A stretch of DNA of 64,000 bases, taken from the NCBI RefSeq assembly GCF_055900595.2, contig NZ_CM148325.1; one strand, given 5' to 3'. Numbering within the stretch: the first letter of the stretch is position 1; every line of letters starts with the position of its first letter. The position numbers and the translations under genes were made by a program. Shown here piece after piece: positions 1 through 64,000 of this stretch. The notes beneath the pieces are model-generated. The model was not told the origin of the DNA and did no database searches. It saw nothing but the letters and a program-made list of their open reading frames with translations.

Positions 1-11200: not shown

Positions 11201-11792
11201 GAGTTTGACGGAAAACGTCAACATTCTGGTGCTGGATACGCAATGCTATTCCAACACCGGTGGTCAGGCGTCGAAAGCGACACCGCTGGGTGCAGTAACT
11301 AAATTTGGCGAGCACGGCAAACGTAAAGCGCGTAAAGATCTTGGCGTCAGTATGATGATGTACGGTCATGTTTATGTGGCGCAAATTTCTCTCGGCGCGC
11401 AGCTCAACCAGACAGTGAAAGCGATTCAGGAAGCAGAAGCGTATCCGGGACCATCGCTGATCATCGCTTATAGCCCGTGTGAAGAGCATGGTTACGATCT
11501 GGCACTCAGTCACGACCAGATGCGCCAACTCACTGCCACCGGCTTCTGGCCGCTATATCGCTTCGATCCACGTCGAGCCGATGAAGGCAAACTGCCGCTG
11601 GCGCTGGATTCACGCCCGCCGTCAGAAGCACTGGAAGAAACGTTACTTCACGAGCAGCGTTTCCGTCGTCTGAATTCGCAGCAGCCAGAAGTGGCAGAAC
11701 AGTTATGGAAAGATGCCGCAGCTGATTTGCAAAAACGCTATGACTTCCTGGCACAAATGGCCGGAAAAGCGGAAAAAAGCAACACCGATTAA
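8268..11792 (+). CDS. pfo: Pyruvate:flavodoxin/ferredoxin oxidoreductase
   Basis: 1174-aa ORF; two 4Fe-4S ferredoxin CxxCxxCxxxCP motifs (CTQCNHCVAACP, CTGCNLCVEVCP) and TPP-binding region. Confidence 0.95.
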   Translation: MITIDGNGAVASVAFRTSEVIAIYPITPSSTMAEQADAWAGNGLKNVWGDTPRVVEMQSEAGAIATVHGALQTGALSTSFTSSQGLLLMIPTLYKLAGELTPFVLHVAARTVATHALSIFGDHSDVMAVRQTGCAMLCAANVQEAQDFALISHIATLKSRVPFIHFFDGFRTSHEINKIVPLADDTILELMPQAEIDAHRARALNPEHPVIRGTSANPDTYFQSREATNPWYNAVYDHVEQAMNDFAAATGRQYQPFEYYGHPQAERVIILMGSAIGTCEEVVDELLTRGEKVGVLKVRLYRPFSAKHLLQALPDSVRTVAVLDRTKEPGAQAEPLYLDVMTALAEAFNNGERETLPRVIGGRYGLSSKEFGPDCVLAVFAELNAAKPKARFTVGIYDDVTNLSLPLPENTLPNSAKLEALFYGLGSDGSVSATKNNIKIIGNSTPWYAQGYFVYDSKKAGGLTVSHLRVSEQPIRSAYLISQADFVGCHQLQFIDKYQMAERLKPGGIFLLNTPYSADEVWSRLPQEVQAVLNQKKARFYVINAAKIARECGLAARINTVMQMAFFHLTQILPGDSALAELQGAIAKSYSSKGQDLVERNWQALALARESVEEVPLQPVNPHSANRPPVVSDAAPDFVKTVTAAMLAGLGDALPVSALPPDGTWPMGTTRWEKRNIAEEIPIWKEELCTQCNHCVAACPHSAIRAKVVPPEAMENAPASLHSLDVKSRDMRGQKYVLQVAPEDCTGCNLCVEVCPAKDRQDPEIKAINMMSRLEHVEEEKINYDFFLNLPEIDRSKLERIDIRTSQLITPLFEYSGACSGCGETPYIKLLTQLYGDRMLIANATGCSSIYGGNLPSTPYTTDANGRGPAWANSLFEDNAEFGLGFRLTVDQHRVRVLRLLDQFADKIPAELLTALKSDATPEVRREQVAALRQQLNDVAEAHELLRDADALVEKSIWLIGGDGWAYDIGFGGLDHVLSLTENVNILVLDTQCYSNTGGQASKATPLGAVTKFGEHGKRKARKDLGVSMMMYGHVYVAQISLGAQLNQTVKAIQEAEAYPGPSLIIAYSPCEEHGYDLALSHDQMRQLTATGFWPLYRFDPRRADEGKLPLALDSRPPSEALEETLLHEQRFRRLNSQQPEVAEQLWKDAAADLQKRYDFLAQMAGKAEKSNTD

Positions 11793-11820
11793 ATGCTCTG
11801 GATAAGGATAATCCAATTCT

Positions 11821-11930
11821 AAAAAAAAGCCCGGACGACTGTTCGGGCTTGTCTTTTTATATGTTGGAAAATCAGTGGCAATGCAATGGCCCAACAGAAA
11901 ATAAAATCTGTGACAATAAAGGCATATAAC
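11821..11930 (-). ncRNA. micC: MicC sRNA (represses ompC)
   Basis: Reverse complement of 11821..11930 reads GTTATATGCCTTTATTGTCACAGATTTTATTTTCTGTTGGGCCATTGCATTGCCACTGATTTTCCAACATATAAAAAGACAAGCCCGAACAGTCGTCCGGGCTTTTTTTT, matching my recollection of MicC; ends in hairpin plus T8; lies between pfo and ompN. Confidence 0.85.
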
Positions 11931-12157
11931 CCGCGCAGAATAACGTATAGCAAATTAAAAGTATAATTTTTATTTTGTATGTATTATCTTCGATACATTC
12001 ACCAGGCTTATTATCATTTCAGAGGAATTATTTGATTAAGGTTTTACTTAAGGCGTAACAAATGATATTTATCGGCTAACTGAACTTCTCCTTTAGGATG
12101 TTTTCACTCCCCGAAATGGGGATAAAAGGCAAATAAAATAACTAAAGGATTTATTCA

Positions 12158-13291
12158 ATGAAAAGCAAAGTACTGGCACTTTTAATTCCTGCCCTGCTCG
12201 CCGCAGGTGCTGCACATGCAGCCGAAGTTTATAATAAAGACGGCAACAAATTTGATCTGTATGGCAAAGTTGATGGCCTGCATTATTTTTCTGATAATTC
12301 AGCGAAAGATGGCGACCAGAGCTATGCGCGTCTGGGTTTTAAAGGCGAAACCCAAATTAACGATCAACTTACTGGCTACGGTCAATGGGAATACAATATT
12401 CAGGCAAACAACACTGAATCTTCAAAAAACCAGTCATGGACCCGTCTGGCATTTGCCGGACTGAAATTTGCAGATTACGGTTCTTTCGATTACGGACGTA
12501 ATTATGGCGTAATGTACGACATCGAAGGCTGGACCGATATGCTGCCTGAATTTGGCGGTGACTCTTATACCAATGCAGACAACTTTATGACTGGTCGTGC
12601 CAATGGCGTCGCGACTTATCGTAACACTGATTTCTTCGGTCTGGTAAATGGTCTGAACTTCGCGGTGCAGTATCAAGGTAACAACGAAGGAGCCAGTAAT
12701 GGTCAGGAAGGCACCAACAACGGACGTGATGTTCGCCATGAAAACGGTGACGGCTGGGGTCTTTCCACAACATATGATTTAGGCATGGGCTTTAGCGCTG
12801 GTGCGGCATACACCTCTTCTGACCGCACCAATGACCAGGTTAACCATACTGCGGCTGGTGGTGATAAAGCAGACGCGTGGACTGCTGGGCTAAAATACGA
12901 TGCTAACAATATTTACCTGGCAACCATGTATTCAGAAACGCGTAATATGACCCCGTTTGGCGACAGCGATTATGCTGTTGCAAACAAAACCCAGAACTTT
13001 GAAGTCACTGCACAGTACCAGTTTGATTTTGGTCTGCGTCCGGCAGTCTCTTTCCTGATGTCTAAAGGCCGTGACCTGCACGCTGCCGGTGGTGCAGACA
13101 ACCCGGCAGGTGTTGATGATAAAGATCTGGTAAAATACGCCGATGTTGGCGCGACTTACTATTTCAACAAAAATATGTCCACCTACGTTGACTATAAAAT
13201 CAACCTGTTGGATGAAGATGACAGCTTCTACGCTGCCAACGGCATCTCTACCGATGATATTGTCGCTTTAGGTCTGGTTTATCAGTTCTAA
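12158..13291 (+). CDS. ompN: Outer membrane porin OmpN
   Basis: 377-aa ORF with signal peptide [21 protein letters not shown] and C-terminal ...LVYQF typical of general porins. Confidence 0.9.
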
Positions 13292-13299
13292 ATCCTCCT

Positions 13300-13323
13300 G
13301 CCCGCTGTTATGGCGGGCTTTTT
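13300..13323 (+). terminator. Intrinsic terminator after ompN
   Basis: Hairpin GCCCGC-tgttatg-GCGGGC followed by TTTTT. Confidence 0.6.
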
Positions 13324-13350
13324 CTGCTTATTCTTCCTCCTTTGATCTAA

Positions 13351-13866
<516 letters not shown>

Positions 13867-13873
13867 CACTAAC

Positions 13874-13898
13874 GCCCGCACATTGCTGCGGGCTTTTT
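13874..13898 (+). terminator. Intrinsic terminator after uspF
   Basis: Hairpin GCCCGCA-cattgc-TGCGGGC followed by TTTTT. Confidence 0.6.
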
Positions 13899-14041
13899 GA
13901 TTCATTTCGCAAATGTGCTGACATTTTCCCCTCTAATCCGTACCATACACGCCACAGTTTTTATATCAGATTTCTTATGCTGGGCGTTCCGGCATGACGC
14001 ATACTCTTCTGATGCCATATAACGAATTGAGTCGCTTTTAA

Positions 14042-14977
14042 ATGTCGCAAAATCAAGAAATTAGTAAGAAAGAACAATACAACCTGAACAAATTACAAAA
14101 ACGTCTGCGTCGTAACGTGGGCGAAGCCATTGCTGACTTCAATATGATTGAAGAAGGCGATCGCATCATGGTTTGCCTCTCCGGGGGTAAAGACAGCTAT
14201 ACCATGCTGGAGATTCTGCGCAATTTGCAGCAAAGCGCTCCAATCAATTTTTCGCTGGTGGCTGTTAACCTCGATCAAAAGCAACCGGGCTTCCCGGAAC
14301 ACGTTCTGCCCGAGTATCTTGAAAAGCTGGGCATTGAGTACAAGATTGTGGAAGAGAACACTTACGGTATCGTGAAAGAGAAGATTCCGGAGGGCAAAAC
14401 CACTTGCTCACTGTGTTCTCGTCTTCGTCGCGGAATTCTTTACCGTACCGCAACGGAACTGGGAGCGACGAAGATCGCGCTGGGTCACCATCGTGACGAT
14501 ATCCTGCAAACGCTGTTCTTAAATATGTTCTATGGCGGCAAGATGAAAGGTATGCCACCGAAACTGATGAGCGATGATGGCAAACATATTGTGATTCGTC
14601 CGCTGGCCTACTGTCGCGAGAAAGATATTCAACGCTTTGCCGATGCAAAAGCGTTCCCGATTATTCCGTGCAACCTGTGCGGTTCACAGCCTAACCTGCA
14701 ACGTCAGGTGATTGCTGACATGTTGCGTGACTGGGATAAACGTTATCCGGGGCGTATCGAGACGATGTTCAGCGCGATGCAGAATGTGGTGCCGTCGCAT
14801 CTGTGCGATACCAACCTGTTCGATTTCAAAGGCATTACCCACGGTTCTGAAGTGGTTAACGGGGGTGATCTGGCGTTTGATCGCGAAGAGATCCCTCTAC
14901 AACCGGCGGGTTGGCAGCCTGAAGAAGATGAAAATCAGTTGGATGAGTTACGACTGAATGTGGTTGAAGTGAAATAA
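14042..14977 (+). CDS. ttcA: tRNA 2-thiocytidine(32) synthetase TtcA
   Basis: 311-aa ORF with PP-loop SGGKDS and conserved Cys motifs ([16 protein letters not shown]). Confidence 0.9.
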
Positions 14978-15060
14978 CCCGGATAGCGCCCGATGCGCAA
15001 GCTTATCGGGCTACTCTTATGGAGGCCGGATAAGACGCGGCCAGCGTCGCATCCGGCAAT
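14978..15060. repeat. REP (repetitive extragenic palindrome) cluster
   Basis: GCCGGATAAGACGCGGCCAGCGTCGCATCCGGC and a second imperfect copy between convergent ttcA and dbpA. Confidence 0.55.
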
Positions 15061-15105
15061 CCCGAAGAAGATGTTTACTCTTGCACCCTGCGATTCAACA
15101 TTTCA

Positions 15106-16479
15106 TTATTTTAATAACCGCACCCGGCACGTTTTTCCTTTAATCTTCCCGCCCTGTAACTGTTTCCATGCTTTATGAGCAACAGCCTGACGCACCGCAA
15201 CATAGACATGCGCCGGATGCACGGCGATTTTGCCAATATCTGCGCCATCAAGCCCGATATCTCCTGTCAGCGCACCTAATACATCACCCGGGCGCATTTT
15301 GGCTTTTTTCCCGCCATCGATACACAACGTTGCCATTTCTGCTTCCAGCGGCACAATGGAACTATTAACTGGCGGCGTTTGCCAGTTAAGTTTTATCTGC
15401 AACATGTCAGAAATGATATTGGCCCGCTGTGCTTCTTCCGGGGCACAGAAACTGATCGCCAGACCGCTATTTCCTGCACGCGCTGTACGACCGATGCGAT
15501 GTACATGAACTTCAGGATCCCACGCCAGTTCAAAGTTCACTACCAGCTCAAGCGATTTAATATCAAGACCACGCGCAGCAACATCCGTCGCGACCAGCAC
15601 ACGAGCGCTACCGTTAGCAAAACGTACCAGGGTCTGATCGCGGTCACGTTGCTCCAGATCGCCATGTAACGACAATGCACTTTGCCCTATGTCATTCAGC
15701 GCGTCGCAGACAGCCTGACAATCTTTTTTGGTATTGCAAAACACCACGCAAGAGGATGGCTGATGCAAACTTAATAACCGTTGCAACAGCGGAATTTTGC
15801 CTTTGCTGGATGTCTCATAAAATTGTTGTTCAATGGGAGGCAGAGCATCTGTTGAGTCAATTTCAATCGCCAATGGATCGCGTTGAACTCGTCCGCTGAT
15901 TGCGGTGATGGCTTCCGGCCAGGTTGCCGAAAACAGAAGCGTCTGTCGAGATGCTGGCGCAAAACGGATAACATCATCAATGGCATCGCTAAATCCCATA
16001 TCCAGCATGCGATCGGCTTCATCCATCACCAGCATATTCAACGCATCCAGTGATACCGTGCCTTTTTGCAGATGGTCCAGCAAACGACCTGGGGTTGCCA
16101 CGATAATATGCGGCGCATGTTGCAACGAATCACGCTGCATACCGAACGGTTGACCACCGCACAAAGTCAAAATTTTGGTATTTGGCAGAAAACGCGCCAG
16201 CCGACGCAATTCACCTGCCACCTGATCCGCCAGTTCACGCGTAGGACACAGCACTAAAGCCTGGGTCTGAAATAGCGACGCATCAATTTTCTGTAGCAGC
16301 CCGAGGCCAAAAGCCGCCGTTTTGCCGCTGCCGGTTTTCGCCTGCACGCGAACATCTTTTCCGGCAAGGATCGCCGGAAGCGCGGCGGCCTGCACCGGCG
16401 TCATAGTTAAATAACCCAACTCATTAAGGTTCGTGAGTTGGGCGGGAGGCAAAACATTCAGGGTAGAAAAAGCGGTCAC
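15106..16479 (-). CDS. dbpA: ATP-dependent RNA helicase DbpA (DEAD-box)
   Basis: 457-aa ORF with Walker A GSGKT, DEAD box (VMDEADRM), SAT and HRIGRTAR motifs. Confidence 0.9.
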   Translation of the reverse strand: MTAFSTLNVLPPAQLTNLNELGYLTMTPVQAAALPAILAGKDVRVQAKTGSGKTAAFGLGLLQKIDASLFQTQALVLCPTRELADQVAGELRRLARFLPNTKILTLCGGQPFGMQRDSLQHAPHIIVATPGRLLDHLQKGTVSLDALNMLVMDEADRMLDMGFSDAIDDVIRFAPASRQTLLFSATWPEAITAISGRVQRDPLAIEIDSTDALPPIEQQFYETSSKGKIPLLQRLLSLHQPSSCVVFCNTKKDCQAVCDALNDIGQSALSLHGDLEQRDRDQTLVRFANGSARVLVATDVAARGLDIKSLELVVNFELAWDPEVHVHRIGRTARAGNSGLAISFCAPEEAQRANIISDMLQIKLNWQTPPVNSSIVPLEAEMATLCIDGGKKAKMRPGDVLGALTGDIGLDGADIGKIAVHPAHVYVAVRQAVAHKAWKQLQGGKIKGKTCRVRLLK

Positions 16480-16509
16480 AATCTGTTCTCGTGGTCATCG
16501 ACGCAAAAA

Positions 16510-16683
16510 TTAGCAAGCGCGTATCCTCGCAGATCTACGCTCACGATGCGACAATTTAATCGGTTCTTCATCGGGTGGTGGGTCAGGCATGGGTTGCGGG
16601 CGAGGGATTGGATCGGGCACTGGAACAGGATCGCCAGGAATCGGTTCAGGGACAGGAATTTGCAAATAAATGAGTGTCGTCAT
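16510..16683 (-). CDS. Candidate small proline-rich protein (57 aa), unannotated
   Basis: Own translation: MTTLIYLQIPVPEPIPGDPVPVPDPIPRPQPMPDPPPDEEPIKLSHRERRSARIRAC; ATG at 16683..16681 preceded by GGAGGG with 4-nt spacer; stop TAA 16512..16510; below the 60-aa track cutoff. Confidence 0.35.
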   Translation of the reverse strand: MTTLIYLQIPVPEPIPGDPVPVPDPIPRPQPMPDPPPDEEPIKLSHRERRSARIRAC

Positions 16684-16740
16684 ATTTCCCTCCGGTCATT
16701 GGGTGGACTCTTAAAGGGTAGACGCTGATATATAACAGGC

Positions 16741-16862
16741 AAAAAAAAGCCGACTCATCAAAGTCGGCGTCGTACGAATCAATTGTGCTATGCAGTAATT
16801 CAAAAAAGGAAGTAAGACAATATGGAGCGCAACGCCCATCGCTTGACGTTGCATTCACCTGC
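16741..16862 (-). ncRNA. fnrS: FnrS sRNA (FNR-activated)
   Basis: Reverse complement begins GCAGGTGAATGCAACGTCAAGCGATGGGCGTTGCGCTCCATATTGTCTTACTTCC and ends in hairpin GCCGACTTTGATGAGTCGGC plus T8, matching my recollection of FnrS; lies between zntB and dbpA. Confidence 0.85.
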
Positions 16863-16897
16863 GAGAGAGATATTGCCCTGAATGGGTAGAGAGTTTA

Positions 16898-16911
16898 TTG
16901 ACTTCGCTCAA
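16898..16911 (-). promoter_or_regulatory. Putative FNR box upstream of fnrS
   Basis: Minus strand reads TTGAG-cgaa-GTCAA (consensus TTGAT-N4-ATCAA), about 40 nt upstream of the inferred fnrS 5' end. Confidence 0.55.
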
Positions 16912-16957
16912 ACTTTGCGGCGTTTTTGTATACAGATAGTAGGGAAAATTGCTGTTG

Positions 16958-17962
<1,005 letters not shown>

Positions 17963-18195
17963 TTATTTTGTAGTCTAGCCTTCTGGCCCTGTTACGCAAC
18001 ATCTCATCACCCCATTACCCTGAAATGATTAATAAAATTCTGTCTAAATTGAATACAAAAAGCAAAATGCTTTTCCATATACAAACCGTGTGAAGTGTTA
18101 AATAGCGTCTATCATTATCAGAATTATCTGATCATATGACGTGGCTTTTTTGCGATCGGATAGCAACAAAAATTGATAAAAATAACGGGATCTCA

Positions 18196-19428
18196 ATGAT
18201 TACGCACAACTTCAATACCCTGGACTTACTCACCAGTCCTGTCTGGATCGTTTCGCCCTTTGAGGAACAGTTAATTTATGCCAACAGCGCGGCGCGACTG
18301 TTGATGCAAGACCTCACGTTTAGTCAGCTACGAACCGGTCCCTATTCCGTCTCCTCACAAAAAGAACTACCGAAATACCTCTCCGATCTGCAAAACCAAC
18401 ACGATATTATCGAAATCCTCACCGTTCAACGTAAAGAAGAGGAAACAGCATTAAGCTGTCGGCTTGTTTTGCGAGAGCTGACAGAAGCAGAACCGGTGAT
18501 TATTTTCGAAGGCATCGAAGCGCCGGCAACGCTGGGTTTAAAAGCCAGTCGCTCGGCAAATTATCAGCGCAAAAAACAAGGTTTTTATGCGCGCTTTTTT
18601 CTGACTAACTCTGCACCAATGTTGTTGATTGACCCCTCACGAGATGGCCAAATCGTCGATGCTAACCTCGCCGCGCTCAATTTCTATGGTTATAACCATG
18701 AAACGATGTGCCAGAAACATACCTGGGAAATTAATATGCTCGGGCGTCGCGTCATGCCTATCATGCATGAAATCTCGCATTTACCCGGTGGTCATAAGCC
18801 TTTGAATTTTGTTCATAAACTGGCGGATGGTTCGACTCGTCATGTGCAGACCTATGCTGGGCCGATTGAAATTTATGGCGACAAGCTCATGTTATGTATT
18901 GTGCATGATATTACTGAGCAAAAACGGCTGGAGGAGCAGTTGGAACATGCTGCCCACCATGACGCGATGACCGGATTACTGAATCGGCGCCAGTTTTATC
19001 ACATTACCGAGCCAGGCCAAATGCAGCACCTCGCCATCGCTCAGGATTACAGCTTATTGCTCATCGACACCGATCGTTTTAAACACATTAACGATCTCTA
19101 TGGGCATTCTAAAGGTGATGAGGTGTTATGCGCCCTCGCCCGCACTCTCGAAAGTTGCGCTCGCAAAGGCGATTTGGTGTTTCGTTGGGGAGGCGAAGAG
19201 TTTGTCTTATTGCTACCAAGAACCCCACTGGATACCGCGCTTTCGCTGGCTGAAACTATCCGCGTAAGCGTGACAAAAGTGAGTATTTCGGGCTTACCAC
19301 GCTTTACCGTCAGCATTGGTGTGGCGCATCACGAAGGAAATGAAAGCATCGATGAACTGTTTAAACGCGTTGATGATGCTTTGTATCGGGCGAAAAATGA
19401 TGGACGCAACCGCGTGCTGGCGGCATAA
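18196..19428 (+). CDS. dgcM: Diguanylate cyclase DgcM (PAS-PAS-GGDEF)
   Basis: Track ORF 18136..19428; start moved to MITHNFNTLDLL (410 aa); GGEEF active site (RWGGEEF). Confidence 0.85.
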   Translation: MITHNFNTLDLLTSPVWIVSPFEEQLIYANSAARLLMQDLTFSQLRTGPYSVSSQKELPKYLSDLQNQHDIIEILTVQRKEEETALSCRLVLRELTEAEPVIIFEGIEAPATLGLKASRSANYQRKKQGFYARFFLTNSAPMLLIDPSRDGQIVDANLAALNFYGYNHETMCQKHTWEINMLGRRVMPIMHEISHLPGGHKPLNFVHKLADGSTRHVQTYAGPIEIYGDKLMLCIVHDITEQKRLEEQLEHAAHHDAMTGLLNRRQFYHITEPGQMQHLAIAQDYSLLLIDTDRFKHINDLYGHSKGDEVLCALARTLESCARKGDLVFRWGGEEFVLLLPRTPLDTALSLAETIRVSVTKVSISGLPRFTVSIGVAHHEGNESIDELFKRVDDALYRAKNDGRNRVLAA

Positions 19429-19448
19429 GCCGCGGATGCGTCTCGAGA

Positions 19449-20012
19449 TCAACGACTGCGCTTAGCGTGGCGCTCCCAGTTTTCTTGCTTTGCCTGCGCC
19501 GTTTTACGTAGTGCGACGTAACACGCCCCGCTGCCGCCATGATGCGGTAGCGCGGTACAATATGCCTGGACATCATCAAATTCGGTCAACCAGCACGCCA
19601 CATAGCTGCGGACAATATTGGCATGCGATTTATCTTCCCGCCCTTTACCATGAATAATCAGCACATTACGCAAACCATCCGCCAGGGCTTGTTGAATGAA
19701 ACTGAACACCATTTTGCGGCACTCTTCCACCGGCTGGCGCAAAAGATTCAGGCTCGCCTGTTGCGGATATTTACCACTGCGCAGCTTATCCAGCACCCCA
19801 TGTTGCAACCCTTCCCGCCGAAACTCCAGCAGCTGGCTTAGCGGGATGATGTCGAGAAATCCGGTGGTGAGGAAATTATCAAGTTGCAGCGTGTCGATAC
19901 GCTGCGGCGCACGTTGGTTACGCGTTGGATGCCAGTGGACATCTATAGCACGTTTCAGCGGCTGGACATCTTCCATGGCGTCAAGAAACAGCGATTTGTC
20001 GTCAAGGTTCAT
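19449..20012 (-). CDS. smrA: Smr-domain DNA endonuclease SmrA
   Basis: 187-aa ORF with Smr domain (LIIHGKGRE...). Confidence 0.85.
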   Translation of the reverse strand: MNLDDKSLFLDAMEDVQPLKRAIDVHWHPTRNQRAPQRIDTLQLDNFLTTGFLDIIPLSQLLEFRREGLQHGVLDKLRSGKYPQQASLNLLRQPVEECRKMVFSFIQQALADGLRNVLIIHGKGREDKSHANIVRSYVACWLTEFDDVQAYCTALPHHGGSGACYVALRKTAQAKQENWERHAKRSR

Positions 20013-20239
20013 GTTACATCCTCCCGCAATTAAGAGCGCGATATGATAACCAGACCGGGTCGGTCCAACAACGTATTACCCAAAATTCCAGTAATAAGTT
20101 CCAAATATTGCCGATATTTTAAGCAAAATGCTTATGCATGATTATTCATTCACGATATTAATAATGTAACTTATATTTTCGTGAAATCTGTCACTGAAGA
20201 AAATTGGCAACTAAAGGTTAAAACCGTTATAACACAGTC

Positions 20240-20333
20240 ACCGGCGCAGAGGAGACCATGCCGGATTTAAGACGCGGATGCACTGCTGTGTGTACTGTAG
20301 AGTCTGGCGGATGTCGACAGACTCTATTTTTTT
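20240..20333 (+). ncRNA. mcaS: McaS sRNA
   Basis: ACCGGCGCAGAGGAGACCATGCCGGATTTAAGACGCGGATGCACTGCTGTGTGTACTGTAGAGTCTGGCGGATGTCGACAGACTCTATTTTTTT matches my recollection of McaS; -35 TTGGCA (20204..20209) and -10 TATAAC (20228..20233) upstream; terminator hairpin plus T7. Confidence 0.8.
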
Positions 20334-20341
20334 ATGCAGTT

Positions 20342-21250
20342 TTAACTTTGCAGATAGCCGCATTCTCGCCGAAATTGCGTGATTAATGACGCGGTCAGTG
20401 GTGTCTGGCGACTATCACGCCGCTGAATCAAATAATAGGCCGCTTTCGGTAAAATTTCGCTAACCGGCAACATCACCAGCCCCTGTCCGTGCAAGGGATC
20501 GCAGCCCATTTCTTCAGGTAGTATGCTGAGAAAATCGCTTTTTGCCACCAGACTGATACAGGCTGAAAACGTCTCGCAGACTACGCCGACCTGTGGCGTT
20601 TGCGCCTGATCGTCAAGCAATTCACTCAACTGTTTGTAGTAGCTGCCGTGTGGCGTCGGCATTGTCCAGCTGTAGTCCAGTAACTGTTTGATCGAACGGG
20701 CACCAATGGCGGGATGTCCCGGGCGGCAAAAGATCGCGAATTGCTTTTCCAGTAATTTCTCAAAAGTAAATTCGTGGTCGTAGGGTCCCTGATAATAGGT
20801 ATTGATGGTGAAATCCAGTTCTCCCTGTCGCAATTCATTAATCATCGACACCAGTTGCCCTTCCATAATGCGTACTTTTACCTGCGGATGCTGCTGATGA
20901 AAACGAGATATGACAGCTGGCATCAGACTGCGGGAAATACTGGCCCCCATGCCGATATTAATTTGCCCTGCCAGTTGCCCTTGTCGTTGGCGAATATCCT
21001 CTTGCGCTGCGCGCAGCTCTTCAAGAATAAGACTGGCGTGCTGATAAAAACTTTCACCGGCATCAGTTAACGTCACGCCTTTACTACGGCGAAAAAAGAG
21101 TTGCGCCGCTAACCCTTCTTCCAGCTCCTGAATAGATTTACTCAGTGCCGGTTGCGACATATTCAACATGCGGCTCGCTCCGCGAATGCTGCCCTGACGA
21201 GCCACTTCAACAAAAGCCCGAATTTGATGAATTTTTACCTGAAAAGCCAT
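20342..21250 (-). CDS. abgR: LysR-type regulator AbgR
   Basis: 302-aa ORF with N-terminal HTH (LNMSQPALSKSIQELE); divergent from abgA. Confidence 0.9.
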   Translation of the reverse strand: MAFQVKIHQIRAFVEVARQGSIRGASRMLNMSQPALSKSIQELEEGLAAQLFFRRSKGVTLTDAGESFYQHASLILEELRAAQEDIRQRQGQLAGQINIGMGASISRSLMPAVISRFHQQHPQVKVRIMEGQLVSMINELRQGELDFTINTYYQGPYDHEFTFEKLLEKQFAIFCRPGHPAIGARSIKQLLDYSWTMPTPHGSYYKQLSELLDDQAQTPQVGVVCETFSACISLVAKSDFLSILPEEMGCDPLHGQGLVMLPVSEILPKAAYYLIQRRDSRQTPLTASLITQFRRECGYLQS

Positions 21251-21425
21251 GACGCCACCGATAACCGTTATTTATCAGACCAAAGAAACTGGCATCTACT
21301 TTAATGCAGATGATTGTGTCAGGGTAATTTATGAACGGTTAAAACTGTGAAAAATCAGTTAGTGATAAGTAAAAACTATCGCTACGTGAACCGGGTCACA
21401 CTTTTTACTGATGACGGGAAAGGTT

Positions 21426-22736
21426 ATGGAGTCTTTGAATCAATTTATTAATTCGCTTGCCCCAAAATTATCGCACTGGCGACGTGATTTTCACCACTAT
21501 GCAGAGTCTGGCTGGGTGGAATTCCGCACTGCTACCCTTGTTGCGGAAGAATTCCACCAGCTCGGTTATTCACTGGCGCTGGGCCGCGAAGTCGTTAATG
21601 AAAGTAGCCGGATGGGATTACCTGATGAATTCACTCTACAACGCGAATTCGAGCGCGCTCGTCAACAGGGGGCGCTAGAACAATGGATTGCGGCTTTTGA
21701 AGGCGGTTTCACTGGCATCGTCGCTACCCTGGATACCGGTCGCCCCGGTCCAGTGATGGCTTTCCGTGTCGATATGGACGCGCTGGATCTCAGTGAAGAA
21801 CGGGATGTCAGCCATCGCCCCTATCGCGACGGTTTTGCGTCATGTAACGCCGGAATGATGCATGCCTGTGGTCATGATGGACATACCGCCATTGGGCTTG
21901 GGCTGGCGCATACCTTTAAACAGTTCGAGTCCGGACTACATGGCATCATCAAACTGATTTTTCAACCTGCAGAAGAAGGTACGCGTGGCGCGCGGGCGAT
22001 GGTCGATGCAGGAGTAGTGGATGATGTTGATTATTTTACTGCTGTGCACATTGGCACTGGTGTACCTGCGGGCACAGTAGTGTGCGGCAGTGATAATTTT
22101 ATGGCAACCACCAAATTTGACGCGCACTTCACCGGGACCGCCGCTCACGCAGGCGCAAAACCAGAAGACGGTCACAATGCCTTACTGGCGGCAGCACAAG
22201 CAACTCTTGCGCTGCATGGAATCGCCCCGCACAGCGAAGGGGCTTCCAGAGTAAACGTGGGCGTTATGCAGGCAGGAAGCGGTCGTAATGTGGTTCCTGC
22301 CTCGGCGTTGCTGAAAGTGGAAACACGCGGGGCCAGCGATGTCATTAATCAATATGTTTTTGACCGTGCACAACAAGCGATTCAGGGCGCAGCAGCCATG
22401 TATGGTGTCGGCGTTGAAACTCGGCTGATGGGTGCAGCTACCGCCAGTTCTCCTTCGCCGCAATGGGTCGCATGGTTACAAAGCCAGGCGGCTCAGGTCG
22501 CGGGGGTCAATCAGGCCATTGAACGTGTTGAGGCGCCTGCGGGTTCCGAAGATGCCACATTAATGATGGCCCGCGTGCAGCGACATCAAGGGCAAGCCTC
22601 CTATATGGTGTTTGGCACACAGCTGGCGGCAGGTCATCACAACGAAAAATTCGATTTTGACGAGCAGGTTCTCGCTATTGCCGTCGAAACGCTGGCGCGC
22701 ACCGCGCTTAATTTTCCCTGGACGCGAGGTATCTGA
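21426..22736 (+). CDS. abgA: p-Aminobenzoyl-glutamate hydrolase subunit A (M20 peptidase)
   Basis: Track ORF 21411..22736; start moved to MESLNQFIN (436 aa). Confidence 0.9.
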   Translation: MESLNQFINSLAPKLSHWRRDFHHYAESGWVEFRTATLVAEEFHQLGYSLALGREVVNESSRMGLPDEFTLQREFERARQQGALEQWIAAFEGGFTGIVATLDTGRPGPVMAFRVDMDALDLSEERDVSHRPYRDGFASCNAGMMHACGHDGHTAIGLGLAHTFKQFESGLHGIIKLIFQPAEEGTRGARAMVDAGVVDDVDYFTAVHIGTGVPAGTVVCGSDNFMATTKFDAHFTGTAAHAGAKPEDGHNALLAAAQATLALHGIAPHSEGASRVNVGVMQAGSGRNVVPASALLKVETRGASDVINQYVFDRAQQAIQGAAAMYGVGVETRLMGAATASSPSPQWVAWLQSQAAQVAGVNQAIERVEAPAGSEDATLMMARVQRHQGQASYMVFGTQLAAGHHNEKFDFDEQVLAIAVETLARTALNFPWTRGI

Positions 22737-24181
22737 TGCAGGAAATCTATCGTTTTATCGACGATGCGATTGAAGCCGATCGCCAACGTTATACCGATAT
22801 TGCTGATCAAATCTGGGATCATCCAGAAACACGTTTTGAAGAGTTCTGGTCAGCGGAACATCTGGCTTCGGCGCTGGAATCTGCAGGCTTCACCGTGACT
22901 CGCAACGTAGGCAATATCCCAAATGCCTTTATTGCTTCGTTTGGTCAAGACAAACCGGTTATCGCCTTGCTGGGGGAATATGACGCCCTGGCAGGTTTAA
23001 GTCAGCAAGCAGGTTGCGCGCAGCCTACATCCACGACGCCCGGTGAAAATGGTCACGGTTGCGGACACAATTTGCTGGGAACCGCCGCTTTTGCCGCAGC
23101 AATAGCCGTCAAGAAATGGCTGGAACAATATGGGCAAGGCGGCACGGTGCGCTTTTATGGTTGTCCTGGCGAAGAAGGCGGCTCGGGAAAAACGTTCATG
23201 GTCCGCGAGGGGTTATTTGATGATGTGGATGCGGCACTCACCTGGCACCCGGAAGCCTTTGCCGGTATGTTCAATACCCGCACGCTGGCAAATATTCAAG
23301 CATCATGGCGCTTTAAAGGGATCGCAGCACATGCTGCAAATTCCCCTCATTTGGGACGCAGCGCCCTTGATGCCGTAACGTTGATGACCACTGGCACCAA
23401 CTTCCTCAACGAACATATTATTGAAAAAGCGCGCGTACACTATGCCATCACAGAGAGCGGCGGGATCTCGCCCAACGTGGTCCAGGCGCAGGCAGAAGTG
23501 CTTTATCTTATCCGCGCCCCCGAAATGACCGACGTGCAGCATATTTATGATCGGGTAGCCAAAATCGCCGAAGGTGCGGCATTGATGACCGAAACCACGG
23601 TTGAATGCCGCTTCGACAAAGCCTGTTCCAGTTATCTCCCGAATCGCACCTTAGAAAAGGTCATGTACCAGGCTCTGTCCCATTTTGGAACCCCTGAATG
23701 GAAATCCGAAGAACTGGCTTTTGCGAAACAAATTCAGGCTACGCTCACCCCCAACGATCGGCAAAACAGTCTGAATAATATTGCCGCAACCGGTGGAGAA
23801 AACGGCAAGGCTTTTGCAATACGTCATCGTGAAACGGTACTGGCGAATGAAGTCGCTCCATATGCCGCCACCGATAACGTGCTTGCGGCATCGACTGATG
23901 TCGGCGACGTCAGTTGGAAACTGCCTGTTGCCCAGTGTTTCAGCCCCTGTTTCGCCGTCGGTACACCGCTACATACGTGGCAACTGGTTAGCCAGGGGCG
24001 AACGTCTATTGCTCATAAAGGAATGCTGCTGGCGGCGAAAACTATGGCAGCAACCACACTCAATCTCTTCAATGTTTCAGGGCTATTGCAAGAATGCCAA
24101 CAAGAGCATCAGCAAGTTACGGACACGCAACCGTATCACTGCCCTATTCCGAAAAACGTGACACCGTCACCTTTAAAATAA
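22736..24181 (+). CDS. abgB: p-Aminobenzoyl-glutamate hydrolase subunit B (M20 peptidase)
   Basis: 481-aa ORF; start codon overlaps abgA stop. Confidence 0.9.
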   Translation: MQEIYRFIDDAIEADRQRYTDIADQIWDHPETRFEEFWSAEHLASALESAGFTVTRNVGNIPNAFIASFGQDKPVIALLGEYDALAGLSQQAGCAQPTSTTPGENGHGCGHNLLGTAAFAAAIAVKKWLEQYGQGGTVRFYGCPGEEGGSGKTFMVREGLFDDVDAALTWHPEAFAGMFNTRTLANIQASWRFKGIAAHAANSPHLGRSALDAVTLMTTGTNFLNEHIIEKARVHYAITESGGISPNVVQAQAEVLYLIRAPEMTDVQHIYDRVAKIAEGAALMTETTVECRFDKACSSYLPNRTLEKVMYQALSHFGTPEWKSEELAFAKQIQATLTPNDRQNSLNNIAATGGENGKAFAIRHRETVLANEVAPYAATDNVLAASTDVGDVSWKLPVAQCFSPCFAVGTPLHTWQLVSQGRTSIAHKGMLLAAKTMAATTLNLFNVSGLLQECQQEHQQVTDTQPYHCPIPKNVTPSPLK

Positions 24182-24217
24182 CAACAACAACGCAAACACA
24201 ACAATCGAGGAATGCCC

Positions 24218-25744
24218 ATGAGTATGTCATCCATACCGTCATCCTCCCAATCCGGGAAGCTCTATGGCTGGGTCGAAAGAATTGGTAACAAGGTTCCCCA
24301 TCCTTTTTTGCTCTTTATCTATTTGATTATCGTACTCATGGTGACGACGGCAATTTTGTCGGCCTTTGGCGTCAGTGCGAAAAACCCGACCGATGGTACG
24401 CCAGTGGTCGTGAAAAACCTGCTCAGTGTGGAAGGATTACACTGGTTTTTACCCAATGTGATTAAAAACTTTAGCGGTTTTGCCCCACTAGGCGCGATCC
24501 TGGCGCTGGTTTTAGGTGCTGGTCTGGCGGAGCGCGTCGGCTTACTGCCAGCGTTGATGGTTAAAATGGCATCGCATGTGAATGCTCGCTACGCCAGTTA
24601 TATGGTGCTGTTTATTGCTTTTTTCAGCCACATTTCTTCCGATGCGGCGTTAGTGATCATGCCACCGATGGGTGCGCTAATTTTTCTGGCGGTGGGCAGG
24701 CATCCAGTTGCAGGTTTACTGGCCGCCATTGCAGGCGTAGGTTGCGGCTTTACGGCTAATTTACTGATTGTCACAACCGACGTGTTGCTGTCGGGGATCA
24801 GCACGGAAGCTGCGGCTGCATTCAATCCGCAAATGCACGTCAGTGTAATTGATAACTGGTATTTTATGGCCAGCTCCGTAGTCGTACTGACGGTTGTTGG
24901 CGGCCTGATAACCGACAAAATCATTGAGCCACGGTTAGGTCAATGGCAGGGAAACAGCGATGAGAAACTGCAAACCTTGACCGAAAGTCAGCGTTTTGGT
25001 TTACGCATAGCAGGTGTCGTATCGCTACTTTTTATTGCTGCGATTGCGCTGATGGTAATCCCGGTAAACGGTATATTGCGCGATCCGATTAATCACACCG
25101 TGATGCCATCCCCCTTTATTAAAGGTATCGTGCCACTGATCATTCTTTTTTTCTTTGTGGTCTCGCTGGCTTATGGCATCGCTACCCGCACAATTCGACG
25201 TCAGGCGGATTTACCGCATTTAATGATTGAACCGATGAAAGAGATGGCGGGATTTATCGTGATGGTTTTTCCCCTGGCCCAGTTTGTCGCCATGTTTAAC
25301 TGGAGCAACATGGGGAAATTCATCGCTGTGGGGCTGACCGATATACTCGAAAGTTCAGGGCTTAGCGGCATCCCGGCGTTTGTCGGTCTGGCGTTGCTTT
25401 CCTCTTTCTTATGCATGTTTATCGCTAGCGGTTCCGCAATCTGGTCGATTCTGGCCCCCATTTTCGTACCAATGTTTATGCTACTTGGCTTTCACCCGGC
25501 ATTTGCGCAAATCCTCTTTCGTATTGCCGACTCATCCGTATTGCCTTTAGCGCCGGTATCTCCTTTTGTTCCACTGTTTCTTGGATTCCTGCAACGCTAC
25601 AAACCAGACGCGAAACTGGGTACTTACTATTCGTTAGTTTTGCCCTATCCACTTATCTTTTTGGTGGTATGGCTGCTGATGTTGCTGGCGTGGTATCTTG
25701 TTGGTCTGCCGATAGGTCCGGGGATTTACCCTCGTTTGTCTTAA
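24218..25744 (+). CDS. abgT: p-Aminobenzoyl-glutamate transporter AbgT
   Basis: Track ORF 24212..25744; start moved to MSMSSIPSS (508 aa); polytopic membrane protein. Confidence 0.9.
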
Positions 25745-25754
25745 GAGAGAACGG

Positions 25755-26270
25755 ATGCTGAGATTACTTGAAGAAAAAATTGCCACGCCACTGGGTCCAC
25801 TGTGGGTGATTTGCGATGAGCAATTTCGCCTGCGGGCGGTTGAATGGGAAGAGTACAGCGAACGCATGGTGCAACTGCTGGACATCCATTACCGCAAAGA
25901 AGGCTATGAACGCATTTCTGCCACCAACCCAGGTGGTTTAAGCGACAAGCTTCGTGAATATTTTGCCGGTAATCTTAGCATTATTGATACGCTTCCCACT
26001 GCCACGGGGGGGACGCCATTTCAGCGCGAAGTCTGGAAAACATTACGCACAATCCCCTGCGGGCAGGTAATGCATTACGGCCAACTGGCTGAACAATTGG
26101 GCCGCCCCGGCGCGGCGCGTGCCGTAGGTGCGGCAAATGGATCGAATCCCATCAGCATTGTTGTGCCTTGTCATCGGGTCATTGGCAGAAACGGTACCAT
26201 GACCGGATATGCAGGCGGAGTTCAGCGAAAAGAGTGGTTATTGCGCCACGAAGGTTATCTTTTGCTGTAA
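25755..26270 (+). CDS. ogt: O6-alkylguanine-DNA alkyltransferase Ogt
   Basis: 171-aa ORF with active-site PCHRV motif (VVPCHRVIG). Confidence 0.9.
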
Positions 26271-26431
26271 ACATTAAACAATTTGTGCCAGCTTGTTCAC
26301 ACTTTTATGTAAAGTTACCCTTAACAACTTAAGGGTTTTCAAATAGATAGACATATATTTACATCTAATATCGGAATTCTCTGCTGTTAAGGTTTGCTTA
26401 GACTTACTTGCTCCCTAAAAAGATGTTAAAA

Positions 26432-26445
26432 TTGACAAATATCAA
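26432..26445 (+). promoter_or_regulatory. Putative FNR box at the fnr promoter (autoregulation)
   Basis: TTGAC-aaat-ATCAA, near-perfect match to TTGAT-N4-ATCAA, 20 nt upstream of the fnr ATG. Confidence 0.6.
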
Positions 26446-26464
26446 TTACGGCTTGAGCAGACCT

Positions 26465-27217
26465 ATGATCCCGGAAAAGCGAATTATACGGCGCATTCAG
26501 TCTGGCGGTTGTGCTATCCATTGCCAGGATTGCAGCATCAGCCAGCTTTGCATCCCGTTCACACTCAACGAACATGAGCTTGATCAGCTTGATAATATCA
26601 TTGAGCGAAAGAAGCCTATTCAGAAAGGCCAGACGCTGTTTAAGGCTGGTGATGAACTTAAATCGCTTTATGCCATCCGCTCCGGTACGATTAAAAGTTA
26701 TACCATCACTGAGCAAGGCGACGAGCAAATCACTGGTTTCCATTTAGCAGGCGACCTGGTGGGATTTGATGCCATCGGCAGTGGTCATCACCCAAGCTTC
26801 GCGCAGGCGCTGGAAACCTCGATGGTATGTGAAATCCCGTTCGAAACGCTGGACGATTTGTCCGGTAAAATGCCGAATCTGCGTCAGCAGATGATGCGTC
26901 TGATGAGCGGTGAAATCAAAGGCGATCAGGACATGATCCTGCTGTTGTCGAAGAAAAATGCCGAGGAGCGTCTGGCTGCATTCATCTACAACCTGTCCCG
27001 TCGTTTTGCCCAACGCGGCTTCTCCCCTCGTGAATTCCGCCTGACGATGACTCGTGGCGATATCGGTAACTATCTGGGCCTGACGGTAGAAACCATCAGC
27101 CGTCTGCTGGGTCGCTTCCAGAAAAGCGGTATGCTGGCAGTCAAAGGTAAATACATCACCATCGAAAATAACGATGCGCTGGCCCAGCTTGCTGGTCATA
27201 CGCGTAACGTTGCCTGA
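26465..27217 (+). CDS. fnr: Anaerobic transcription regulator FNR
   Basis: Track ORF 26408..27217; start moved to [23 protein letters not shown] (250 aa); N-terminal Cys cluster and C-terminal HTH. Confidence 0.95.
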
Positions 27218-27368
27218 TTTTTCCGCATAACTCACTATCCTTCTGTCATATCATTAAATTTTTCTGATTTATTGATCTGACAGAAGGTTCATCACTGTTT
27301 CATTCACCAGATATGGGTTAATCTTTTAATTACAAACTGCGTTGACAGTTGTTGTAAGGAGACCCTGT

Positions 27369-28319
27369 ATGGCTATGTATCAGAACATGCTCGTTGTTAT
27401 CGATCCTAACCAGGACGACCAACCAGCATTGCGGCGAGCTGTTTATTTACATCAACGGATTGGTGGCAAAATTAAAGCCTTTTTGCCGATCTATGACTTC
27501 TCATACGAAATGACCACCCTGCTCTCCCCGGACGAACGTACCGCTATGCGTCAGGGCGTCATCAGCCAGCGAACAGCCTGGATCCACGAGCAGGCAAAAT
27601 ATTATCTCAATGCTGGCGTTCCCATTGAAATTAAAGTGGTCTGGCATAACCGTCCATTCGAAGCCATCATTCAGGAAGTGATCAGCGGCGGACACGATTT
27701 GGTGCTAAAAATGGCGCACCAACATGACCGTCTGGAAGCGGTGATTTTTACGCCAACGGACTGGCATCTGTTACGCAAATGCCCAAGCCCGGTGTGGATG
27801 GTGAAAGACCAGCCGTGGCCGGAAGGGGGTAAGGCGCTGGTGGCGGTGAATCTCGCCAGTGAAGAGCCGTACCATAATGCGCTCAATGAAAAACTGGTTA
27901 AAGAGACGATCGAACTGGCGGAACAAGTTAATCATACCGAAGTTCATCTGGTTGGCGCTTATCCGGTAACGCCAATTAATATCGCGATTGAACTGCCGGA
28001 ATTTGATCCGAGCGTTTATAACGATGCCATTCGTGGGCAACATTTGCTGGCTATGAAAGCCCTGCGGCAGAAATTCGGCATTAATGAAAACATGACACAC
28101 GTTGAAAAAGGTCTACCAGAAGAGGTGATTCCTGATTTGGCGGAGCACTTACAGGCGGGGATTGTGGTTCTGGGAACGGTCGGACGCACCGGTATTTCAG
28201 CAGCATTCCTCGGCAACACGGCGGAACAAGTGATTGATCATCTTCGCTGCGACCTGCTGGTCATTAAACCTGACCAGTATCAGACACCCGTTGAACTGGA
28301 TGACGAAGAAGACGATTAA
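27369..28319 (+). CDS. uspE: Universal stress protein E (tandem Usp domains)
   Basis: Track ORF 27342..28319; start moved to [17 protein letters not shown] (316 aa). Confidence 0.9.
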
Positions 28320-28340
28320 CGACTCTTCAATAACTGACAA

Positions 28341-28366
28341 GGCCCGAGTTATCGGGCCTATTTTTT
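28341..28366 (+). terminator. Intrinsic terminator after uspE
   Basis: Hairpin GGCCCGAGTTATCGGGCC followed by TATTTTTT. Confidence 0.55.
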
Positions 28367-28368
28367 AC

Positions 28369-28626
28369 TTACTGCTCTTCGCCGCCAAGGAAATAAATGC
28401 CCAACGGGATTGCCAGCAACACAGTAAAGACCAGGCTATAAACAAAAATCATTGATGACTGAATCACATACATTGATGTCGTCCACTCAGACAGCGGAAT
28501 ATTGTACTGTTCTATCACGCCGCCGATGGTCGCGCGAGTCACAACCGACGCCGCAATAATGAAAACCGCCAACAAACCAAAGAGAAATTTCTTCCCTTTC
28601 GCTGACTTCAGTTTCGCCATAATCAT
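28369..28626 (-). CDS. ynaJ: Small inner-membrane protein YnaJ
   Basis: 85-aa ORF with two predicted TM helices (MIMAKLKSAKGKKFLFGLLAVFIIAAS...). Confidence 0.8.
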   Translation of the reverse strand: MIMAKLKSAKGKKFLFGLLAVFIIAASVVTRATIGGVIEQYNIPLSEWTTSMYVIQSSMIFVYSLVFTVLLAIPLGIYFLGGEEQ

Positions 28627-28869
28627 GATGTAATCCTTGTGCAGACAAATTTTTTGTTACCTCTATGCAACAATACCATGACATTTCACTCTTGTCTGCT
28701 CTGAAAACCTCACCTCTTAGCCGGATTTACAATCAATGCATTGATTTGTTAGCTAATGTTGCTACTTACTTCCCTGACTATTGATGATCTGAATGAATTG
28801 TCGCGGTAAAATATCCCCGCCAGGGGTTTCCGGCATGACGACAATTATCTGGAGGAGCCTGATAAAACA

Positions 28870-29901
28870 ATGATCGCTGAACTGTTTACAAATAATGCGC
28901 TTAATCTGGTCATTATTTTCGGTAGCTGCGCAGCATTGATTCTGATGAGCTTTTGGTTTCGCCGTGGAAATCGTAAAAGAAAAGGGTTTTTATTCCATGC
29001 GGTGCAATTTTTCATCTACACCATAATTATCAGTGCTGTTGGTAGCATCATTAATTATGTTATAGAAAACTATAAACTCAAATTTATCACCCCAGGCGTT
29101 ATCGATTTTATCTGTACGTCCCTGATTGCGGTTATTCTGACGATTAAACTATTTCTGCTGATAAATCAGTTTGAAAAACAGCAGATTAAAAAAGGTCGCG
29201 ATATCACCAGTGCGCGGATTATGTCGCGTATCATCAAAATCACCATTATTGTGGTACTTGTTTTGCTTTATGGCGAACATTTCGGCATGAGCCTTTCTGG
29301 CTTGTTGACCTTTGGTGGTATTGGTGGTCTGGCTGTCGGTATGGCCGGTAAAGATATTTTGAGTAATTTCTTTTCCGGGATTATGCTCTATTTCGACCGT
29401 CCTTTTAGTATTGGCGACTGGATCCGTTCACCGGACAGAAATATCGAAGGTACAGTAGCGGAAATTGGCTGGCGAATTACCAAAATTACGACCTTTGATA
29501 ATCGTCCATTGTACGTACCGAACTCGCTGTTTTCGTCAATCAGCGTAGAAAACCCTGGACGAATGACCAACCGGCGCATTACCACGACCATTGGTTTACG
29601 TTATGAGGATGCGGCAAAAGTGGGCGTTATTGTCGAAGCCGTACGTGAGATGCTGAAAAATCACCCGGCCATCGACCAGCGACAAACCTTACTGGTTTAT
29701 TTCAACCAGTTTGCTGACTCCTCATTGAATATTATGGTTTATTGCTTTACCAAAACCACGGTATGGGCTGAATGGCTTGCCGCCCAGCAGGATGTTTATT
29801 TGAAGATTATCGATATTGTACAGTCACACGGCGCGGATTTCGCGTTCCCAAGCCAGACGCTGTATATGGATAACATTACACCACCAGACCAGGGTCGTTA
29901 A
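28870..29901 (+). CDS. ynaI: MscS-family mechanosensitive channel YnaI
   Basis: 343-aa ORF with N-terminal TM helices and MscS-type C-terminal domain. Confidence 0.9.
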
Positions 29902-29912
29902 TTCAGACATCA

Positions 29913-29940
29913 CTGGCGTTACCCACAAGGGTAACGCCAG
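29913..29940. terminator. Strong hairpin between convergent ynaI and mppA (possible bidirectional terminator)
   Basis: Perfect 12-bp stem CTGGCGTTACCC-acaa-GGGTAACGCCAG; no clean T-run on either side. Confidence 0.4.
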
Positions 29941-29946
29941 TTCACA

Positions 29947-31560
29947 TCAATGTTTCACAATATACATAGTCCGGCTATACGCCACATCTTCCGGGTTATT
30001 AATGGGATAACCTTTCAGCCACGGTTTGATTAATCGTCCATTGGTATATTGATAAATTGGTGCAATCGGTGCTTGCTCCATGAGGATTTTTTCTGCCGCG
30101 TTGTAATCGGCATTACGCGCTTTAACGGTATTTTCCGTCGATGCCTGGGCCAAAACTTTGTCGTAGGCCGGGTTGTTAAAGCGTGAAATGTTGCCTGAAT
30201 GCGTTGACGTTAATAATGTCAGGAAGGTGGAGGGTTCATTATAATCCCCCACCCACGAGGCGCGGATAACATCAAAATTACCTGTATTACGACTATCGAT
30301 ATAGGTTTTCCATTCCTGATTTTGCAGTTTGACATCTACACCAAGGTTCTTTTTCCACATCGATGCCACAGCAATCGCAATTTTTTGATGGTTTTCTGAA
30401 GTATTATACAAAAGCGTCAGCTTCAGCGGTTTTTGCGGACCATAACCGGCTGCGCTCAACAAAGTTTTTGCCTGCGCATTCAGTTCTTCCTGACTCATTT
30501 GTTCAAACGGCGAAGGCTCCGGCGTGAATCCGGCAGTAACATCTGGCGTAAAATGCCACGCTGGTTTTTCGCCCGTCCCCAACACTTTTTCGGTCATCAG
30601 GCGGCGATCTATCGTCATACTTAATGCCAGGCGAACGCGCTGATCTGCCGTCGGCCCTTTTTGCGTGTTAAACGCATAATAATAGGTCCCGAGCTGCGGC
30701 GGCGTATAAACCTGCCCCGGAATATCCTTCAACAGCTTCTGATACATATTTTTCGGGAAGGATTCGGTGATATCAATATCCCCCGCGAGATAACGCTTAG
30801 TGGCAGCGGATTCCTGATTAATTGGCAGGAAGGTCACTTTTTGCAGTACCGTTTTGGCGTTATCCCAATAATGGGTATTCGGCACCACGACCAGTTTTTC
30901 ATTGACTACGCGCTCTTTAAGAACATAAGCGCCATTGCCGATCAGATTTCCGGGTTTCGTCCACTCTTTACTGCTTTCTACGTTGGCTTTTTGCACCGGG
31001 AAGAAGGCAAAGTTAGCGGTTAAATTCACAAACCACGGCAATGGTTTATCAAGCTGGATTTTCAAAGTATGGGCATCAACTGCGGTGACGCCAAGCTGGT
31101 CAGGCGTGGCTTTACCATCAATAATCGCCTGTGCGTTGTTGATTCCCGCCAGCGCGGCAAACCATGCAAATGGCGAAAGTGTTTTCGGGTCCACCAGACG
31201 CTGCCAGCTGTAGACAAAATCTTGCGCCGTTACCGGTGTGCCATCCGCCCATTTTGCGTTATCGCGCAGGGTAAAAGTCCAGATACGGTTGTCATTACTT
31301 TTCCACTGAGTCGCAACGCCAGGGACAATCTCCCCTTTCTCGTTCTGATTCACCAGTCCTTCAAATAGATCGCGAATGACCTGAATCTCTGGCAGGCCCA
31401 CGGCTTTAGCGGGATCCAGCGACGCAGGCTCATCTTTAATGTGGCGCACCAGCTCCTGCTTCTCTGCCAGTACTGTGCCGCTCGGAACTTCTGCAGCATA
31501 CGAAAGAGAAATGCTGCTGACCAACAGCGCACAACACGTGACTGAAACAGAGTGCTTCAT
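29947..31560 (-). CDS. mppA: Periplasmic murein tripeptide-binding protein MppA
   Basis: 537-aa ORF with signal peptide; OppA-like family 5 solute-binding protein. Confidence 0.9.
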   Translation of the reverse strand: MKHSVSVTCCALLVSSISLSYAAEVPSGTVLAEKQELVRHIKDEPASLDPAKAVGLPEIQVIRDLFEGLVNQNEKGEIVPGVATQWKSNDNRIWTFTLRDNAKWADGTPVTAQDFVYSWQRLVDPKTLSPFAWFAALAGINNAQAIIDGKATPDQLGVTAVDAHTLKIQLDKPLPWFVNLTANFAFFPVQKANVESSKEWTKPGNLIGNGAYVLKERVVNEKLVVVPNTHYWDNAKTVLQKVTFLPINQESAATKRYLAGDIDITESFPKNMYQKLLKDIPGQVYTPPQLGTYYYAFNTQKGPTADQRVRLALSMTIDRRLMTEKVLGTGEKPAWHFTPDVTAGFTPEPSPFEQMSQEELNAQAKTLLSAAGYGPQKPLKLTLLYNTSENHQKIAIAVASMWKKNLGVDVKLQNQEWKTYIDSRNTGNFDVIRASWVGDYNEPSTFLTLLTSTHSGNISRFNNPAYDKVLAQASTENTVKARNADYNAAEKILMEQAPIAPIYQYTNGRLIKPWLKGYPINNPEDVAYSRTMYIVKH

Positions 31561-31742
31561 AAGTTTCCCTCAAACCTGCGTTAATAATCATGCGTAATTA
31601 TTTGTTTCGCCTTAAAGAAATGCAAACAACTTCCGGCAAAAAAGTGATACAAGATCGATAACATAGCGTTGAAGAAAAGGATTTGATAATCCGCAAAATT
31701 TGCACAACACTGCCTGTAATACTTCCTGAACCAGAGACGATT

Positions 31743-32471
31743 ATGACCGTAACCCGCCCACGCGCCGAACGCGGCGCATTTCCGCCCGGAACAGAACATT
31801 ACGGACGTTCATTATTGGGCGCGCCTTTGATCTGGTTTCCGGCCCCAGCCGCCAGTCACGAAAGTGGTTTGATTCTGGCTGGCACCCACGGTGATGAAAA
31901 CTCTTCGGTCGTGACCCTCTCCTGTGCTCTGCGGACATTGACACCTTCTTTGCGCCGCCATCATGTGGTGCTGTGTGTGAATCCTGACGGTTGCCAGTTA
32001 GGGTTACGGGCCAATGCTAATGGCGTGGATTTAAATAGAAACTTTCCGGCAGCAAACTGGAAGGAAGGTGAAACGGTTTATCGCTGGAACAGCGCCGCTG
32101 AAGAACGTGATGTCGTTTTACTGACAGGTGACAAACCTGGCTCCGAACCTGAAACTCAGGCGCTGTGCCAGCTTATACATCGCATTCAACCTGCCTGGGT
32201 GGTCTCATTCCACGATCCACTGGCCTGTATTGAAGACCCCAGACACAGCGAATTAGGCGAATGGCTGGCCCAGGCGTTTGAATTGCCTCTGGTAACCAGC
32301 GTCGGTTATGAAACACCTGGCTCTTTCGGCAGTTGGTGTGCGGATCTCAACCTGCATTGCATCACCGCAGAGTTTCCGCCCATCTCCTCCGACGAAGCCA
32401 GCGAAAAATATCTCTTTGCGATGGCAAACTTGCTGCGCTGGCATCCTAAAGATGCAATTCGCCCGTTGTGA
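31743..32471 (+). CDS. mpaA: Murein peptide amidase A (gamma-D-Glu-Dap amidase)
   Basis: Track ORF 31683..32471; start moved to MTVTRPRAERG (242 aa); zinc carboxypeptidase-like HGDE motif. Confidence 0.85.
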   Translation: MTVTRPRAERGAFPPGTEHYGRSLLGAPLIWFPAPAASHESGLILAGTHGDENSSVVTLSCALRTLTPSLRRHHVVLCVNPDGCQLGLRANANGVDLNRNFPAANWKEGETVYRWNSAAEERDVVLLTGDKPGSEPETQALCQLIHRIQPAWVVSFHDPLACIEDPRHSELGEWLAQAFELPLVTSVGYETPGSFGSWCADLNLHCITAEFPPISSDEASEKYLFAMANLLRWHPKDAIRPL

Positions 32472-33411
32472 ACTGAAGCGCCGGTTCCACATCTACCGCC
32501 AGCCAGGTCGGTCCGTCAAGATCGGCGAAACTGACCTGCGGCACCAGCGGTAAAGCGGCGCTAATGGCACGAGAGGTACACAACATGCAGCCCAGCATCA
32601 GACTAAAACCTTGTGCACGTGCTTCAGTCGCCAGCGCCAGCGCTTCCGTCAGGCCACCCGTTTTATCGAGCTTAATGTTAACCATCTCATAGCGCCCTTT
32701 CAGCGCCTTCAGATTGCTACGAGTATGACAACTTTCATCAGCACAAATCGGTAACGGATGAATAAAATTCTCCAGCGCCGCATCGTCCTGCGCAGGAAGC
32801 GGTTGTTCAAGCATCGCAACGCCTAAATCCGCCAACAGCTGGCAACGCGCCGCCAACCCTTCTGCACGCCAGGATTCATTTGCATCAACGATCAACGTCG
32901 CATCGGGCACAGCCGTGCGAATTGCCACCATCCGCTCACTAATAAGATGGTTATCCAGCTTCACTTTCAGTAATTTCGCGCCTGCCTGCCAGAGTGTTGA
33001 TGCACTATTGGCCATCTGATCAGGCGTACCGATGACTACCGTCTGGGCAGTGGTGACTGTCTCGGGAAGCGTTATGCCGATCAAATCAGCCAGCGATTGC
33101 TGCTGTTTTCGCGCCGCCAGATCCCACAATGCACAATCCAGCGCATTACGTGCTGCGCCGGCAGGGAGAATTTTTTGCAACTCCTCCCGTGTCAGCCCTT
33201 TCTCTAATTGCGGCACGACGCTCATAATTTGCGCCATTACCGAGGCATCACTTTCTCCATAACGCGGATACGGCGTGCATTCACCGGTGCCTTTAATACC
33301 TTCTTCTTCCAGTTCAACCACCACCACGCGCGCTTCACTACGACTTCCCCGAGCAATCACAAACGGGGTATGTAAGGGCCAGGCTTCCTCAAATACCTTA
33401 ACGGTTCTCAT
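32446..33411 (-). CDS. ycjG: L-Ala-D/L-Glu epimerase
   Basis: Track ORF 32446..33453; start moved to MRTVKVFEEAW (321 aa); enolase superfamily; 3' end overlaps mpaA convergently. Confidence 0.9.
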   Translation of the reverse strand: MRTVKVFEEAWPLHTPFVIARGSRSEARVVVVELEEEGIKGTGECTPYPRYGESDASVMAQIMSVVPQLEKGLTREELQKILPAGAARNALDCALWDLAARKQQQSLADLIGITLPETVTTAQTVVIGTPDQMANSASTLWQAGAKLLKVKLDNHLISERMVAIRTAVPDATLIVDANESWRAEGLAARCQLLADLGVAMLEQPLPAQDDAALENFIHPLPICADESCHTRSNLKALKGRYEMVNIKLDKTGGLTEALALATEARAQGFSLMLGCMLCTSRAISAALPLVPQVSFADLDGPTWLAVDVEPALQFTTGELHL

Positions 33412-33529
33412 CTTTACTCCTTGTTGTCGCGGTGGTCTGCGGATTAAGCGCAAATAGCGTTTGCTGTGTTATTGACAGTTAGCATAAACTAGGTGTGACG
33501 TTAACTATATGTAAACAGGAAAGATAATC

Positions 33530-34033
33530 ATGTCACAAACCGTTCATTTCCAGGGCAACCCGGTTACAGTCGCCAATTCCATCCCGCTGGCGGGTAGCAA
33601 AGCGCAGACTTTTACTCTCGTGGCAAAAGATCTGTCTGACGTCACCCTCGGTCAGTTTGCGGGTAAACGCAAAGTGCTGAACATTTTCCCGAGTATTGAT
33701 ACCGGTGTTTGCGCCGCATCAGTACGTAAGTTTAACCAACTGGCAACCGAGATCGACAACACCGTTGTGCTGTGTATCTCTGCCGATCTGCCGTTCGCCC
33801 AGTCTCGTTTCTGCGGCGCAGAAGGTCTGAACAACGTTATCACCCTCTCCACTTTCCGTAACGCTGAATTCCTGCAAGCCTACGGTGTGGCAATTGCTGA
33901 TGGCCCACTGAAAGGTCTGGCAGCGCGTGCCGTTGTGGTTATTGATGAAAATGACAATGTGATTTTCAGCCAGCTGGTGGATGAAATCACCACCGAGCCG
34001 GATTACGAAGCAGCTCTGGCTGTACTGCGCTAA
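33530..34033 (+). CDS. tpx: Thiol peroxidase Tpx
   Basis: 167-aa ORF with peroxidatic Cys context ([10 protein letters not shown]). Confidence 0.95.
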
Positions 34034-34040
34034 ACAACTG

Positions 34041-34080
34041 TGCCGTTCACTGAATCACCACCGGTGAACGGCAGTTTTTT
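34041..34080 (+). terminator. Intrinsic terminator after tpx
   Basis: Hairpin TGCCGTTCAC-N13-GTGAACGGCA followed by TTTTTT. Confidence 0.6.
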
Positions 34081-34178
34081 GATCTACCAGTCCCACTATT
34101 TTCCAGAGTTCCTGCCACTATTCCCCCTAACCGTTGTGCATTAAGATTGCTCTTTGCCATTATTGGCCCAGCGGAGTG

Positions 34179-36230
34179 ATGACTATTATGGATGATAAAC
34201 AAATTACGGTCTGGCTTAAACACAATTGCTGTTCAACGGACATTCCTGCCATTGCCGAGGCACTAACGAACCATGCAGAATGGCTTTTAGAGCTAGCGCC
34301 AGATCCTATTGAACAAGGTAGTTCATGTTTACCGCCGACAGCTGCAGCCGGTATTTTTCTTGGCGCAGCGGCGATGGTTCACTGCGGCGAGGCTAGTGGT
34401 GCAGAAACCTGGCTCGAAGCAGCCATTACTGATTACCATTTCCTTAATCCAAATGGATATAGTTCATGGAGAGGCAGTACGCCTGTTTTTACAGCAATAT
34501 CGCGTTACCCGGCATTAAGAATGGTGTTATTTAACGCCGCTTGCGCAATGGAAGACTGGAATAAAGCATCCGCTGTTCTTGAATCGCTTTTCCATGCCAG
34601 CGATGTCCCGGAAGATAACCCTGTCGCCCCAAATTTTACCCCTTATGCGCTGAAAGCGTTTATCGCGGATTACCACCCGTTAGGGCCTGCTTATTATGAT
34701 GAAACCTGGTTGCTGGCAAAACAAGCGTGGTTAATTAATGCGGGCGTTCTGGATGAGCGAACCTGCAATACCTGGAAGCAATATACCCGCCACTTGCGCC
34801 ATTTGATCCACAATGCACAGTTTGCCGATGCGCTCTCTTTTGTACGCAGTAAAATAGAACCGTTAAATCATATCCATACCTACTCAGACTTTTATCTGTA
34901 TGCGATTGGTTTATTTTCTTATACTAGTCAGCTAAATGAAGCGCTGACCTGGATAAAACAGTTAATCCACAACAATGATGGTCATTTCTGTGATCTTTTC
35001 GTTTCAACTGGCAAAGAGCGCCGAATAAAGCCTGAACTTAGTACCTTGCTGAATAATCTCTTGCACAGCGCAGAGTTTCAGGCGTTGCAGGATAAATATC
35101 TCACCGTCGGACATGATGTTGTGCATTCTGGTCCCTTCATGTCAGTTTATGAAAAGGTTCTTGGCGGAAAGTCCCGAAAGCGCTGCGCGATTAGTCGAAA
35201 ATTAATCTCGCCCGGCGAAGCGGTTTATGAATATCGTCATTTGGATAGTGTGGAATATATTGCAGCGAAAGCGGCCTTTCAGACATCTGAGCTAAATAAT
35301 ATCGCCCACCGGCATCATAATGATAGTTATCAGTGGCATGAATTTGCCGCCCAATGGCCTCGTCGGGGTTCACTTTCTCACCCAGATATTGCCCGTTATT
35401 TGTTTGAGCGCCAGGAAGGAAAATGCTTTGATGCCGCAGAGTTTATACAACTGATTGCGGAACCGTTTGTCTTTCCGATGCGTTTCATATGGGTTGCCGG
35501 GTTGTCCTTTGAATTACATCAGTATCCGGATGCCTATTTCGTAAATGACAATATGGCGGGTGAATTTGTTAATCTCTGCTGGATGGCTATGAAATGCGGA
35601 CATGCTGGCGACATTTTCAAACAACTGGCCCACGAGCCGCATGACGTTGCTGACCCTATTTACGCCATGCTCGCCACGTTTGACCGCGCTGATTGCCGTA
35701 GCGCGGCCGCCGCGCACTTTGGACAACCGGAACTACCGGAAATAATGGCACTGGCTTTCAGTTCGAGGTTATCGCTCGACAGCGTCCTTACCATCGCTGA
35801 GTTTGGTAAAAATCAGCCGCGATTTTCACATGCGCTAGCAACGGCCCTCCTGCGTTACAACCTGCACATCTACTCAAACTATATGCCGCAGGTTAATTGG
35901 TACCTTCAGGGGCTGGAACACTATGCTTTGGCAAAAGGCGGTCAACTTTTAAATTTCTTTGTGCATATTCCAGAACAAATTCCCGTTCTGGCGACCATGC
36001 TGGAACATGGCGTATTAGTGCGTGGGATCGGTGAAGGTGCCTATGATGGTTATGATAATTCAGCAAATTCATTTCATCATGCCGTCGTGATGCACTGCCT
36101 CGCGCACGCGCCGGAAAAAGTCCGCTACTGGATGGAAACACCCTGGATTCAGAACTATTTAGTGAATGCGCCGCTGCGTCAAACGGCGCGCCATGTGGAA
36201 GCCTGGCATAAAAAGTTTGGCATCAAATGA
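34179..36230 (+). CDS. Hypothetical protein (~683 aa), function unknown; not present between tpx and tyrR in K-12 as I recall
   Basis: Track ORF 34134..36230 (opens with TTG); likely start ATG 34179 or 34188 downstream of GGAG (34174..34177). No signal peptide, TM segment or Walker A motif seen; Trp/Tyr/His-rich, apparently helical. Sits between tpx terminator and a GC hairpin (36239..36259) shared with the tyrR 3' end. Confidence 0.6.
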   Translation: MTIMDDKQITVWLKHNCCSTDIPAIAEALTNHAEWLLELAPDPIEQGSSCLPPTAAAGIFLGAAAMVHCGEASGAETWLEAAITDYHFLNPNGYSSWRGSTPVFTAISRYPALRMVLFNAACAMEDWNKASAVLESLFHASDVPEDNPVAPNFTPYALKAFIADYHPLGPAYYDETWLLAKQAWLINAGVLDERTCNTWKQYTRHLRHLIHNAQFADALSFVRSKIEPLNHIHTYSDFYLYAIGLFSYTSQLNEALTWIKQLIHNNDGHFCDLFVSTGKERRIKPELSTLLNNLLHSAEFQALQDKYLTVGHDVVHSGPFMSVYEKVLGGKSRKRCAISRKLISPGEAVYEYRHLDSVEYIAAKAAFQTSELNNIAHRHHNDSYQWHEFAAQWPRRGSLSHPDIARYLFERQEGKCFDAAEFIQLIAEPFVFPMRFIWVAGLSFELHQYPDAYFVNDNMAGEFVNLCWMAMKCGHAGDIFKQLAHEPHDVADPIYAMLATFDRADCRSAAAAHFGQPELPEIMALAFSSRLSLDSVLTIAEFGKNQPRFSHALATALLRYNLHIYSNYMPQVNWYLQGLEHYALAKGGQLLNFFVHIPEQIPVLATMLEHGVLVRGIGEGAYDGYDNSANSFHHAVVMHCLAHAPEKVRYWMETPWIQNYLVNAPLRQTARHVEAWHKKFGIK

Positions 36231-36267
36231 ACGTTGCCGCTGCGCCTTAACGGCGCAGCCAGCACAA

Positions 36268-37809
36268 TCACTCTTCGCTTTTCTTCTGGTTTAAGCCATA
36301 TTCCCGCAACTTATTGGCAATCGCGGTATGCGAAACACCGAGACGTTTTGCCAGTTTGCGTGTGCTGGGATAATTGCGATAAAGCTGGGTTAATACCGAG
36401 CGTTCAAAACGGCTGGTGATTTCGTCCAGCGAACCTTCCATCGCATCTTCGCCCACGGCTACCGTTGCGGCGTCATAATCCGGTAACAAAATATCCTGTG
36501 GACGCAGCTCATAGCCGTCCAGTTGTGTCAGTGCGCGATAGATAGCGTTCTTTAACTGCCGCACATTTCCCGGCCACGCATAACGCGTAAGTACAGTATT
36601 CAGGTCAGCGGCCAGTTTCGGACGCGGCACGCCCTGCTCGTCGGCAAAGCGGGCGACGAACAGCTCGGTTAACGGCATGATGTCCTGCGGACAATCACGT
36701 AGCGGCGGCAGATTGAGCGTCAACACGTTCAGACGATAATAGAGATCTTCACGGAACACGCCTTTTTGCACCAGTTCGACCAAATTCTTCTGCGTAGCGC
36801 AAATAACCCTTACATCGACATGCACTTCATGATCTTCACCAACTCGACGGAAAGTACCATCATTAAGGAAACGCAGTAATTTCGCCTGCATCCGTGGTGA
36901 CATCTCACCTATTTCATCCAGCAGCACCGAACCACCGTTCGCCTGCTCAAAGAATCCTTTCTTCCCTTCCGGAGCATGACCAAAGAGCTCACTCTCGACC
37001 GCATCTTCCGGTATAGACGCACAGTTCAGCGCCAGGTAAGGTTTGCTCGCTCTGGGGCTTGCCTGATGGCAGGCGTAGGCAAAGAGATCTTTACCTGTAC
37101 CGGTGTCACCCGTAATCAGCAACGGCGCGCTTAGCATCGCCAGTTTCTGCGCCTGTTCGACAACATGCTTCATTTTCGGGCTGACGGCGACAATTTGACT
37201 GAAGGCACTGACGTCCTGTGCAGCGACATTCTGCAACTGACGGCCCATACGAATCGTCGAGCGCAACATCACCACCGCACCGGTCAGAACGTGTTGATCA
37301 TTTTCATCCTGAAGATAAACAGGCGTAATCTCCATCAGGAAATTCTGCCCATTAATAACGACATGCTCGTTATGCGAGTCTTGCGGTTCGCTTTCCAGCC
37401 AGCGTAAAAAATTAAAGCCGTTAATTAATTGCGCGGCGGTATGGTTGCGCAGGCGATCCAATTTTTGCCCAAAAAGCTGACAGCTCGCCGGGTTCGCCAT
37501 ATCCACTTTGCTTTTCATATCAACAGAAAGCACAGGTTCAGGCAACGCCTCCAGTAACGCGCTCAACGCCAGATGCTCACGTTCGGAAGGCATCCACGGG
37601 ACAGTACGCACATCGGTAACACCTGCAATACGGCGTATTTCGGCCATCAGACTGCTGAAGCTCTCAAACTCCAGTTCAGCAAAATTGAGGTAGATTCGCC
37701 CAATGGGGTCAATCTCAATACCGCGTAAATCAATGCCTCTTAGCACGAGTAGATCGAGTAATTCGCGGGTCAGACCGAGTCGGTCTTCACAAAAGACTTC
37801 CAGACGCAT
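36268..37809 (-). CDS. tyrR: Transcriptional regulator TyrR (sigma54-type AAA+ domain, HTH)
   Basis: Track ORF 36268..37836; start moved to MRLEVFCEDRLGLTREL (513 aa); Walker A GDTGTGKD. Confidence 0.95.
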   Translation of the reverse strand: MRLEVFCEDRLGLTRELLDLLVLRGIDLRGIEIDPIGRIYLNFAELEFESFSSLMAEIRRIAGVTDVRTVPWMPSEREHLALSALLEALPEPVLSVDMKSKVDMANPASCQLFGQKLDRLRNHTAAQLINGFNFLRWLESEPQDSHNEHVVINGQNFLMEITPVYLQDENDQHVLTGAVVMLRSTIRMGRQLQNVAAQDVSAFSQIVAVSPKMKHVVEQAQKLAMLSAPLLITGDTGTGKDLFAYACHQASPRASKPYLALNCASIPEDAVESELFGHAPEGKKGFFEQANGGSVLLDEIGEMSPRMQAKLLRFLNDGTFRRVGEDHEVHVDVRVICATQKNLVELVQKGVFREDLYYRLNVLTLNLPPLRDCPQDIMPLTELFVARFADEQGVPRPKLAADLNTVLTRYAWPGNVRQLKNAIYRALTQLDGYELRPQDILLPDYDAATVAVGEDAMEGSLDEITSRFERSVLTQLYRNYPSTRKLAKRLGVSHTAIANKLREYGLNQKKSEE

Positions 37810-37879
37810 GGGAACCTTCACCTGAAAAAAGAACAATTAATATGATGATATGACACTATTTGGATAGCAGGAAGGTTTC

Positions 37880-37897
37880 TGTCAACAATAATTGACA
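37880..37897. promoter_or_regulatory. Putative TyrR box upstream of tyrR (autoregulation)
   Basis: Palindrome TGTCAA-caataa-TTGACA resembling TGTAAA-N6-TTTACA, with the symmetric G and C 14 bp apart; 71 to 88 nt upstream of the tyrR ATG. Confidence 0.45.
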
Positions 37898-37956
37898 CAA
37901 AGACGGAAAAACGGGCACTTCGGCGTAAAGATATCCGGTCAGCACCCGATATTGCA

Positions 37957-39018
37957 TTATTTTTCGGCAGGAGTTTTGCCTTTTTGCAGCGTCTCTTTCA
38001 CCTGACCAATAAGCTGGCGACGGAAATCCCCGAGGCGAGGTTTGTCATCGTCAATCCACGGCAGCGGGCGGCAAAGCTCCATAGCTTTAATCCCCAGTCG
38101 TGCCGTCAGAAGTCCAGCACCAATCCCCTGAGCTGCGCGGGTAGACAAACGCGCAGCGAGATCTTGCGACATCCAGTCCATCCCCACTTCGCGCACCAGT
38201 TCGCTGGCTCCGGCAAAAGCGATATTCAGCAATACCAGCTTAAACAGGCGCAAACGGCTGTAATATCCCAGTTCAATGCCATACAACGTGGCGATGCGAT
38301 TAATCAAACGCAGATTGCGCCAGGCGATAAATGCCATATCCACCAGCGCCAGTGGGCTAACGGCAATCATTAACGTTGATTCCGCCGCTGAGCGACTGAT
38401 TTCGCGCCGCGCCTGAGCATCTAAAACCGGCTGGACCAGATGAGCATACAGGCTGACCACTTCACGATCGTTCTGCGTTTCATGGATTGACGCATACCAG
38501 CGTTGCAGCGCCGGATGGGACTGATCAATACCCGCCTGCTGCGCCAGTTTTTCACAAAATGCGCGGCCTTTGCCCGTGCCGTGGCTGTGCAATAAATCAC
38601 GCGCTTCGTCGCGTTCATGGGCGCGCTGTCGCAAGCGCCATAAGCGCCGCCACTCTGTTACCACAGAACCGACGCCAGCGCCGATAATCAATGCCCCAGC
38701 GGCACATCCACCCAGCGCTACCCAATCCTGAGTTTGCCAGGCATTCATCGTCCACTGCACGCCCTGTCCGACAACGCTTGCACCAAACAGAGCCAACCCG
38801 CCCATCACCATTTTGCGCCACAGGCTGCGTTTCGGACGTAACGCTGCGTCCATCACCGCTTCAACTTGCCCCTCTTCTTCCTGCGCTTCGTCGAGCGTGG
38901 CCGGGGCAAAATTTTGCGCCTGATTTTCGTCAAAGGTCTGCTGCGCCCTGAATTTTGGATTCTGATCGACCTCCAGCGGACCGTCGAAATCAATACGTGG
39001 TTTTAACGGTTCGGTCAT
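37957..39018 (-). CDS. ycjF: YcjF, inner-membrane protein (UPF0283)
   Basis: 353-aa ORF with central TM helices; translationally coupled to ycjX (4-nt overlap). Confidence 0.85.
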
Positions 39019-40412
39019 CGCAATTTATCTCCTATTAAAAATTCCAGCGCAGCATCAAGACGAATATGCGGCAGCGGTTTGTCGACATCCATCACCTGCG
39101 GACGAAACGCCTCAAACTGGAAGCCTTGCTTATCCCAGAACGCCTGACCAGGCAAACGTGCGGGAACTTCGCCAGGATAAACAGTGAGCGGTGCGCCATC
39201 ACTGAGTCGATTACCGCGCAGCGCCGGGATTTTCTCACCGTTAACATCAATAATGCCGCTGGTGGTCGCCTGAACTGACGCCAGCCCCAGGCAGTCCATA
39301 CTGATCCCTTCGAACGCCGCATTTTGCCAGGCATCCTGAATCAGTTGTTGCAGTAATGAAACCATATTGGCGTGCTGATCGATGGTCACATGATCCGCTT
39401 TAGTGGCAGCAAACAATAGCTTATCGATAACCGGCGAAAACAAGCGCCGGAACAAGGTACGCTGCCCGTAGTGGAAGCTTTGCATCAGCTGCGTCAGCGC
39501 CAGACGCATATCATTGAATGCTTGTGGTCCACTGTTGAGAGGTTGCAGGCAATCCACCAGCACAATCTGCCGATCAAAGCGCAGAAAATGATTTTTATAG
39601 AACCCCTTCACCACTTTCTCGCAGTAATAATTAAATCGTTCGCGCAGCATTCCGGCATTGGTGTGCTTGTCGGCCTGTGCAAGTTTTGATTCGCCCCAGG
39701 CATCGACATCCGGCCACGGGAAGAATTGCAACGCGGGCGCACCTGCCATATACCCCGGCAAGACAAAACGCCCAGGCTGAATAAAGTGCAGCCCCTGCTG
39801 TTTACAGTGGTGGAGATAATCGGTCCATGCGGCAGCAATGTCTGCAAGACGGTTTTCGTCGGCAGGTGCTAGTGGGTCCAGCCCTTCGCACATCATTCGC
39901 CATTTTGCCGACCATTCGCCGCGCTGACCATTGAGTAAGCCCGTCATCTGGCGCGACCAGCTTAAATAGTCCTGCGCCAACATCGGCAAGTCGAGTAACC
40001 ATTCGCCGGGATAATCCACTATCTCCAGATACAACGTGGAAGTGTCTTTGAAGTGACGCAACAGCGAATCGTTCGATTTATAGCGTAGCGCCAGGCGAAT
40101 CTCACTGACGCCGCGTGTTGGGGTCGGCCAGGCGGGAGGATCGCCATATAACTGCGCCAGCCCTTCATCGTAGGTGAAGCGTGGAATGCCAAAGTCACGC
40201 TGGGGAATGCGTTTTACGCCCAGCAGGCGCTCTTCACGCACCGCACTTAATAGCGGCAAGCGTGCTCCGGCATGAATATTGAGCAACTGATTGACCATCG
40301 CAGTGATAAACGCGGTTTTGCCGCTGCGGCTAAGTCCGGTTACAGCGAGGCGCAGATGTCTGTCGACACCCCGATTCACCAGCGCATTAAGTTCATTTTT
40401 AAGTCGCTTCAT
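39015..40412 (-). CDS. ycjX: YcjX, P-loop NTPase
   Basis: Track ORF 39015..40499; start moved to [12 protein letters not shown] (465 aa); Walker A GLSRSGKT. Confidence 0.85.
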
Positions 40413-40556
40413 TGCTGTCCTGTGGACCAGAAAAAAATCATTCGTAAGGATATGAATGTGGGGGCCATGCCCTTGATTATCAACTGCCCGTGTTGTCATC
40501 TTGAGGCGAACTCCATAAGATGTGCAGCATTCACGTTCGGACGGAGTTCCTGACCT

Positions 40557-41555
40557 ATGTCCCCTACTATTTATGATATTGCCAGGGTTGCCGGCGTATC
40601 AAAATCCACCGTATCACGCGTGCTGAATAAGCAAACCAATATCTCCCCGGAAGCGCGCGAAAAAGTGTTACGGGCCATTGAAGAATTACAGTATCAGCCA
40701 AATAAACTGGCCCGCGCGCTGACCTCTTCGGGCTTTGATGCCATTATGGTGATTTCTACCCGCTCGACCAAAACTACGGCGGGTAACCCGTTTTTCTCCG
40801 AAGTTTTGCATGCCATTACCGCCAAAGCGGAAGATGAGGGTTTCGACGTGATATTGCAGACGTCGCACAACCCAGCTGAAGACTTACAAAAATGTGAAAG
40901 CAAAATTAAGCAGAAAATGATTAAAGGCATTATTATGCTAAGTTCGCCAGCAGATGAGTCTTTTTTCGCCCAACTCGATAAATACGATATTCCGGTGGTA
41001 GTAATTGGCAAAGTTGAAGGTGAATATGCCCATGTTTATTCTGTCGATACCGATAATTTTGGCGACAGTATTGCGCTGACCGATGCATTAATTGAAAGTG
41101 GACATAAAAATATTGCCTGCCTACATGCTCCGCTTGATGTCCATGTTTCGGTTGACCGCGTTAATGGTTATAAGCAAAGTCTGGAAGATCATAATATTGC
41201 AGTGCGCAATGAGTGGATCGTTGACGGCGGTTATACCCATGAGACAGCACTGCAAGCCGCGCGGGAATTATTAAGCCAGTCACCGTTGCCTGAGGCAGTG
41301 TTTGCTACTGACAGCCTGAAATTAATGAGCATTTATCGTGCGGCGGCAGAGAAAAACATTGCTATTCCGCAGCAGTTAGCGGTGGTGGGTTATAGTAATG
41401 AAACGCTGTCGTTTATATTAACGCCTGCACCGGGCGGCATCGATGTTCCGACGCAGGAGTTAGGTCAACAAAGCTGCGAGTTATTATTCCGCTTAATTGC
41501 CGGAAAACCGTCACCACAAAATATTACCGTTGCCACGCATATGTCGTTGAAATAA
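40557..41555 (+). CDS. ycjW: LacI-family regulator YcjW
   Basis: 332-aa ORF with N-terminal HTH ([21 protein letters not shown]). Confidence 0.9.
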
Positions 41556-41569
41556 ATGCCAGCTACGTT

Positions 41570-41653
41570 GCCTGAATGCCGGATGCGATGCTGGCGCATC
41601 TTATCCGGCCTACATTTATAAACCGGATAAAGTACTCGCGCCGCATCCGGCAA
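41570..41653. repeat. REP/BIME element (two REP units)
   Basis: GCCGGATGCGATGCTGGCGCATCTTATCCGGCCTAC and CCGGATAAAGTACTCGCGCCGCATCCGGC between ycjW and ompG. Confidence 0.6.
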
Positions 41654-41665
41654 TTTAGCACATTA

Positions 41666-42571
41666 TCAGAACGCGTAATTCACACCGACACCTGCATAAT
41701 GGAATTTATCGCTGTCGCCTTCATCGTGATCCTGCCACTCAAACGCGTATTCCAGCGAAACGGAAAGACCATTCTGGAAATCATAACCGTAAAACAAACC
41801 AAGACGGTTAAAATCATGGCCTTCACGTTCGATATCATCCTGCCAGTCCCAGTTACTCCAGCGATCCAACCCAATGCGCGTATACGGTGTTACCGAGTGA
41901 TTGCCGAGCGTCAGCGGTAAATAGGCGCGAATTTCTTGCGTGGAGAATTCACCGTTATTGCGGCTGTCGTCCATATTGAAGCCGCGCTCGAGATAATAGT
42001 TCACTCGCAAGGCAACCGTTTCGTTGAAGGTATATTGCAGACCCGTTTCCGTTTCGACACGGGTATCAGCATAACCGGTTGTATTCAGATCGTTGGCAAA
42101 TTTATACATCGACAGCCATCCGTTGAAACGTAAATCGTCAGTCAGTTTCACATCCCAGTCTGGCGCGATTTTCCAGCGCTGCATATTTGCCGTGTCTTTA
42201 CCCGGTTCATCAACATAGTGATAACCATAGTTACGGAAACCACCGGTCAGGCCGAAACTGAAATCATCGCTTTCGAGAAACTGATAATGCACTTCGAGTT
42301 CCGGGCGATCAAACCAGTTTCCACGTTTACCCGCGCTATAATCTACCGGCCCTTCCTGGTAATAAGCCAGCGATATTCTCCACGGCCCATTGGCAGCATT
42401 AAAATAGACGGAAGGCTCCGCCAGCCCGTCCATATCTTCGCCATAACCCTCGACGTTTTCTATTTCGTACATCGCGCCGATATTAAAGTGCCAGTCGTTT
42501 TTTTCCTCAGCCTGTGCGCAGGCCATTCCCGCACACATCACCAGTGCGGTACAGGGTAATAACTTTTTCAT
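41666..42571 (-). CDS. ompG: Outer membrane porin OmpG
   Basis: 301-aa ORF with signal peptide and C-terminal aromatic residue (…VNYAF). Confidence 0.9.
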   Translation of the reverse strand: MKKLLPCTALVMCAGMACAQAEEKNDWHFNIGAMYEIENVEGYGEDMDGLAEPSVYFNAANGPWRISLAYYQEGPVDYSAGKRGNWFDRPELEVHYQFLESDDFSFGLTGGFRNYGYHYVDEPGKDTANMQRWKIAPDWDVKLTDDLRFNGWLSMYKFANDLNTTGYADTRVETETGLQYTFNETVALRVNYYLERGFNMDDSRNNGEFSTQEIRAYLPLTLGNHSVTPYTRIGLDRWSNWDWQDDIEREGHDFNRLGLFYGYDFQNGLSVSLEYAFEWQDHDEGDSDKFHYAGVGVNYAF

Positions 42572-42616
42572 TATTGTTCCTTGTATTATCCTGGGGGAAT
42601 GCCTTCCCCCCTGTAT

Positions 42617-43699
42617 TTAGCGAATTGCTATTTCCGTTTCTGCATCAAAGAAATGACATTTGGTCATATCAAAATGAATAGTGATATTTTCTCCTGCATG
42701 ATAATCATTTAACGCACCAGCACGGACCACTAACTCGTGCCCCCCAACCGTGGTGTAGAGCATAAATTCCGCACCGGTTAATTCTGCCACGCTAATTTTG
42801 GCGGAAATGTTATTTTCCTCTTGCGCATCCGGATGAATATCTTCCGGGCGTATTCCCATCACGATGGGCTTATGCAAGCTTTCCTGCGTTTTCAGAACCG
42901 CTAATTTATCTTCGGGAATGGTTAATTTAAGCGTTTCCGTAACGAATTTATCGCCATCGATCGTGCCGCGAATAAAATTCATTGCTGGTGACCCAATAAA
43001 GCCGGCAACAAACATATTCGCCGGTTGGTTATAGACCGTTTTCGGCGCACCGACCTGCTGAACAATCCCATCCTTCATAATGACAATCCGCGTCGCCATG
43101 GTCATCGCTTCGGTCTGATCGTGGGTCACGTAGATCATGGTGGTGTTCAGTTTCTGATGCAGCTTGCTGATTTCCGCGCGCATTTGTACGCGCAGCTTGG
43201 CATCCAGGTTAGAGAGCGGTTCATCCATTAAAAACACGCCCGCTTCGCGCACAATCGCCCGTCCAAGCGCCACACGCTGGCGTTGCCCGCCGGAAAGCGC
43301 ACCCGGCTTGCGTTTCAGGTACTCACGCAGGCCAAGGATTTGCGCCGCCCAGTTAACCCGCTCATCTATCACCTCTTTGGCGATTTTTTGCATCTTCAGG
43401 CCAAACGCCATGTTGTCGTAGACCGTCATATGCGGATACAGCGCGTAGTTCTGGAACACCATCGCAATATTGCGCGCTTTGGCCGGAACGTCGTTCATTC
43501 GTTTGCCGTCGATCAACAGATCGCCGCCGCTAATCTCCTCAAGCCCGGCAATCATACGCAGCGTCGTCGATTTACCACAGCCCGACGGGCCGACAAATAC
43601 AATGAACTCTTTATCGGCAATTTCCAGGTTGAAGTCCTTCACCACATGCACCTGGTTATCGTAGATTTTTTGAATATGTTGTAACGAAAGCTGTGCCAT
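42617..43699 (-). CDS. ycjV: ABC transporter ATP-binding protein YcjV (MalK-like), full length
   Basis: 360-aa ORF with Walker A GPSGCGKST, signature LSGGQ and Walker B FLMDEPLS; intact here, whereas I recall a truncated pseudogene in K-12. Confidence 0.85.
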   Translation of the reverse strand: MAQLSLQHIQKIYDNQVHVVKDFNLEIADKEFIVFVGPSGCGKSTTLRMIAGLEEISGGDLLIDGKRMNDVPAKARNIAMVFQNYALYPHMTVYDNMAFGLKMQKIAKEVIDERVNWAAQILGLREYLKRKPGALSGGQRQRVALGRAIVREAGVFLMDEPLSNLDAKLRVQMRAEISKLHQKLNTTMIYVTHDQTEAMTMATRIVIMKDGIVQQVGAPKTVYNQPANMFVAGFIGSPAMNFIRGTIDGDKFVTETLKLTIPEDKLAVLKTQESLHKPIVMGIRPEDIHPDAQEENNISAKISVAELTGAEFMLYTTVGGHELVVRAGALNDYHAGENITIHFDMTKCHFFDAETEIAIR

Positions 43700-43712
43700 G
43701 TTGATTCCTTTG

Positions 43713-44372
43713 CTATACGTTTTGCCAGAAGGCCGATAACCGCGGCCAGGTCAGAGATTCCGTTGAGGGCAGCAACAGTTGCGCCCCGGTTAAGCTCGTG
43801 CCGATCCCCACCGAGCGCATACCGCTGGCGTTAATGGCGTCAATACCCGCCTGCGCATCTTCAATGCCAATGCAGGCCTGTGGAGGCACGCCCAGCCCTG
43901 CACAGGCGGCGAGAAAGATTTCCGGGTCCGGTTTCGAGTGTTTAAGTTGGGAAGCGTCCGCGCAGAAGGTGAAAAACTCGCGCAGCTCCAGCGCCGCTAA
44001 AATTGTTGGGGCATTCAGGGAGACGGAGGCCAGCCCTACCGGGATGCCTTGCGCCCGAAGATCTGCCAGCAAAGGCCGAATTCCCGGCAGAACAGCGTTA
44101 ACCGTCAGTTCGCGCAGTGAGTGGACGTAGAGCAGATTTTTGCGATACGCCAGTTGCGCCCGCTCTTGCACGTTAAAGTCGCCCTCTTTGCCCCCGTGTT
44201 GCAGAATGCGTCGCAGGGACTCATCGCGGCTGATCCCTTTTAACGTCTCGTTAAATTGCACATCGATGCCGATGCCGATTTCGGCAGCAATCTGCTGCCA
44301 TGCCTGGAAGTGCAGATGTGCGGTGTCGGTGATCACGCCATCCAGATCGAAAATTACCCCTTGTAGTTTCAT
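43713..44372 (-). CDS. ycjU: Beta-phosphoglucomutase
   Basis: 219-aa ORF with HAD motif I ([12 protein letters not shown]). Confidence 0.9.
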
Positions 44373-44388
44373 TCATCCTCTTGATGCG

Positions 44389-44402
44389 TGGTAGCGGTCC
44401 CA
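44389..44402. promoter_or_regulatory. Putative LacI-family (YcjW) operator, copy 2
   Basis: Minus strand TGGGACCGCTACCA, identical to the 14-mer upstream of ycjM; inside the ycjT 3' end, 17 to 30 nt upstream of the ycjU ATG. Confidence 0.45.
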
Positions 44403-46267
44403 TTGAAGGGCAAAATAAAATCACCCAAACAGAAAACAGACTCTTCAGTCACGGAAATAAGCTGACCGTTCAACCGCAGTGAAACGGGCGCAGAAGTTCG
44501 AATCGCAATACGCTGCGCGTCGAGAGTGACCTGTAATTCGCAGCCCTGCCAGAACAGAGGGAAAGACAACTGTTGCCACTGCTCAGGTAACGCCGGATTG
44601 AGAAGTAATTCGCCGTCGCGCACGCTGACTCCGGCAAAACCCTGAATCGCGCCCAGCCAGATAGCGCCAGTTGCGGCAGCGTGGATACCGTCATCACAGC
44701 TATGCGGATCAGCACCGAGATCGATTTCACTCCCCTCGCGCCAGAACGGGTAACTCTGCGCAAGCAAGCCACAACGCGCGGCAACAATGCCGTGGATCGC
44801 TTTACTCAATGACGAGTCGTGAATGGTGCGCGGTTCATAAAATTGCAGATTGGCGAGACAAGAGGCCGCTGAAAATTGTTCCGGTAGCATGTAATTGAGC
44901 ATCACTACATCGGCCTGCTTGAGGATCTGCATCTCGTTCACTTCTGCGCGTGAATAATCCAGCAGAATGGTTTGCTTCCCGGCCGCCGCTTTGTATTTCG
45001 CCAGATCTATCGCCGGTTTCGCCATAAACGAATCATCCTGCGGCAAAACGCCGTCGGGCTGAATTTCTGGCATCCACAGCTCTTTGAGGAACATGTCGGC
45101 ACGATGAATAAACGCGTCGTCGCTACAGCAAAACTGGCGAGCAATATTCAGCGCCTGTTGGACGTTGTAGCAGGCCATATAACTGGTGTATGCGTTATTA
45201 TTAACGTGTTCGGTATATTCGTCTGGCCCAATAACATCATGAATTTCCAGGCGGTCGTTAACCCTTACCGCACGGCTAATCCAGAACTTTGCGGTCTCCA
45301 GCAGTAGCGCCATGCCTTCGTGAGCGATGAAGCTTTCATCTCCCGTTACCTGCCAGTATTGAATAACCGCCCAGGCGATATCGGCAACCAGATGATGTTC
45401 TGCCTGCGCTGAGGCCACTTTTTGCCGCAGCCCGGTACGAATGTTAATGGCGGCAAATTCCGGCGTTTCTTCTTCGCCGCTACGTGCGCTCTCCCACGGA
45501 AACAGCGCGCCCTGCCAGCCATTGCGTCGCGCTTTCTCCTGCGCCCCTGGTAAGTTGTGCCAGCGATAGCGCAGCAAACTCCGGGCAATCGTCGGTTCGC
45601 TAAACAGATGGAACGGCAGCATGAACACTTCCGTATCCCAGAAAACATGGCCTTTGTAGCCTTCCCCGGTTAAGGCTTTTGCCGCAATGCTGCTACGCTC
45701 GTCGTGGGCGGGCGTCATAATACGCAAATGATAAAGCGCATAGTCTAACGCCCGCTGATCGTGCGTATCGCAACTCTTTACCGTGATACGACGTTTCTGC
45801 CACCATTGCTGCCAGTTTTCTGTCGATGCTGCAAGAAGTTGGTCATAACTCTGTTGTGTAGACATTTCGAGCTGGCGAAGCGACCCACTGCCCCACTCGT
45901 CTAAAGCGGCTTGTCGGTCGTCCCGCCAGTCAATCCACACCCGCTTTTGCAGGGTCAGTGTTTCACCTGTGCGAAGTTGCGTGCTGGTATGTTGCAGCAA
46001 ACGGCGCTCTTTTGCGGTATAGCACTGCTGAACGTCACCATCCGCCTGACAGTGACAACTGATGGCCACATCACTGCGCCCATCCTGGGTGGTGTAGATC
46101 CCCTGCATCAAATGCTGACCAAACACCCGCACCTGGGTTTCGTCAAGATGCTGGCGACCGTGGTTGGTTTGCGTGGCGTTAATGCCTGTTGAGATCAGCA
46201 CTGATGCCTCGGCGTCCAGCGGGGTAATACTGATTTCCAGCGCGATCAACGGCAGTTGATCTGTCGA

Positions 46268-46978
46268 AATAAATATCCTCCGGCATAGCCGGAGGTTTTT
46301 CAAATGCGCCTGTAAGGCTCTGTTACCAGCCGCGCCCTAACAGGCGCATACGATCTGACATTTGCATTCAACTTCGTTACTTACGGCCCGTAAACGGGCT
46401 GCCCGGATATGGAATCGATAACTGCTCCCCCATTTTATCCTCTTCAAGCTGGTGCTTTATGTAGTCCTGTATCTTCGCCGTGTTCTTACCCACCGTATCG
46501 ACATAGTACCCTCGGCACCAGAACTCCCTGTTTCTGTATTTGAATTTCAAATCCCCAAACTGCTCGTAAAGCATCAGACTGCTTTTCCCTTTCAGATATC
46601 CCATAAAGCCGGATACGCTCATTTTGGGTGGGATTTCCACAAGCATATGGATATGATCTGCGCAGCACTCTGCTTCCAGAATCCGTACGCTTTTCCACTC
46701 ACACAGCTTTCTCAAAATACTGCCTATCGCCCTACGCTTCTCTCCGTAAAACGCCAGTCTTCGGTATTTCGGCGCAAAAACTATGTGATATTTACAGTTC
46801 CAGCGGGTGTGCGCTAAGCTCTTTTCGTCCCCCATTGGGACCCCCTTTTGATTTCTTGTTTGACACTTGCAGTTGCCAGACCGCAAGGTGTTTTAACAAA
46901 TCAAAAGGGGTTTTAATAACTGGCTCAAAGCTGAAAGCTTTCCGGAACCCCCAGCCTAGCTGGGGGTTTTCTGTGCAC
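46268..46978 (-). mobile_element. IS200-type insertion sequence (IS200/IS605 family), about 711 bp
   Basis: Boundaries inferred from where ycjT homology stops and resumes (within a few nt). Upstream of tnpA: palindrome CCCCCAGC-ctag-GCTGGGGG (46943..46961) and a stem-loop overlapping the tnpA RBS. Downstream end: hairpin CCTCCGGC-ata-GCCGGAGG (46277..46295). Confidence 0.85.
46377..46835 (-). CDS. tnpA: IS200 transposase TnpA (HUH Y1)
   Basis: Track ORF 46377..46886; start moved to MGDEKSLAHTRWNCKYHIVFAPKYRR (152 aa); HUH motif (ADHIHML) and C-terminal Tyr region (RGYYVDTVG). Confidence 0.9.
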   Translation of the reverse strand: MGDEKSLAHTRWNCKYHIVFAPKYRRLAFYGEKRRAIGSILRKLCEWKSVRILEAECCADHIHMLVEIPPKMSVSGFMGYLKGKSSLMLYEQFGDLKFKYRNREFWCRGYYVDTVGKNTAKIQDYIKHQLEEDKMGEQLSIPYPGSPFTGRK

Positions 46979-47343
46979 AACAAAGCGACGACTTGCAAGG
47001 GTGAACCCTGCGCCGTCGCTCGTGCGCCAGATAACACTGCGGCGTAATTCTCCACTGGCAAAGTCAAGCTCACGCTGCCACGCTTCGCGGGATAACGAAA
47101 AAATCTCGCCGTTTAGGGTAATTTCCATTCCCACCACGTCTGGCAGATTCACCAGTTCGTTGATTTCACCTTTCCCGGCTCGATGATAAAGCCCTGCCAG
47201 ATACATGCCGCGCGTCTGCCGCGTGTAATCTTCTTCATGGCTGGCACGAAGCCCAAGATAGCCGTTTCCCTGCGCCATTAATGAGGCATATTTATTCAGG
47301 GTATGCTGGCTGAAATGGGGTTCCGTTAATGTTACTGGCCTGG

Positions 47344-48399
47344 TCATAATTCCACACGCGTCCCTGTTTCTGCGGATTGATACAGCGCCGCCACCAGTTG
47401 CTGGATGATGTACCCTTGCTCGGCGTCGGCAATCATCACTGGCTTGCCCTGTACGTGATTGATAAAGGCTTCCATGCTGCGCAAATGACGGTTGTCGTCG
47501 GCCAGTTCCCGTTGCATCAACGTCATTAATTCACCGTTGTTGTCGGTATAGATATGCGCCGGAAATAGCGTGGCTCCCGCTTTATCGCCGCAAAAGCTGA
47601 CGTTCATAATCGACTGTTCGCGGATGTTGAGTGCAAATGATGTCTCCAGCCAAAGAATGCCGCCGTTATGAAATTCAATGGTGCCAAACAGCGAATCTTC
47701 GACGCTGTAGGTTGCCGGGTCCCACTCGCCAAATTGACCACAGCTCTTTTGCGGGCCGATCTTTTGAAAGCTATGCGCATTCACGCTTTTCACTGCCGGA
47801 AAGCCCAGCACATACATCGCGGCATCCAGCATATGAATGCCGATGTCGATCAGCGGGCCACCGCCCTGCAGTTCTTTATTGGTAAAGACACCCCAACCGG
47901 GAACGCCGCAGCGACGCAGGGCGCGAGCGGTCGTCACGTAAATCTGACCCAAAACGCCGTTGGTCACCTGTTCACGCAGTTGTTGCGTATCAAGGGCAAA
48001 ACGATGGTGAAAGTCGTAGGCCAGCACCTTGCCCTGTTTGCGCGCGGTATCGCACATTTCCCGCGCCTGTTCTGGCGTCATGGCGGGCGGTTTCTCGCAC
48101 ATCACATGGCAGCCTGCCTCCAGCGCCATCAGGGTATGCTCGTAATGAAAACGGTTAGGTGAACAGACGCTTATCACGTCAGGTTTTACCGCCAGCAGCA
48201 TGGCCTGCGGATCGTCCCACACGGATGCGTTCCCGTATTTCTCTGCCAGCGCCTGCGCCTGGGAAAGGCGGCTGTCACAGACAGCCACCAGTTCCAGATC
48301 GTTGCGGGTGCAGTAGTACGAAGCATGAACCTTATCCGCCACCTGGCCCGCGCCTATTATCGCGACCCGCAGCGGAGAGCTTGTCATTGCACTTTTCAC
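47344..48399 (-). CDS. ycjS: Gfo/Idh/MocA-family oxidoreductase
   Basis: 351-aa ORF with Rossmann motif (VAIIGAGQVADKVH); stop overlaps ycjT start. Confidence 0.9.
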   Translation of the reverse strand: MKSAMTSSPLRVAIIGAGQVADKVHASYYCTRNDLELVAVCDSRLSQAQALAEKYGNASVWDDPQAMLLAVKPDVISVCSPNRFHYEHTLMALEAGCHVMCEKPPAMTPEQAREMCDTARKQGKVLAYDFHHRFALDTQQLREQVTNGVLGQIYVTTARALRRCGVPGWGVFTNKELQGGGPLIDIGIHMLDAAMYVLGFPAVKSVNAHSFQKIGPQKSCGQFGEWDPATYSVEDSLFGTIEFHNGGILWLETSFALNIREQSIMNVSFCGDKAGATLFPAHIYTDNNGELMTLMQRELADDNRHLRSMEAFINHVQGKPVMIADAEQGYIIQQLVAALYQSAETGTRVEL

Positions 48400-48408
48400 A
48401 AAGACCTC

Positions 48409-49197
48409 TTAGCAGGTGCGCAACCAGGCCAAAGAATCACGGTACGCCTGAGCAGGATCTTCTGCCCGGATACGCCCTTCATACACCACATAGCCCTGAT
48501 AGTTATCGGCGCGCAACTGTTCAAACAGCGCGTGGAAATCGAGGGTGCCGCTGCCCGGCTGATAGCGATGGTTATCGGCAATATGCACATGACCAAGCAG
48601 GTCACGGTTGTCATGCAGCGCCTGCGCCAGGTTATCCTCTTCGATGTTCATGTGATAGAAATCGCCGATAATCTGCACATGTTTAAGGTTGTTTTCGACG
48701 ATGTAACGACGAGCATCGGCGAGCGTGTTGATCATGTGGTCCTGATAGCGGTTTAGCGGTTCGAGATACACCACCGTTCCGGTACGCGCGGCTACCTTCT
48801 CCAGGAAACGCAGGGAATCGCTCACCATTTGACGATCGCCGTCCAGGCTGCGCGGCGAGGTCATCGGCGGTAAGCGAAAGGTAAACATGCCCCACGCTGC
48901 TGGAACGACAATACCTTTGCCGCCCACTTCCGCCAGCGCCTCAAGAATGCGCTCGATCTGCTTTAAACCATTAAGACGACGCTCTTCGATAAAGTCGCCA
49001 ATCCAGCCGTCATAGCCGCCGCAGGCGGTGGTCACCGGTAAACCGGTTTCTTTGATCGCTGCTTTGACTTCTTCGAGATTGTTGACCAGCAGTTTGCCGT
49101 CAATCTCAAAACCATCAAAACCCATCTCTTTGATATAACGAAATTTCTCCAGAATATTTTCCGGAAAGAAGGCCTGATTCTGTGTGCCGATTTTCAT
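48409..49197 (-). CDS. ycjR: Sugar phosphate isomerase/epimerase (xylose isomerase-like TIM barrel)
   Basis: 262-aa ORF MKIGTQNQAFFPENILEKFRYIKEMGFDGFEI... Confidence 0.9.
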   Translation of the reverse strand: MKIGTQNQAFFPENILEKFRYIKEMGFDGFEIDGKLLVNNLEEVKAAIKETGLPVTTACGGYDGWIGDFIEERRLNGLKQIERILEALAEVGGKGIVVPAAWGMFTFRLPPMTSPRSLDGDRQMVSDSLRFLEKVAARTGTVVYLEPLNRYQDHMINTLADARRYIVENNLKHVQIIGDFYHMNIEEDNLAQALHDNRDLLGHVHIADNHRYQPGSGTLDFHALFEQLRADNYQGYVVYEGRIRAEDPAQAYRDSLAWLRTC

Positions 49198-49213
49198 TTT
49201 TCCGTCCTTAGAA

Positions 49214-50267
49214 TTAAAAAGTTACGCCCATTTTGATGCTCTGTTCCGGATGCTGGTCGACATACTGCATGTAGCTTTCCGGGCTGTTAGCAAAGGTCAC
49301 CACCGGGTCGATTAAATCTTCACAATTGAGATAACCGTTCATCAGCAGTTCCCAGCAGGTTTCTTCAATACGCTTGCGGCTCCAGCGCGGATAATCCGGG
49401 TTCGGTTCACTGCACGCACGAGAGAAGACAATTTTGGCGTTGTTGAAATGCGCTTCACGTCCGAGGTTAAAACCTTCAGCAAACGGTTTGGCAAACGCAA
49501 CATAGGAGATGGTGCCGCCATAAGCCAGGCCGCGCAGTGCCGATTGCAGCGCGTCGGCGTAGCCGCTGGTTTCGATAATCACATCGGCACCCTGCTTGCC
49601 GGTCAGCGTTTTAATCTCTTTGCCTACATCCGTGCCAATGGGGTTAAGGCAGAAATCCGCCCCGTGGCGACGGGCAATATCACAGCGATGAGCGATAGGA
49701 TCGACACCAATCACCACCGACGCGCCAGCGCGTTTTGCCAGTTGAATGGCAATTTGACCAATCGCGCCAAGCCCTACCACCACCACAAAATCGCCCACGC
49801 GCACGTTGGCATCGCGCACGCCGCTCATGGCAAACTGCGCCGGGTCGTAACAGACGGCGTTTTTCCACGAGCTACCTTGCGGCATTTTGCGCAGTTTGTA
49901 GTTATTCACCGCGTTAATGATGACCGTTTCGGAAAGCGGGCCGTAGCCGCATACGCTGTCGCCCACCGCGTAGTCGGTAACCTCGCTGCCGCACTCGATA
50001 ATGTCGCCAACCACCATGTTGCCAAGCTGGAACTTGCCAAACTCAATGCCGCGCGGCGCATCTGCCGGACGGGGGGGTGAACATCTGCCATTCGCCATTA
50101 AAGTCTTCATTAATAAACGGGCTGGCGGCGCGGAAATCGACCACTTCCGTCCCGTGTTTCGGCGCGCCGAACCGCACGCGGATCTTCACTTCATTGGCTG
50201 AAATCGCCCTGTCTTCATACTCCACCAACGCGGCAACGCGCGGTGCTGTGGCTACTAACTTTTTCAT
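49214..50267 (-). pseudogene. ycjQ: ycjQ (zinc-type alcohol dehydrogenase) with +1 frameshift in a C7 run
   Basis: N-terminal 74-aa ORF (50043..50267, MKKLVATAPRVAALVEY...QMFTPPSGRCAARH*) and C-terminal 298-aa ORF (49214..50110) overlap in different frames around G7 at 50071..50077 (C7 on the coding strand). Confidence 0.7.
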
Positions 50268-50297
50268 GTAAAACTCCTTGTCAAGAAACTGGCCGCT

Positions 50298-51140
50298 TTA
50301 GCCCTTCACGCCACCGGCGGTCAAACCACTCTTAATAAAACGTTCCGAAAGTGCATACATAATCACCACCGGCAATGCGGTCACCAGCGAGGCCGCCATC
50401 ATTCGGCCCCAGATGTAATCAGGGGTACTGAACAGCGCGTTCAGGCCTACCGGTAAAGTGAAATTGCTGGCGCTGGAGAGGAAAATCGAGGCAAACAGAT
50501 AGTCGTTCCACGCCACCATAAAGCAGTAGACGAACACGGATATCAGGCCCGACATCGCCAGGGGCACTGTGATACGGAAGATGATTTGCAGACGGTTGAG
50601 GCCATCCATCATCGCCGCTTCTTCGATTTCATCAGGGATGGTGTCGAAGTAGCTTTTCAGCATAAACACGGCGGTGGGCAGGGTTTGCGTCACCATGGTG
50701 ATGATCAGCGCCATCTCGGTGTCGTAAATGCCAAGCGCAGTGATGATTTTGAACAGCGGCACCACCAGCAAAATGCCGGAGAACATGTACACCGTGTAAA
50801 AGCTGGCGTTGATGGTCATTCGCCCTTTAAAGCGCAGGCGGGAAAGCGCGTAAGCCCCGAGAATGCCGAGAAATACTGCTATCACGGATGAAACTACCGA
50901 CACCACCAGGCTGTTACGGAAATAATCGACAAACGGGAAAATCACCGGGTTAAAAATGTCGACGTAATGCTCCAGCGTCCACTGCTGTGGCAGCAGCGTA
51001 GGATGCAGCGAGATCGCCTCTTTCGCGCTTTTGAACGAGGTCATCAGCATCACAAAAAAGGGAAACAGCGTGATGATGAGAAACAGCGCAAGCCCGCAGT
51101 AAAAACCGATGCGACTGAGTGTGCGTTTATTTGTTGCCAT
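50298..51140 (-). CDS. ycjP: ABC transporter permease
   Basis: 280-aa polytopic membrane ORF; overlaps ycjO stop. Confidence 0.9.
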   Translation of the reverse strand: MATNKRTLSRIGFYCGLALFLIITLFPFFVMLMTSFKSAKEAISLHPTLLPQQWTLEHYVDIFNPVIFPFVDYFRNSLVVSVVSSVIAVFLGILGAYALSRLRFKGRMTINASFYTVYMFSGILLVVPLFKIITALGIYDTEMALIITMVTQTLPTAVFMLKSYFDTIPDEIEEAAMMDGLNRLQIIFRITVPLAMSGLISVFVYCFMVAWNDYLFASIFLSSASNFTLPVGLNALFSTPDYIWGRMMAASLVTALPVVIMYALSERFIKSGLTAGGVKG

Positions 51141-52008
51141 TGAGGTTCACCCGTTTTCTGGTCAGCAGAATGACAGCGAAAATAATGATGAAGAGCACCA
51201 CCGAGATCGCCGCCGCTTTCCCTAAGTCATTAAAGGCAAAGGCGGTTTTGTAGAGATAGACGCCGAGAATATCGACCTTGGTCGTCAGCAAATAAACGTC
51301 CGCGAACATGTAGAACATCCAGATGGTACGCAGAGTCACCACCGTCGCCAGGACCGGCATAATCGCGGGCAGCGTGACGATGCGAAACCGTTGCCAGGCA
51401 TTCGCGCCGTCCATCTCTGCCGCTTCGTACAACGATTTATCAATGGTCTGCAAAATCGCCAGAAACGAGATAAAGGCATACGGGAAGTAGCGCCAGATGG
51501 CGAACAGCACCACCAGCACAAAACTACTGCCCGGGTTATCGAACCACAGCGGCGCCTGCTCATAGAGATGCAGAAGATCGACGCCGAGGTAGTTCACAAT
51601 GCCGTAGCCGTTGTTGAACATGTATTTCCAGGCGAACACCAGTGAAATGGATGGCGTTACGTAGGAGAGGATCACCAACGAACGCGCGGTCTTGCGCAGG
51701 CGAAACTCGCGGTTGAAAAACATCGCCACTGCCAGCCCGAGCACGGTGCTGCCCGCCACCACCAGCGCGGTATACCAGACCGTCATCCACAGCGAGTGCC
51801 AGAAGCCGGGATCGGAGAGAATACGCACATAGTTGCTCACCCCAACAAACGTTGACTCGATGTTGGGATTAAGCGGCAGACGTAAAAAACTGATTTCGAT
51901 ATTCGACACCATCGGCCACGCCACCAGACCGCCCAGCAGTAATAAGCTGGGCGCGAGAAGCAACAGCGCAAAGGGCATATCGGAACGACCTGAAAAAAGC
52001 CTGTTCAT
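51127..52008 (-). CDS. ycjO: ABC transporter permease
   Basis: 293-aa polytopic membrane ORF. Confidence 0.9.
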   Translation of the reverse strand: MNRLFSGRSDMPFALLLLAPSLLLLGGLVAWPMVSNIEISFLRLPLNPNIESTFVGVSNYVRILSDPGFWHSLWMTVWYTALVVAGSTVLGLAVAMFFNREFRLRKTARSLVILSYVTPSISLVFAWKYMFNNGYGIVNYLGVDLLHLYEQAPLWFDNPGSSFVLVVLFAIWRYFPYAFISFLAILQTIDKSLYEAAEMDGANAWQRFRIVTLPAIMPVLATVVTLRTIWMFYMFADVYLLTTKVDILGVYLYKTAFAFNDLGKAAAISVVLFIIIFAVILLTRKRVNLNGNK

Positions 52009-52028
52009 TGCGGATTCCTGTTCTGGGA

Positions 52029-53321
52029 TTAGTGCTGTTCGATCAGTTCATCCAGCTTTTTCTGGCTCGCTTGCAGCGTGGTTGAGAGATCGGCTTTCCC
52101 CACGGTGACGTTATGCACCATTGAACTCACCACACCAGAGCCCGTGACATCGCCCATGCGGGTAAAGTTTTTGTCCCCTACCGCACCAAAGACCTGAATG
52201 TTTGGCAGTTCGCTAATCAACTGATTCGGCAAGTCTCCCAGCGCCTTAATCACGTCGTTATCTTTCCAGGTGGCAGTAGTCACAACCGCTTTGTTCACCG
52301 GCAGCGCCGCGCCTGGCGACATCATCACCCAGTCGGCAATGTTGTCTGCCTGCTCCATAAAGGTGACAAATTTTTCTGCCGCTTCCGTCTCTTCGCTTTT
52401 TTGCCCGGCGGTAATGGTCAGCGAGGTCAACATGCCGTAGACCGCCGAGTTTTTCTCGGTTGGCACCACGAAACCGACATTTTTCGGGTCACCTTCTTTA
52501 ATCACAGCCGGAAGGATATAGGTGGAGTAAATCGCCATCGGCGCAGTGCCGTTCATAAAGGCGTCTTTCACTTCCATAATGTCGTTAGAGCCCGGCATGG
52601 TGTTGGCAGCAAGGTCGCGGTAATAGGTCAGCGCCTGCATCATCTCCGGCGTATCAAGGGTGATTTTGCCTTCGGCGTTAAAAACGTTGGCCTGATTGGA
52701 TAACGCAAACTGAGAGAACGATTGTTCCGTCAGTACGCTTTCTGCCGTCGGCAGTGCAATACCGTATTTTTTATTCGCCGGATCGTTCAGTTTCTGTGCG
52801 ACATCCAGCAACTGTTGCCAGTTTTTCGGCTCATCCAGCCCGGCTTTTGCCAGCACATCTTTGCGATACCAGATACCGCCAATCCATGCGCTGACAGGAA
52901 CACCGGTCCAGGCGCTACCATCTTCGGTGCGCACAATCCGCAGAACGCCGTCATAAAACGCGCCTTCACCGACATTACTGATGACCGTAGCAACCGCTTT
53001 GCGATCGATAAGCTGTTCTTTGTCCATCACTTTCGCGTAGTCATGGCTGGTTTCGATCACTTCCGGCAGCGAGCCGCTACGGGAAAGGGTGATGACTTTG
53101 GTGTTATAGGCATCTTCTTCCACCGGCACTTGTTTAACAGTGATGCCTGGGTTTTCTTTTTCAAAACGCGCAATTAACTGACTTATAACCGCCTGGCGTT
53201 CCTGTTCCACCGAAGAATGCATAAACTCGATGGAGACATTCGTTTTATTTTCTTCTTTACAACCTGAAATCAGGGCGCAGGAAACCAGTGCTGATAACAG
53301 CACGATTTTAGATTTAATCAT
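52029..53321 (-). CDS. ycjN: ABC transporter periplasmic sugar-binding protein
   Basis: 430-aa ORF with lipoprotein-type signal (LLSALVSCALISGC). Confidence 0.9.
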   Translation of the reverse strand: MIKSKIVLLSALVSCALISGCKEENKTNVSIEFMHSSVEQERQAVISQLIARFEKENPGITVKQVPVEEDAYNTKVITLSRSGSLPEVIETSHDYAKVMDKEQLIDRKAVATVISNVGEGAFYDGVLRIVRTEDGSAWTGVPVSAWIGGIWYRKDVLAKAGLDEPKNWQQLLDVAQKLNDPANKKYGIALPTAESVLTEQSFSQFALSNQANVFNAEGKITLDTPEMMQALTYYRDLAANTMPGSNDIMEVKDAFMNGTAPMAIYSTYILPAVIKEGDPKNVGFVVPTEKNSAVYGMLTSLTITAGQKSEETEAAEKFVTFMEQADNIADWVMMSPGAALPVNKAVVTTATWKDNDVIKALGDLPNQLISELPNIQVFGAVGDKNFTRMGDVTGSGVVSSMVHNVTVGKADLSTTLQASQKKLDELIEQH

Positions 53322-53334
53322 GAGATGTTCCTTT

Positions 53335-55014
53335 TTATTTAATCCACATAACCTGCCAGGGGCGCAGCGTTATTTCATTACCCACTATATCAACTTCACT
53401 AATCAGATCCCGACCGTGCAGGTCAGTAATATTTATATGCTGAATATTTTCACTGACATTAAACAATCCTGTCAGACAATTACCATCCGCGTTGCTTCTT
53501 TGAATACGCATTACGGATGAATTAACCGTATCGATGGTAAAATCATTATCTGGATGAAACTCGTTATGACTGCGACGAATTTTAATTAGTCGCGACAATT
53601 CATGATATACCGCGTGCCTTAACGTCGCTTTATTGTTCAGTTCGGTCGTGATCTCTTCGCTGGTGTATTTTTTACGGTTAATCGCACGGTTATATCCCAG
53701 TTTTTCGACACCTGCGTAATCATTACGCGAGCCCAGAATACTTTGAATATATATCGCTGGCACACCGGGGAAAATTAACAAAATCGCATGGGCAAGGATA
53801 AACCTGGCGCAACGTTCTTCATCGCTACTCTCGCGGCGGCTTAACGCATCCATATAAGTGACATTCATTTCATACGGACTGCGCGTACCATCGGGATTAT
53901 TTTTCCAGTTTACTAATGCCCCTTCCTGCTGTAACGCCTCGACTAGCGCTAATATCTCGCTTTCAGGCAACAAGCCTCGCAGTGGGTTAAGCCCAATACC
54001 ATCATGAGACGCGAGGAAGTTAAACCAGGTGGTTTTACTGGAAGGCAACGTCAGACTTTGCGCCCACTGGCACAGCGCCTCGACGTTCTGTTTTTGCACC
54101 GCATGTAACACCAGCGGCGGCAGTGAGAACTGGTACACCATATGCGCTTCGTCATCACCGTTTCCAAAGTAAGCAATGTTGTCTTTGTGAGGAACATTGG
54201 TCTCGGTAATGATCACAGTACCTGGTGCTACGTCATCAATAATCGACCGTAACAGCTTGATAATCAGATGTGTTTTTTCCAGATGGATGCAGCTTGTTCC
54301 CGGCTCTTTCCACATAAAGCCAACGGCATCCAGACGGACATACTCTGCGCCTTTTTCCAGGTAACACAACAGCACATCTACCATCGCCAGTAATACATCT
54401 GGGCTGCGATAATTGAGGTCAATTTGATCGTCGCTAAATGTCGTCCATAAATGGCGCGTTGAATTATCGTTCATTTGAAACGACGTTAATAACGGTAACG
54501 CACGCGGGCGAGTGACGGCGCTGAGATCGGCTTGCGGGTCAACGGCAATAAAAAAATCTTCAAAACCTGGCTGCTGTTGTAAATAGTTTTTAAACCATTC
54601 ACTTTTAGCCGACATGTGGTTGCAGACTAAATCAAACATCAAATGGCTGCATTCACCGAGCTGCTGAATATCCTGCCACTCCCCTGCTTCACTGGCGACC
54701 TGATGATAATCAATTACCGAAAATCCATCATCAGATGTCCATGGGTAAAATGGCAACAAATGGACATGTGAAAAAATGCTTTGCAGCCAGTGATGGTAAA
54801 ACTGATTAAATGTGGGTAGTGGTTTTAAATCATTACTGTGAAATTGATCGGCATAGGTAATTAACACGACATCACTTTCATCCCAGTGTTTTTTACGTCG
54901 CTGTGTAATTAATCTTTTCGCACTCTCAAGACGCGTTACAAGTTTCTGTAAATGAGTCGCGGTAAATGTTCCACCGTAGATTTCGTCCAGGTAATCCGTA
55001 ATTTTCTGTTTCAT
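53335..55014 (-). CDS. ycjM: GH13 sucrose-phosphorylase-like enzyme (glucosylglycerate phosphorylase)
   Basis: Track ORF 53335..55041; start moved to MKQKITDYLDEIYGG (559 aa). Confidence 0.9.
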   Translation of the reverse strand: MKQKITDYLDEIYGGTFTATHLQKLVTRLESAKRLITQRRKKHWDESDVVLITYADQFHSNDLKPLPTFNQFYHHWLQSIFSHVHLLPFYPWTSDDGFSVIDYHQVASEAGEWQDIQQLGECSHLMFDLVCNHMSAKSEWFKNYLQQQPGFEDFFIAVDPQADLSAVTRPRALPLLTSFQMNDNSTRHLWTTFSDDQIDLNYRSPDVLLAMVDVLLCYLEKGAEYVRLDAVGFMWKEPGTSCIHLEKTHLIIKLLRSIIDDVAPGTVIITETNVPHKDNIAYFGNGDDEAHMVYQFSLPPLVLHAVQKQNVEALCQWAQSLTLPSSKTTWFNFLASHDGIGLNPLRGLLPESEILALVEALQQEGALVNWKNNPDGTRSPYEMNVTYMDALSRRESSDEERCARFILAHAILLIFPGVPAIYIQSILGSRNDYAGVEKLGYNRAINRKKYTSEEITTELNNKATLRHAVYHELSRLIKIRRSHNEFHPDNDFTIDTVNSSVMRIQRSNADGNCLTGLFNVSENIQHINITDLHGRDLISEVDIVGNEITLRPWQVMWIK

Positions 55015-55026
55015 GTTGCCTTTCCG

Positions 55027-55040
55027 TGGTAGCGGTCCCA
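55027..55040. promoter_or_regulatory. Putative LacI-family (YcjW) operator, copy 1
   Basis: Minus strand TGGGACCGCTACCA, imperfect palindrome centred on CG, 13 to 26 nt upstream of the ycjM ATG; identical copy at 44389..44402. Confidence 0.45.
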
Positions 55041-55185
55041 TGAAGCGAGAGACTACTCCGCAGAAAATAAACTGTCAATTGAGCACAAGGGTTTTAGTCA
55101 CGCAGGAAATCATTTTTTACCAGGGAAAAAGCGTATTTGTGAGCTGACGCAAATAATCTATGGGGATGTAAATAAGGTGTGACAG

Positions 55186-55210
55186 AAAAAGTAAACGGCG
55201 CATAAGCGCC
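55186..55210 (-). terminator. Putative terminator after pspE
   Basis: Minus-strand hairpin GGCGC-ttat-GCGCC followed by GTTTACTTTTT. Confidence 0.4.
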
Positions 55211-55227
55211 GCTTAGGGTGGATTCTT

Positions 55228-55542
55228 TTAACCTTTGACCTTCGGCATTGCGATGTCTTTCAGGCCGCCAGCGTTCTCAACGTGGGTATATCCCATCTCG
55301 CTAAGGATCTCTTTTGCCTGCCCTGACTGGCGTCCGGCATTGCAATACACTTTCACGGTGTCGTTTTTATCCGGAACGGCGGTGGCAATGCGCTCTTTCA
55401 CTTCCTTCAGGGGAATATTGATGGCTCCCTGAACGTGCTCTTGCTGATACTGCTCTGGAACACGAACATCGATCCAGTGTTCAGCGGCGAAAACGGGCAG
55501 TGAAAACACCAGTGTCAGAGCAAGTAAGCCTTTTTTAAACAT
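55228..55542 (-). CDS. pspE: Thiosulfate sulfurtransferase PspE (rhodanese)
   Basis: 104-aa ORF with signal peptide and active-site loop CNAGRQS. Confidence 0.9.
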   Translation of the reverse strand: MFKKGLLALTLVFSLPVFAAEHWIDVRVPEQYQQEHVQGAINIPLKEVKERIATAVPDKNDTVKVYCNAGRQSGQAKEILSEMGYTHVENAGGLKDIAMPKVKG

Positions 55543-55616
55543 GTAAGCGTCCTTCTATGGATGAAAATTGCCATCCATAATACGCCTTAGCTTTAACAAT
55601 TTTTGCGAAACTCCCC

Positions 55617-55838
55617 TCACCTTTTATAACGCTGCGCCAGCTTATTGGCAGCCCGACTTAATAGCGGTTCCAGCGCCACAGCCAGCAACATTTTCAGCGG
55701 TCGGCGAGCAACTGATTTTATCGCCCAACCAGCCACACCCGCCGGGCCATAGCGCAGTGCGGTAAGAAGTACCAGCTTGCCTGCTAATTTGAAACCAGGC
55801 TTCACCTTTTGCCCGGCCTGTTGCCAGCGAGTATTCAT
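55617..55838 (-). CDS. pspD: Phage shock protein D
   Basis: Track ORF 55617..55850; start moved to [10 protein letters not shown] (73 aa). Confidence 0.85.
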
Positions 55839-55846
55839 AACTTTCC

Positions 55847-56206
55847 TCACAGTTGACGGAAACGGCTACGTAACGTGAAAGTATCGGAAGTGACATAACG
55901 TTCCATCTCGCGTAAACGCGTTTCACTGGCCGCCAGTTCACGATCGACTTCATCTAACAATTCGCTGCTGGAAGGCAGTTGTTCACCAAACGCCATGTTG
56001 TCAGGCATTGGATCAAGCGCAAATGACAAAATGATGTAAGCAACCAGGGTAAACAGCGCCAGACCGAAGAAAATCGACAGCACCACCAGGATACGCGCCA
56101 GTTTTACCGGTACATCAAAATAGTTGGCAATCCCGGCGCAGACGCCGCGTACCATGCCCCGCTGTGGAATACGCCATAATTTTTTATTGAGATTAATGCC
56201 CGCCAT
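55847..56206 (-). CDS. pspC: Phage shock protein C
   Basis: 119-aa ORF with single TM helix; start overlaps pspB stop. Confidence 0.9.
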
Positions 56207-56430
56207 TAGCGATCCCTCCAGTTCGGATGTTCTGCATCAAGAATGGATTCCAGCGCCTGAATACGTTCGCGCATCCGTTTTGCTTCATCAGCCAGTTGCG
56301 CTAATCGCTGCTGCTCACTTTGCGACAATTCACCGCGACCGGAACGATTGCTGTAATGCAGCCATAACCAGATCGGTAAAACAAACAGCACAAAAATGGT
56401 TAACGGAATAGCCAGAAATAGCGCGCTCAT
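56206..56430 (-). CDS. pspB: Phage shock protein B
   Basis: 74-aa ORF with N-terminal TM helix (MSALFLAIPLTIFVLFVLPIWLWL). Confidence 0.9.
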   Translation of the reverse strand: MSALFLAIPLTIFVLFVLPIWLWLHYSNRSGRGELSQSEQQRLAQLADEAKRMRERIQALESILDAEHPNWRDR

Positions 56431-56483
56431 AAGTACTCCTTAGACGATGAGCGGCGGCGCGTTCAGACGCCGCCAGGATGTTA

Positions 56484-57224
<741 letters not shown>

Positions 57225-57318
57225 TTATCTTTTTGATTTATAAAGATCTGATTGAAGAATCAACAGCAACATGCCAGGATGAGTTAGCGAATTACACTAA
57301 CAAGTGGCGAATTTCATC

Positions 57319-58296
57319 ATGGCAGAATACAAAGATAATTTACTCGGTGAGGCGAACAGCTTTCTCGAAGTGCTGGAACAGGTTTCGCATCTCGCACCGC
57401 TGGACAAACCGGTGCTCATCATCGGCGAGCGCGGCACAGGTAAAGAGCTGATTGCCAGCCGTCTGCATTATCTCTCCTCCCGTTGGCAGGGGCCGTTTAT
57501 TTCCCTTAACTGCGCGGCGTTAAATGAAAATCTGCTGGATTCCGAACTGTTTGGTCACGAAGCGGGCGCGTTTACCGGTGCGCAAAAACGTCATCCAGGG
57601 AGATTTGAACGTGCCGACGGCGGTACGCTATTTCTTGATGAACTCGCTACGGCACCGATGATGGTACAGGAGAAATTATTGCGCGTGATTGAGTACGGTG
57701 AACTGGAGCGCGTTGGCGGCAGCCAGCCATTGCAGGTGAATGTGCGGTTGGTATGCGCGACGAATGCCGATCTCCCGGCGATGGTCAATGAAGGGACTTT
57801 TCGCGCTGACCTGCTCGACCGGCTGGCTTTCGATGTAGTGCAACTGCCGCCCCTGCGCGAGCGCGAAAGCGACATTATGCTGATGGCAGAACACTTTGCC
57901 ATTCAGATGTGTCGGGAAATCAAGCTGCCTCTGTTCCCGGGTTTTACCGAGCGCGCCAGAGAAACATTGCTGAATTATCGCTGGCCGGGAAATATTCGTG
58001 AATTGAAAAACGTGGTGGAACGTTCGGTGTATCGCCACGGCACCAGCGATTATCCGCTTGATGACATCATTATTGATCCCTTTAAACGGCGTCCACCTGA
58101 AGAACCCATCGCCGTTCCAGAAAACACTTCACTTCCGACGCTGCCACTGGATTTACGTGAGTTTCAGATGCAGCAGGAAAAAGAGTTGCTGCTACTCAGT
58201 TTGCAACAAGGGAAATATAACCAGAAGCGCGCGGCTGAATTACTGGGGTTAACCTATCATCAGTTCCGCGCGTTGTTGAAAAAGCACCAGATTTAG
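57319..58296 (+). CDS. pspF: sigma54-dependent activator PspF
   Basis: Track ORF 57304..58296; start moved to MAEYKDNLLGEANSF (325 aa); Walker A GERGTGKE and GAFTGA motif. Confidence 0.9.
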   Translation: MAEYKDNLLGEANSFLEVLEQVSHLAPLDKPVLIIGERGTGKELIASRLHYLSSRWQGPFISLNCAALNENLLDSELFGHEAGAFTGAQKRHPGRFERADGGTLFLDELATAPMMVQEKLLRVIEYGELERVGGSQPLQVNVRLVCATNADLPAMVNEGTFRADLLDRLAFDVVQLPPLRERESDIMLMAEHFAIQMCREIKLPLFPGFTERARETLLNYRWPGNIRELKNVVERSVYRHGTSDYPLDDIIIDPFKRRPPEEPIAVPENTSLPTLPLDLREFQMQQEKELLLLSLQQGKYNQKRAAELLGLTYHQFRALLKKHQI

Positions 58297-58317
58297 CGAA
58301 GTTGGGCAATACAACTT

Positions 58318-58395
58318 GCCGGATGCGGCGTGAACGCCTTATCCGGCATACATAATCAATACGTCGTTTGCAGGCCTGATAAGCGCAGCGCATCA
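58318..58395. repeat. REP element pair
   Basis: GCCGGATGCGGCGTGAACGCCTTATCCGGCATAC and AGGCCTGATAAGCGCAGCGCATCAG between pspF and puuE. Confidence 0.55.
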
Positions 58396-58415
58396 GACAT
58401 TATTGCGTTGGGCTA

Positions 58416-59681
58416 TTAATCGCTCAGCGCATCCTGCAATATTTTCATTGCCGCATCGAATTGCGCATCCGGGATGGTCAGCGGGTACAGGAAACGAATC
58501 ACGTTGCCGTATGCGCCACAGGTCAGCAGGAGCAGCCCCTGCGCCAGCGCGCGTTGCTGGATTTTCTGTGCAATCGCCGCTGACGGCTCGCCCGTTTGCG
58601 GATCGTTAAACTCTGCCGCAATCATCGACCCCAGACCGCGTACCGCCGCGATGGCCGGAACGCTTTCTTTGGCATCAATCAACGTATTTGTCAGACGCTG
58701 GCCCAGTTGATTAGCGCGTTCACAGAGTGATTCTTTGTCGATAATGTTGAGCACCGCGTGCGCGGCAGCCACCGCCAGCGGGTTCCCGGCGTAGGTACCA
58801 CCAAGCCCGCCCGGCGCGGGCGCGTCCATGATATTCGCGTTACCGACCACGCCCGAAAGCGGCATCCCGCCCGCGAGGCTTTTCGCCATCGTCATTAAGT
58901 CCGGCTTATCGGCGTAGTGATCCATGGCAAACAGTTTACCGGTACGCGCAAAGCCGCTTTGCACTTCATCGGCAATCATCACAATACCGTGCTCGTCGCA
59001 CAGGCGGCGAATGGCGGCAACCAGCTCTTTTGGCGCAACGTTGAAACCGCCTTCGCCCTGCACCGGTTCGAAAATAATCGCCGCCACCTGCTTCGCTTCA
59101 ATGTCCGATTTAAACAAGCGTTCGATGGCATCGAGGGAGTCCTGCGTTGAAACGCCATGTAAATCTGATGGATAAGGTACGTGATACACCGAACCGGGGA
59201 ACGGGCCGAAGCCGATTTTGTACGGCGCGACCTTTCCGGTCAGCGCCATGGTCATATATGTACGACCGTGGAAGCCGCCGCTAAACGCAATCACGCCAGG
59301 GCGTCCGGTATGGGCGCGGGCGATTTTCACCGCGTTCTCCACCGCTTCCGCACCGGTGGTGAAGAACGCAGTTTTAGCCTGCCCGCTCACCGGGGCAAGG
59401 GCGTTGATTTTCTCCGCCAGGGTGACGTAGCTTTCGTACGGCACAATCTGATACGCCGTATGGGTAAACTGTTGCAATTGCTGCTCCACCGCCGCGACCA
59501 GATCAGGGTGGCGATGCCCGGTATTCAGCACCGCAATGCCTGCGGCGAAATCGATATATTCGTTGCCCTCTACATCCTTCAGCGTGGCGTTTTCTGCCGA
59601 CTGGGCGAAGAAGTTACACATCACGCCAACCCCGCGTGGGGTAGCAGAAAGACGACGCTGATGGAATTCATTGTTGCTCAT
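58416..59681 (-). CDS. puuE: 4-aminobutyrate aminotransferase (PLP-dependent)
   Basis: 421-aa class-III aminotransferase ORF. Confidence 0.9.
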   Translation of the reverse strand: MSNNEFHQRRLSATPRGVGVMCNFFAQSAENATLKDVEGNEYIDFAAGIAVLNTGHRHPDLVAAVEQQLQQFTHTAYQIVPYESYVTLAEKINALAPVSGQAKTAFFTTGAEAVENAVKIARAHTGRPGVIAFSGGFHGRTYMTMALTGKVAPYKIGFGPFPGSVYHVPYPSDLHGVSTQDSLDAIERLFKSDIEAKQVAAIIFEPVQGEGGFNVAPKELVAAIRRLCDEHGIVMIADEVQSGFARTGKLFAMDHYADKPDLMTMAKSLAGGMPLSGVVGNANIMDAPAPGGLGGTYAGNPLAVAAAHAVLNIIDKESLCERANQLGQRLTNTLIDAKESVPAIAAVRGLGSMIAAEFNDPQTGEPSAAIAQKIQQRALAQGLLLLTCGAYGNVIRFLYPLTIPDAQFDAAMKILQDALSD

Positions 59682-59718
59682 GTTTCACACCTTTTGACTC
59701 TTCACTGTTAATCGGAAA

Positions 59719-60999
59719 TTAAACGCCCAGACGATCGCGCAGGCTGTAATAAGCCGCGCCCATCGCGGTAAATGGCACGCGCAGCGTGCGCCCGCCGGGG
59801 AACGGGTAATGCGGCAGATTGGCGAAGGCGTCGAAGCGTTCGGCGTCACCGCGCAGCAGTTCAGCAATCAAACGCCCGGCAAGATGGGTACAGGTGACGC
59901 CGTGGCCGCTGTAACCCTGCATGTAATAGATGTTGGTATCAAGGCGACCGAACTGCGGCATGCGCGACAAGGTCAGCAGGAAGTTGCCCGTCCAGCGGTA
60001 ATCAATTTTCATGCCCTTCAGCTGCGGGAAGGTTTTCAGCAGTTTCGGCACAACAAGACGCTCAACGTCATCCGGGTCGCGCGCGCCGTAGACCACGCCG
60101 CCACCGTACAGCAGGCGGTTATCGGCAGTCAGGCGGTAGTAATCAAGAAGATAGTTACAGTCTTCCACACAGTAGTTTTTCGGGATCAGCGAACGGGCTA
60201 AATCTTCCGACAGCCGCTCGGTGGTGATCACCTGCGTGCCGCACGGCATGCTGCGTTTCGCCAGTTCCGGCTCTACTTTATCGCCCAGATACGCGTTGCC
60301 TGCGACAATCACATACTTCGCCGTCACCTGCCCTTGGGCAGTGCGCACAACGGCTGGCGTGGTGTGCTGGATCTGCGTCACGGCGGAAAGCTCATACACG
60401 CGCCCGCCGTTCAGGCGGATGGCATCGGCTTCACCAATGGCGAGGTTCAGCGGATGAATATGTCCACCGCTGTGATCCAGCAGCGCACCCGTGTAGCGAT
60501 CGCTGGCGACTTCGCGACGAATGGCGTTGGCGTCCAGCAATTCAAGCTGTTTATTACCGTAGCGTTCCCAGTTCTCTTTCTGCTCTTCGAGTGTGGCGAG
60601 TTGTTTATCATTCATCGCCACAAACAGGCCGCCGGGGCGATAGTCGCAGTCAATCTGATAACGTTTGATACGTTCGCGGATGATCTCGCCACCCTCGAAC
60701 ATCATGCTGCCGAGCATACGGGCGGTATCCATGCCGTAGCTTTTTTCGATAACGTCGATGTCGCGGCTGTAGGAGTTCACAAGCTGCCCGCCGTTGCGTC
60801 CGCTTGCGCCGAAGCCGATGCGTGAGGCTTCAAGAACCACCACGTCAAAGCCCGCTTCCGCCAGATGCAGCGCGGAGGAAAGCCCGGTATAGCCGCCGCC
60901 GACCACGCAAACGTCGCAGGAAATCGACTCATTCAGCGTGTCGAATGGCGCGTATTTATTCGCACTGGCGGCGTAATAACTGCTGGTATGTTCGGTCAT
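59719..60999 (-). CDS. puuB: gamma-Glutamylputrescine oxidase (FAD-dependent)
   Basis: 426-aa ORF with FAD-binding GxGxxG (VVGGGYTGLSSA). Confidence 0.9.
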   Translation of the reverse strand: MTEHTSSYYAASANKYAPFDTLNESISCDVCVVGGGYTGLSSALHLAEAGFDVVVLEASRIGFGASGRNGGQLVNSYSRDIDVIEKSYGMDTARMLGSMMFEGGEIIRERIKRYQIDCDYRPGGLFVAMNDKQLATLEEQKENWERYGNKQLELLDANAIRREVASDRYTGALLDHSGGHIHPLNLAIGEADAIRLNGGRVYELSAVTQIQHTTPAVVRTAQGQVTAKYVIVAGNAYLGDKVEPELAKRSMPCGTQVITTERLSEDLARSLIPKNYCVEDCNYLLDYYRLTADNRLLYGGGVVYGARDPDDVERLVVPKLLKTFPQLKGMKIDYRWTGNFLLTLSRMPQFGRLDTNIYYMQGYSGHGVTCTHLAGRLIAELLRGDAERFDAFANLPHYPFPGGRTLRVPFTAMGAAYYSLRDRLGV

Positions 61000-61000
61000 T

Positions 61001-62488
61001 TCAGGCCTCCAGGCTTATCCAGATGGTTTTCAGTTCGGTGAATTTTTCAAGGGCGTGCAGGGATTTGTCGCGACCGTTGCCGCTCTGCTTATAGCCGCCA
61101 AACGGCACGGTCATATCACCGTCGTTGTAGTTATTGACGAAGACGGAACCGGCTTTCAGGCGGCGACTCATGTGGTGCGCGCGGGAGAGGTCGCGTGTCC
61201 ATACCGCCGCGCCAAGTCCGTACTGGCTGTCGTTGGCAAGCTGTAGCGCCTGCTCTTCTGATGTGAAACGCGTGACCACCAGCACCGGGCCGAAAATCTC
61301 TTCGCGGCTTAAGGACGCATTCGGGTCTACATCCACAAAGATGGTCGGGCCGATGGCCGCAGCCAGTTTGGCATTACGACCATCCAGCAGCAGTTGCCCT
61401 TTACCTTCGCCTTCGCGAATAAAGCTATGCACCGAGTCGGCGTGGGCGCAGTCGATTAAGGTGCCCATGGTGGTCGCGGGATCAAGTGGATGGCCCGGCT
61501 GCCAGTTTTGCGCCTGCTGTTTTAACAGGGCTAAGAACTCATCGGCGATGCTCTCTTCCAGCAACAAACGCGTTCCGGCGATGCACACCTGGCCCTGGTT
61601 GTAGAAGATACCTGCGGCTGTCGCGCTCGCGGCTTTTTGCAGATCCGGGCAGTCAGCGAAAACGATGTTGGCGCTTTTGCCGCCCGCTTCCAGCCAGACG
61701 CGTTTCATGTTGCTGTCGCCCGCATCTTTCAGCAGTTGTTTCCCGGTACGGGTTGATCCAGTAAAGGCGATAACGTCAATATCATCATGACGCGACAGCG
61801 CCTGGCCCGCTTCATGACCAAAACCGGTCACCACGTTCAGCACACCATCCGGCAGACCGGCCTCTTTCGCCAGCCCGGCGAGACGAATCGCGCTAAGCGG
61901 TGATTTTTCCGACGGCTTCAGGACGACGCTGTTCCCTGACGCCAGCGCCGGGCCAAGTTTCCAGCAGGTCAGCAGCAACGGGAAGTTCCACGGTACAATG
62001 GCGGCAATTACGCCGACCGGTTCACGCACGATCATCGCCAGGTCATGGCTACTGGTGGTCGCCACTTCGCCATACACTTTATCGATCGCTTCGGCGTACC
62101 ATCGAATGGCGCGCGCCGCGCCGGGAATATCATCACGCAGGCTGTGACGAATCGGTTTGCCGGTGTCGAGCGTTTCCAGCAGCGCCAGCTCTTCGGCGTT
62201 GGCTTCCATTAAATCGGCGAGTTTATTCAGTACCGCTTTACGTTTTGCCGGAGAAGAGTGTGACCAGTCGCCGCGTTCAAATACGCCGCGTGCTGCGCTC
62301 ACCGCACGGTCGATATCGACGCTCTTGCCGCGGGCAATTTTCGCCAGCGGTGCCTGGGTGGCCGGATCAACGGTTTCAAAAGTTTCATTTTCCGCCGCAG
62401 CAGTATATTCACCGTTAATAAATAAGCGGGTTTCAATGGCGAGACTTAACGCTTTATCCTGCCAGTAAGCCAGATGATGAAAATTCAT
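61001..62488 (-). CDS. puuC: gamma-Glutamyl-gamma-aminobutyraldehyde dehydrogenase
   Basis: Track ORF 61001..62584; start moved to MNFHHLAYWQDKALSL (495 aa); aldehyde dehydrogenase family with catalytic Cys (GQVCIAGTR). Confidence 0.9.
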   Translation of the reverse strand: MNFHHLAYWQDKALSLAIETRLFINGEYTAAAENETFETVDPATQAPLAKIARGKSVDIDRAVSAARGVFERGDWSHSSPAKRKAVLNKLADLMEANAEELALLETLDTGKPIRHSLRDDIPGAARAIRWYAEAIDKVYGEVATTSSHDLAMIVREPVGVIAAIVPWNFPLLLTCWKLGPALASGNSVVLKPSEKSPLSAIRLAGLAKEAGLPDGVLNVVTGFGHEAGQALSRHDDIDVIAFTGSTRTGKQLLKDAGDSNMKRVWLEAGGKSANIVFADCPDLQKAASATAAGIFYNQGQVCIAGTRLLLEESIADEFLALLKQQAQNWQPGHPLDPATTMGTLIDCAHADSVHSFIREGEGKGQLLLDGRNAKLAAAIGPTIFVDVDPNASLSREEIFGPVLVVTRFTSEEQALQLANDSQYGLGAAVWTRDLSRAHHMSRRLKAGSVFVNNYNDGDMTVPFGGYKQSGNGRDKSLHALEKFTELKTIWISLEA

Positions 62489-62637
62489 TATGACTCCTGT
62501 TTCACGTGTATCAGATATATGCAGTTTGTGAACGTCAGGGCGCAGAGATCCCCGGGCCGTATGCCCGTTTATTTCTGGCGACATTCTTTATGGATTGCCG
62601 GGCGCATTGCGCTTACCCGGCTTACAGAACAAAAAGA

Positions 62638-63195
62638 TTAAAACGTGGTGGGCGTATGGGCGCTGATAATTCGGCAAACACCTGCCGACGTATTACTGAA
62701 ACTGTGCGGGATGCCGGTATTAATGGCATAACTTTGCCCCGCGACGAGGTGGTAATCCTGACCATTAATCGTCAGAACAATTTCACCTTCCAGTACAGTG
62801 CCTATTTCCTCACCCTGATGCTTAATTCTTTCCCCAGTGGTTGTGCCCGGCTGGTAAGTTTCAAAGATCATCGCCAGCGTGCGATTCGGGTTACCGTTAT
62901 GAACCAGCTTCATTGACACACCCTGACTGCCCATCTCAATTAAGTCGTCCTGATTAATGACGACCTGTGGCTCATCAGGTTTTTCCGGCTCGGAAAAGAA
63001 TTCCGAGAGTGACAGACCATACACCTTCAGCAGCTTTTGCAGCGTACTGATGGCAGGGCTGACTTTATCTTGTTCTATCGTACTGATAGCACTGTGAGTC
63101 AGCCCGGAGAGTTCGGCGGCACGACGTTGTGAAAGCCCCTGCTGCTGGCGGATTTCCGACAAGCGTTTTCCTGGCGCCAGTCCCTCATCACTCAT
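62638..63195 (-). CDS. puuR: HTH-type repressor PuuR (XRE HTH plus cupin)
   Basis: 185-aa ORF MSDEGLAPGKRLSEIRQQQGLSQRRAAELSGLTHSAISTIEQDKVSP... Confidence 0.9.
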   Translation of the reverse strand: MSDEGLAPGKRLSEIRQQQGLSQRRAAELSGLTHSAISTIEQDKVSPAISTLQKLLKVYGLSLSEFFSEPEKPDEPQVVINQDDLIEMGSQGVSMKLVHNGNPNRTLAMIFETYQPGTTTGERIKHQGEEIGTVLEGEIVLTINGQDYHLVAGQSYAINTGIPHSFSNTSAGVCRIISAHTPTTF

Positions 63196-63221
63196 ATTTG
63201 CATTTCCTTAAACTGTAGTGG

Positions 63222-63986
63222 TCAGAGTCGCTGTTTTTCAGCGATATGGTGCTGACAAGCGGTGATAAAGCCCTCGAACAATATACGCGAAAGCGCGTAC
63301 TCGCTACTGTTCCATTCCGGGTGCCACTGTACGCCCAGCGCAAAAGGATGATTGATGACGCTAACCGCCTCAACTAAGCCATCCGGCGAGCGAGCTTCAA
63401 CACGCAACCGTGGGCTAACGACCTTCGCCCCTTGTCCATGCAGAGAGTTTACCCAAAAGTTGCTACATTCAGGTAACAACGCAGACAGCAATCCCCCCTC
63501 TTCAACCTGAACTTCATGCGACGGTGCATATTGCTGTTCCACCGGCAGTTCGGGATCTTCCCGATGTTCCAGCAATTCAGGCTGTTCGCACAGCTTGCGA
63601 TGCAACGAACCACCGGTTGCCACCACCAGTTCCTGTAAACCCCGGCAGATGGCGAAAATGGGGATGCGCCTTTCGAGTGCGGCATTAATTAACGCCATGC
63701 TCAGAAGATCACGCCCGGGATCGGCGTCAGGCTCATCGCCGTTTTCACCATATAGGTGCGGCTGCACATTGCTGGGACTACCAGGAAGATAAATACCATC
63801 GAGTTTCGGCAAAAGTTGTTCAAGTAATGACGGTTCCGCCAGCGCATGTGGCAGCGCAATTGGCAAGCCGCCTGCGTGGATGATGGCATTCAGGTACTTT
63901 TCTTGCAGAGTCTGGGTCGCATGACCCTTAAGCCTGTTCCTGCACATTACGACACCGATAACCGGATTGTTCATTATATTTTCCAT
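63222..63986 (-). CDS. puuD: gamma-Glutamyl-GABA hydrolase (class I glutamine amidotransferase-like)
   Basis: Track ORF 63222..63998; start moved to MENIMNNPVIGVV (254 aa); catalytic Cys in AICRG. Confidence 0.9.
   Translation of the reverse strand: MENIMNNPVIGVVMCRNRLKGHATQTLQEKYLNAIIHAGGLPIALPHALAEPSLLEQLLPKLDGIYLPGSPSNVQPHLYGENGDEPDADPGRDLLSMALINAALERRIPIFAICRGLQELVVATGGSLHRKLCEQPELLEHREDPELPVEQQYAPSHEVQVEEGGLLSALLPECSNFWVNSLHGQGAKVVSPRLRVEARSPDGLVEAVSVINHPFALGVQWHPEWNSSEYALSRILFEGFITACQHHIAEKQRL

Positions 63987-64000: not shown

Follow-up and report, generated by a model that had tools for sequence, protein, structure and literature searches.

The 14-mer TGGGACCGCTACCA on the minus strand at positions 44389-44402 of the window, the whole 64-kb stretch of DNA that was analyzed, is almost certainly a genuine operator of the LacI-family repressor YcjW. 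We refer to this site as O2 and to the identical site upstream of ycjM as O1. Two papers, from 2019 and 2021, have reported YcjW binding between ycjT and ycjU; O2 is thus already known, and the initial annotation, which presented the site as a fresh lead, came after the 2019 report. The remaining question is narrow: why is another operator of equal strength present within coding sequence, 10 kb inside the operon? What the present analysis adds are counts of O2 conservation, the persistence of the site across genera, and the geometry of a -10-like hexamer next to it. Our tentative reading of these data is that the main role of O2 is the control of an internal promoter. Whether O2 serves an internal promoter or a roadblock, the answer would improve our picture of the regulon at a sugar locus that is not well understood, and would change no general principle.

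In the window the minus strand carries pspE-ycjMNOPQRSTUV-ompG, and the plus strand carries ycjW. Gene identities were assigned using the annotated K-12 locus, that of the 99.9% identical E. coli Z0117EC0005, and Pfam. The first gene downstream of O2 is ycjU (pgmB; 43713-44372, minus strand), an intact β-phosphoglucomutase gene with HAD hydrolase domains. It is followed by ycjV (42617-43699, minus strand), which encodes an ABC transporter ATPase and is intact in the window but a pseudogene in K-12, and by the last gene of the operon, the intact ompG (41666-42571, minus strand), which encodes a monomeric large-channel porin. The kojibiose phosphorylase gene ycjT (GH65) is split by an IS200 element into a 5′ fragment (46979-47347, minus strand; Glyco_hydro_65N domain) upstream and a 3′ fragment (44369-46273, minus strand) downstream of the insertion. 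The repressor gene ycjW (40557-41555, plus strand) is intact, lies 2.8 kb from O2, and encodes a protein of 332 amino acids with Pfam LacI HTH and Peripla_BP domains. A link between the ycj sugar locus and H2S-mediated antibiotic tolerance has likewise been reported.

Exact copies of TGGGACCGCTACCA occur at only two places in the 64-kb window, 44389-44402 and 55027-55040, in agreement with the initial annotation. No exact copy is expected by chance, and none was found in 100 dinucleotide-preserving shuffles of the window (0/100). Both copies are on the minus strand, so that the 14-mer as written is the minus-strand sequence, and in this strain the identity between the two extends to 17 nt, ATGGGACCGCTACCACG; both details were omitted from the initial annotation. 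When up to three mismatches were allowed, six matches were found in the window against 4.2 expected, and the four additional three-mismatch matches were rejected as YcjW sites since their number is at chance level. One of these resemblances, TGGAACCGCTATTA, lies inside pspD (55659-55672, minus strand). It is about 120 nt upstream of pspE, whose expression reportedly depends modestly on YcjW. This motif-like sequence is present in Z0117EC0005 and absent from K-12, even with three mismatches allowed, and because of its absence from K-12 it is most likely a chance resemblance.

Read on the minus strand, O2 lies within the last codons of ycjT (AAT GGG ACC GCT ACC ACG), which are followed on the 3′ side by CAT CAA GAG GAT GAA TGA. 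The ycjT stop codon TGA (44371-44369) overlaps the ycjU start as ATGA, with the A of the ycjU ATG at 44372. O2 thus occupies positions -30 to -17 relative to the ycjU ATG, and the placement 17 to 30 nt upstream of this start codon that had been proposed is correct. O1 (55027-55040, minus strand) is located just downstream of the ycjM promoter, at -26 to -13 relative to the ycjM ATG (55014). The similar spacing of the two copies from a start codon, which had also been pointed out, holds to within 4 nt. The base preceding O1 and the first two bases of O1 form an ATG (55041-55039) located in the ycjM reading frame 27 nt before the annotated start codon, hence the listed ORF of 568 amino acids. 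This ATG is probably not used as the ycjM start because a Shine-Dalgarno sequence precedes the annotated ATG.

In the 14-bp sequence TGGGAC-CG-CTACCA, 10 of the 14 positions are self-complementary around a central CG, making the site an imperfect palindrome. An imperfect palindrome of 14-16 bp with central CG is the pattern of the family (PMC6599011). A hairpin formed by the mRNA at O2 was considered and rejected, as a 14-nt palindrome leaves no loop. The O2 14-mer is the same as that of the K-12 ycjU site and is also contained in the ycjM probe used for the published EMSA. Luhachack et al. (Nat Commun 2019; PMC6599011) derived the 14-nt motif, observed an EMSA shift of the ycjM probe containing TGGGACCGCTACCA, and found that kojibiose releases YcjW from DNA in vitro. 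In their ChIP-seq experiments with tagged YcjW in K-12, the two top peaks were upstream of ycjM and between ycjT and ycjU; YcjW was also found at cyaA and narP, where no clear regulatory effect was seen. Deletion of ycjW derepressed ycjM, ycjT, ycjU, and ompG (PMC6599011).

A second study used ChIP-exo (Gao et al. NAR 2021; PMC8464067) and reported a YcjW site at 1378133-1378162 (NC_000913.2) that was assigned to ycjU. Its signal-to-noise value of 1665 is the highest of the listed YcjW ChIP-exo sites, with 840 for the ycjM site (PMC8464067). After conversion to NC_000913.3 by adding 1985 bp, the ycjU site covers the 14-mer through to the ycjU ATG. Because the 14-mer is identical to this ChIP-bound K-12 site, O2 can be equated with the published YcjW operator. 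The K-12 and window sequences are identical across the 14-mer and ycjW is intact, so O2 is the expected binding site in the window strain as well, the binding data being those obtained with the identical K-12 sequence. The suggestion that the 14-mer is operator-like is borne out by the palindrome with its central CG, the copy of the ycjM operator, the intact ycjW gene nearby, and the two K-12 ChIP datasets. The ChIP-exo peak assigned to ycjM (4306-4341 of the K-12 locus) is about 100 nt downstream of the 14-mer (4191-4204), inside ycjM. No motif-like sequence was found at the listed ChIP-exo coordinates for ycjM or at the weak ycjN site, and the offset of the ycjM peak may be a peak-calling artefact. 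RNA polymerase was not flagged at O2 in the ChIP-exo data, nor at ycjM (PMC8464067); its absence at ycjM too is attributable to the repressing conditions of the experiment. The words internal, roadblock, loop, and operator are absent from the 2019 text (PMC6599011), where the role of the second site is not discussed, as is the case in PMC8464067, and the main text of Ravcheev 2014 does not mention YcjW.

To describe the conservation of O2 we used the ycjT/ycjU junction region, which is present in 4982 of 5426 complete E. coli genomes. The queries were 40 nt long, and each 28-nt seed word had to include the entire 14-mer. Exact-motif queries retrieved 1694 genomes with the K-12-type flank and 3219 with the ACN-type flank, which means that the exact O2 14-mer is kept in at least 4913 of the 4982 E. 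coli genomes that carry the region (at least 98.6%). The codon directly 3′ of O2 is polymorphic in E. coli and reads AAA, ACG, or ACA. Outside Escherichia, the whole locus including ycjW is syntenic in Citrobacter sedlakii, C. amalonaticus, and Salmonella enterica subsp. arizonae, and these organisms possess both operators and YcjW orthologues that are 82-86% identical. Both Citrobacter species have the O2 14-mer unchanged; S. arizonae differs from it at one position, as does a single Escherichia lineage. The codons flanking O2 have diverged in Citrobacter and S. arizonae, where YcjU is 72-75% identical, and the distance between O2 and the ycjU ATG is 17-18 nt in all four genera.

In a codon alignment, the 14-nt segment corresponding to O2 ranks 5th to 10th for conservation among 2230 ycjT segments of this kind. 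The C-terminal tail of YcjT that holds O2 has 42-53% amino acid identity versus ca. 71% for the whole protein. Four-fold degenerate sites in ycjT are ca. 42% identical between genera, and all four such sites inside O2 are conserved in Citrobacter. Since these four-fold sites are kept and the YcjT tail is otherwise poorly conserved, the comparison indicates that selection on O2 is acting at the DNA level and not only on the YcjT protein.

Promoter-like elements were compared at both operators. The likely ycjM promoter (55050-55078, minus strand) has a -35 element TTGACA (55078-55073), a 17-nt spacer, and a -10 element TAGTCT (55055-50), and with a value of 12.6 on an approximate weight matrix it is the best-scoring promoter-like site of the locus. 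Its -10 element ends 9 nt before O1, which places O1 at roughly +3 to +16, a classical layout. A location of O1 after the predicted transcription start was also described earlier (PMC6599011). At ycjU the inferred -10-like element is TATTTT (44412-44417, minus strand), 9 nt upstream of O2. The best -35 element for this hexamer is poor (CTGTTT, 44439-44434, 16-nt spacer), and the candidate ycjU promoter scored 5.7 versus 12.6 at ycjM on this matrix, with ca. 0.2% of positions scoring equally well. A consensus promoter scan returned nothing at O2 or O1 and also missed the TTGACA-17-TAGTCT arrangement at ycjM. The scan was therefore treated as insensitive and the weight matrix was used instead.

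In Escherichia the 9-nt spacing between the -10-like element and the operator at ycjU equals that at ycjM. Furthermore, each lineage has a -10-like hexamer no more than 12 nt upstream of O2, although the encoded amino acids differ. The hexamer is TATTTT in Escherichia and C. sedlakii, GATAAT in C. amalonaticus, and TATATT in S. arizonae. The empirical p-values for this recurrence are 0.004-0.04 per lineage and ca. 5e-4 when three lineages are combined by Fisher's method, values that carry the caveats of an approximate matrix, an AT-rich stretch, and few lineages. The AT-rich stretch upstream of O2 may serve translation initiation of ycjU and not a promoter. No transcription start at the ycjT/ycjU junction is present among the listed entries of the Cappable-seq, SMRT-Cappable-seq (which has no ycj entries), Urtecho MPRA, and Reg-Seq 2025 datasets. 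The ycj operon is silent in wild-type laboratory cultures, and because of this repression under standard conditions we treat the missing start as uninformative and not as a negative result.

The preferred mechanism has a YcjW dimer on O2 acting locally on transcription of the distal genes ycjU, ycjV, and ompG. Most likely, the bound repressor would occlude a weak internal sigma-70 promoter with TATTTT as its -10 element, and the distal genes would keep their own YcjW- and sugar-dependent expression. The same dimer would in addition hinder RNA polymerase that comes in from upstream; these effects are compatible with each other. That ycjU-ycjV-ompG form a separately initiated, sugar-inducible sub-operon in which the -10 element was turned over between genera while the operator stayed fixed is possible, if somewhat short of probable. 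If the internal promoter is real, the YcjV ATPase and OmpG would be inducible independently of the upstream catabolic genes, and the distal genes would be buffered against polar lesions such as the recurring IS200 insertions in ycjT. The initial annotation held that an operator inside the operon implies separate control of the distal genes. Of this claim the operator part stands, being proven in K-12; a dedicated promoter is unproven but plausible, with an empty consensus scan and weak best -35 and -10 elements. An internal operator alone does not imply a separate promoter.

Published expression data bear on this point. According to qRT-PCR, deletion of ycjW derepressed ycjT ca. 22-fold, ycjU ca. 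45-fold, and ompG ca. 40-fold (PMC6599011). There is thus an additional YcjW-dependent factor of ca. 2 across O2, which is small and is accommodated about equally well by a promoter and by a roadblock. A pBR322 clone with 395 bp of DNA upstream of ycjU complemented a ycjU::Tn5 mutant, but this could be due to read-through from the vector.

A pure roadblock is the main alternative; it accommodates the data nearly as well and is only somewhat less likely. O2 would then be promoterless, and YcjW, bound 9.9 kb into the transcription unit, would stop RNA polymerase that had evaded repression at the ycjM promoter, had come in from the psp operon, or had started spuriously within genes. The outcome would be extra-tight silencing of ycjU, ycjV, and especially of the large-channel porin OmpG. 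The position of O2 in a transcribed region, inside ycjT and without a convincing -35 element, fits this explanation, and so does the step of ca. 2-fold across O2 in the ycjW deletion mutant; the PurR roadblock in purB reportedly has a ca. 2-fold effect. The solved structures closest to YcjW are those of CcpA and PurR, and these two repressors act at intragenic operators. The leaky transcription around pspE and ycjM that Luhachack et al. suggested (PMC6599011) fits as well. What a roadblock leaves unexplained is why every lineage has a -10-like hexamer in the 12 nt before O2 in spite of amino acid turnover, and why the 9-nt spacing is the same as at the ycjM promoter. Furthermore, a roadblock could sit anywhere in the 10 kb, yet in four genera O2 is found at the same short distance from the ycjU ATG.

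The PurR operator in purB and the CcpA cre sites in reading frames are LacI-family roadblocks. By analogy, O2 would share with them a dimeric LacI-family repressor, a single operator in a coding region, and a modest additional reduction of transcript. It differs in its position at a gene junction, with the promoter ca. 10 kb away, instead of a few hundred bp into the first gene, and in being accompanied by a -10-like element; roadblock action is putative at O2. If it does occur there, O2 would be remarkably far from its promoter for a LacI-family roadblock.

It is very improbable that O2 is an auxiliary operator that pairs with O1 through DNA looping to strengthen repression of the ycjM promoter. 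Intragenic looping operators are known from lacO2 in lacZ and galOI in galE, whose distance to the main operator is ca. 100-400 bp and which depend on a LacI tetramer and on HU-assisted pairing of GalR, respectively. Like these, O2 is an additional operator located in one of the structural genes that the repressor controls, and a loop would suit an operon with two identical operators of high affinity that are both strongly bound in vivo. Unlike lacO2 and galOI, however, O2 is separated from O1 by ca. 10 kb (9,928 bp in K-12 and 10,638 bp in the window), far past the tens to hundreds of bp that are usual for LacI-family loops. In addition, the alignment of YcjW to LacI stops at ca. LacI residue 313, from which we infer that the 332-residue protein ends at the core domain and lacks the C-terminal tetramerisation helix. 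YcjW was also modelled as a dimer (Gao et al. 2021, PMC8464067).

Finally, that O2 is inconsequential, as a neutral or decoy site or as a coincidental repeat kept only by the YcjT protein sequence NGTAT, is extremely improbable: the motif does lie in coding sequence with conserved amino acids NGT-TT, and YcjW ChIP sites lacking a clear effect do exist at cyaA and narP (PMC6599011), but all four four-fold third positions are kept in Citrobacter against 42% elsewhere, the surrounding tail is poorly conserved, E. coli genomes that carry the region retain the site almost throughout (at least 98.6%), and an exact copy is not expected by chance. Chance or coding constraint alone is effectively excluded as an explanation for O2.

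Compared with the K-12 YcjW operator pair (PMC6599011, PMC8464067), the window has the same 14-mer, the same position between ycjT and ycjU, the same partner at ycjM, and the same ycjW gene and operon. The window allele is ca. 90-94% identical to that of K-12, and the codon after O2 is ACG in the window and AAA in K-12. The window also differs from K-12 by a G-to-A change in the ycjU Shine-Dalgarno sequence, the split ycjT, and a frameshifted ycjQ. The Shine-Dalgarno sequence (44377-44382, minus strand) is AAGAGG, with the A at 44381, and AGGAGG in the compared loci (L001-L008 and L012-L015). The change at 44381, which is 8 nt downstream of O2, is synonymous in ycjT (CAG to CAA) and weakens the ycjU Shine-Dalgarno sequence; it is absent from these loci, which are 13 loci of Escherichia and its closest relatives, two of them labelled Pseudocitrobacter or Citrobacter. 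The frameshift in ycjQ results from a run of seven C residues (C7; 50071-50077, minus strand) that is C6 in the nearest relative Z0117EC0005, and may reflect either a genuine slippage mutation or an error of sequencing.

The IS200 element in ycjT (46274-46978, minus strand) is 705 bp long, has the same orientation as the operon, and is absent from K-12 and Z0117EC0005; its transposase was recognized by the Y1_Tnp domain (E = 1e-36). The listed tnpA ORF covers 46377-46886, with a start near 46835 inferred from the 459-nt tnpA of E. coli MB64. At the downstream end of the element, on the operon strand, there is a terminator-like GC-rich hairpin with a T-rich tail (46277-46295, minus strand). Judged from the sequence, strong polar effects on ycjU-ycjV-ompG are expected from this hairpin and from the untranslated 1.9-kb remnant of ycjT, a prediction that also draws on the general properties of IS200. 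Because IS200 and the terminator-like hairpin lie 1.9 kb upstream of the distal genes, any YcjW-regulated expression of ycjU-ycjV-ompG in the window strain would depend largely on the putative internal promoter. The initial annotation proposed that O2 could matter more in this strain because of the insertion. The insertion, its co-orientation, and the terminator-like hairpin were all found, but the greater importance of O2 follows logically only if the internal promoter exists. Moreover, with ycjT interrupted and inactivated and ycjQ frameshifted the pathway is already broken, and we gave this strain-specific point less weight accordingly. The locus looks as if it is decaying rather than being rewired, given the destroyed kojibiose phosphorylase, the frameshifted ycjQ, and the weakened Shine-Dalgarno sequence of ycjU.

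Similar lesions occur elsewhere. In the unrelated E. coli MB64, a poultry isolate from Cuba, an IS200C copy is independently inserted in ycjT (L011, 3247-3960) ca. 75 bp from the insertion in the window, and ycjQ carries a different frameshift, a 2-bp deletion. A shared origin of the two IS200 insertions was rejected because of the ca. 75 bp between the insertion points. Together with the ycjV pseudogene of K-12, these lesions suggest that the ycj operon has decayed repeatedly and independently, and ycjT possibly holds a preferred target region for IS200.

The ycj region of the window (ca. 36500-59300, psp-ycj-tyrR) is ca. 90-94% identical to K-12 and ca. 4950 other E. coli genomes, and about 10 genomes are at least 99% identical over this region. 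For the abgR/abgA region (20000-22000), identity to most E. coli is 95-99%. The ycj allele is likely a recombinational import, as it is as diverged as the alleles of other Escherichia species. A contig labelled Pseudocitrobacter vendiensis carries a ycjT that is 98% identical, pointing to mislabelling or transfer. The genes of the ycj operon differ greatly in their divergence between genera: in the loci compared (L008-L010), YcjM, YcjT, and YcjU are 68-75% identical to the window proteins, the permeases YcjO and YcjP 94-98%, and YcjV ca. 89-90%.

Follow-up and report, generated by a model that had tools for sequence, protein, structure and literature searches.

An IS200 insertion in ycjT, recent and common to a circulating sub-lineage of Escherichia coli

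A stretch of 64,000 nucleotides from contig NZ_CM148325.1 (assembly GCF_055900595.2), called the window here, was analysed. It carries the ycj operon, in which a complete IS200 element separates ycjT into two fragments (Table 1). In K-12, YcjT is annotated as kojibiose phosphorylase. The reading frame of ycjT is broken after nucleotide 369, between codons 123 (Val) and 124 (Ser), in agreement with the 123-codon N-terminal piece and the C-terminal piece described in the initial annotation. After in silico removal of positions 46268..46978 a ycjT of 2268 nt and 755 codons with a single terminal stop was obtained. In the interrupted gene the ycjT frame continues for 17 codons into IS200 up to a stop at 46925-46927, which results in a chimeric ORF of 140 aa. 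Judged from the reading frame, a YcjT cut after residue 123 of 755 must be inactive. As the ORF is regained exactly once the element is taken out, and excision is precise in this family, reversal of the lesion is possible in principle.

Table 1 Features of the interrupted ycj operon and of the inserted element
Feature	Position	Strand	Description	Basis
Complete IS200	46268..46978	-	711 bp; left end (LE) at 46978, right end (RE) at 46268	
tnpA	46377..46835	-	152-aa Y1 (HUH) transposase and stop codon	
LE palindrome	46946..46968	-	perfect, 10 bp, GC-rich; AACCCCCAGC-TAG-GCTGGGGGTT	DNA and RNA folds, alignment with Rfam RF01405
tnpA 5'UTR stem-loop	about 46842..46910	-	pairs the Shine-Dalgarno sequence AAAGGGGGU	RNA fold
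RE subterminal hairpin	46277..46295	-	8 bp; CCTCCGGC-TAT-GCCGGAGG, then ATATTTATT to the element end	
Target context, ycjT sense strand	46979..47020	-	imperfect hairpin 46984-47020, then TTTGTT up to the insertion point	
ycjT, N-terminal fragment	46979..47347	-	123 codons	
ycjT, C-terminal fragment	44369..46267	-	632 codons and stop; no other lesions	
pgmB/ycjU	43713-44372	-	intact; candidate for polar effect	
ycjV	42617-43699	-	intact; candidate for polar effect	
ompG	41666-42571	-	intact; candidate for polar effect	
ycjQ homopolymer	50071..50077	-	C7, against C6 in intact ycjQ; causes a frameshift (ycjQ lies upstream of ycjT in the operon)	

The initial annotation had assigned the roughly 711-bp element to the IS200 type with a 152-aa HUH Y1 transposase, and both its coding capacity and its ends bear this out. 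The tnpA product matched the Pfam family Y1_Tnp (PF01797, E=9e-37) in a profile search and reached 144 bits with the NCBIfam equivalog NF033573 (transpos_IS200), for which the cut-off is 55. Its catalytic residues are intact, namely the HUH motif H61-I-H63 (residues 61-63) and a single Tyr125; the exchange Y125F served as catalytically dead TnpA control of Ellis et al. (PMC4513863). The nearest solved structures are those of the IS200-family transposases 2ec2 and 2f4f and of the IS608 TnpA (2a6m). With 711 bp, tnpA as sole gene and neither tnpB nor iscB, the element has the size and gene content of the IS200 group. Identity of 711/711 nt was found to annotated copies in the strains ST2747, N3 and Z0117EC0005 (loci L002, L003 and L004), and chance is hence unrealistic as an explanation. 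No further IS200 copies were detected elsewhere in the window. The region 46268-46978 is an ordinary insertion of IS200 (IS200/IS605 family, tnpA-only group), which is an already known kind of element and no new system.

A terminator-like palindrome, a stem-loop occluding the ribosome binding site and a hairpin at the far end had also been proposed for the element, and all three were recovered by the folds and by the match to Rfam RF01405. The palindrome near LE is presumed to be the hairpin bound by TnpA. As RNA, the left-end region folds with -64.1 kcal/mol (z = -5.0). RF01405 (STnc490) spans 46845-46968 over the full length of the model with 146 bits, compared to a gathering score of 56. 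The model matches the tnpA-sense strand, whereas in the literature STnc490/art200 is antisense to the tnpA 5'UTR, the antisense RNA art200 being encoded on the strand opposite to the stem-loop region (PMC4513863). The match marks the locus and not the strand of the small RNA. The RE hairpin folds as DNA with -10 kcal/mol (z = -3.5), and a terminator scan classed it as terminator-like on both strands. A match of the Rfam model Ysr202 to 46201-46300 was rejected, as it reached 33.7 bits compared to a gathering score of 315 and reflects the RE hairpin hitting the 3' terminator of the model. Terminal inverted repeats are absent: the ends GTGCACAG... and ...ATATTTATT are unrelated as inverted repeats, and subterminal hairpins are found at both ends.

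The exact ends were examined by comparison with the uninterrupted allele of E. coli Z0117EC0005 (locus L001, ycjT of 755 aa), relative to which the window contains exactly 711 extra bases. Identity of the flanks extends up to 46269 and resumes at 46979, leaving an ambiguity of 2 nt (AA). The empty site reads GAAAC, and the element is flanked by AA on either side. In seven IS200 copies with different flanks the invariant block corresponds to 46268-46980, with AA at both ends of every copy. The registers 46268-46978, 46269-46979 and 46270-46980 therefore fit equally well, and the sequence would be the same for an element of 711 bp without duplication as for one of 709 bp plus a duplicated 2 bp. 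The junction of tandem IS1541 copies in Yersinia pestis (RE...TTATT/GTGCCC) was considered as arbiter and rejected, because all three registers predict this string. IS608 and ISDra2 make no duplication and enter on the 3' side of a target oligonucleotide that then flanks them (PMC5027513, PMC2806898), and for this reason the register 46268-46978 was adopted. The coordinates proposed at the outset are thus one of three valid placements within 2 nt and the one favoured by the mechanism of the family. By the same analogy, the insertion in ycjT probably occurred without target-site duplication.

The other E. coli copies of IS200 (IS200/IS605 family transposase, tnpA product WP_000502112.1) share the ends and the flank motif with the copy in ycjT and differ in location alone. 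The latter lies in a coding sequence, whereas the other six copies inspected lie between genes, with a terminator hairpin and a T-tract just outside LE. The IS200 of Salmonella enterica, which we take to be about 90% identical to the ycjT copy, has the same architecture. It comprises about 707 bp with an LE terminator, a stem-loop sequestering the Shine-Dalgarno sequence, the art200/STnc490 locus and Tyr125 (PMC4513863). In its published map the bidirectional terminator is placed at nt 12-34 and the stem-loop at nt 69-138 (PMC4513863); the features of the ycjT copy agree with this map within 1-2 nt. Furthermore, the Salmonella insertion hisD984 and the one in ycjT are both intragenic and both located in metabolic operons.

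IS1541 of Y. pestis is 87% identical to the ycjT copy over the full length, with an identical LE hairpin and the same flank of hairpin and T-tract. Its tandem copies are joined as ...ATATTTATT/GTGCCCAG. Differences concern the start of LE, which is GTGCCCAG in IS1541 and GTGCACAG in E. coli IS200, and the copy number, with many more copies in Y. pestis. IS608 of Helicobacter pylori and ISDra2 encode homologous Y1 TnpA proteins (PDB 2a6m, E=3e-19; 2xm3, 5e-16). They have in common with IS200 the subterminal hairpins, the lack of terminal inverted repeats, a conserved target oligonucleotide 5' of LE and the orientation towards the lagging-strand template. Unlike IS200, they carry tnpB and use the targets TTAC or TTGAT, and a requirement for a target hairpin is not reported for them. 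The exact 23-nt LE hairpin was also detected in genomes or metagenome-assembled genomes (MAGs) assigned to Bacillota, Mailhella/Desulfovibrio, Oxalobacter, Saccharibacteria, Elusimicrobiaceae, Vibrio and Yersinia (L018-L137). In an Oxalobacter MAG (L018) and a Bacillota MAG (L025) the DNA alignment is confined to about 45 nt of the element. For the distant groups, this hairpin may indicate either a very strong constraint, or horizontal spread, or contamination during binning.

At the junction, the sense strand of ycjT reads ...GAGCGACGGCGCAGGGTTCACCCTTGCAAGTCGTCGCTTTGTT directly before the element, where a hairpin (-11.7 kcal/mol) precedes TTTGTT. No more than 0.6% of 45-mers drawn at random from the window fold as stably. 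Compared to shuffled sequences the hairpin alone is not significant (z = -1.4), so its weight rests on the comparison with other sites. For this comparison, species-representative genomes were scanned for the 23-nt LE hairpin. The 116 unique left flanks obtained stem from Yersinia, Vibrio, Brenneria, other Enterobacterales and several MAGs; many of them derive from few genomes, and Y. pestis accounts for about half. At positions -6 to -1 the flanks have the consensus TTTNTT, with T at -2 in 114/116 and T at -1 in 103/116. The stems end 0-9 nt from the junction, and the 45 nt before it fold with a mean of -11.5 kcal/mol, compared to -3.9 kcal/mol for random 45-mers of the window (1st percentile -10.3). 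The two strands of the window together have 228 TTTNTT sites, of which only 8 (about 3.5%) adjoin such a hairpin. Two of the eight are the ycjT target and the RE of the element itself; the RE, a hairpin followed by ATATTTATT, hence resembles a preferred target.

We tentatively propose, as a reading whose chances fall slightly short of even, that transposases of the IS200 group select their targets by mimicry of their own RE, i.e. a hairpin with TTNTT following 5-9 nt further on, on the lagging-strand template. Such mimicry would explain why elements of this group sit almost only at intrinsic terminators. The general association with terminators is not new, because a preprint reported that terminator-like sequences are strongly over-represented directly upstream of IS200/IS605 elements genome-wide (bioRxiv 10.1101/2025.07.22.666184). 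For an explicit statement on a target hairpin of IS200 or IS1541, the literature search gave only this 2025-26 preprint; older subscription papers lay outside the search.

Alternatively, the site may be chosen by a short T-rich sequence alone or nearly at random. The hairpin in ycjT would then be coincidental and the association with terminators a result of purifying selection against intragenic insertions. In favour of this, the ycjT hairpin is imperfect and does not stand out from its shuffles, and IS608 and ISDra2 need just a tetra- or pentanucleotide as target (PMC5027513, PMC2806898). The strict register of the 116 flanks, with T at -2 almost invariant and stems ending close to the junction, argues against a T-rich sequence as the only determinant. 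Moreover, hairpins accompany few of the TTTNTT sites in the window, yet the insertion in ycjT uses one of them, and selection for harmlessness is inapplicable to an intragenic insertion. We regard this alternative as unlikely, but as one that still deserves some weight. Survival of harmless intergenic insertions, as distinct from target choice, could in part contribute to the association with terminators.

The allele of ycjT in which the element resides is divergent. It shares 90.0% nt and 93.3% aa identity with K-12, whose allele retains CGTCGCTTTGTT but folds with -6.6 kcal/mol at this site, compared to -11.7 kcal/mol here. In general, the ycjT of the window is 90-95% identical to that of 4,826 E. 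coli genomes, while the region 20000-40000 of the window is 95-99% identical to most genomes. Because the divergence of ycjT exceeds that of the neighbouring 20 kb, the comparison suggests that the allele of the distal ycj operon was imported or is anciently divergent.

The transcription direction of tnpA is the same as that of the ycj operon. The GC skew of the window's plus strand is negative throughout, and in K-12 the operon lies on the plus strand at 1.37-1.38 Mb, which on the K-12 map is in the right replichore. From the skew, this position and the co-orientation of tnpA it follows that the tnpA-sense (top) strand is the lagging-strand template. Location of the top strand on the lagging-strand template was reported for the IS200/IS605 family (PMC5027513). 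In analogy to the "peel and paste" mechanism, the tnpA-sense strand would have been pasted into the lagging-strand template directly 3' of TTTGTT. The ycjT coding sequence of this lineage by chance mimics the context of terminator-like hairpin and TTTNTT in which elements of the IS200 group usually land. Both the single-strand mechanism and the part played by the hairpin in the selection of the target are inferred.

Over the positions 20000-40000, i.e. 20 kb upstream of the ycj operon, eight complete E. coli genomes, the closest ones found, share about 100% identity with the window: E200086 (from stool, Mali), E400634, E600003, 100117, 100248, AST85, E500002 and Z0117EC0005. This region contains an ORF of 680 aa (34188-36230, plus strand) between tpx and tyrR, genes that adjoin in K-12; no Pfam match was obtained for it even at E<=10, and it is annotated as "hypothetical protein" in E200086. 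Between E200086 and the window 17 SNPs per 37.7 kb were counted, with IS200 as the sole indel. The site in ycjT is empty in 8/8 of these genomes, so the uninterrupted ycjT that was to be looked for in related strains does exist. Among 5,426 complete E. coli genomes none contains the insertion spanning both junctions; the maximum coverage was 86%.

Of the 5,426 complete E. coli genomes, 2,687 gave IS200 matches, the median being 2 and the maximum 35 places per genome. In each of the eight closest relatives 16-18 such places were counted, with differences even among almost identical genomes. Although IS200 is reputed to be immobile, these numbers suggest that it was active recently in this clone. 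The statement of the initial annotation that IS200 transposes rarely thus holds for laboratory Salmonella, but is at odds with the copy numbers in the relatives of this lineage. According to a further alternative, the copy in ycjT is an immobile fossil whose only relevance is to supply the small RNAs 5'tnpA and art200. This would agree with the Salmonella IS200, described as practically immobile and with regulatory roles in the host for the RNA derived from its 5'UTR (PMC12594629, PMC5435999). However, the insertion is absent from the eight genomes about 99.95% identical to the window and therefore recent. In addition, tnpA (with HUH motif and Tyr125) and the two ends are undamaged, copies in other strains are 100% identical to this one, and the varying copy numbers given above speak against immobility as well. 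Hence, we consider a fossil improbable.

The exact chimeric protein of 140 aa was found on at least 23 public contigs (31 collection blocks), which belong to four isolate assemblies and to gut metagenomes. The isolate contigs include GCA_964249055.1 and GCA_974490495.1, both of megabase scale (5.35 and 5.49 Mb), and two draft assemblies. Two loci (L010 and L011) match the window over the entire IS200. Because the exact chimeric product recurs on these contigs, the insertion is a real marker of a sub-lineage. The marker proposed by the initial annotation is thereby made more precise, as the site is empty in the eight closest complete genomes. The insertion in ycjT is real, recent and common to a circulating E. 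coli sub-lineage. That the junction is an assembly artefact, in which a collapsed repeat joins ycjT to an IS200 copy located elsewhere, has practically no probability left. IS200 is indeed a multi-copy repeat and one metagenome contig is clearly chimeric via the conserved left end, but both junctions in the window are precise and complementary to one empty site, and the identical structure is present in the two megabase-scale assemblies and several others.

The chimeric metagenome contig mentioned (L012) was rejected as a valid carrier. At its positions 3150-3700 the truncated ycjT runs into the left end of IS200 and is followed by a different, truncated IS200 variant and a gene with an AbiJ domain. 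Most likely it is an assembly chimera formed via the conserved left end. Two divergent metagenome scaffolds (L016 and L017) were considered as independent insertions and rejected as such, as all differences lie upstream of 47750 (ycjS, ycjR and ycjQ) and the truncated ycjT is identical. Recombination or mosaicism of the metagenome is the simpler reading of their divergence.

Taken together, it is almost certain that an autonomous IS200 inserted into ycjT in a recent ancestor, at a hairpin followed by TTTGTT, with lower downstream expression as the expected consequence. The insertion truncates YcjT as described above, and the LE hairpin, tnpA and the RE hairpin now lie in the transcription path of the operon. 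Transcripts of the operon would meet the LE hairpin, then a poorly translated stretch of about 0.6 kb and finally the RE hairpin with its T-rich tail. The first IS200 found was a polar insertion in hisD (hisD984), and its LE hairpin is a bidirectional terminator (PMC4513863). Polarity is expected because of the two hairpin terminators of IS200 and this precedent, and reduced expression of pgmB/ycjU, ycjV and ompG is likely by analogy. Only two T's follow the LE hairpin in the direction of the operon, which counts against polarity. In a promoter scan of 46100-47150 no sigma-70-like promoters, neither outward nor inward, were detected. Expression of the downstream genes driven by the element is therefore unsupported.

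The other genes of the operon differ between lineages as well. Here, ycjV is an intact gene for an ABC ATP-binding protein of 360 aa, but in K-12 a pseudogene; which pieces of the ycj operon have been lost varies among E. coli lineages. A frameshift in ycjQ was observed in the window, in E200086 (annotated as such; without the IS element), L010, L013 and L015, and ycjQ is intact in Z0117EC0005, L011 and L016. Its state is independent of IS200 among near-identical genomes, and the C tract may be either slippage-prone and hypervariable or subject to a recurrent sequencing error. As this frameshift already lies upstream in the operon, ycjT may not be the first hit in the pathway.

The junctions TCGAAA/TAAATATCC and GTGCAC/AACAAAGCG provide a PCR or k-mer marker for the sub-lineage. 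The marked E. coli clone occurs in human gut isolates and metagenomes. The marker predicts the loss of kojibiose phosphorylase and probably lower levels of beta-phosphoglucomutase, YcjV and OmpG. Furthermore, the analysis of the target context offers a simple account of why IS200 seldom disrupts genes, which is a refinement and not a discovery. If target choice by mimicry of the RE is true, ycjT was hit only because the divergent allele stabilises the hairpin before the conserved TTTGTT, and allelic variation in coding sequences would create or remove a hotspot for IS200.

Follow-up and report, generated by a model that had tools for sequence, protein, structure and literature searches.

In the poly-G/C contingency loci of Campylobacter, Neisseria, and Haemophilus, a G/C tract lies within coding sequence, and gain or loss of one base toggles the reading frame. 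Such tracts typically hold 8 or more G/C residues and switch at a high rate. Homopolymers also give rise to slipped-strand pseudogenes in enterobacteria, an example being ylbE of K-12 MG1655, which carries a frameshift in a G run. Pseudogenes of this kind are recognized by a length change in the run that is not a multiple of three, and by a premature stop with downstream homology in another frame, and both are seen in the gene considered here, ycjQ of an Escherichia cryptic clade I lineage. Like ylbE, ycjQ has a +1 change in a G/C run of a conserved gene, a premature stop that loss of one base would remove, and a lineage-specific distribution; it differs from pseudogenes of the ylbE type in that the run is itself lineage-specific, through synonymous changes, and in that the broken allele occurs in two sub-clades of one sequence type. 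With the contingency loci it shares a coding G/C tract in which a change of one base toggles the frame, and possibly homoplasy, but the ycjQ tract is short (6 or 7 nt), has two lengths only, is stably inherited, lies in a metabolic gene, and is known here from assemblies. Programmed +1 frameshifting of the prfB type, which is marked by a conserved arrangement and by a slippery site combined with an adjacent stop or hungry codon and a stimulator, provides a further point of comparison, and ycjQ shows neither the conserved arrangement nor the full combination.

ycjQ belongs to the carbohydrate-utilization operon ycjM-N-O-P-Q-R-S-T-U(pgmB)-V-ompG, whose enzyme roles have been summarized, together with the literature from which YcjQ function is taken (PMC11543891). 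Gene order (ycjM-N-O-P-Q-R-S-T-pgmB-ycjV-ompG) is conserved between K-12 and the lineage studied here. In the 64,000-nt stretch of contig NZ_CM148325.1 (RefSeq assembly GCF_055900595.2) that we analyzed, referred to below as the window, the operon occupies 41666..55014 on the minus strand, as mapped from the annotation of strain E200086, whose coordinates are converted to those of the window by an offset of +20581, and +711 beyond an insertion sequence described below.

The split ycjQ gene

ycjQ lies between ycjP (50298..51140), upstream, and ycjR (48409..49197), downstream, both on the minus strand and both in agreement with the list of open reading frames (ORFs). The gene itself is a minus-strand pseudogene of 1054 nt (49214..50267), a length of 1 modulo 3, that corresponds to D-guloside 3-dehydrogenase, a member of the MDR/zinc-dependent alcohol dehydrogenase family. 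The initial annotation had described it as split into two overlapping ORFs, and both are in the ORF list exactly as described: an N-terminal ORF of 74 aa (50043..50267, minus strand), which ends QMFTPPSGRCAARH and then a stop, and a C-terminal ORF of 298 aa (49214..50110, minus strand), which includes PRPADAPRGIEF. Their overlap (50043..50110) contains a run of seven C (50071..50077, G7 on the plus strand), around which the minus strand reads 5'-ATGTTCACCCCCCCGTCCGG-3'. In the upstream frame the codons passing through the run are CAG ATG TTC ACC CCC CCG, continuing TCC GGC AGA TGC GCC GCG CGG CAT and ending at TGA. By comparison with the ancestral ACC CCC CGT (Thr64-Pro65-Arg66) of intact ycjQ, the run has one additional C, and the gene is frameshifted at codon 66. 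The 74-aa ORF accordingly consists of 65 residues of native YcjQ followed by nine out-of-frame residues (PSGRCAARH), and its premature TGA (50043..50045) lies nine codons beyond Pro65, where the native frame is lost. The 298-aa ORF follows the native frame from approximately residue 65 to the native stop and begins at a fortuitous out-of-frame ATG.

Shortening the run to C6 in silico yields a single ORF of 350 aa, the size that had been anticipated for the restored product, whereas the products are 119 or 120 aa long for C5 or C8 and 351 aa long for C9. The C6-repaired gene shows 0 nt differences from the gene of Z0117EC0005 that encodes intact WP_000737371.1, and C7 in place of C6 is the sole difference across 1053 nt between the ycjQ of the window and its closest relatives. 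RefSeq names WP_000737371.1 D-guloside 3-dehydrogenase, and K-12 YcjQ (b1313) is annotated likewise. The window gene is orthologous to b1313, with identical synteny and a shared ADH_zinc_N domain; after repair the two proteins differ at 3 of 350 residues, in keeping with the initial annotation, in which the C-terminal frame carries K-12 residues. At the nucleotide level 57 of 1053 positions differ (5.4%), because the host belongs to cryptic clade I. Together, the identity with the intact Z0117EC0005 gene and the 57 nucleotide but three amino acid differences from K-12 indicate long-term purifying selection and then a very recent break. The Pfam domain ADH_zinc_N (PF00107) matches residues 116-237 of the 298-aa ORF (1.9e-26), and a Pfam comparison of the 74-aa ORF gave no match. 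The cofactor-binding domain lies entirely within the downstream ORF. Among solved structures in the PDB, those closest to YcjQ are MDR-superfamily enzymes, namely, threonine and alcohol dehydrogenases.

By frequency alone, a G/C run of 7 nt is unremarkable in this DNA: the window contains two G7/C7 runs, where shuffled sequences lead one to expect 5.1. The other one, a G7 run at 26006-26012, is in frame within an intact ogt gene (25755..26270) and is of equal length in E200086, which makes it a natural control showing that runs of 7 nt are not generally miscalled. The significance of the ycjQ run comes from comparison with intact orthologues and not from run statistics.

Origin and history of the tract

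Aligned at the run, K-12 reads ACT CCG CGT, CFT073 reads ACC CCG CGT, and E2348/69 and clade I read ACC CCC CGT; the idea that K-12 also has a C6 run is therefore rejected. These synonymous differences (ACT CCG, ACC CCG, and ACC CCC) mean that an uninterrupted C6 is confined to a few lineages. In a census with synthetic 62- and 63-nt queries built on the invariant flanks, about 4,840 complete E. coli genomes included 15 with exactly C6 and three with exactly C7, so that 18 of the ~4,840 have a run of six or more and three of those 18 carry the +1 change. Among the C6-query matches listed, the stretch in the record was always of the same length as the query, and the near-matches to the C7 query in complete genomes included no C8. 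The mutable C6 homopolymer is therefore a rare product of synonymous substitutions. With most E. coli, the window shares no more than 90-95% identity. Predicted C5, C8, and C9 products in the window background were absent from a collection of about 15 billion proteins, as were C5, C7, and C8 products in the E2348/69 background, both being weak negative results that depend on gene calling. Truncated members (42-267 aa) of the 90% protein cluster were considered as possible alternative frameshift alleles and set aside as uninformative, being mostly Enterobacter fragments or partial proteins at contig edges. A literature search for ycjQ mutations found just one unrelated synonymous SNP.

To place the two lengths in a phylogenetic setting, we aligned 19-36 kb from 15 sequences of the ST485 cluster and seven outgroups. 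Cluster members are at most 17 SNPs apart in 19 kb, compared with 300-450 for the outgroups; between the window and E200086 there are 31 SNPs over 64 kb, plus an insertion of 711 bp. Derived SNPs at 36451, 54209, 58383, 63233, 63570, and 63857 unite eight complete ST485 genomes, and three further contigs typed over 19 kb are derived at 54209 and 58383, the two sites within that span. Both run lengths occur in this clade: C6 in E400634, E500002, E600003, Z0117EC0005, AST85, and others, and C7 in E200086, 100117, and 100248 (the GEMS trio), in GCA_030003475.1, which has 55044G in common with the trio, and in the metagenome contig k119_8776. The comparison of homopolymer length among related genomes that had been proposed when the split was first described thus gives C7 in the GEMS trio and C6 in the closest intact relatives. 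The window falls elsewhere, being ancestral at all six clade-defining sites and belonging to a second group defined by 47946G, which includes GCA_958310195.1 and GCA_965259535.1 and within which 51090A and then 44381T/54531C are nested. Verified members of the 47946G group are all C7 except GCA_974490495.1. Inside ycjQ no substitution was found in any ST485 sequence aligned, and the break is therefore recent. Contig k119_8776 (ENA ERZ27239214; its name is in MEGAHIT style) has seven SNPs within 70 bp at the window-equivalent positions 50388-50457, in the 3' end of ycjP and about 310 bp from the C7 run, a cluster that must stem from chimeric assembly or from recombination over a small patch.

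The nested markers of the 47946G group show that C7 has been transmitted vertically through the successive nodes of the window's sub-lineage. A single origin of C7 is incompatible with the SNPs on either side of the run, barring a reversion or a recombination patch, and the distribution of C7 and C6 requires two or more events. Either C7 was gained twice, or it was gained once, with a reversion or a recombination patch in addition; such a patch would span less than about 6.3 kb, which is how far apart the markers at 47946 and 54209 lie.

The exception in the 47946G group, GCA_974490495.1, is the closest relative of the window, with which it has the IS200 junctions and the derived SNPs 44381T, 47946G, 51090A, and 54531C in common, and yet it is C6 at ycjQ and encodes an intact YcjQ. 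The 20 kb compared contain three long G/C runs, and its only indels relative to its relatives are the loss of one base from two of these: the run at 42606 is C5 instead of C6, and that at 50071 is G6 instead of G7. The first of these runs (42606..42611), in the ycjV-ompG spacer, served as a control for homopolymer behavior: it is C5 in all seven outgroups, and its C6 state in ST485 therefore marks another gain of one base in a homopolymer, on the stem of ST485. This C6 faces a G5 run, and a small hairpin immediately before the ompG ribosome-binding site could be lengthened by it. Paired -1 indels in G/C runs are typical of long-read under-calling or reference-guided polishing, and we do not accept GCA_974490495.1 as a true C7-to-C6 revertant; its C6 is probably an assembly or polishing artefact. 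If true, it would represent reversion and not error. The reversibility foreseen in the initial annotation for a slipped-strand pseudogene is accordingly plausible as a mechanism, but the one apparent instance of it is suspect.

The presence of C7 in two sub-clades separated by C6 strains, with all outgroups C6, bears on how the tract behaves. The C6 tract may have changed length independently at least twice within ST485, a true homoplasy, and may act as a low-rate, heritable, reversible switch of the guloside branch, possibly with a trace of wild-type protein made through +1 slippage on CCC-C; we entertain this only tentatively. Contingency-type phase variation, with C6 and C7 as ON and OFF states of that branch that toggle repeatedly in ST485, is in our judgment unlikely. 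It would account for the placement of the GEMS trio inside the clade derived at all six sites at which the window's 47946G group is ancestral, and for at least two length changes within so tight a cluster (≤17 SNPs in 19 kb), and a change from C7 to C6 does give the exact wild-type sequence. A recombination patch of less than 6.3 kb (markers 47946-54209) accounts for the same distribution equally well, however, and C7 has been inherited stably through several nested nodes. Only the two lengths are seen, the C5, C8, and C9 products being absent from the protein collection within the limits of gene calling, as is C7 in the E2348/69 background, and C8 being absent from the complete genomes. Moreover, a tract of 6-7 nt is short for a contingency locus and falls below the long-tract criterion, and the function of the gene is metabolic, not one of surface structure or restriction-modification. 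We regard ycjQ C7 as a slipped-strand pseudogene of an ordinary kind, recent in origin, whose site is mildly mutable.

Authenticity of the C7 allele

A frameshift in a homopolymer invites the suspicion of a sequencing or assembly error, in which case the true run would be C6 and ycjQ intact, and the initial annotation had left the choice between this and a pseudogene open. Long-read and some older technologies are well known to err at homopolymers, and related public assemblies do show long-read-style errors: besides GCA_974490495.1, this holds for AP027848.1, in which ycjM and ycjV are split, ycjN is shortened, and private insertions of 1-2 bp occur, all of which we read as signs of indel errors. 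The genomes nearly identical to the window are those of GEMS stool isolates, and isolates 100117, 200086, 400634, 500002, and 600003 have been described as Escherichia cryptic clade I, ST485, OND:H45, and eatA positive, with assemblies made by Unicycler hybrid assembly from HiSeq 4000 150-bp pairs (about 0.84-1.2 Gb per genome) and ONT R9 reads (PMC13064198). Within this one announcement and its Illumina-first hybrid pipeline, the run is C7 in two isolates (100117 and 200086) and C6, with ycjQ intact, in three (400634, 500002, and 600003). A context-specific error should not split isolates processed in the same way, and C7 is therefore to be taken as real. The allele is identical in the RefSeq genomes of E200086, 100117, and 100248, in all three of which PGAP marks ycjQ as frameshifted, so that the lesion is already flagged in public annotation. 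Isolate 100248 is reportedly named in a companion announcement to the five-isolate one (PMC13063984), and its C7 likewise argues against error.

Evidence from other sources points in the same direction. The exact 74-aa product is on record in 92 contigs (149 index blocks; NCBI, ENA, and Logan), draft assemblies included, and C7 was confirmed in the DNA of GCA_958310195.1, GCA_030002555.1, GCA_965259535.1, GCA_030003475.1, and k119_8776. The allele thus recurs in three hybrid assemblies and in at least five further independent assemblies, at least four of them drafts and one a metagenome contig. It also co-segregates with nested derived SNPs, as an inherited mutation does and as a random error, which would lack phylogenetic structure, would not. 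In the 72 kb of the E200086 annotation that we inspected, the only pseudogenes are abgR and ycjQ, and this assembly is therefore not riddled with errors. On the strength of the contrast within one pipeline, the independent assemblies, and the 92 contigs, we reject sequencing error as very improbable; the recurrent, phylogenetically structured C7 favors the pseudogene half of the original alternative.

Finally, it is scarcely credible that full-length YcjQ is made from C7 by programmed +1 ribosomal frameshifting or transcriptional slippage: CCC-C is a +1-prone quadruplet, and if the P-site tRNA-Pro slipped by +1 on it within ACC CCC C CGU, the product would read Thr-Pro-Arg, the wild-type sequence, but the shifted arrangement is not conserved (3 of ~4,840 complete genomes are C7, the others are in frame, and the closest relatives are C6), the history of the C7 allele goes no deeper than a shallow clade, CCG (Pro) follows as the next codon of the 0 frame, with the 0-frame stop eight codons downstream and none adjacent, and no recoding stimulator near CCC-C was evident on reading the sequence. 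Overall, ycjQ C7 is best explained as a genuine, heritable +1 insertion: at codons 64-66, a C6 homopolymer that is itself lineage-specific gained a base when replication slipped. To this reading we give a probability of roughly 90%.

Lesions in the ycj operon and their probable consequences

ycjQ is not the only damaged gene of the operon. An IS200/IS605-family insertion of 711 bp (46268..46978, minus strand), whose tnpA ORF (46377..46886, minus strand) matches Pfam Y1_Tnp (7.9e-37), lies inside ycjT (44369..47347, minus strand), the gene for a kojibiose phosphorylase of family GH65, and splits it into ORFs of 140 and 644 aa; in relatives ycjT is intact and encodes 755 aa. None of the eight complete ST485 genomes has the insertion, nor was it found in any complete genome of the collection searched; its junctions in GCA_974490495.1 are identical to those of the window. 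It is a second lesion in the operon of ycjQ, one that is specific to the sub-lineage of the window. A 24-kb query containing the IS has 22-24 matching places in ST485 genomes, versus 5-9 in other clade I genomes, which suggests that IS copy number has expanded in ST485.

ycjV, which encodes an ABC-transporter ATPase (42617-43699, minus strand), is intact in the window lineage, with 1083 nt, whereas ycjV/ymjB is a pseudogene in K-12 MG1655. The K-12 pseudogene resembles ycjQ C7 as an independent inactivation within the ycjMNOPQRSTUV-ompG cluster of one lineage, and differs from it in affecting an ABC ATPase gene by another lesion. Different lineages have thus broken different genes of the ycj operon. 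Such repeated, independent lesions suggest that the cluster is dispensable in some niches, and the IS200 insertion in ycjT fits relaxed selection on the operon.

Two further differences were seen outside the operon. abgR (20342-21250, minus strand) is a full-length 302-aa ORF in the window and a PGAP pseudogene with an internal stop in E200086, so that the two ST485 sub-lineages do not have the same set of pseudogenes. In the tpx-tyrR interval, clade I carries WP_103253635.1, a hypothetical protein of 680 aa, at about 34188-36230 on the plus strand of the window (from E200086 13607-15649); the corresponding locus in Z0117EC0005 is annotated as two CDSs.

The order of events that these comparisons suggest begins with synonymous changes that produced C6 in few lineages, Escherichia cryptic clade I and E2348/69 among them, followed by replication slippage from C6 to C7 in part of the clade I ST485 cluster. 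The frameshift would cut off the catalytic N-terminal domain from the Rossmann domain, with presumed loss of D-guloside 3-dehydrogenase activity, and loss of YcjQ would block the first step of the YcjQ-YcjR-YcjS guloside-to-glucoside branch. The long untranslated stretch could also exert polarity on the genes from ycjR through ompG. A -1 slip in C7 would restore the exact wild-type gene, and an occasional +1 ribosomal slip on CCC-C, yielding Thr-Pro-Arg, might supply the exact wild-type protein, at a low level only.

For the use of public genomes, ycjQ offers a worked example in which a homopolymer frameshift is shown to be real through same-pipeline contrasts, exact-product look-ups, and phylogenetic congruence, without recourse to raw reads. 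Conversely, a true frameshift may be "repaired" without notice in some assemblies made from long reads or polished against a reference, as seems to be the case in GCA_974490495.1, and calls of "intact" or "broken" from assemblies such as this one and AP027848.1 need checking at the level of reads. The C7 allele may also serve as a lineage marker within ST485. Its biological importance is small, in that one lineage of cryptic clade I Escherichia is affected; that lineage, to which the eatA-positive GEMS isolates belong, has probably lost the conversion of D-guloside to D-glucoside. More generally, ycjQ illustrates how synonymous changes can build a mutable tract that later breaks the gene.

Follow-up and report, generated by a model that had tools for sequence, protein, structure and literature searches.

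A general counterpart of the sites considered here is lacO1, the operator of LacI, which is likewise an imperfect palindrome with a central CG, located just past the -10 element over the transcription start and vacated upon release of the repressor by a sugar inducer. LacI-family operators are also found within genes, where the PurR site in purB and the CcpA cre sites in coding regions act as roadblocks that can stop elongating RNA polymerase. For the Escherichia coli family member YcjW, ChIP-seq placed the top two regions before ycjM and between ycjT and ycjU, with a common 14-nt motif (Luhachack et al. 2019, Nat Commun 10:2868, PMC6599011); a motif test by Zuo & Stormo 2014 is cited in the same paper (PMC6599011). 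In electrophoretic mobility shift assays (EMSA), YcjW shifts a 50-bp ycjM probe, and it was identified as a repressor whose complex with DNA is disrupted by 0.5-1 mM kojibiose; the natural inducer may be another compound (PMC6599011). Deletion of ycjW raises expression of ycjM 28-61x, ycjT 20-26x, ycjU 39-58x and ompG 34-47x (PMC6599011). ChIP-exo gave 64 YcjW peaks, the strongest being those assigned to ycjU (signal/noise 1665) and ycjM (840), followed by a peak at 121 (Gao et al. 2021, NAR 49:9696, PMC8464067).

The window analysed here, the whole stretch of 64,000 nt, covers the E. coli psp–ycj–puu region. On its minus strand the genes follow in the order pspABCDE, ycjM-N-O-P-Q-R-S-T, ycjU (pgmB), ycjV and ompG, and ycjW lies on the plus strand past ompG. 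The genes and sites that the argument needs are as follows.

53335 to 55014, minus strand: ycjM, glucosylglycerate phosphorylase, first gene of the ycjMNOPQRSTUV-ompG operon, with a Pfam Alpha-amylase domain
44369 to 47347, minus strand: ycjT, kojibiose phosphorylase, split by an IS200 element, with operator 2 in its 3' tail
43713 to 44372, minus strand: ycjU (pgmB), beta-phosphoglucomutase, directly downstream of operator 2, with a HAD hydrolase domain
40557 to 41555, plus strand: ycjW, LacI-family repressor of 332 aa, intact, with Pfam domains LacI HTH (1.8e-20) and Peripla_BP_1 (1.5e-24)
55027 to 55040, minus strand: YcjW operator 1 (site 1), TGGGACCGCTACCA, at -26..-13 from the ycjM ATG (55014), between the -10 element and the ribosome-binding site (RBS), contained in the published EMSA probe and conserved
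44389 to 44402, minus strand: YcjW operator 2 (site 2), the identical 14-mer, at -30..-17 from the ycjU ATG (44372), inside the 3' end of ycjT, where it encodes G-T-A-T

The two 14-mers are known sites, in the same locus, at the same positions and with the same sequence as the published YcjW operators. We consider it very probable that both are operators through which the LacI-family repressor YcjW controls the ycjMNOPQRSTUV-ompG sugar-utilisation operon, by the mechanism described further below. Because published work already covers both sites, their binder, the direction of regulation and a possible inducer, the discovery value is small. New here are the cross-species conservation, the position of the promoter and the counterpart layout in Firmicutes; the case also illustrates that true operators could be picked from raw sequence alone. 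The operon ties sugar availability to expression of the OmpG porin, and the neighbouring pspE links it to H2S-dependent antibiotic tolerance (Luhachack et al. 2019, PMC6599011), so that an understanding at the level of the operators has some physiological relevance.

A scan of the whole window for TGGGACCGCTACCA gives perfect matches on the minus strand at 55027..55040 and 44389..44402 only. On that strand, the context of site 1 (55049..55006) reads ...ctcgCTTCATGGGACCGCTACCACGgaaaggcaacATGaaacag... and that of site 2 (44410..44364) reads ...gcccTTCAATGGGACCGCTACCACGcatcaagaggatgaATGaaacta... The motif consists of the halves TGGGACC and GCTACCA and is an imperfect palindrome with a central CG, five of the seven half-site pairs being symmetric (TGGGACC vs TGGTAGC). 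Operators of the LacI/GalR type are even-length inverted repeats of ~14-20 bp around a central CpG, and the 14-mer has this form. A sequence-only reading of the window had described two identical copies, the palindrome centred on CG and a spacing of 13 to 26 nt from the ycjM start, and our analysis agrees with it on all three. It had also noted matching flanks (CTTCA...CG). The longest identical stretch common to both sites is indeed longer than the motif (17 nt, ATGGGACCGCTACCACG), but CTTCA is one position off at site 2 (CTTCA-A-TGGG). K-12 has AA instead of CG on the 3' side of site 2, which places the flanks outside the element.

The window copies are identical to those of K-12, which lie at 1370190-1370203 and 1380118-1380131. 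The distance between the sites is 10,638 nt in the window strain and 9,928 nt in K-12. Relative to the published operators, the window strain differs by the IS200 element in ycjT and by the 3' flank of site 2, neither of which is essential.

An exact repeat of a 14-mer is by itself weak evidence for an operator. The window has 12 maximal direct repeats of 14 nt or more, another of which is an unrelated 17-mer, and such frequent exact repetition would speak for a chance or otherwise non-regulatory duplicate. Matching the motif at up to three mismatches is uninformative, as six matches compare with 4.2 expected in the window. In contrast, the degenerate palindrome TGGKASCGSTMCCA at up to one mismatch has two matches vs 0.08 expected, and none of 100 shuffles reaches two. 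Chance is rejected by this test together with the finding that dozens of genera retain the 14-mer unchanged at the two orthologous positions. The same low standing applies to a 5'-UTR RNA hairpin that would control translation of ycjM and ycjU. Both copies do lie directly upstream of a Shine-Dalgarno sequence in the mRNA, but as RNA the motif forms a 3-bp stem of -1.9 kcal/mol, and the two leaders fold no better than shuffled sequences (z -0.24 and -1.10), on which ground a translational element was rejected. Direct binding of the protein is published, and we regard a chance duplicate or RNA element as extremely improbable.

Site 1 is embedded in a putative promoter region, of which the following elements are relevant.

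55073 to 55078, minus strand: putative -35 hexamer TTGACA of the ycjM promoter, assigned from its sequence and its fixed position across species
55050 to 55055, minus strand: putative -10 hexamer TAGTCT, 17 nt after the -35 hexamer and ending 9 nt before operator 1
55019 to 55025, minus strand: Shine-Dalgarno-like GGAAAGG of ycjM, abutting operator 1 on its 3' side, with the GGAAA columns 85-100% conserved
55192 to 55215, minus strand: terminator-like hairpin after pspE

The arrangement TTGACA-17-TAG(A/T)(T/C)T, ending 8-9 nt before the operator, occupies a constant position in 46 of the 49 Enterobacteriaceae species. A generic consensus promoter scan reported nothing at site 1. It missed this promoter because the -10 hexamer TAGTCT matches only three of the six TATAAT positions, and the promoter call accordingly rests on conservation in Enterobacteriaceae and on the layout seen in Firmicutes. 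Transcription would be expected to start at about 55042-55044, ~7 nt after the -10 hexamer, which would put operator 1 at roughly +3 to +18. The hairpin after pspE is predicted to separate the ycjM promoter from psp transcription and insulate it. An in-frame ATG at 55039..55041 overlaps the 5' edge of operator 1 (cATGGGACC) and would extend the ycjM ORF by nine codons, to 568 aa from the annotated 559 aa. This upstream ATG is not kept in other genera, which have cgTGGG at the position; this makes the annotated ATG further downstream, preceded by a Shine-Dalgarno sequence, the likely start of ycjM.

Conservation of both sites was assessed in 79 loci obtained by a scan for YcjM relatives. Nearly all Enterobacteriaceae loci carry the exact 14-mer upstream of ycjM, and it recurs ~9.9 kb downstream, before ycjU, in every Enterobacteriaceae locus that extends that far. 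In motif-anchored alignments, all 14 columns of site 1 are 98-100% conserved (55 distinct sequences) and the 14 columns of site 2 are 91-100% conserved (45 distinct sequences). The columns flanking the sites are mostly at 30-70%, and YcjM protein identity goes down to 60-70%. Natural variants such as TGGGAGCGCTCCCG, CGGGAGCGGTACCA and TGGTACCGCTCCCA stay within TGGKASCGSTMCCA and differ mainly at the symmetry-related positions 4/11 and 6/9, giving a half-site consensus of TGG[G/T]A[C/G]C. The conserved orthologous sites occur together with the regulator; among Enterobacteriaceae this co-occurrence is seen in E. coli only, the fetched flanks of the Enterobacteriaceae loci ending short of ycjW.

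In one locus, from Escherichia sp. MOD1-EC7003 (L049), both operators carry a single substitution, reading TGGGATCGCTACCA at 9975 and TGGGACCGCCACCA at 19902; in its closest relatives (L003 and L072) both operators are exact.

A related control region is found in Firmicutes. In loci from Listeria, Bacillus, Peribacillus and Fictibacillus (L051-L071), a YcjW orthologue of ~60% identity adjoins the ycjM orthologue in divergent orientation. The 11 residues of the recognition helix and the hinge (KLARAL) are identical between the Firmicute and E. coli proteins. The Firmicute control region, ~30-130 nt ahead of the ycjM orthologue, has the layout TTGACA-17-TATAxT, 7-9 nt and TGGGAGCGGTACCA, followed by the Shine-Dalgarno sequence and ATG. 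The order of promoter, operator and RBS is thus common to both groups, whereas the regulator is divergent and adjacent only in Firmicutes, and the four central bases of the Firmicute operator are inverted relative to E. coli (GCGG vs CCGC). These similarities suggest that the cluster and its control region may have been transferred horizontally together between Firmicutes and Enterobacteriaceae. The leader contains two or three sites in some loci of the Bacillus group. No second site was found before the ycjU orthologue in the Firmicute clusters examined.

In the window, ycjW faces ompG in convergent orientation at the operon's 3' end, at a distance of 13.5 kb from site 1. Its product can be aligned over the full length with CcpA and PurR, the leucine of the hinge (segment PNKLARAL) included, and these two together with a LacI-family regulator are the most similar solved structures. 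YcjW thus combines the N-terminal helix-turn-helix, leucine-bearing hinge helix and sugar-binding core of a cognate regulator. The alignment with LacI extends no further than residues 313-319 of the 360 in LacI, leaving YcjW without the tetramerisation helix, and a published homology model depicts a dimer. An autoregulatory site upstream of ycjW was rejected on two grounds, the window scan having no match within three mismatches near 40400-40560 and ChIP-exo having no peak there.

The two sites could in principle cooperate via DNA looping in the manner of lacO1/O2 or galOE/OI, with site 2 as an auxiliary that strengthens repression of ycjM. The presence in one operon of two identical sites of high affinity, each strongly occupied in vivo, would be compatible with such an arrangement. 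Looping by tetrameric LacI, however, involves a tetramerisation helix at the C-terminus and operators spaced by no more than a few hundred bp. YcjW, with 332 aa and the dimeric model, has no such helix, and its second site lies ~10 kb away rather than 92 or 401 bp; the distances of 9.9-10.6 kb are far past known LacI- or GalR-type loops. The Firmicute clusters, in addition, have a promoter-proximal site only. Looping was rejected for the missing tetramerisation tail and the ~10 kb separation, and we consider it very unlikely.

The published binding data agree with the mapped sites. EMSA probe LL58, GAGTAGTCTCTCGTTTCATGGGACCGCTACCACGGAAAGGCAACatgAAAC, corresponds to window positions 55058..55009 but for one base and has the 14-mer at its centre. 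Probes for ycjM, cyaA and narP and nonspecific probes make up the EMSA primer table, which contains none for site 2 (PMC6599011). The sequence-only reading had named YcjW as the obvious candidate binder and mentioned a report of YcjW sites at these two positions. That report is Luhachack et al. 2019 (PMC6599011), and YcjW as the binder is borne out by published ChIP-seq, ChIP-exo and derepression in the ycjW deletion, together with the EMSA on the ycjM probe. The placement of ycjW divergent from ycjM in the sequence-only reading is incorrect for this locus, where the annotated order puts the gene past ompG; the divergent arrangement is that of the Firmicute clusters only.

The ChIP-exo coordinates require conversion from NC_000913.2 to NC_000913.3, for which we assume a shift of 1977 nt. 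With this shift the ycjU peak reads CCCTTCAATGGGACCGCTACCAAACATCAG and brackets K-12 operator 2 exactly. Shifted equally, the 'ycjM' peak 18 (1368320-1368355, Dataset S4) falls ~100 nt downstream of operator 1, inside ycjM, and no motif-like sequence is present at this shifted position within the gene. The offset may be an artefact of peak calling or of the table. The 14-mer used as a literature query string returned no match, and YcjW is not named in the main text of Ravcheev 2014. No operator point mutation with a reporter is reported for either site in the YcjW literature found, so that the ycjW deletion is the basis for causality at either one.

Site 2 differs from site 1 in its setting. 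The ycjT stop codon overlaps the ycjU ATG (ATGA), and the site is therefore inside the ycjT reading frame, not intergenic. It is held within the ycjT coding sequence in a constant phase (xxT GGG ACC GCT ACC Axx) in 46 species, encoding G-T-A-T in the C-terminal tail. Although the YcjT tail varies around the site, four of the site's third codon positions, all fourfold degenerate (GGG ACC GCT ACC), are nearly invariant. In three loci, ycjT ends with ...DFI*, 10 nt before the operator: two are from Atlantibacter (L045, L046), and the third (L061), labelled Citrobacter freundii, has the same sequence type. The near-invariant degenerate positions and the Atlantibacter genes that end before the site indicate a constraint on DNA, not on protein.

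Site 2 might serve as operator for an internal promoter in the 3'-terminal part of ycjT, and this promoter would drive ycjU-ycjV-ompG independently of the ycjM promoter. The order of operator, Shine-Dalgarno sequence and ATG is shared with site 1, a TATTTT hexamer ends 9 nt upstream of site 2 in E. coli, and ycjU and ompG are somewhat more derepressed than ycjT in the ycjW deletion (PMC6599011). However, a consensus scan before site 2 finds no promoter-like site, and across 49 species no conserved sigma-70-like promoter emerges, the best scores being 6-9/12, mostly 7-8, at scattered positions, unlike at site 1. The conserved D-F-I-L codons of ycjT account for the T-rich stretch, which Enterobacter lacks. 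Moreover, the ChIP-exo table, obtained under repressing conditions, has no RNA polymerase flag at site 2 (PMC8464067). An internal promoter, the main alternative to the roadblock proposed next, is therefore doubtful in our assessment.

Our best guess is that site 2 acts as a transcription roadblock, as suggested by the missing conserved promoter and by the ~twofold stronger derepression of ycjU than of ycjT. Its location, inside a transcribed coding sequence without a promoter of its own, is that of a roadblock operator. By analogy, it would share this property with the PurR site in purB and the cre type, from which it would differ by lying at a gene boundary beside an RBS instead of mid-gene. 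The mechanism of site 2 is not addressed in the YcjW literature found.

Taken together, repression of the operon could proceed as follows. A YcjW dimer would recognise the halves TGGGACC and GCTACCA with one helix-turn-helix per half-site, and the leucines of its hinge helices would insert at the CpG in the centre, as they do elsewhere in the family. Bound to operator 1 at about +3 to +18 and abutting the RBS, YcjW would block initiation or promoter escape in the manner of LacI at lacO1. Kojibiose or a related glucoside would act as inducer and free it from the operator. Operator 2, located 10.6 kb downstream (9.9 kb in K-12), would provide a second checkpoint as an RNA polymerase roadblock to read-through into ycjU-ycjV-ompG.

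The presence of site 2 in Enterobacteriaceae and its absence before ycjU in the Firmicute clusters raise a further possibility. Enterobacteriaceae might have added operator 2 as a dedicated roadblock to an operon that was acquired as a single-operator design, such that OmpG stays off despite leak from upstream and the 'GTAT' of YcjT is a translated by-product. We put this forward tentatively and rate it as somewhat less than an even chance. If the roadblock reading is true, a large-pore porin would be kept off even under upstream leak.

Several features of the window strain are of minor interest. A second exact 17-nt direct repeat, CCAAACGCCATGTTGTC, equal in length to the operator repeat, is present at 43401..43417 (ycjV) and 55986..56002 (pspC/pspD region) and is presumed to be due to chance. 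Between the operators, ycjT is interrupted by a 706-nt IS200-family element at 46274..46979, with its tnpA on the minus strand at 46377..46835 (Pfam Y1_Tnp 7.9e-37). The insertion is absent from the closest E. coli match (strain Z0117EC0005) and from K-12; an IS200 in ycjT occurs in one of 5426 complete genomes (MB64), seemingly at another position. In ycjQ, at ~50071..50077, a run of seven G replaces the six found in the near-identical strain Z0117EC0005. The extra G shifts the frame and leaves a longest ORF of 298 aa vs 350; ycjQ may truly be a pseudogene, or the homopolymer may have been misread in sequencing.

A 701-nt stretch around site 1, annotated as pspE/ycjM, matches 5418 of 5426 complete genomes, 167 of these 5418 at an identity of at least 99%. 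Across the ycj operon (40001..56000), the window is only ~93-94% identical to K-12 and 99.9% identical to a minority of E. coli genomes, which suggests that the ycj region of this strain may represent a divergent haplotype. In the window strain ycjV is intact (360 aa), whereas it is a pseudogene in K-12.
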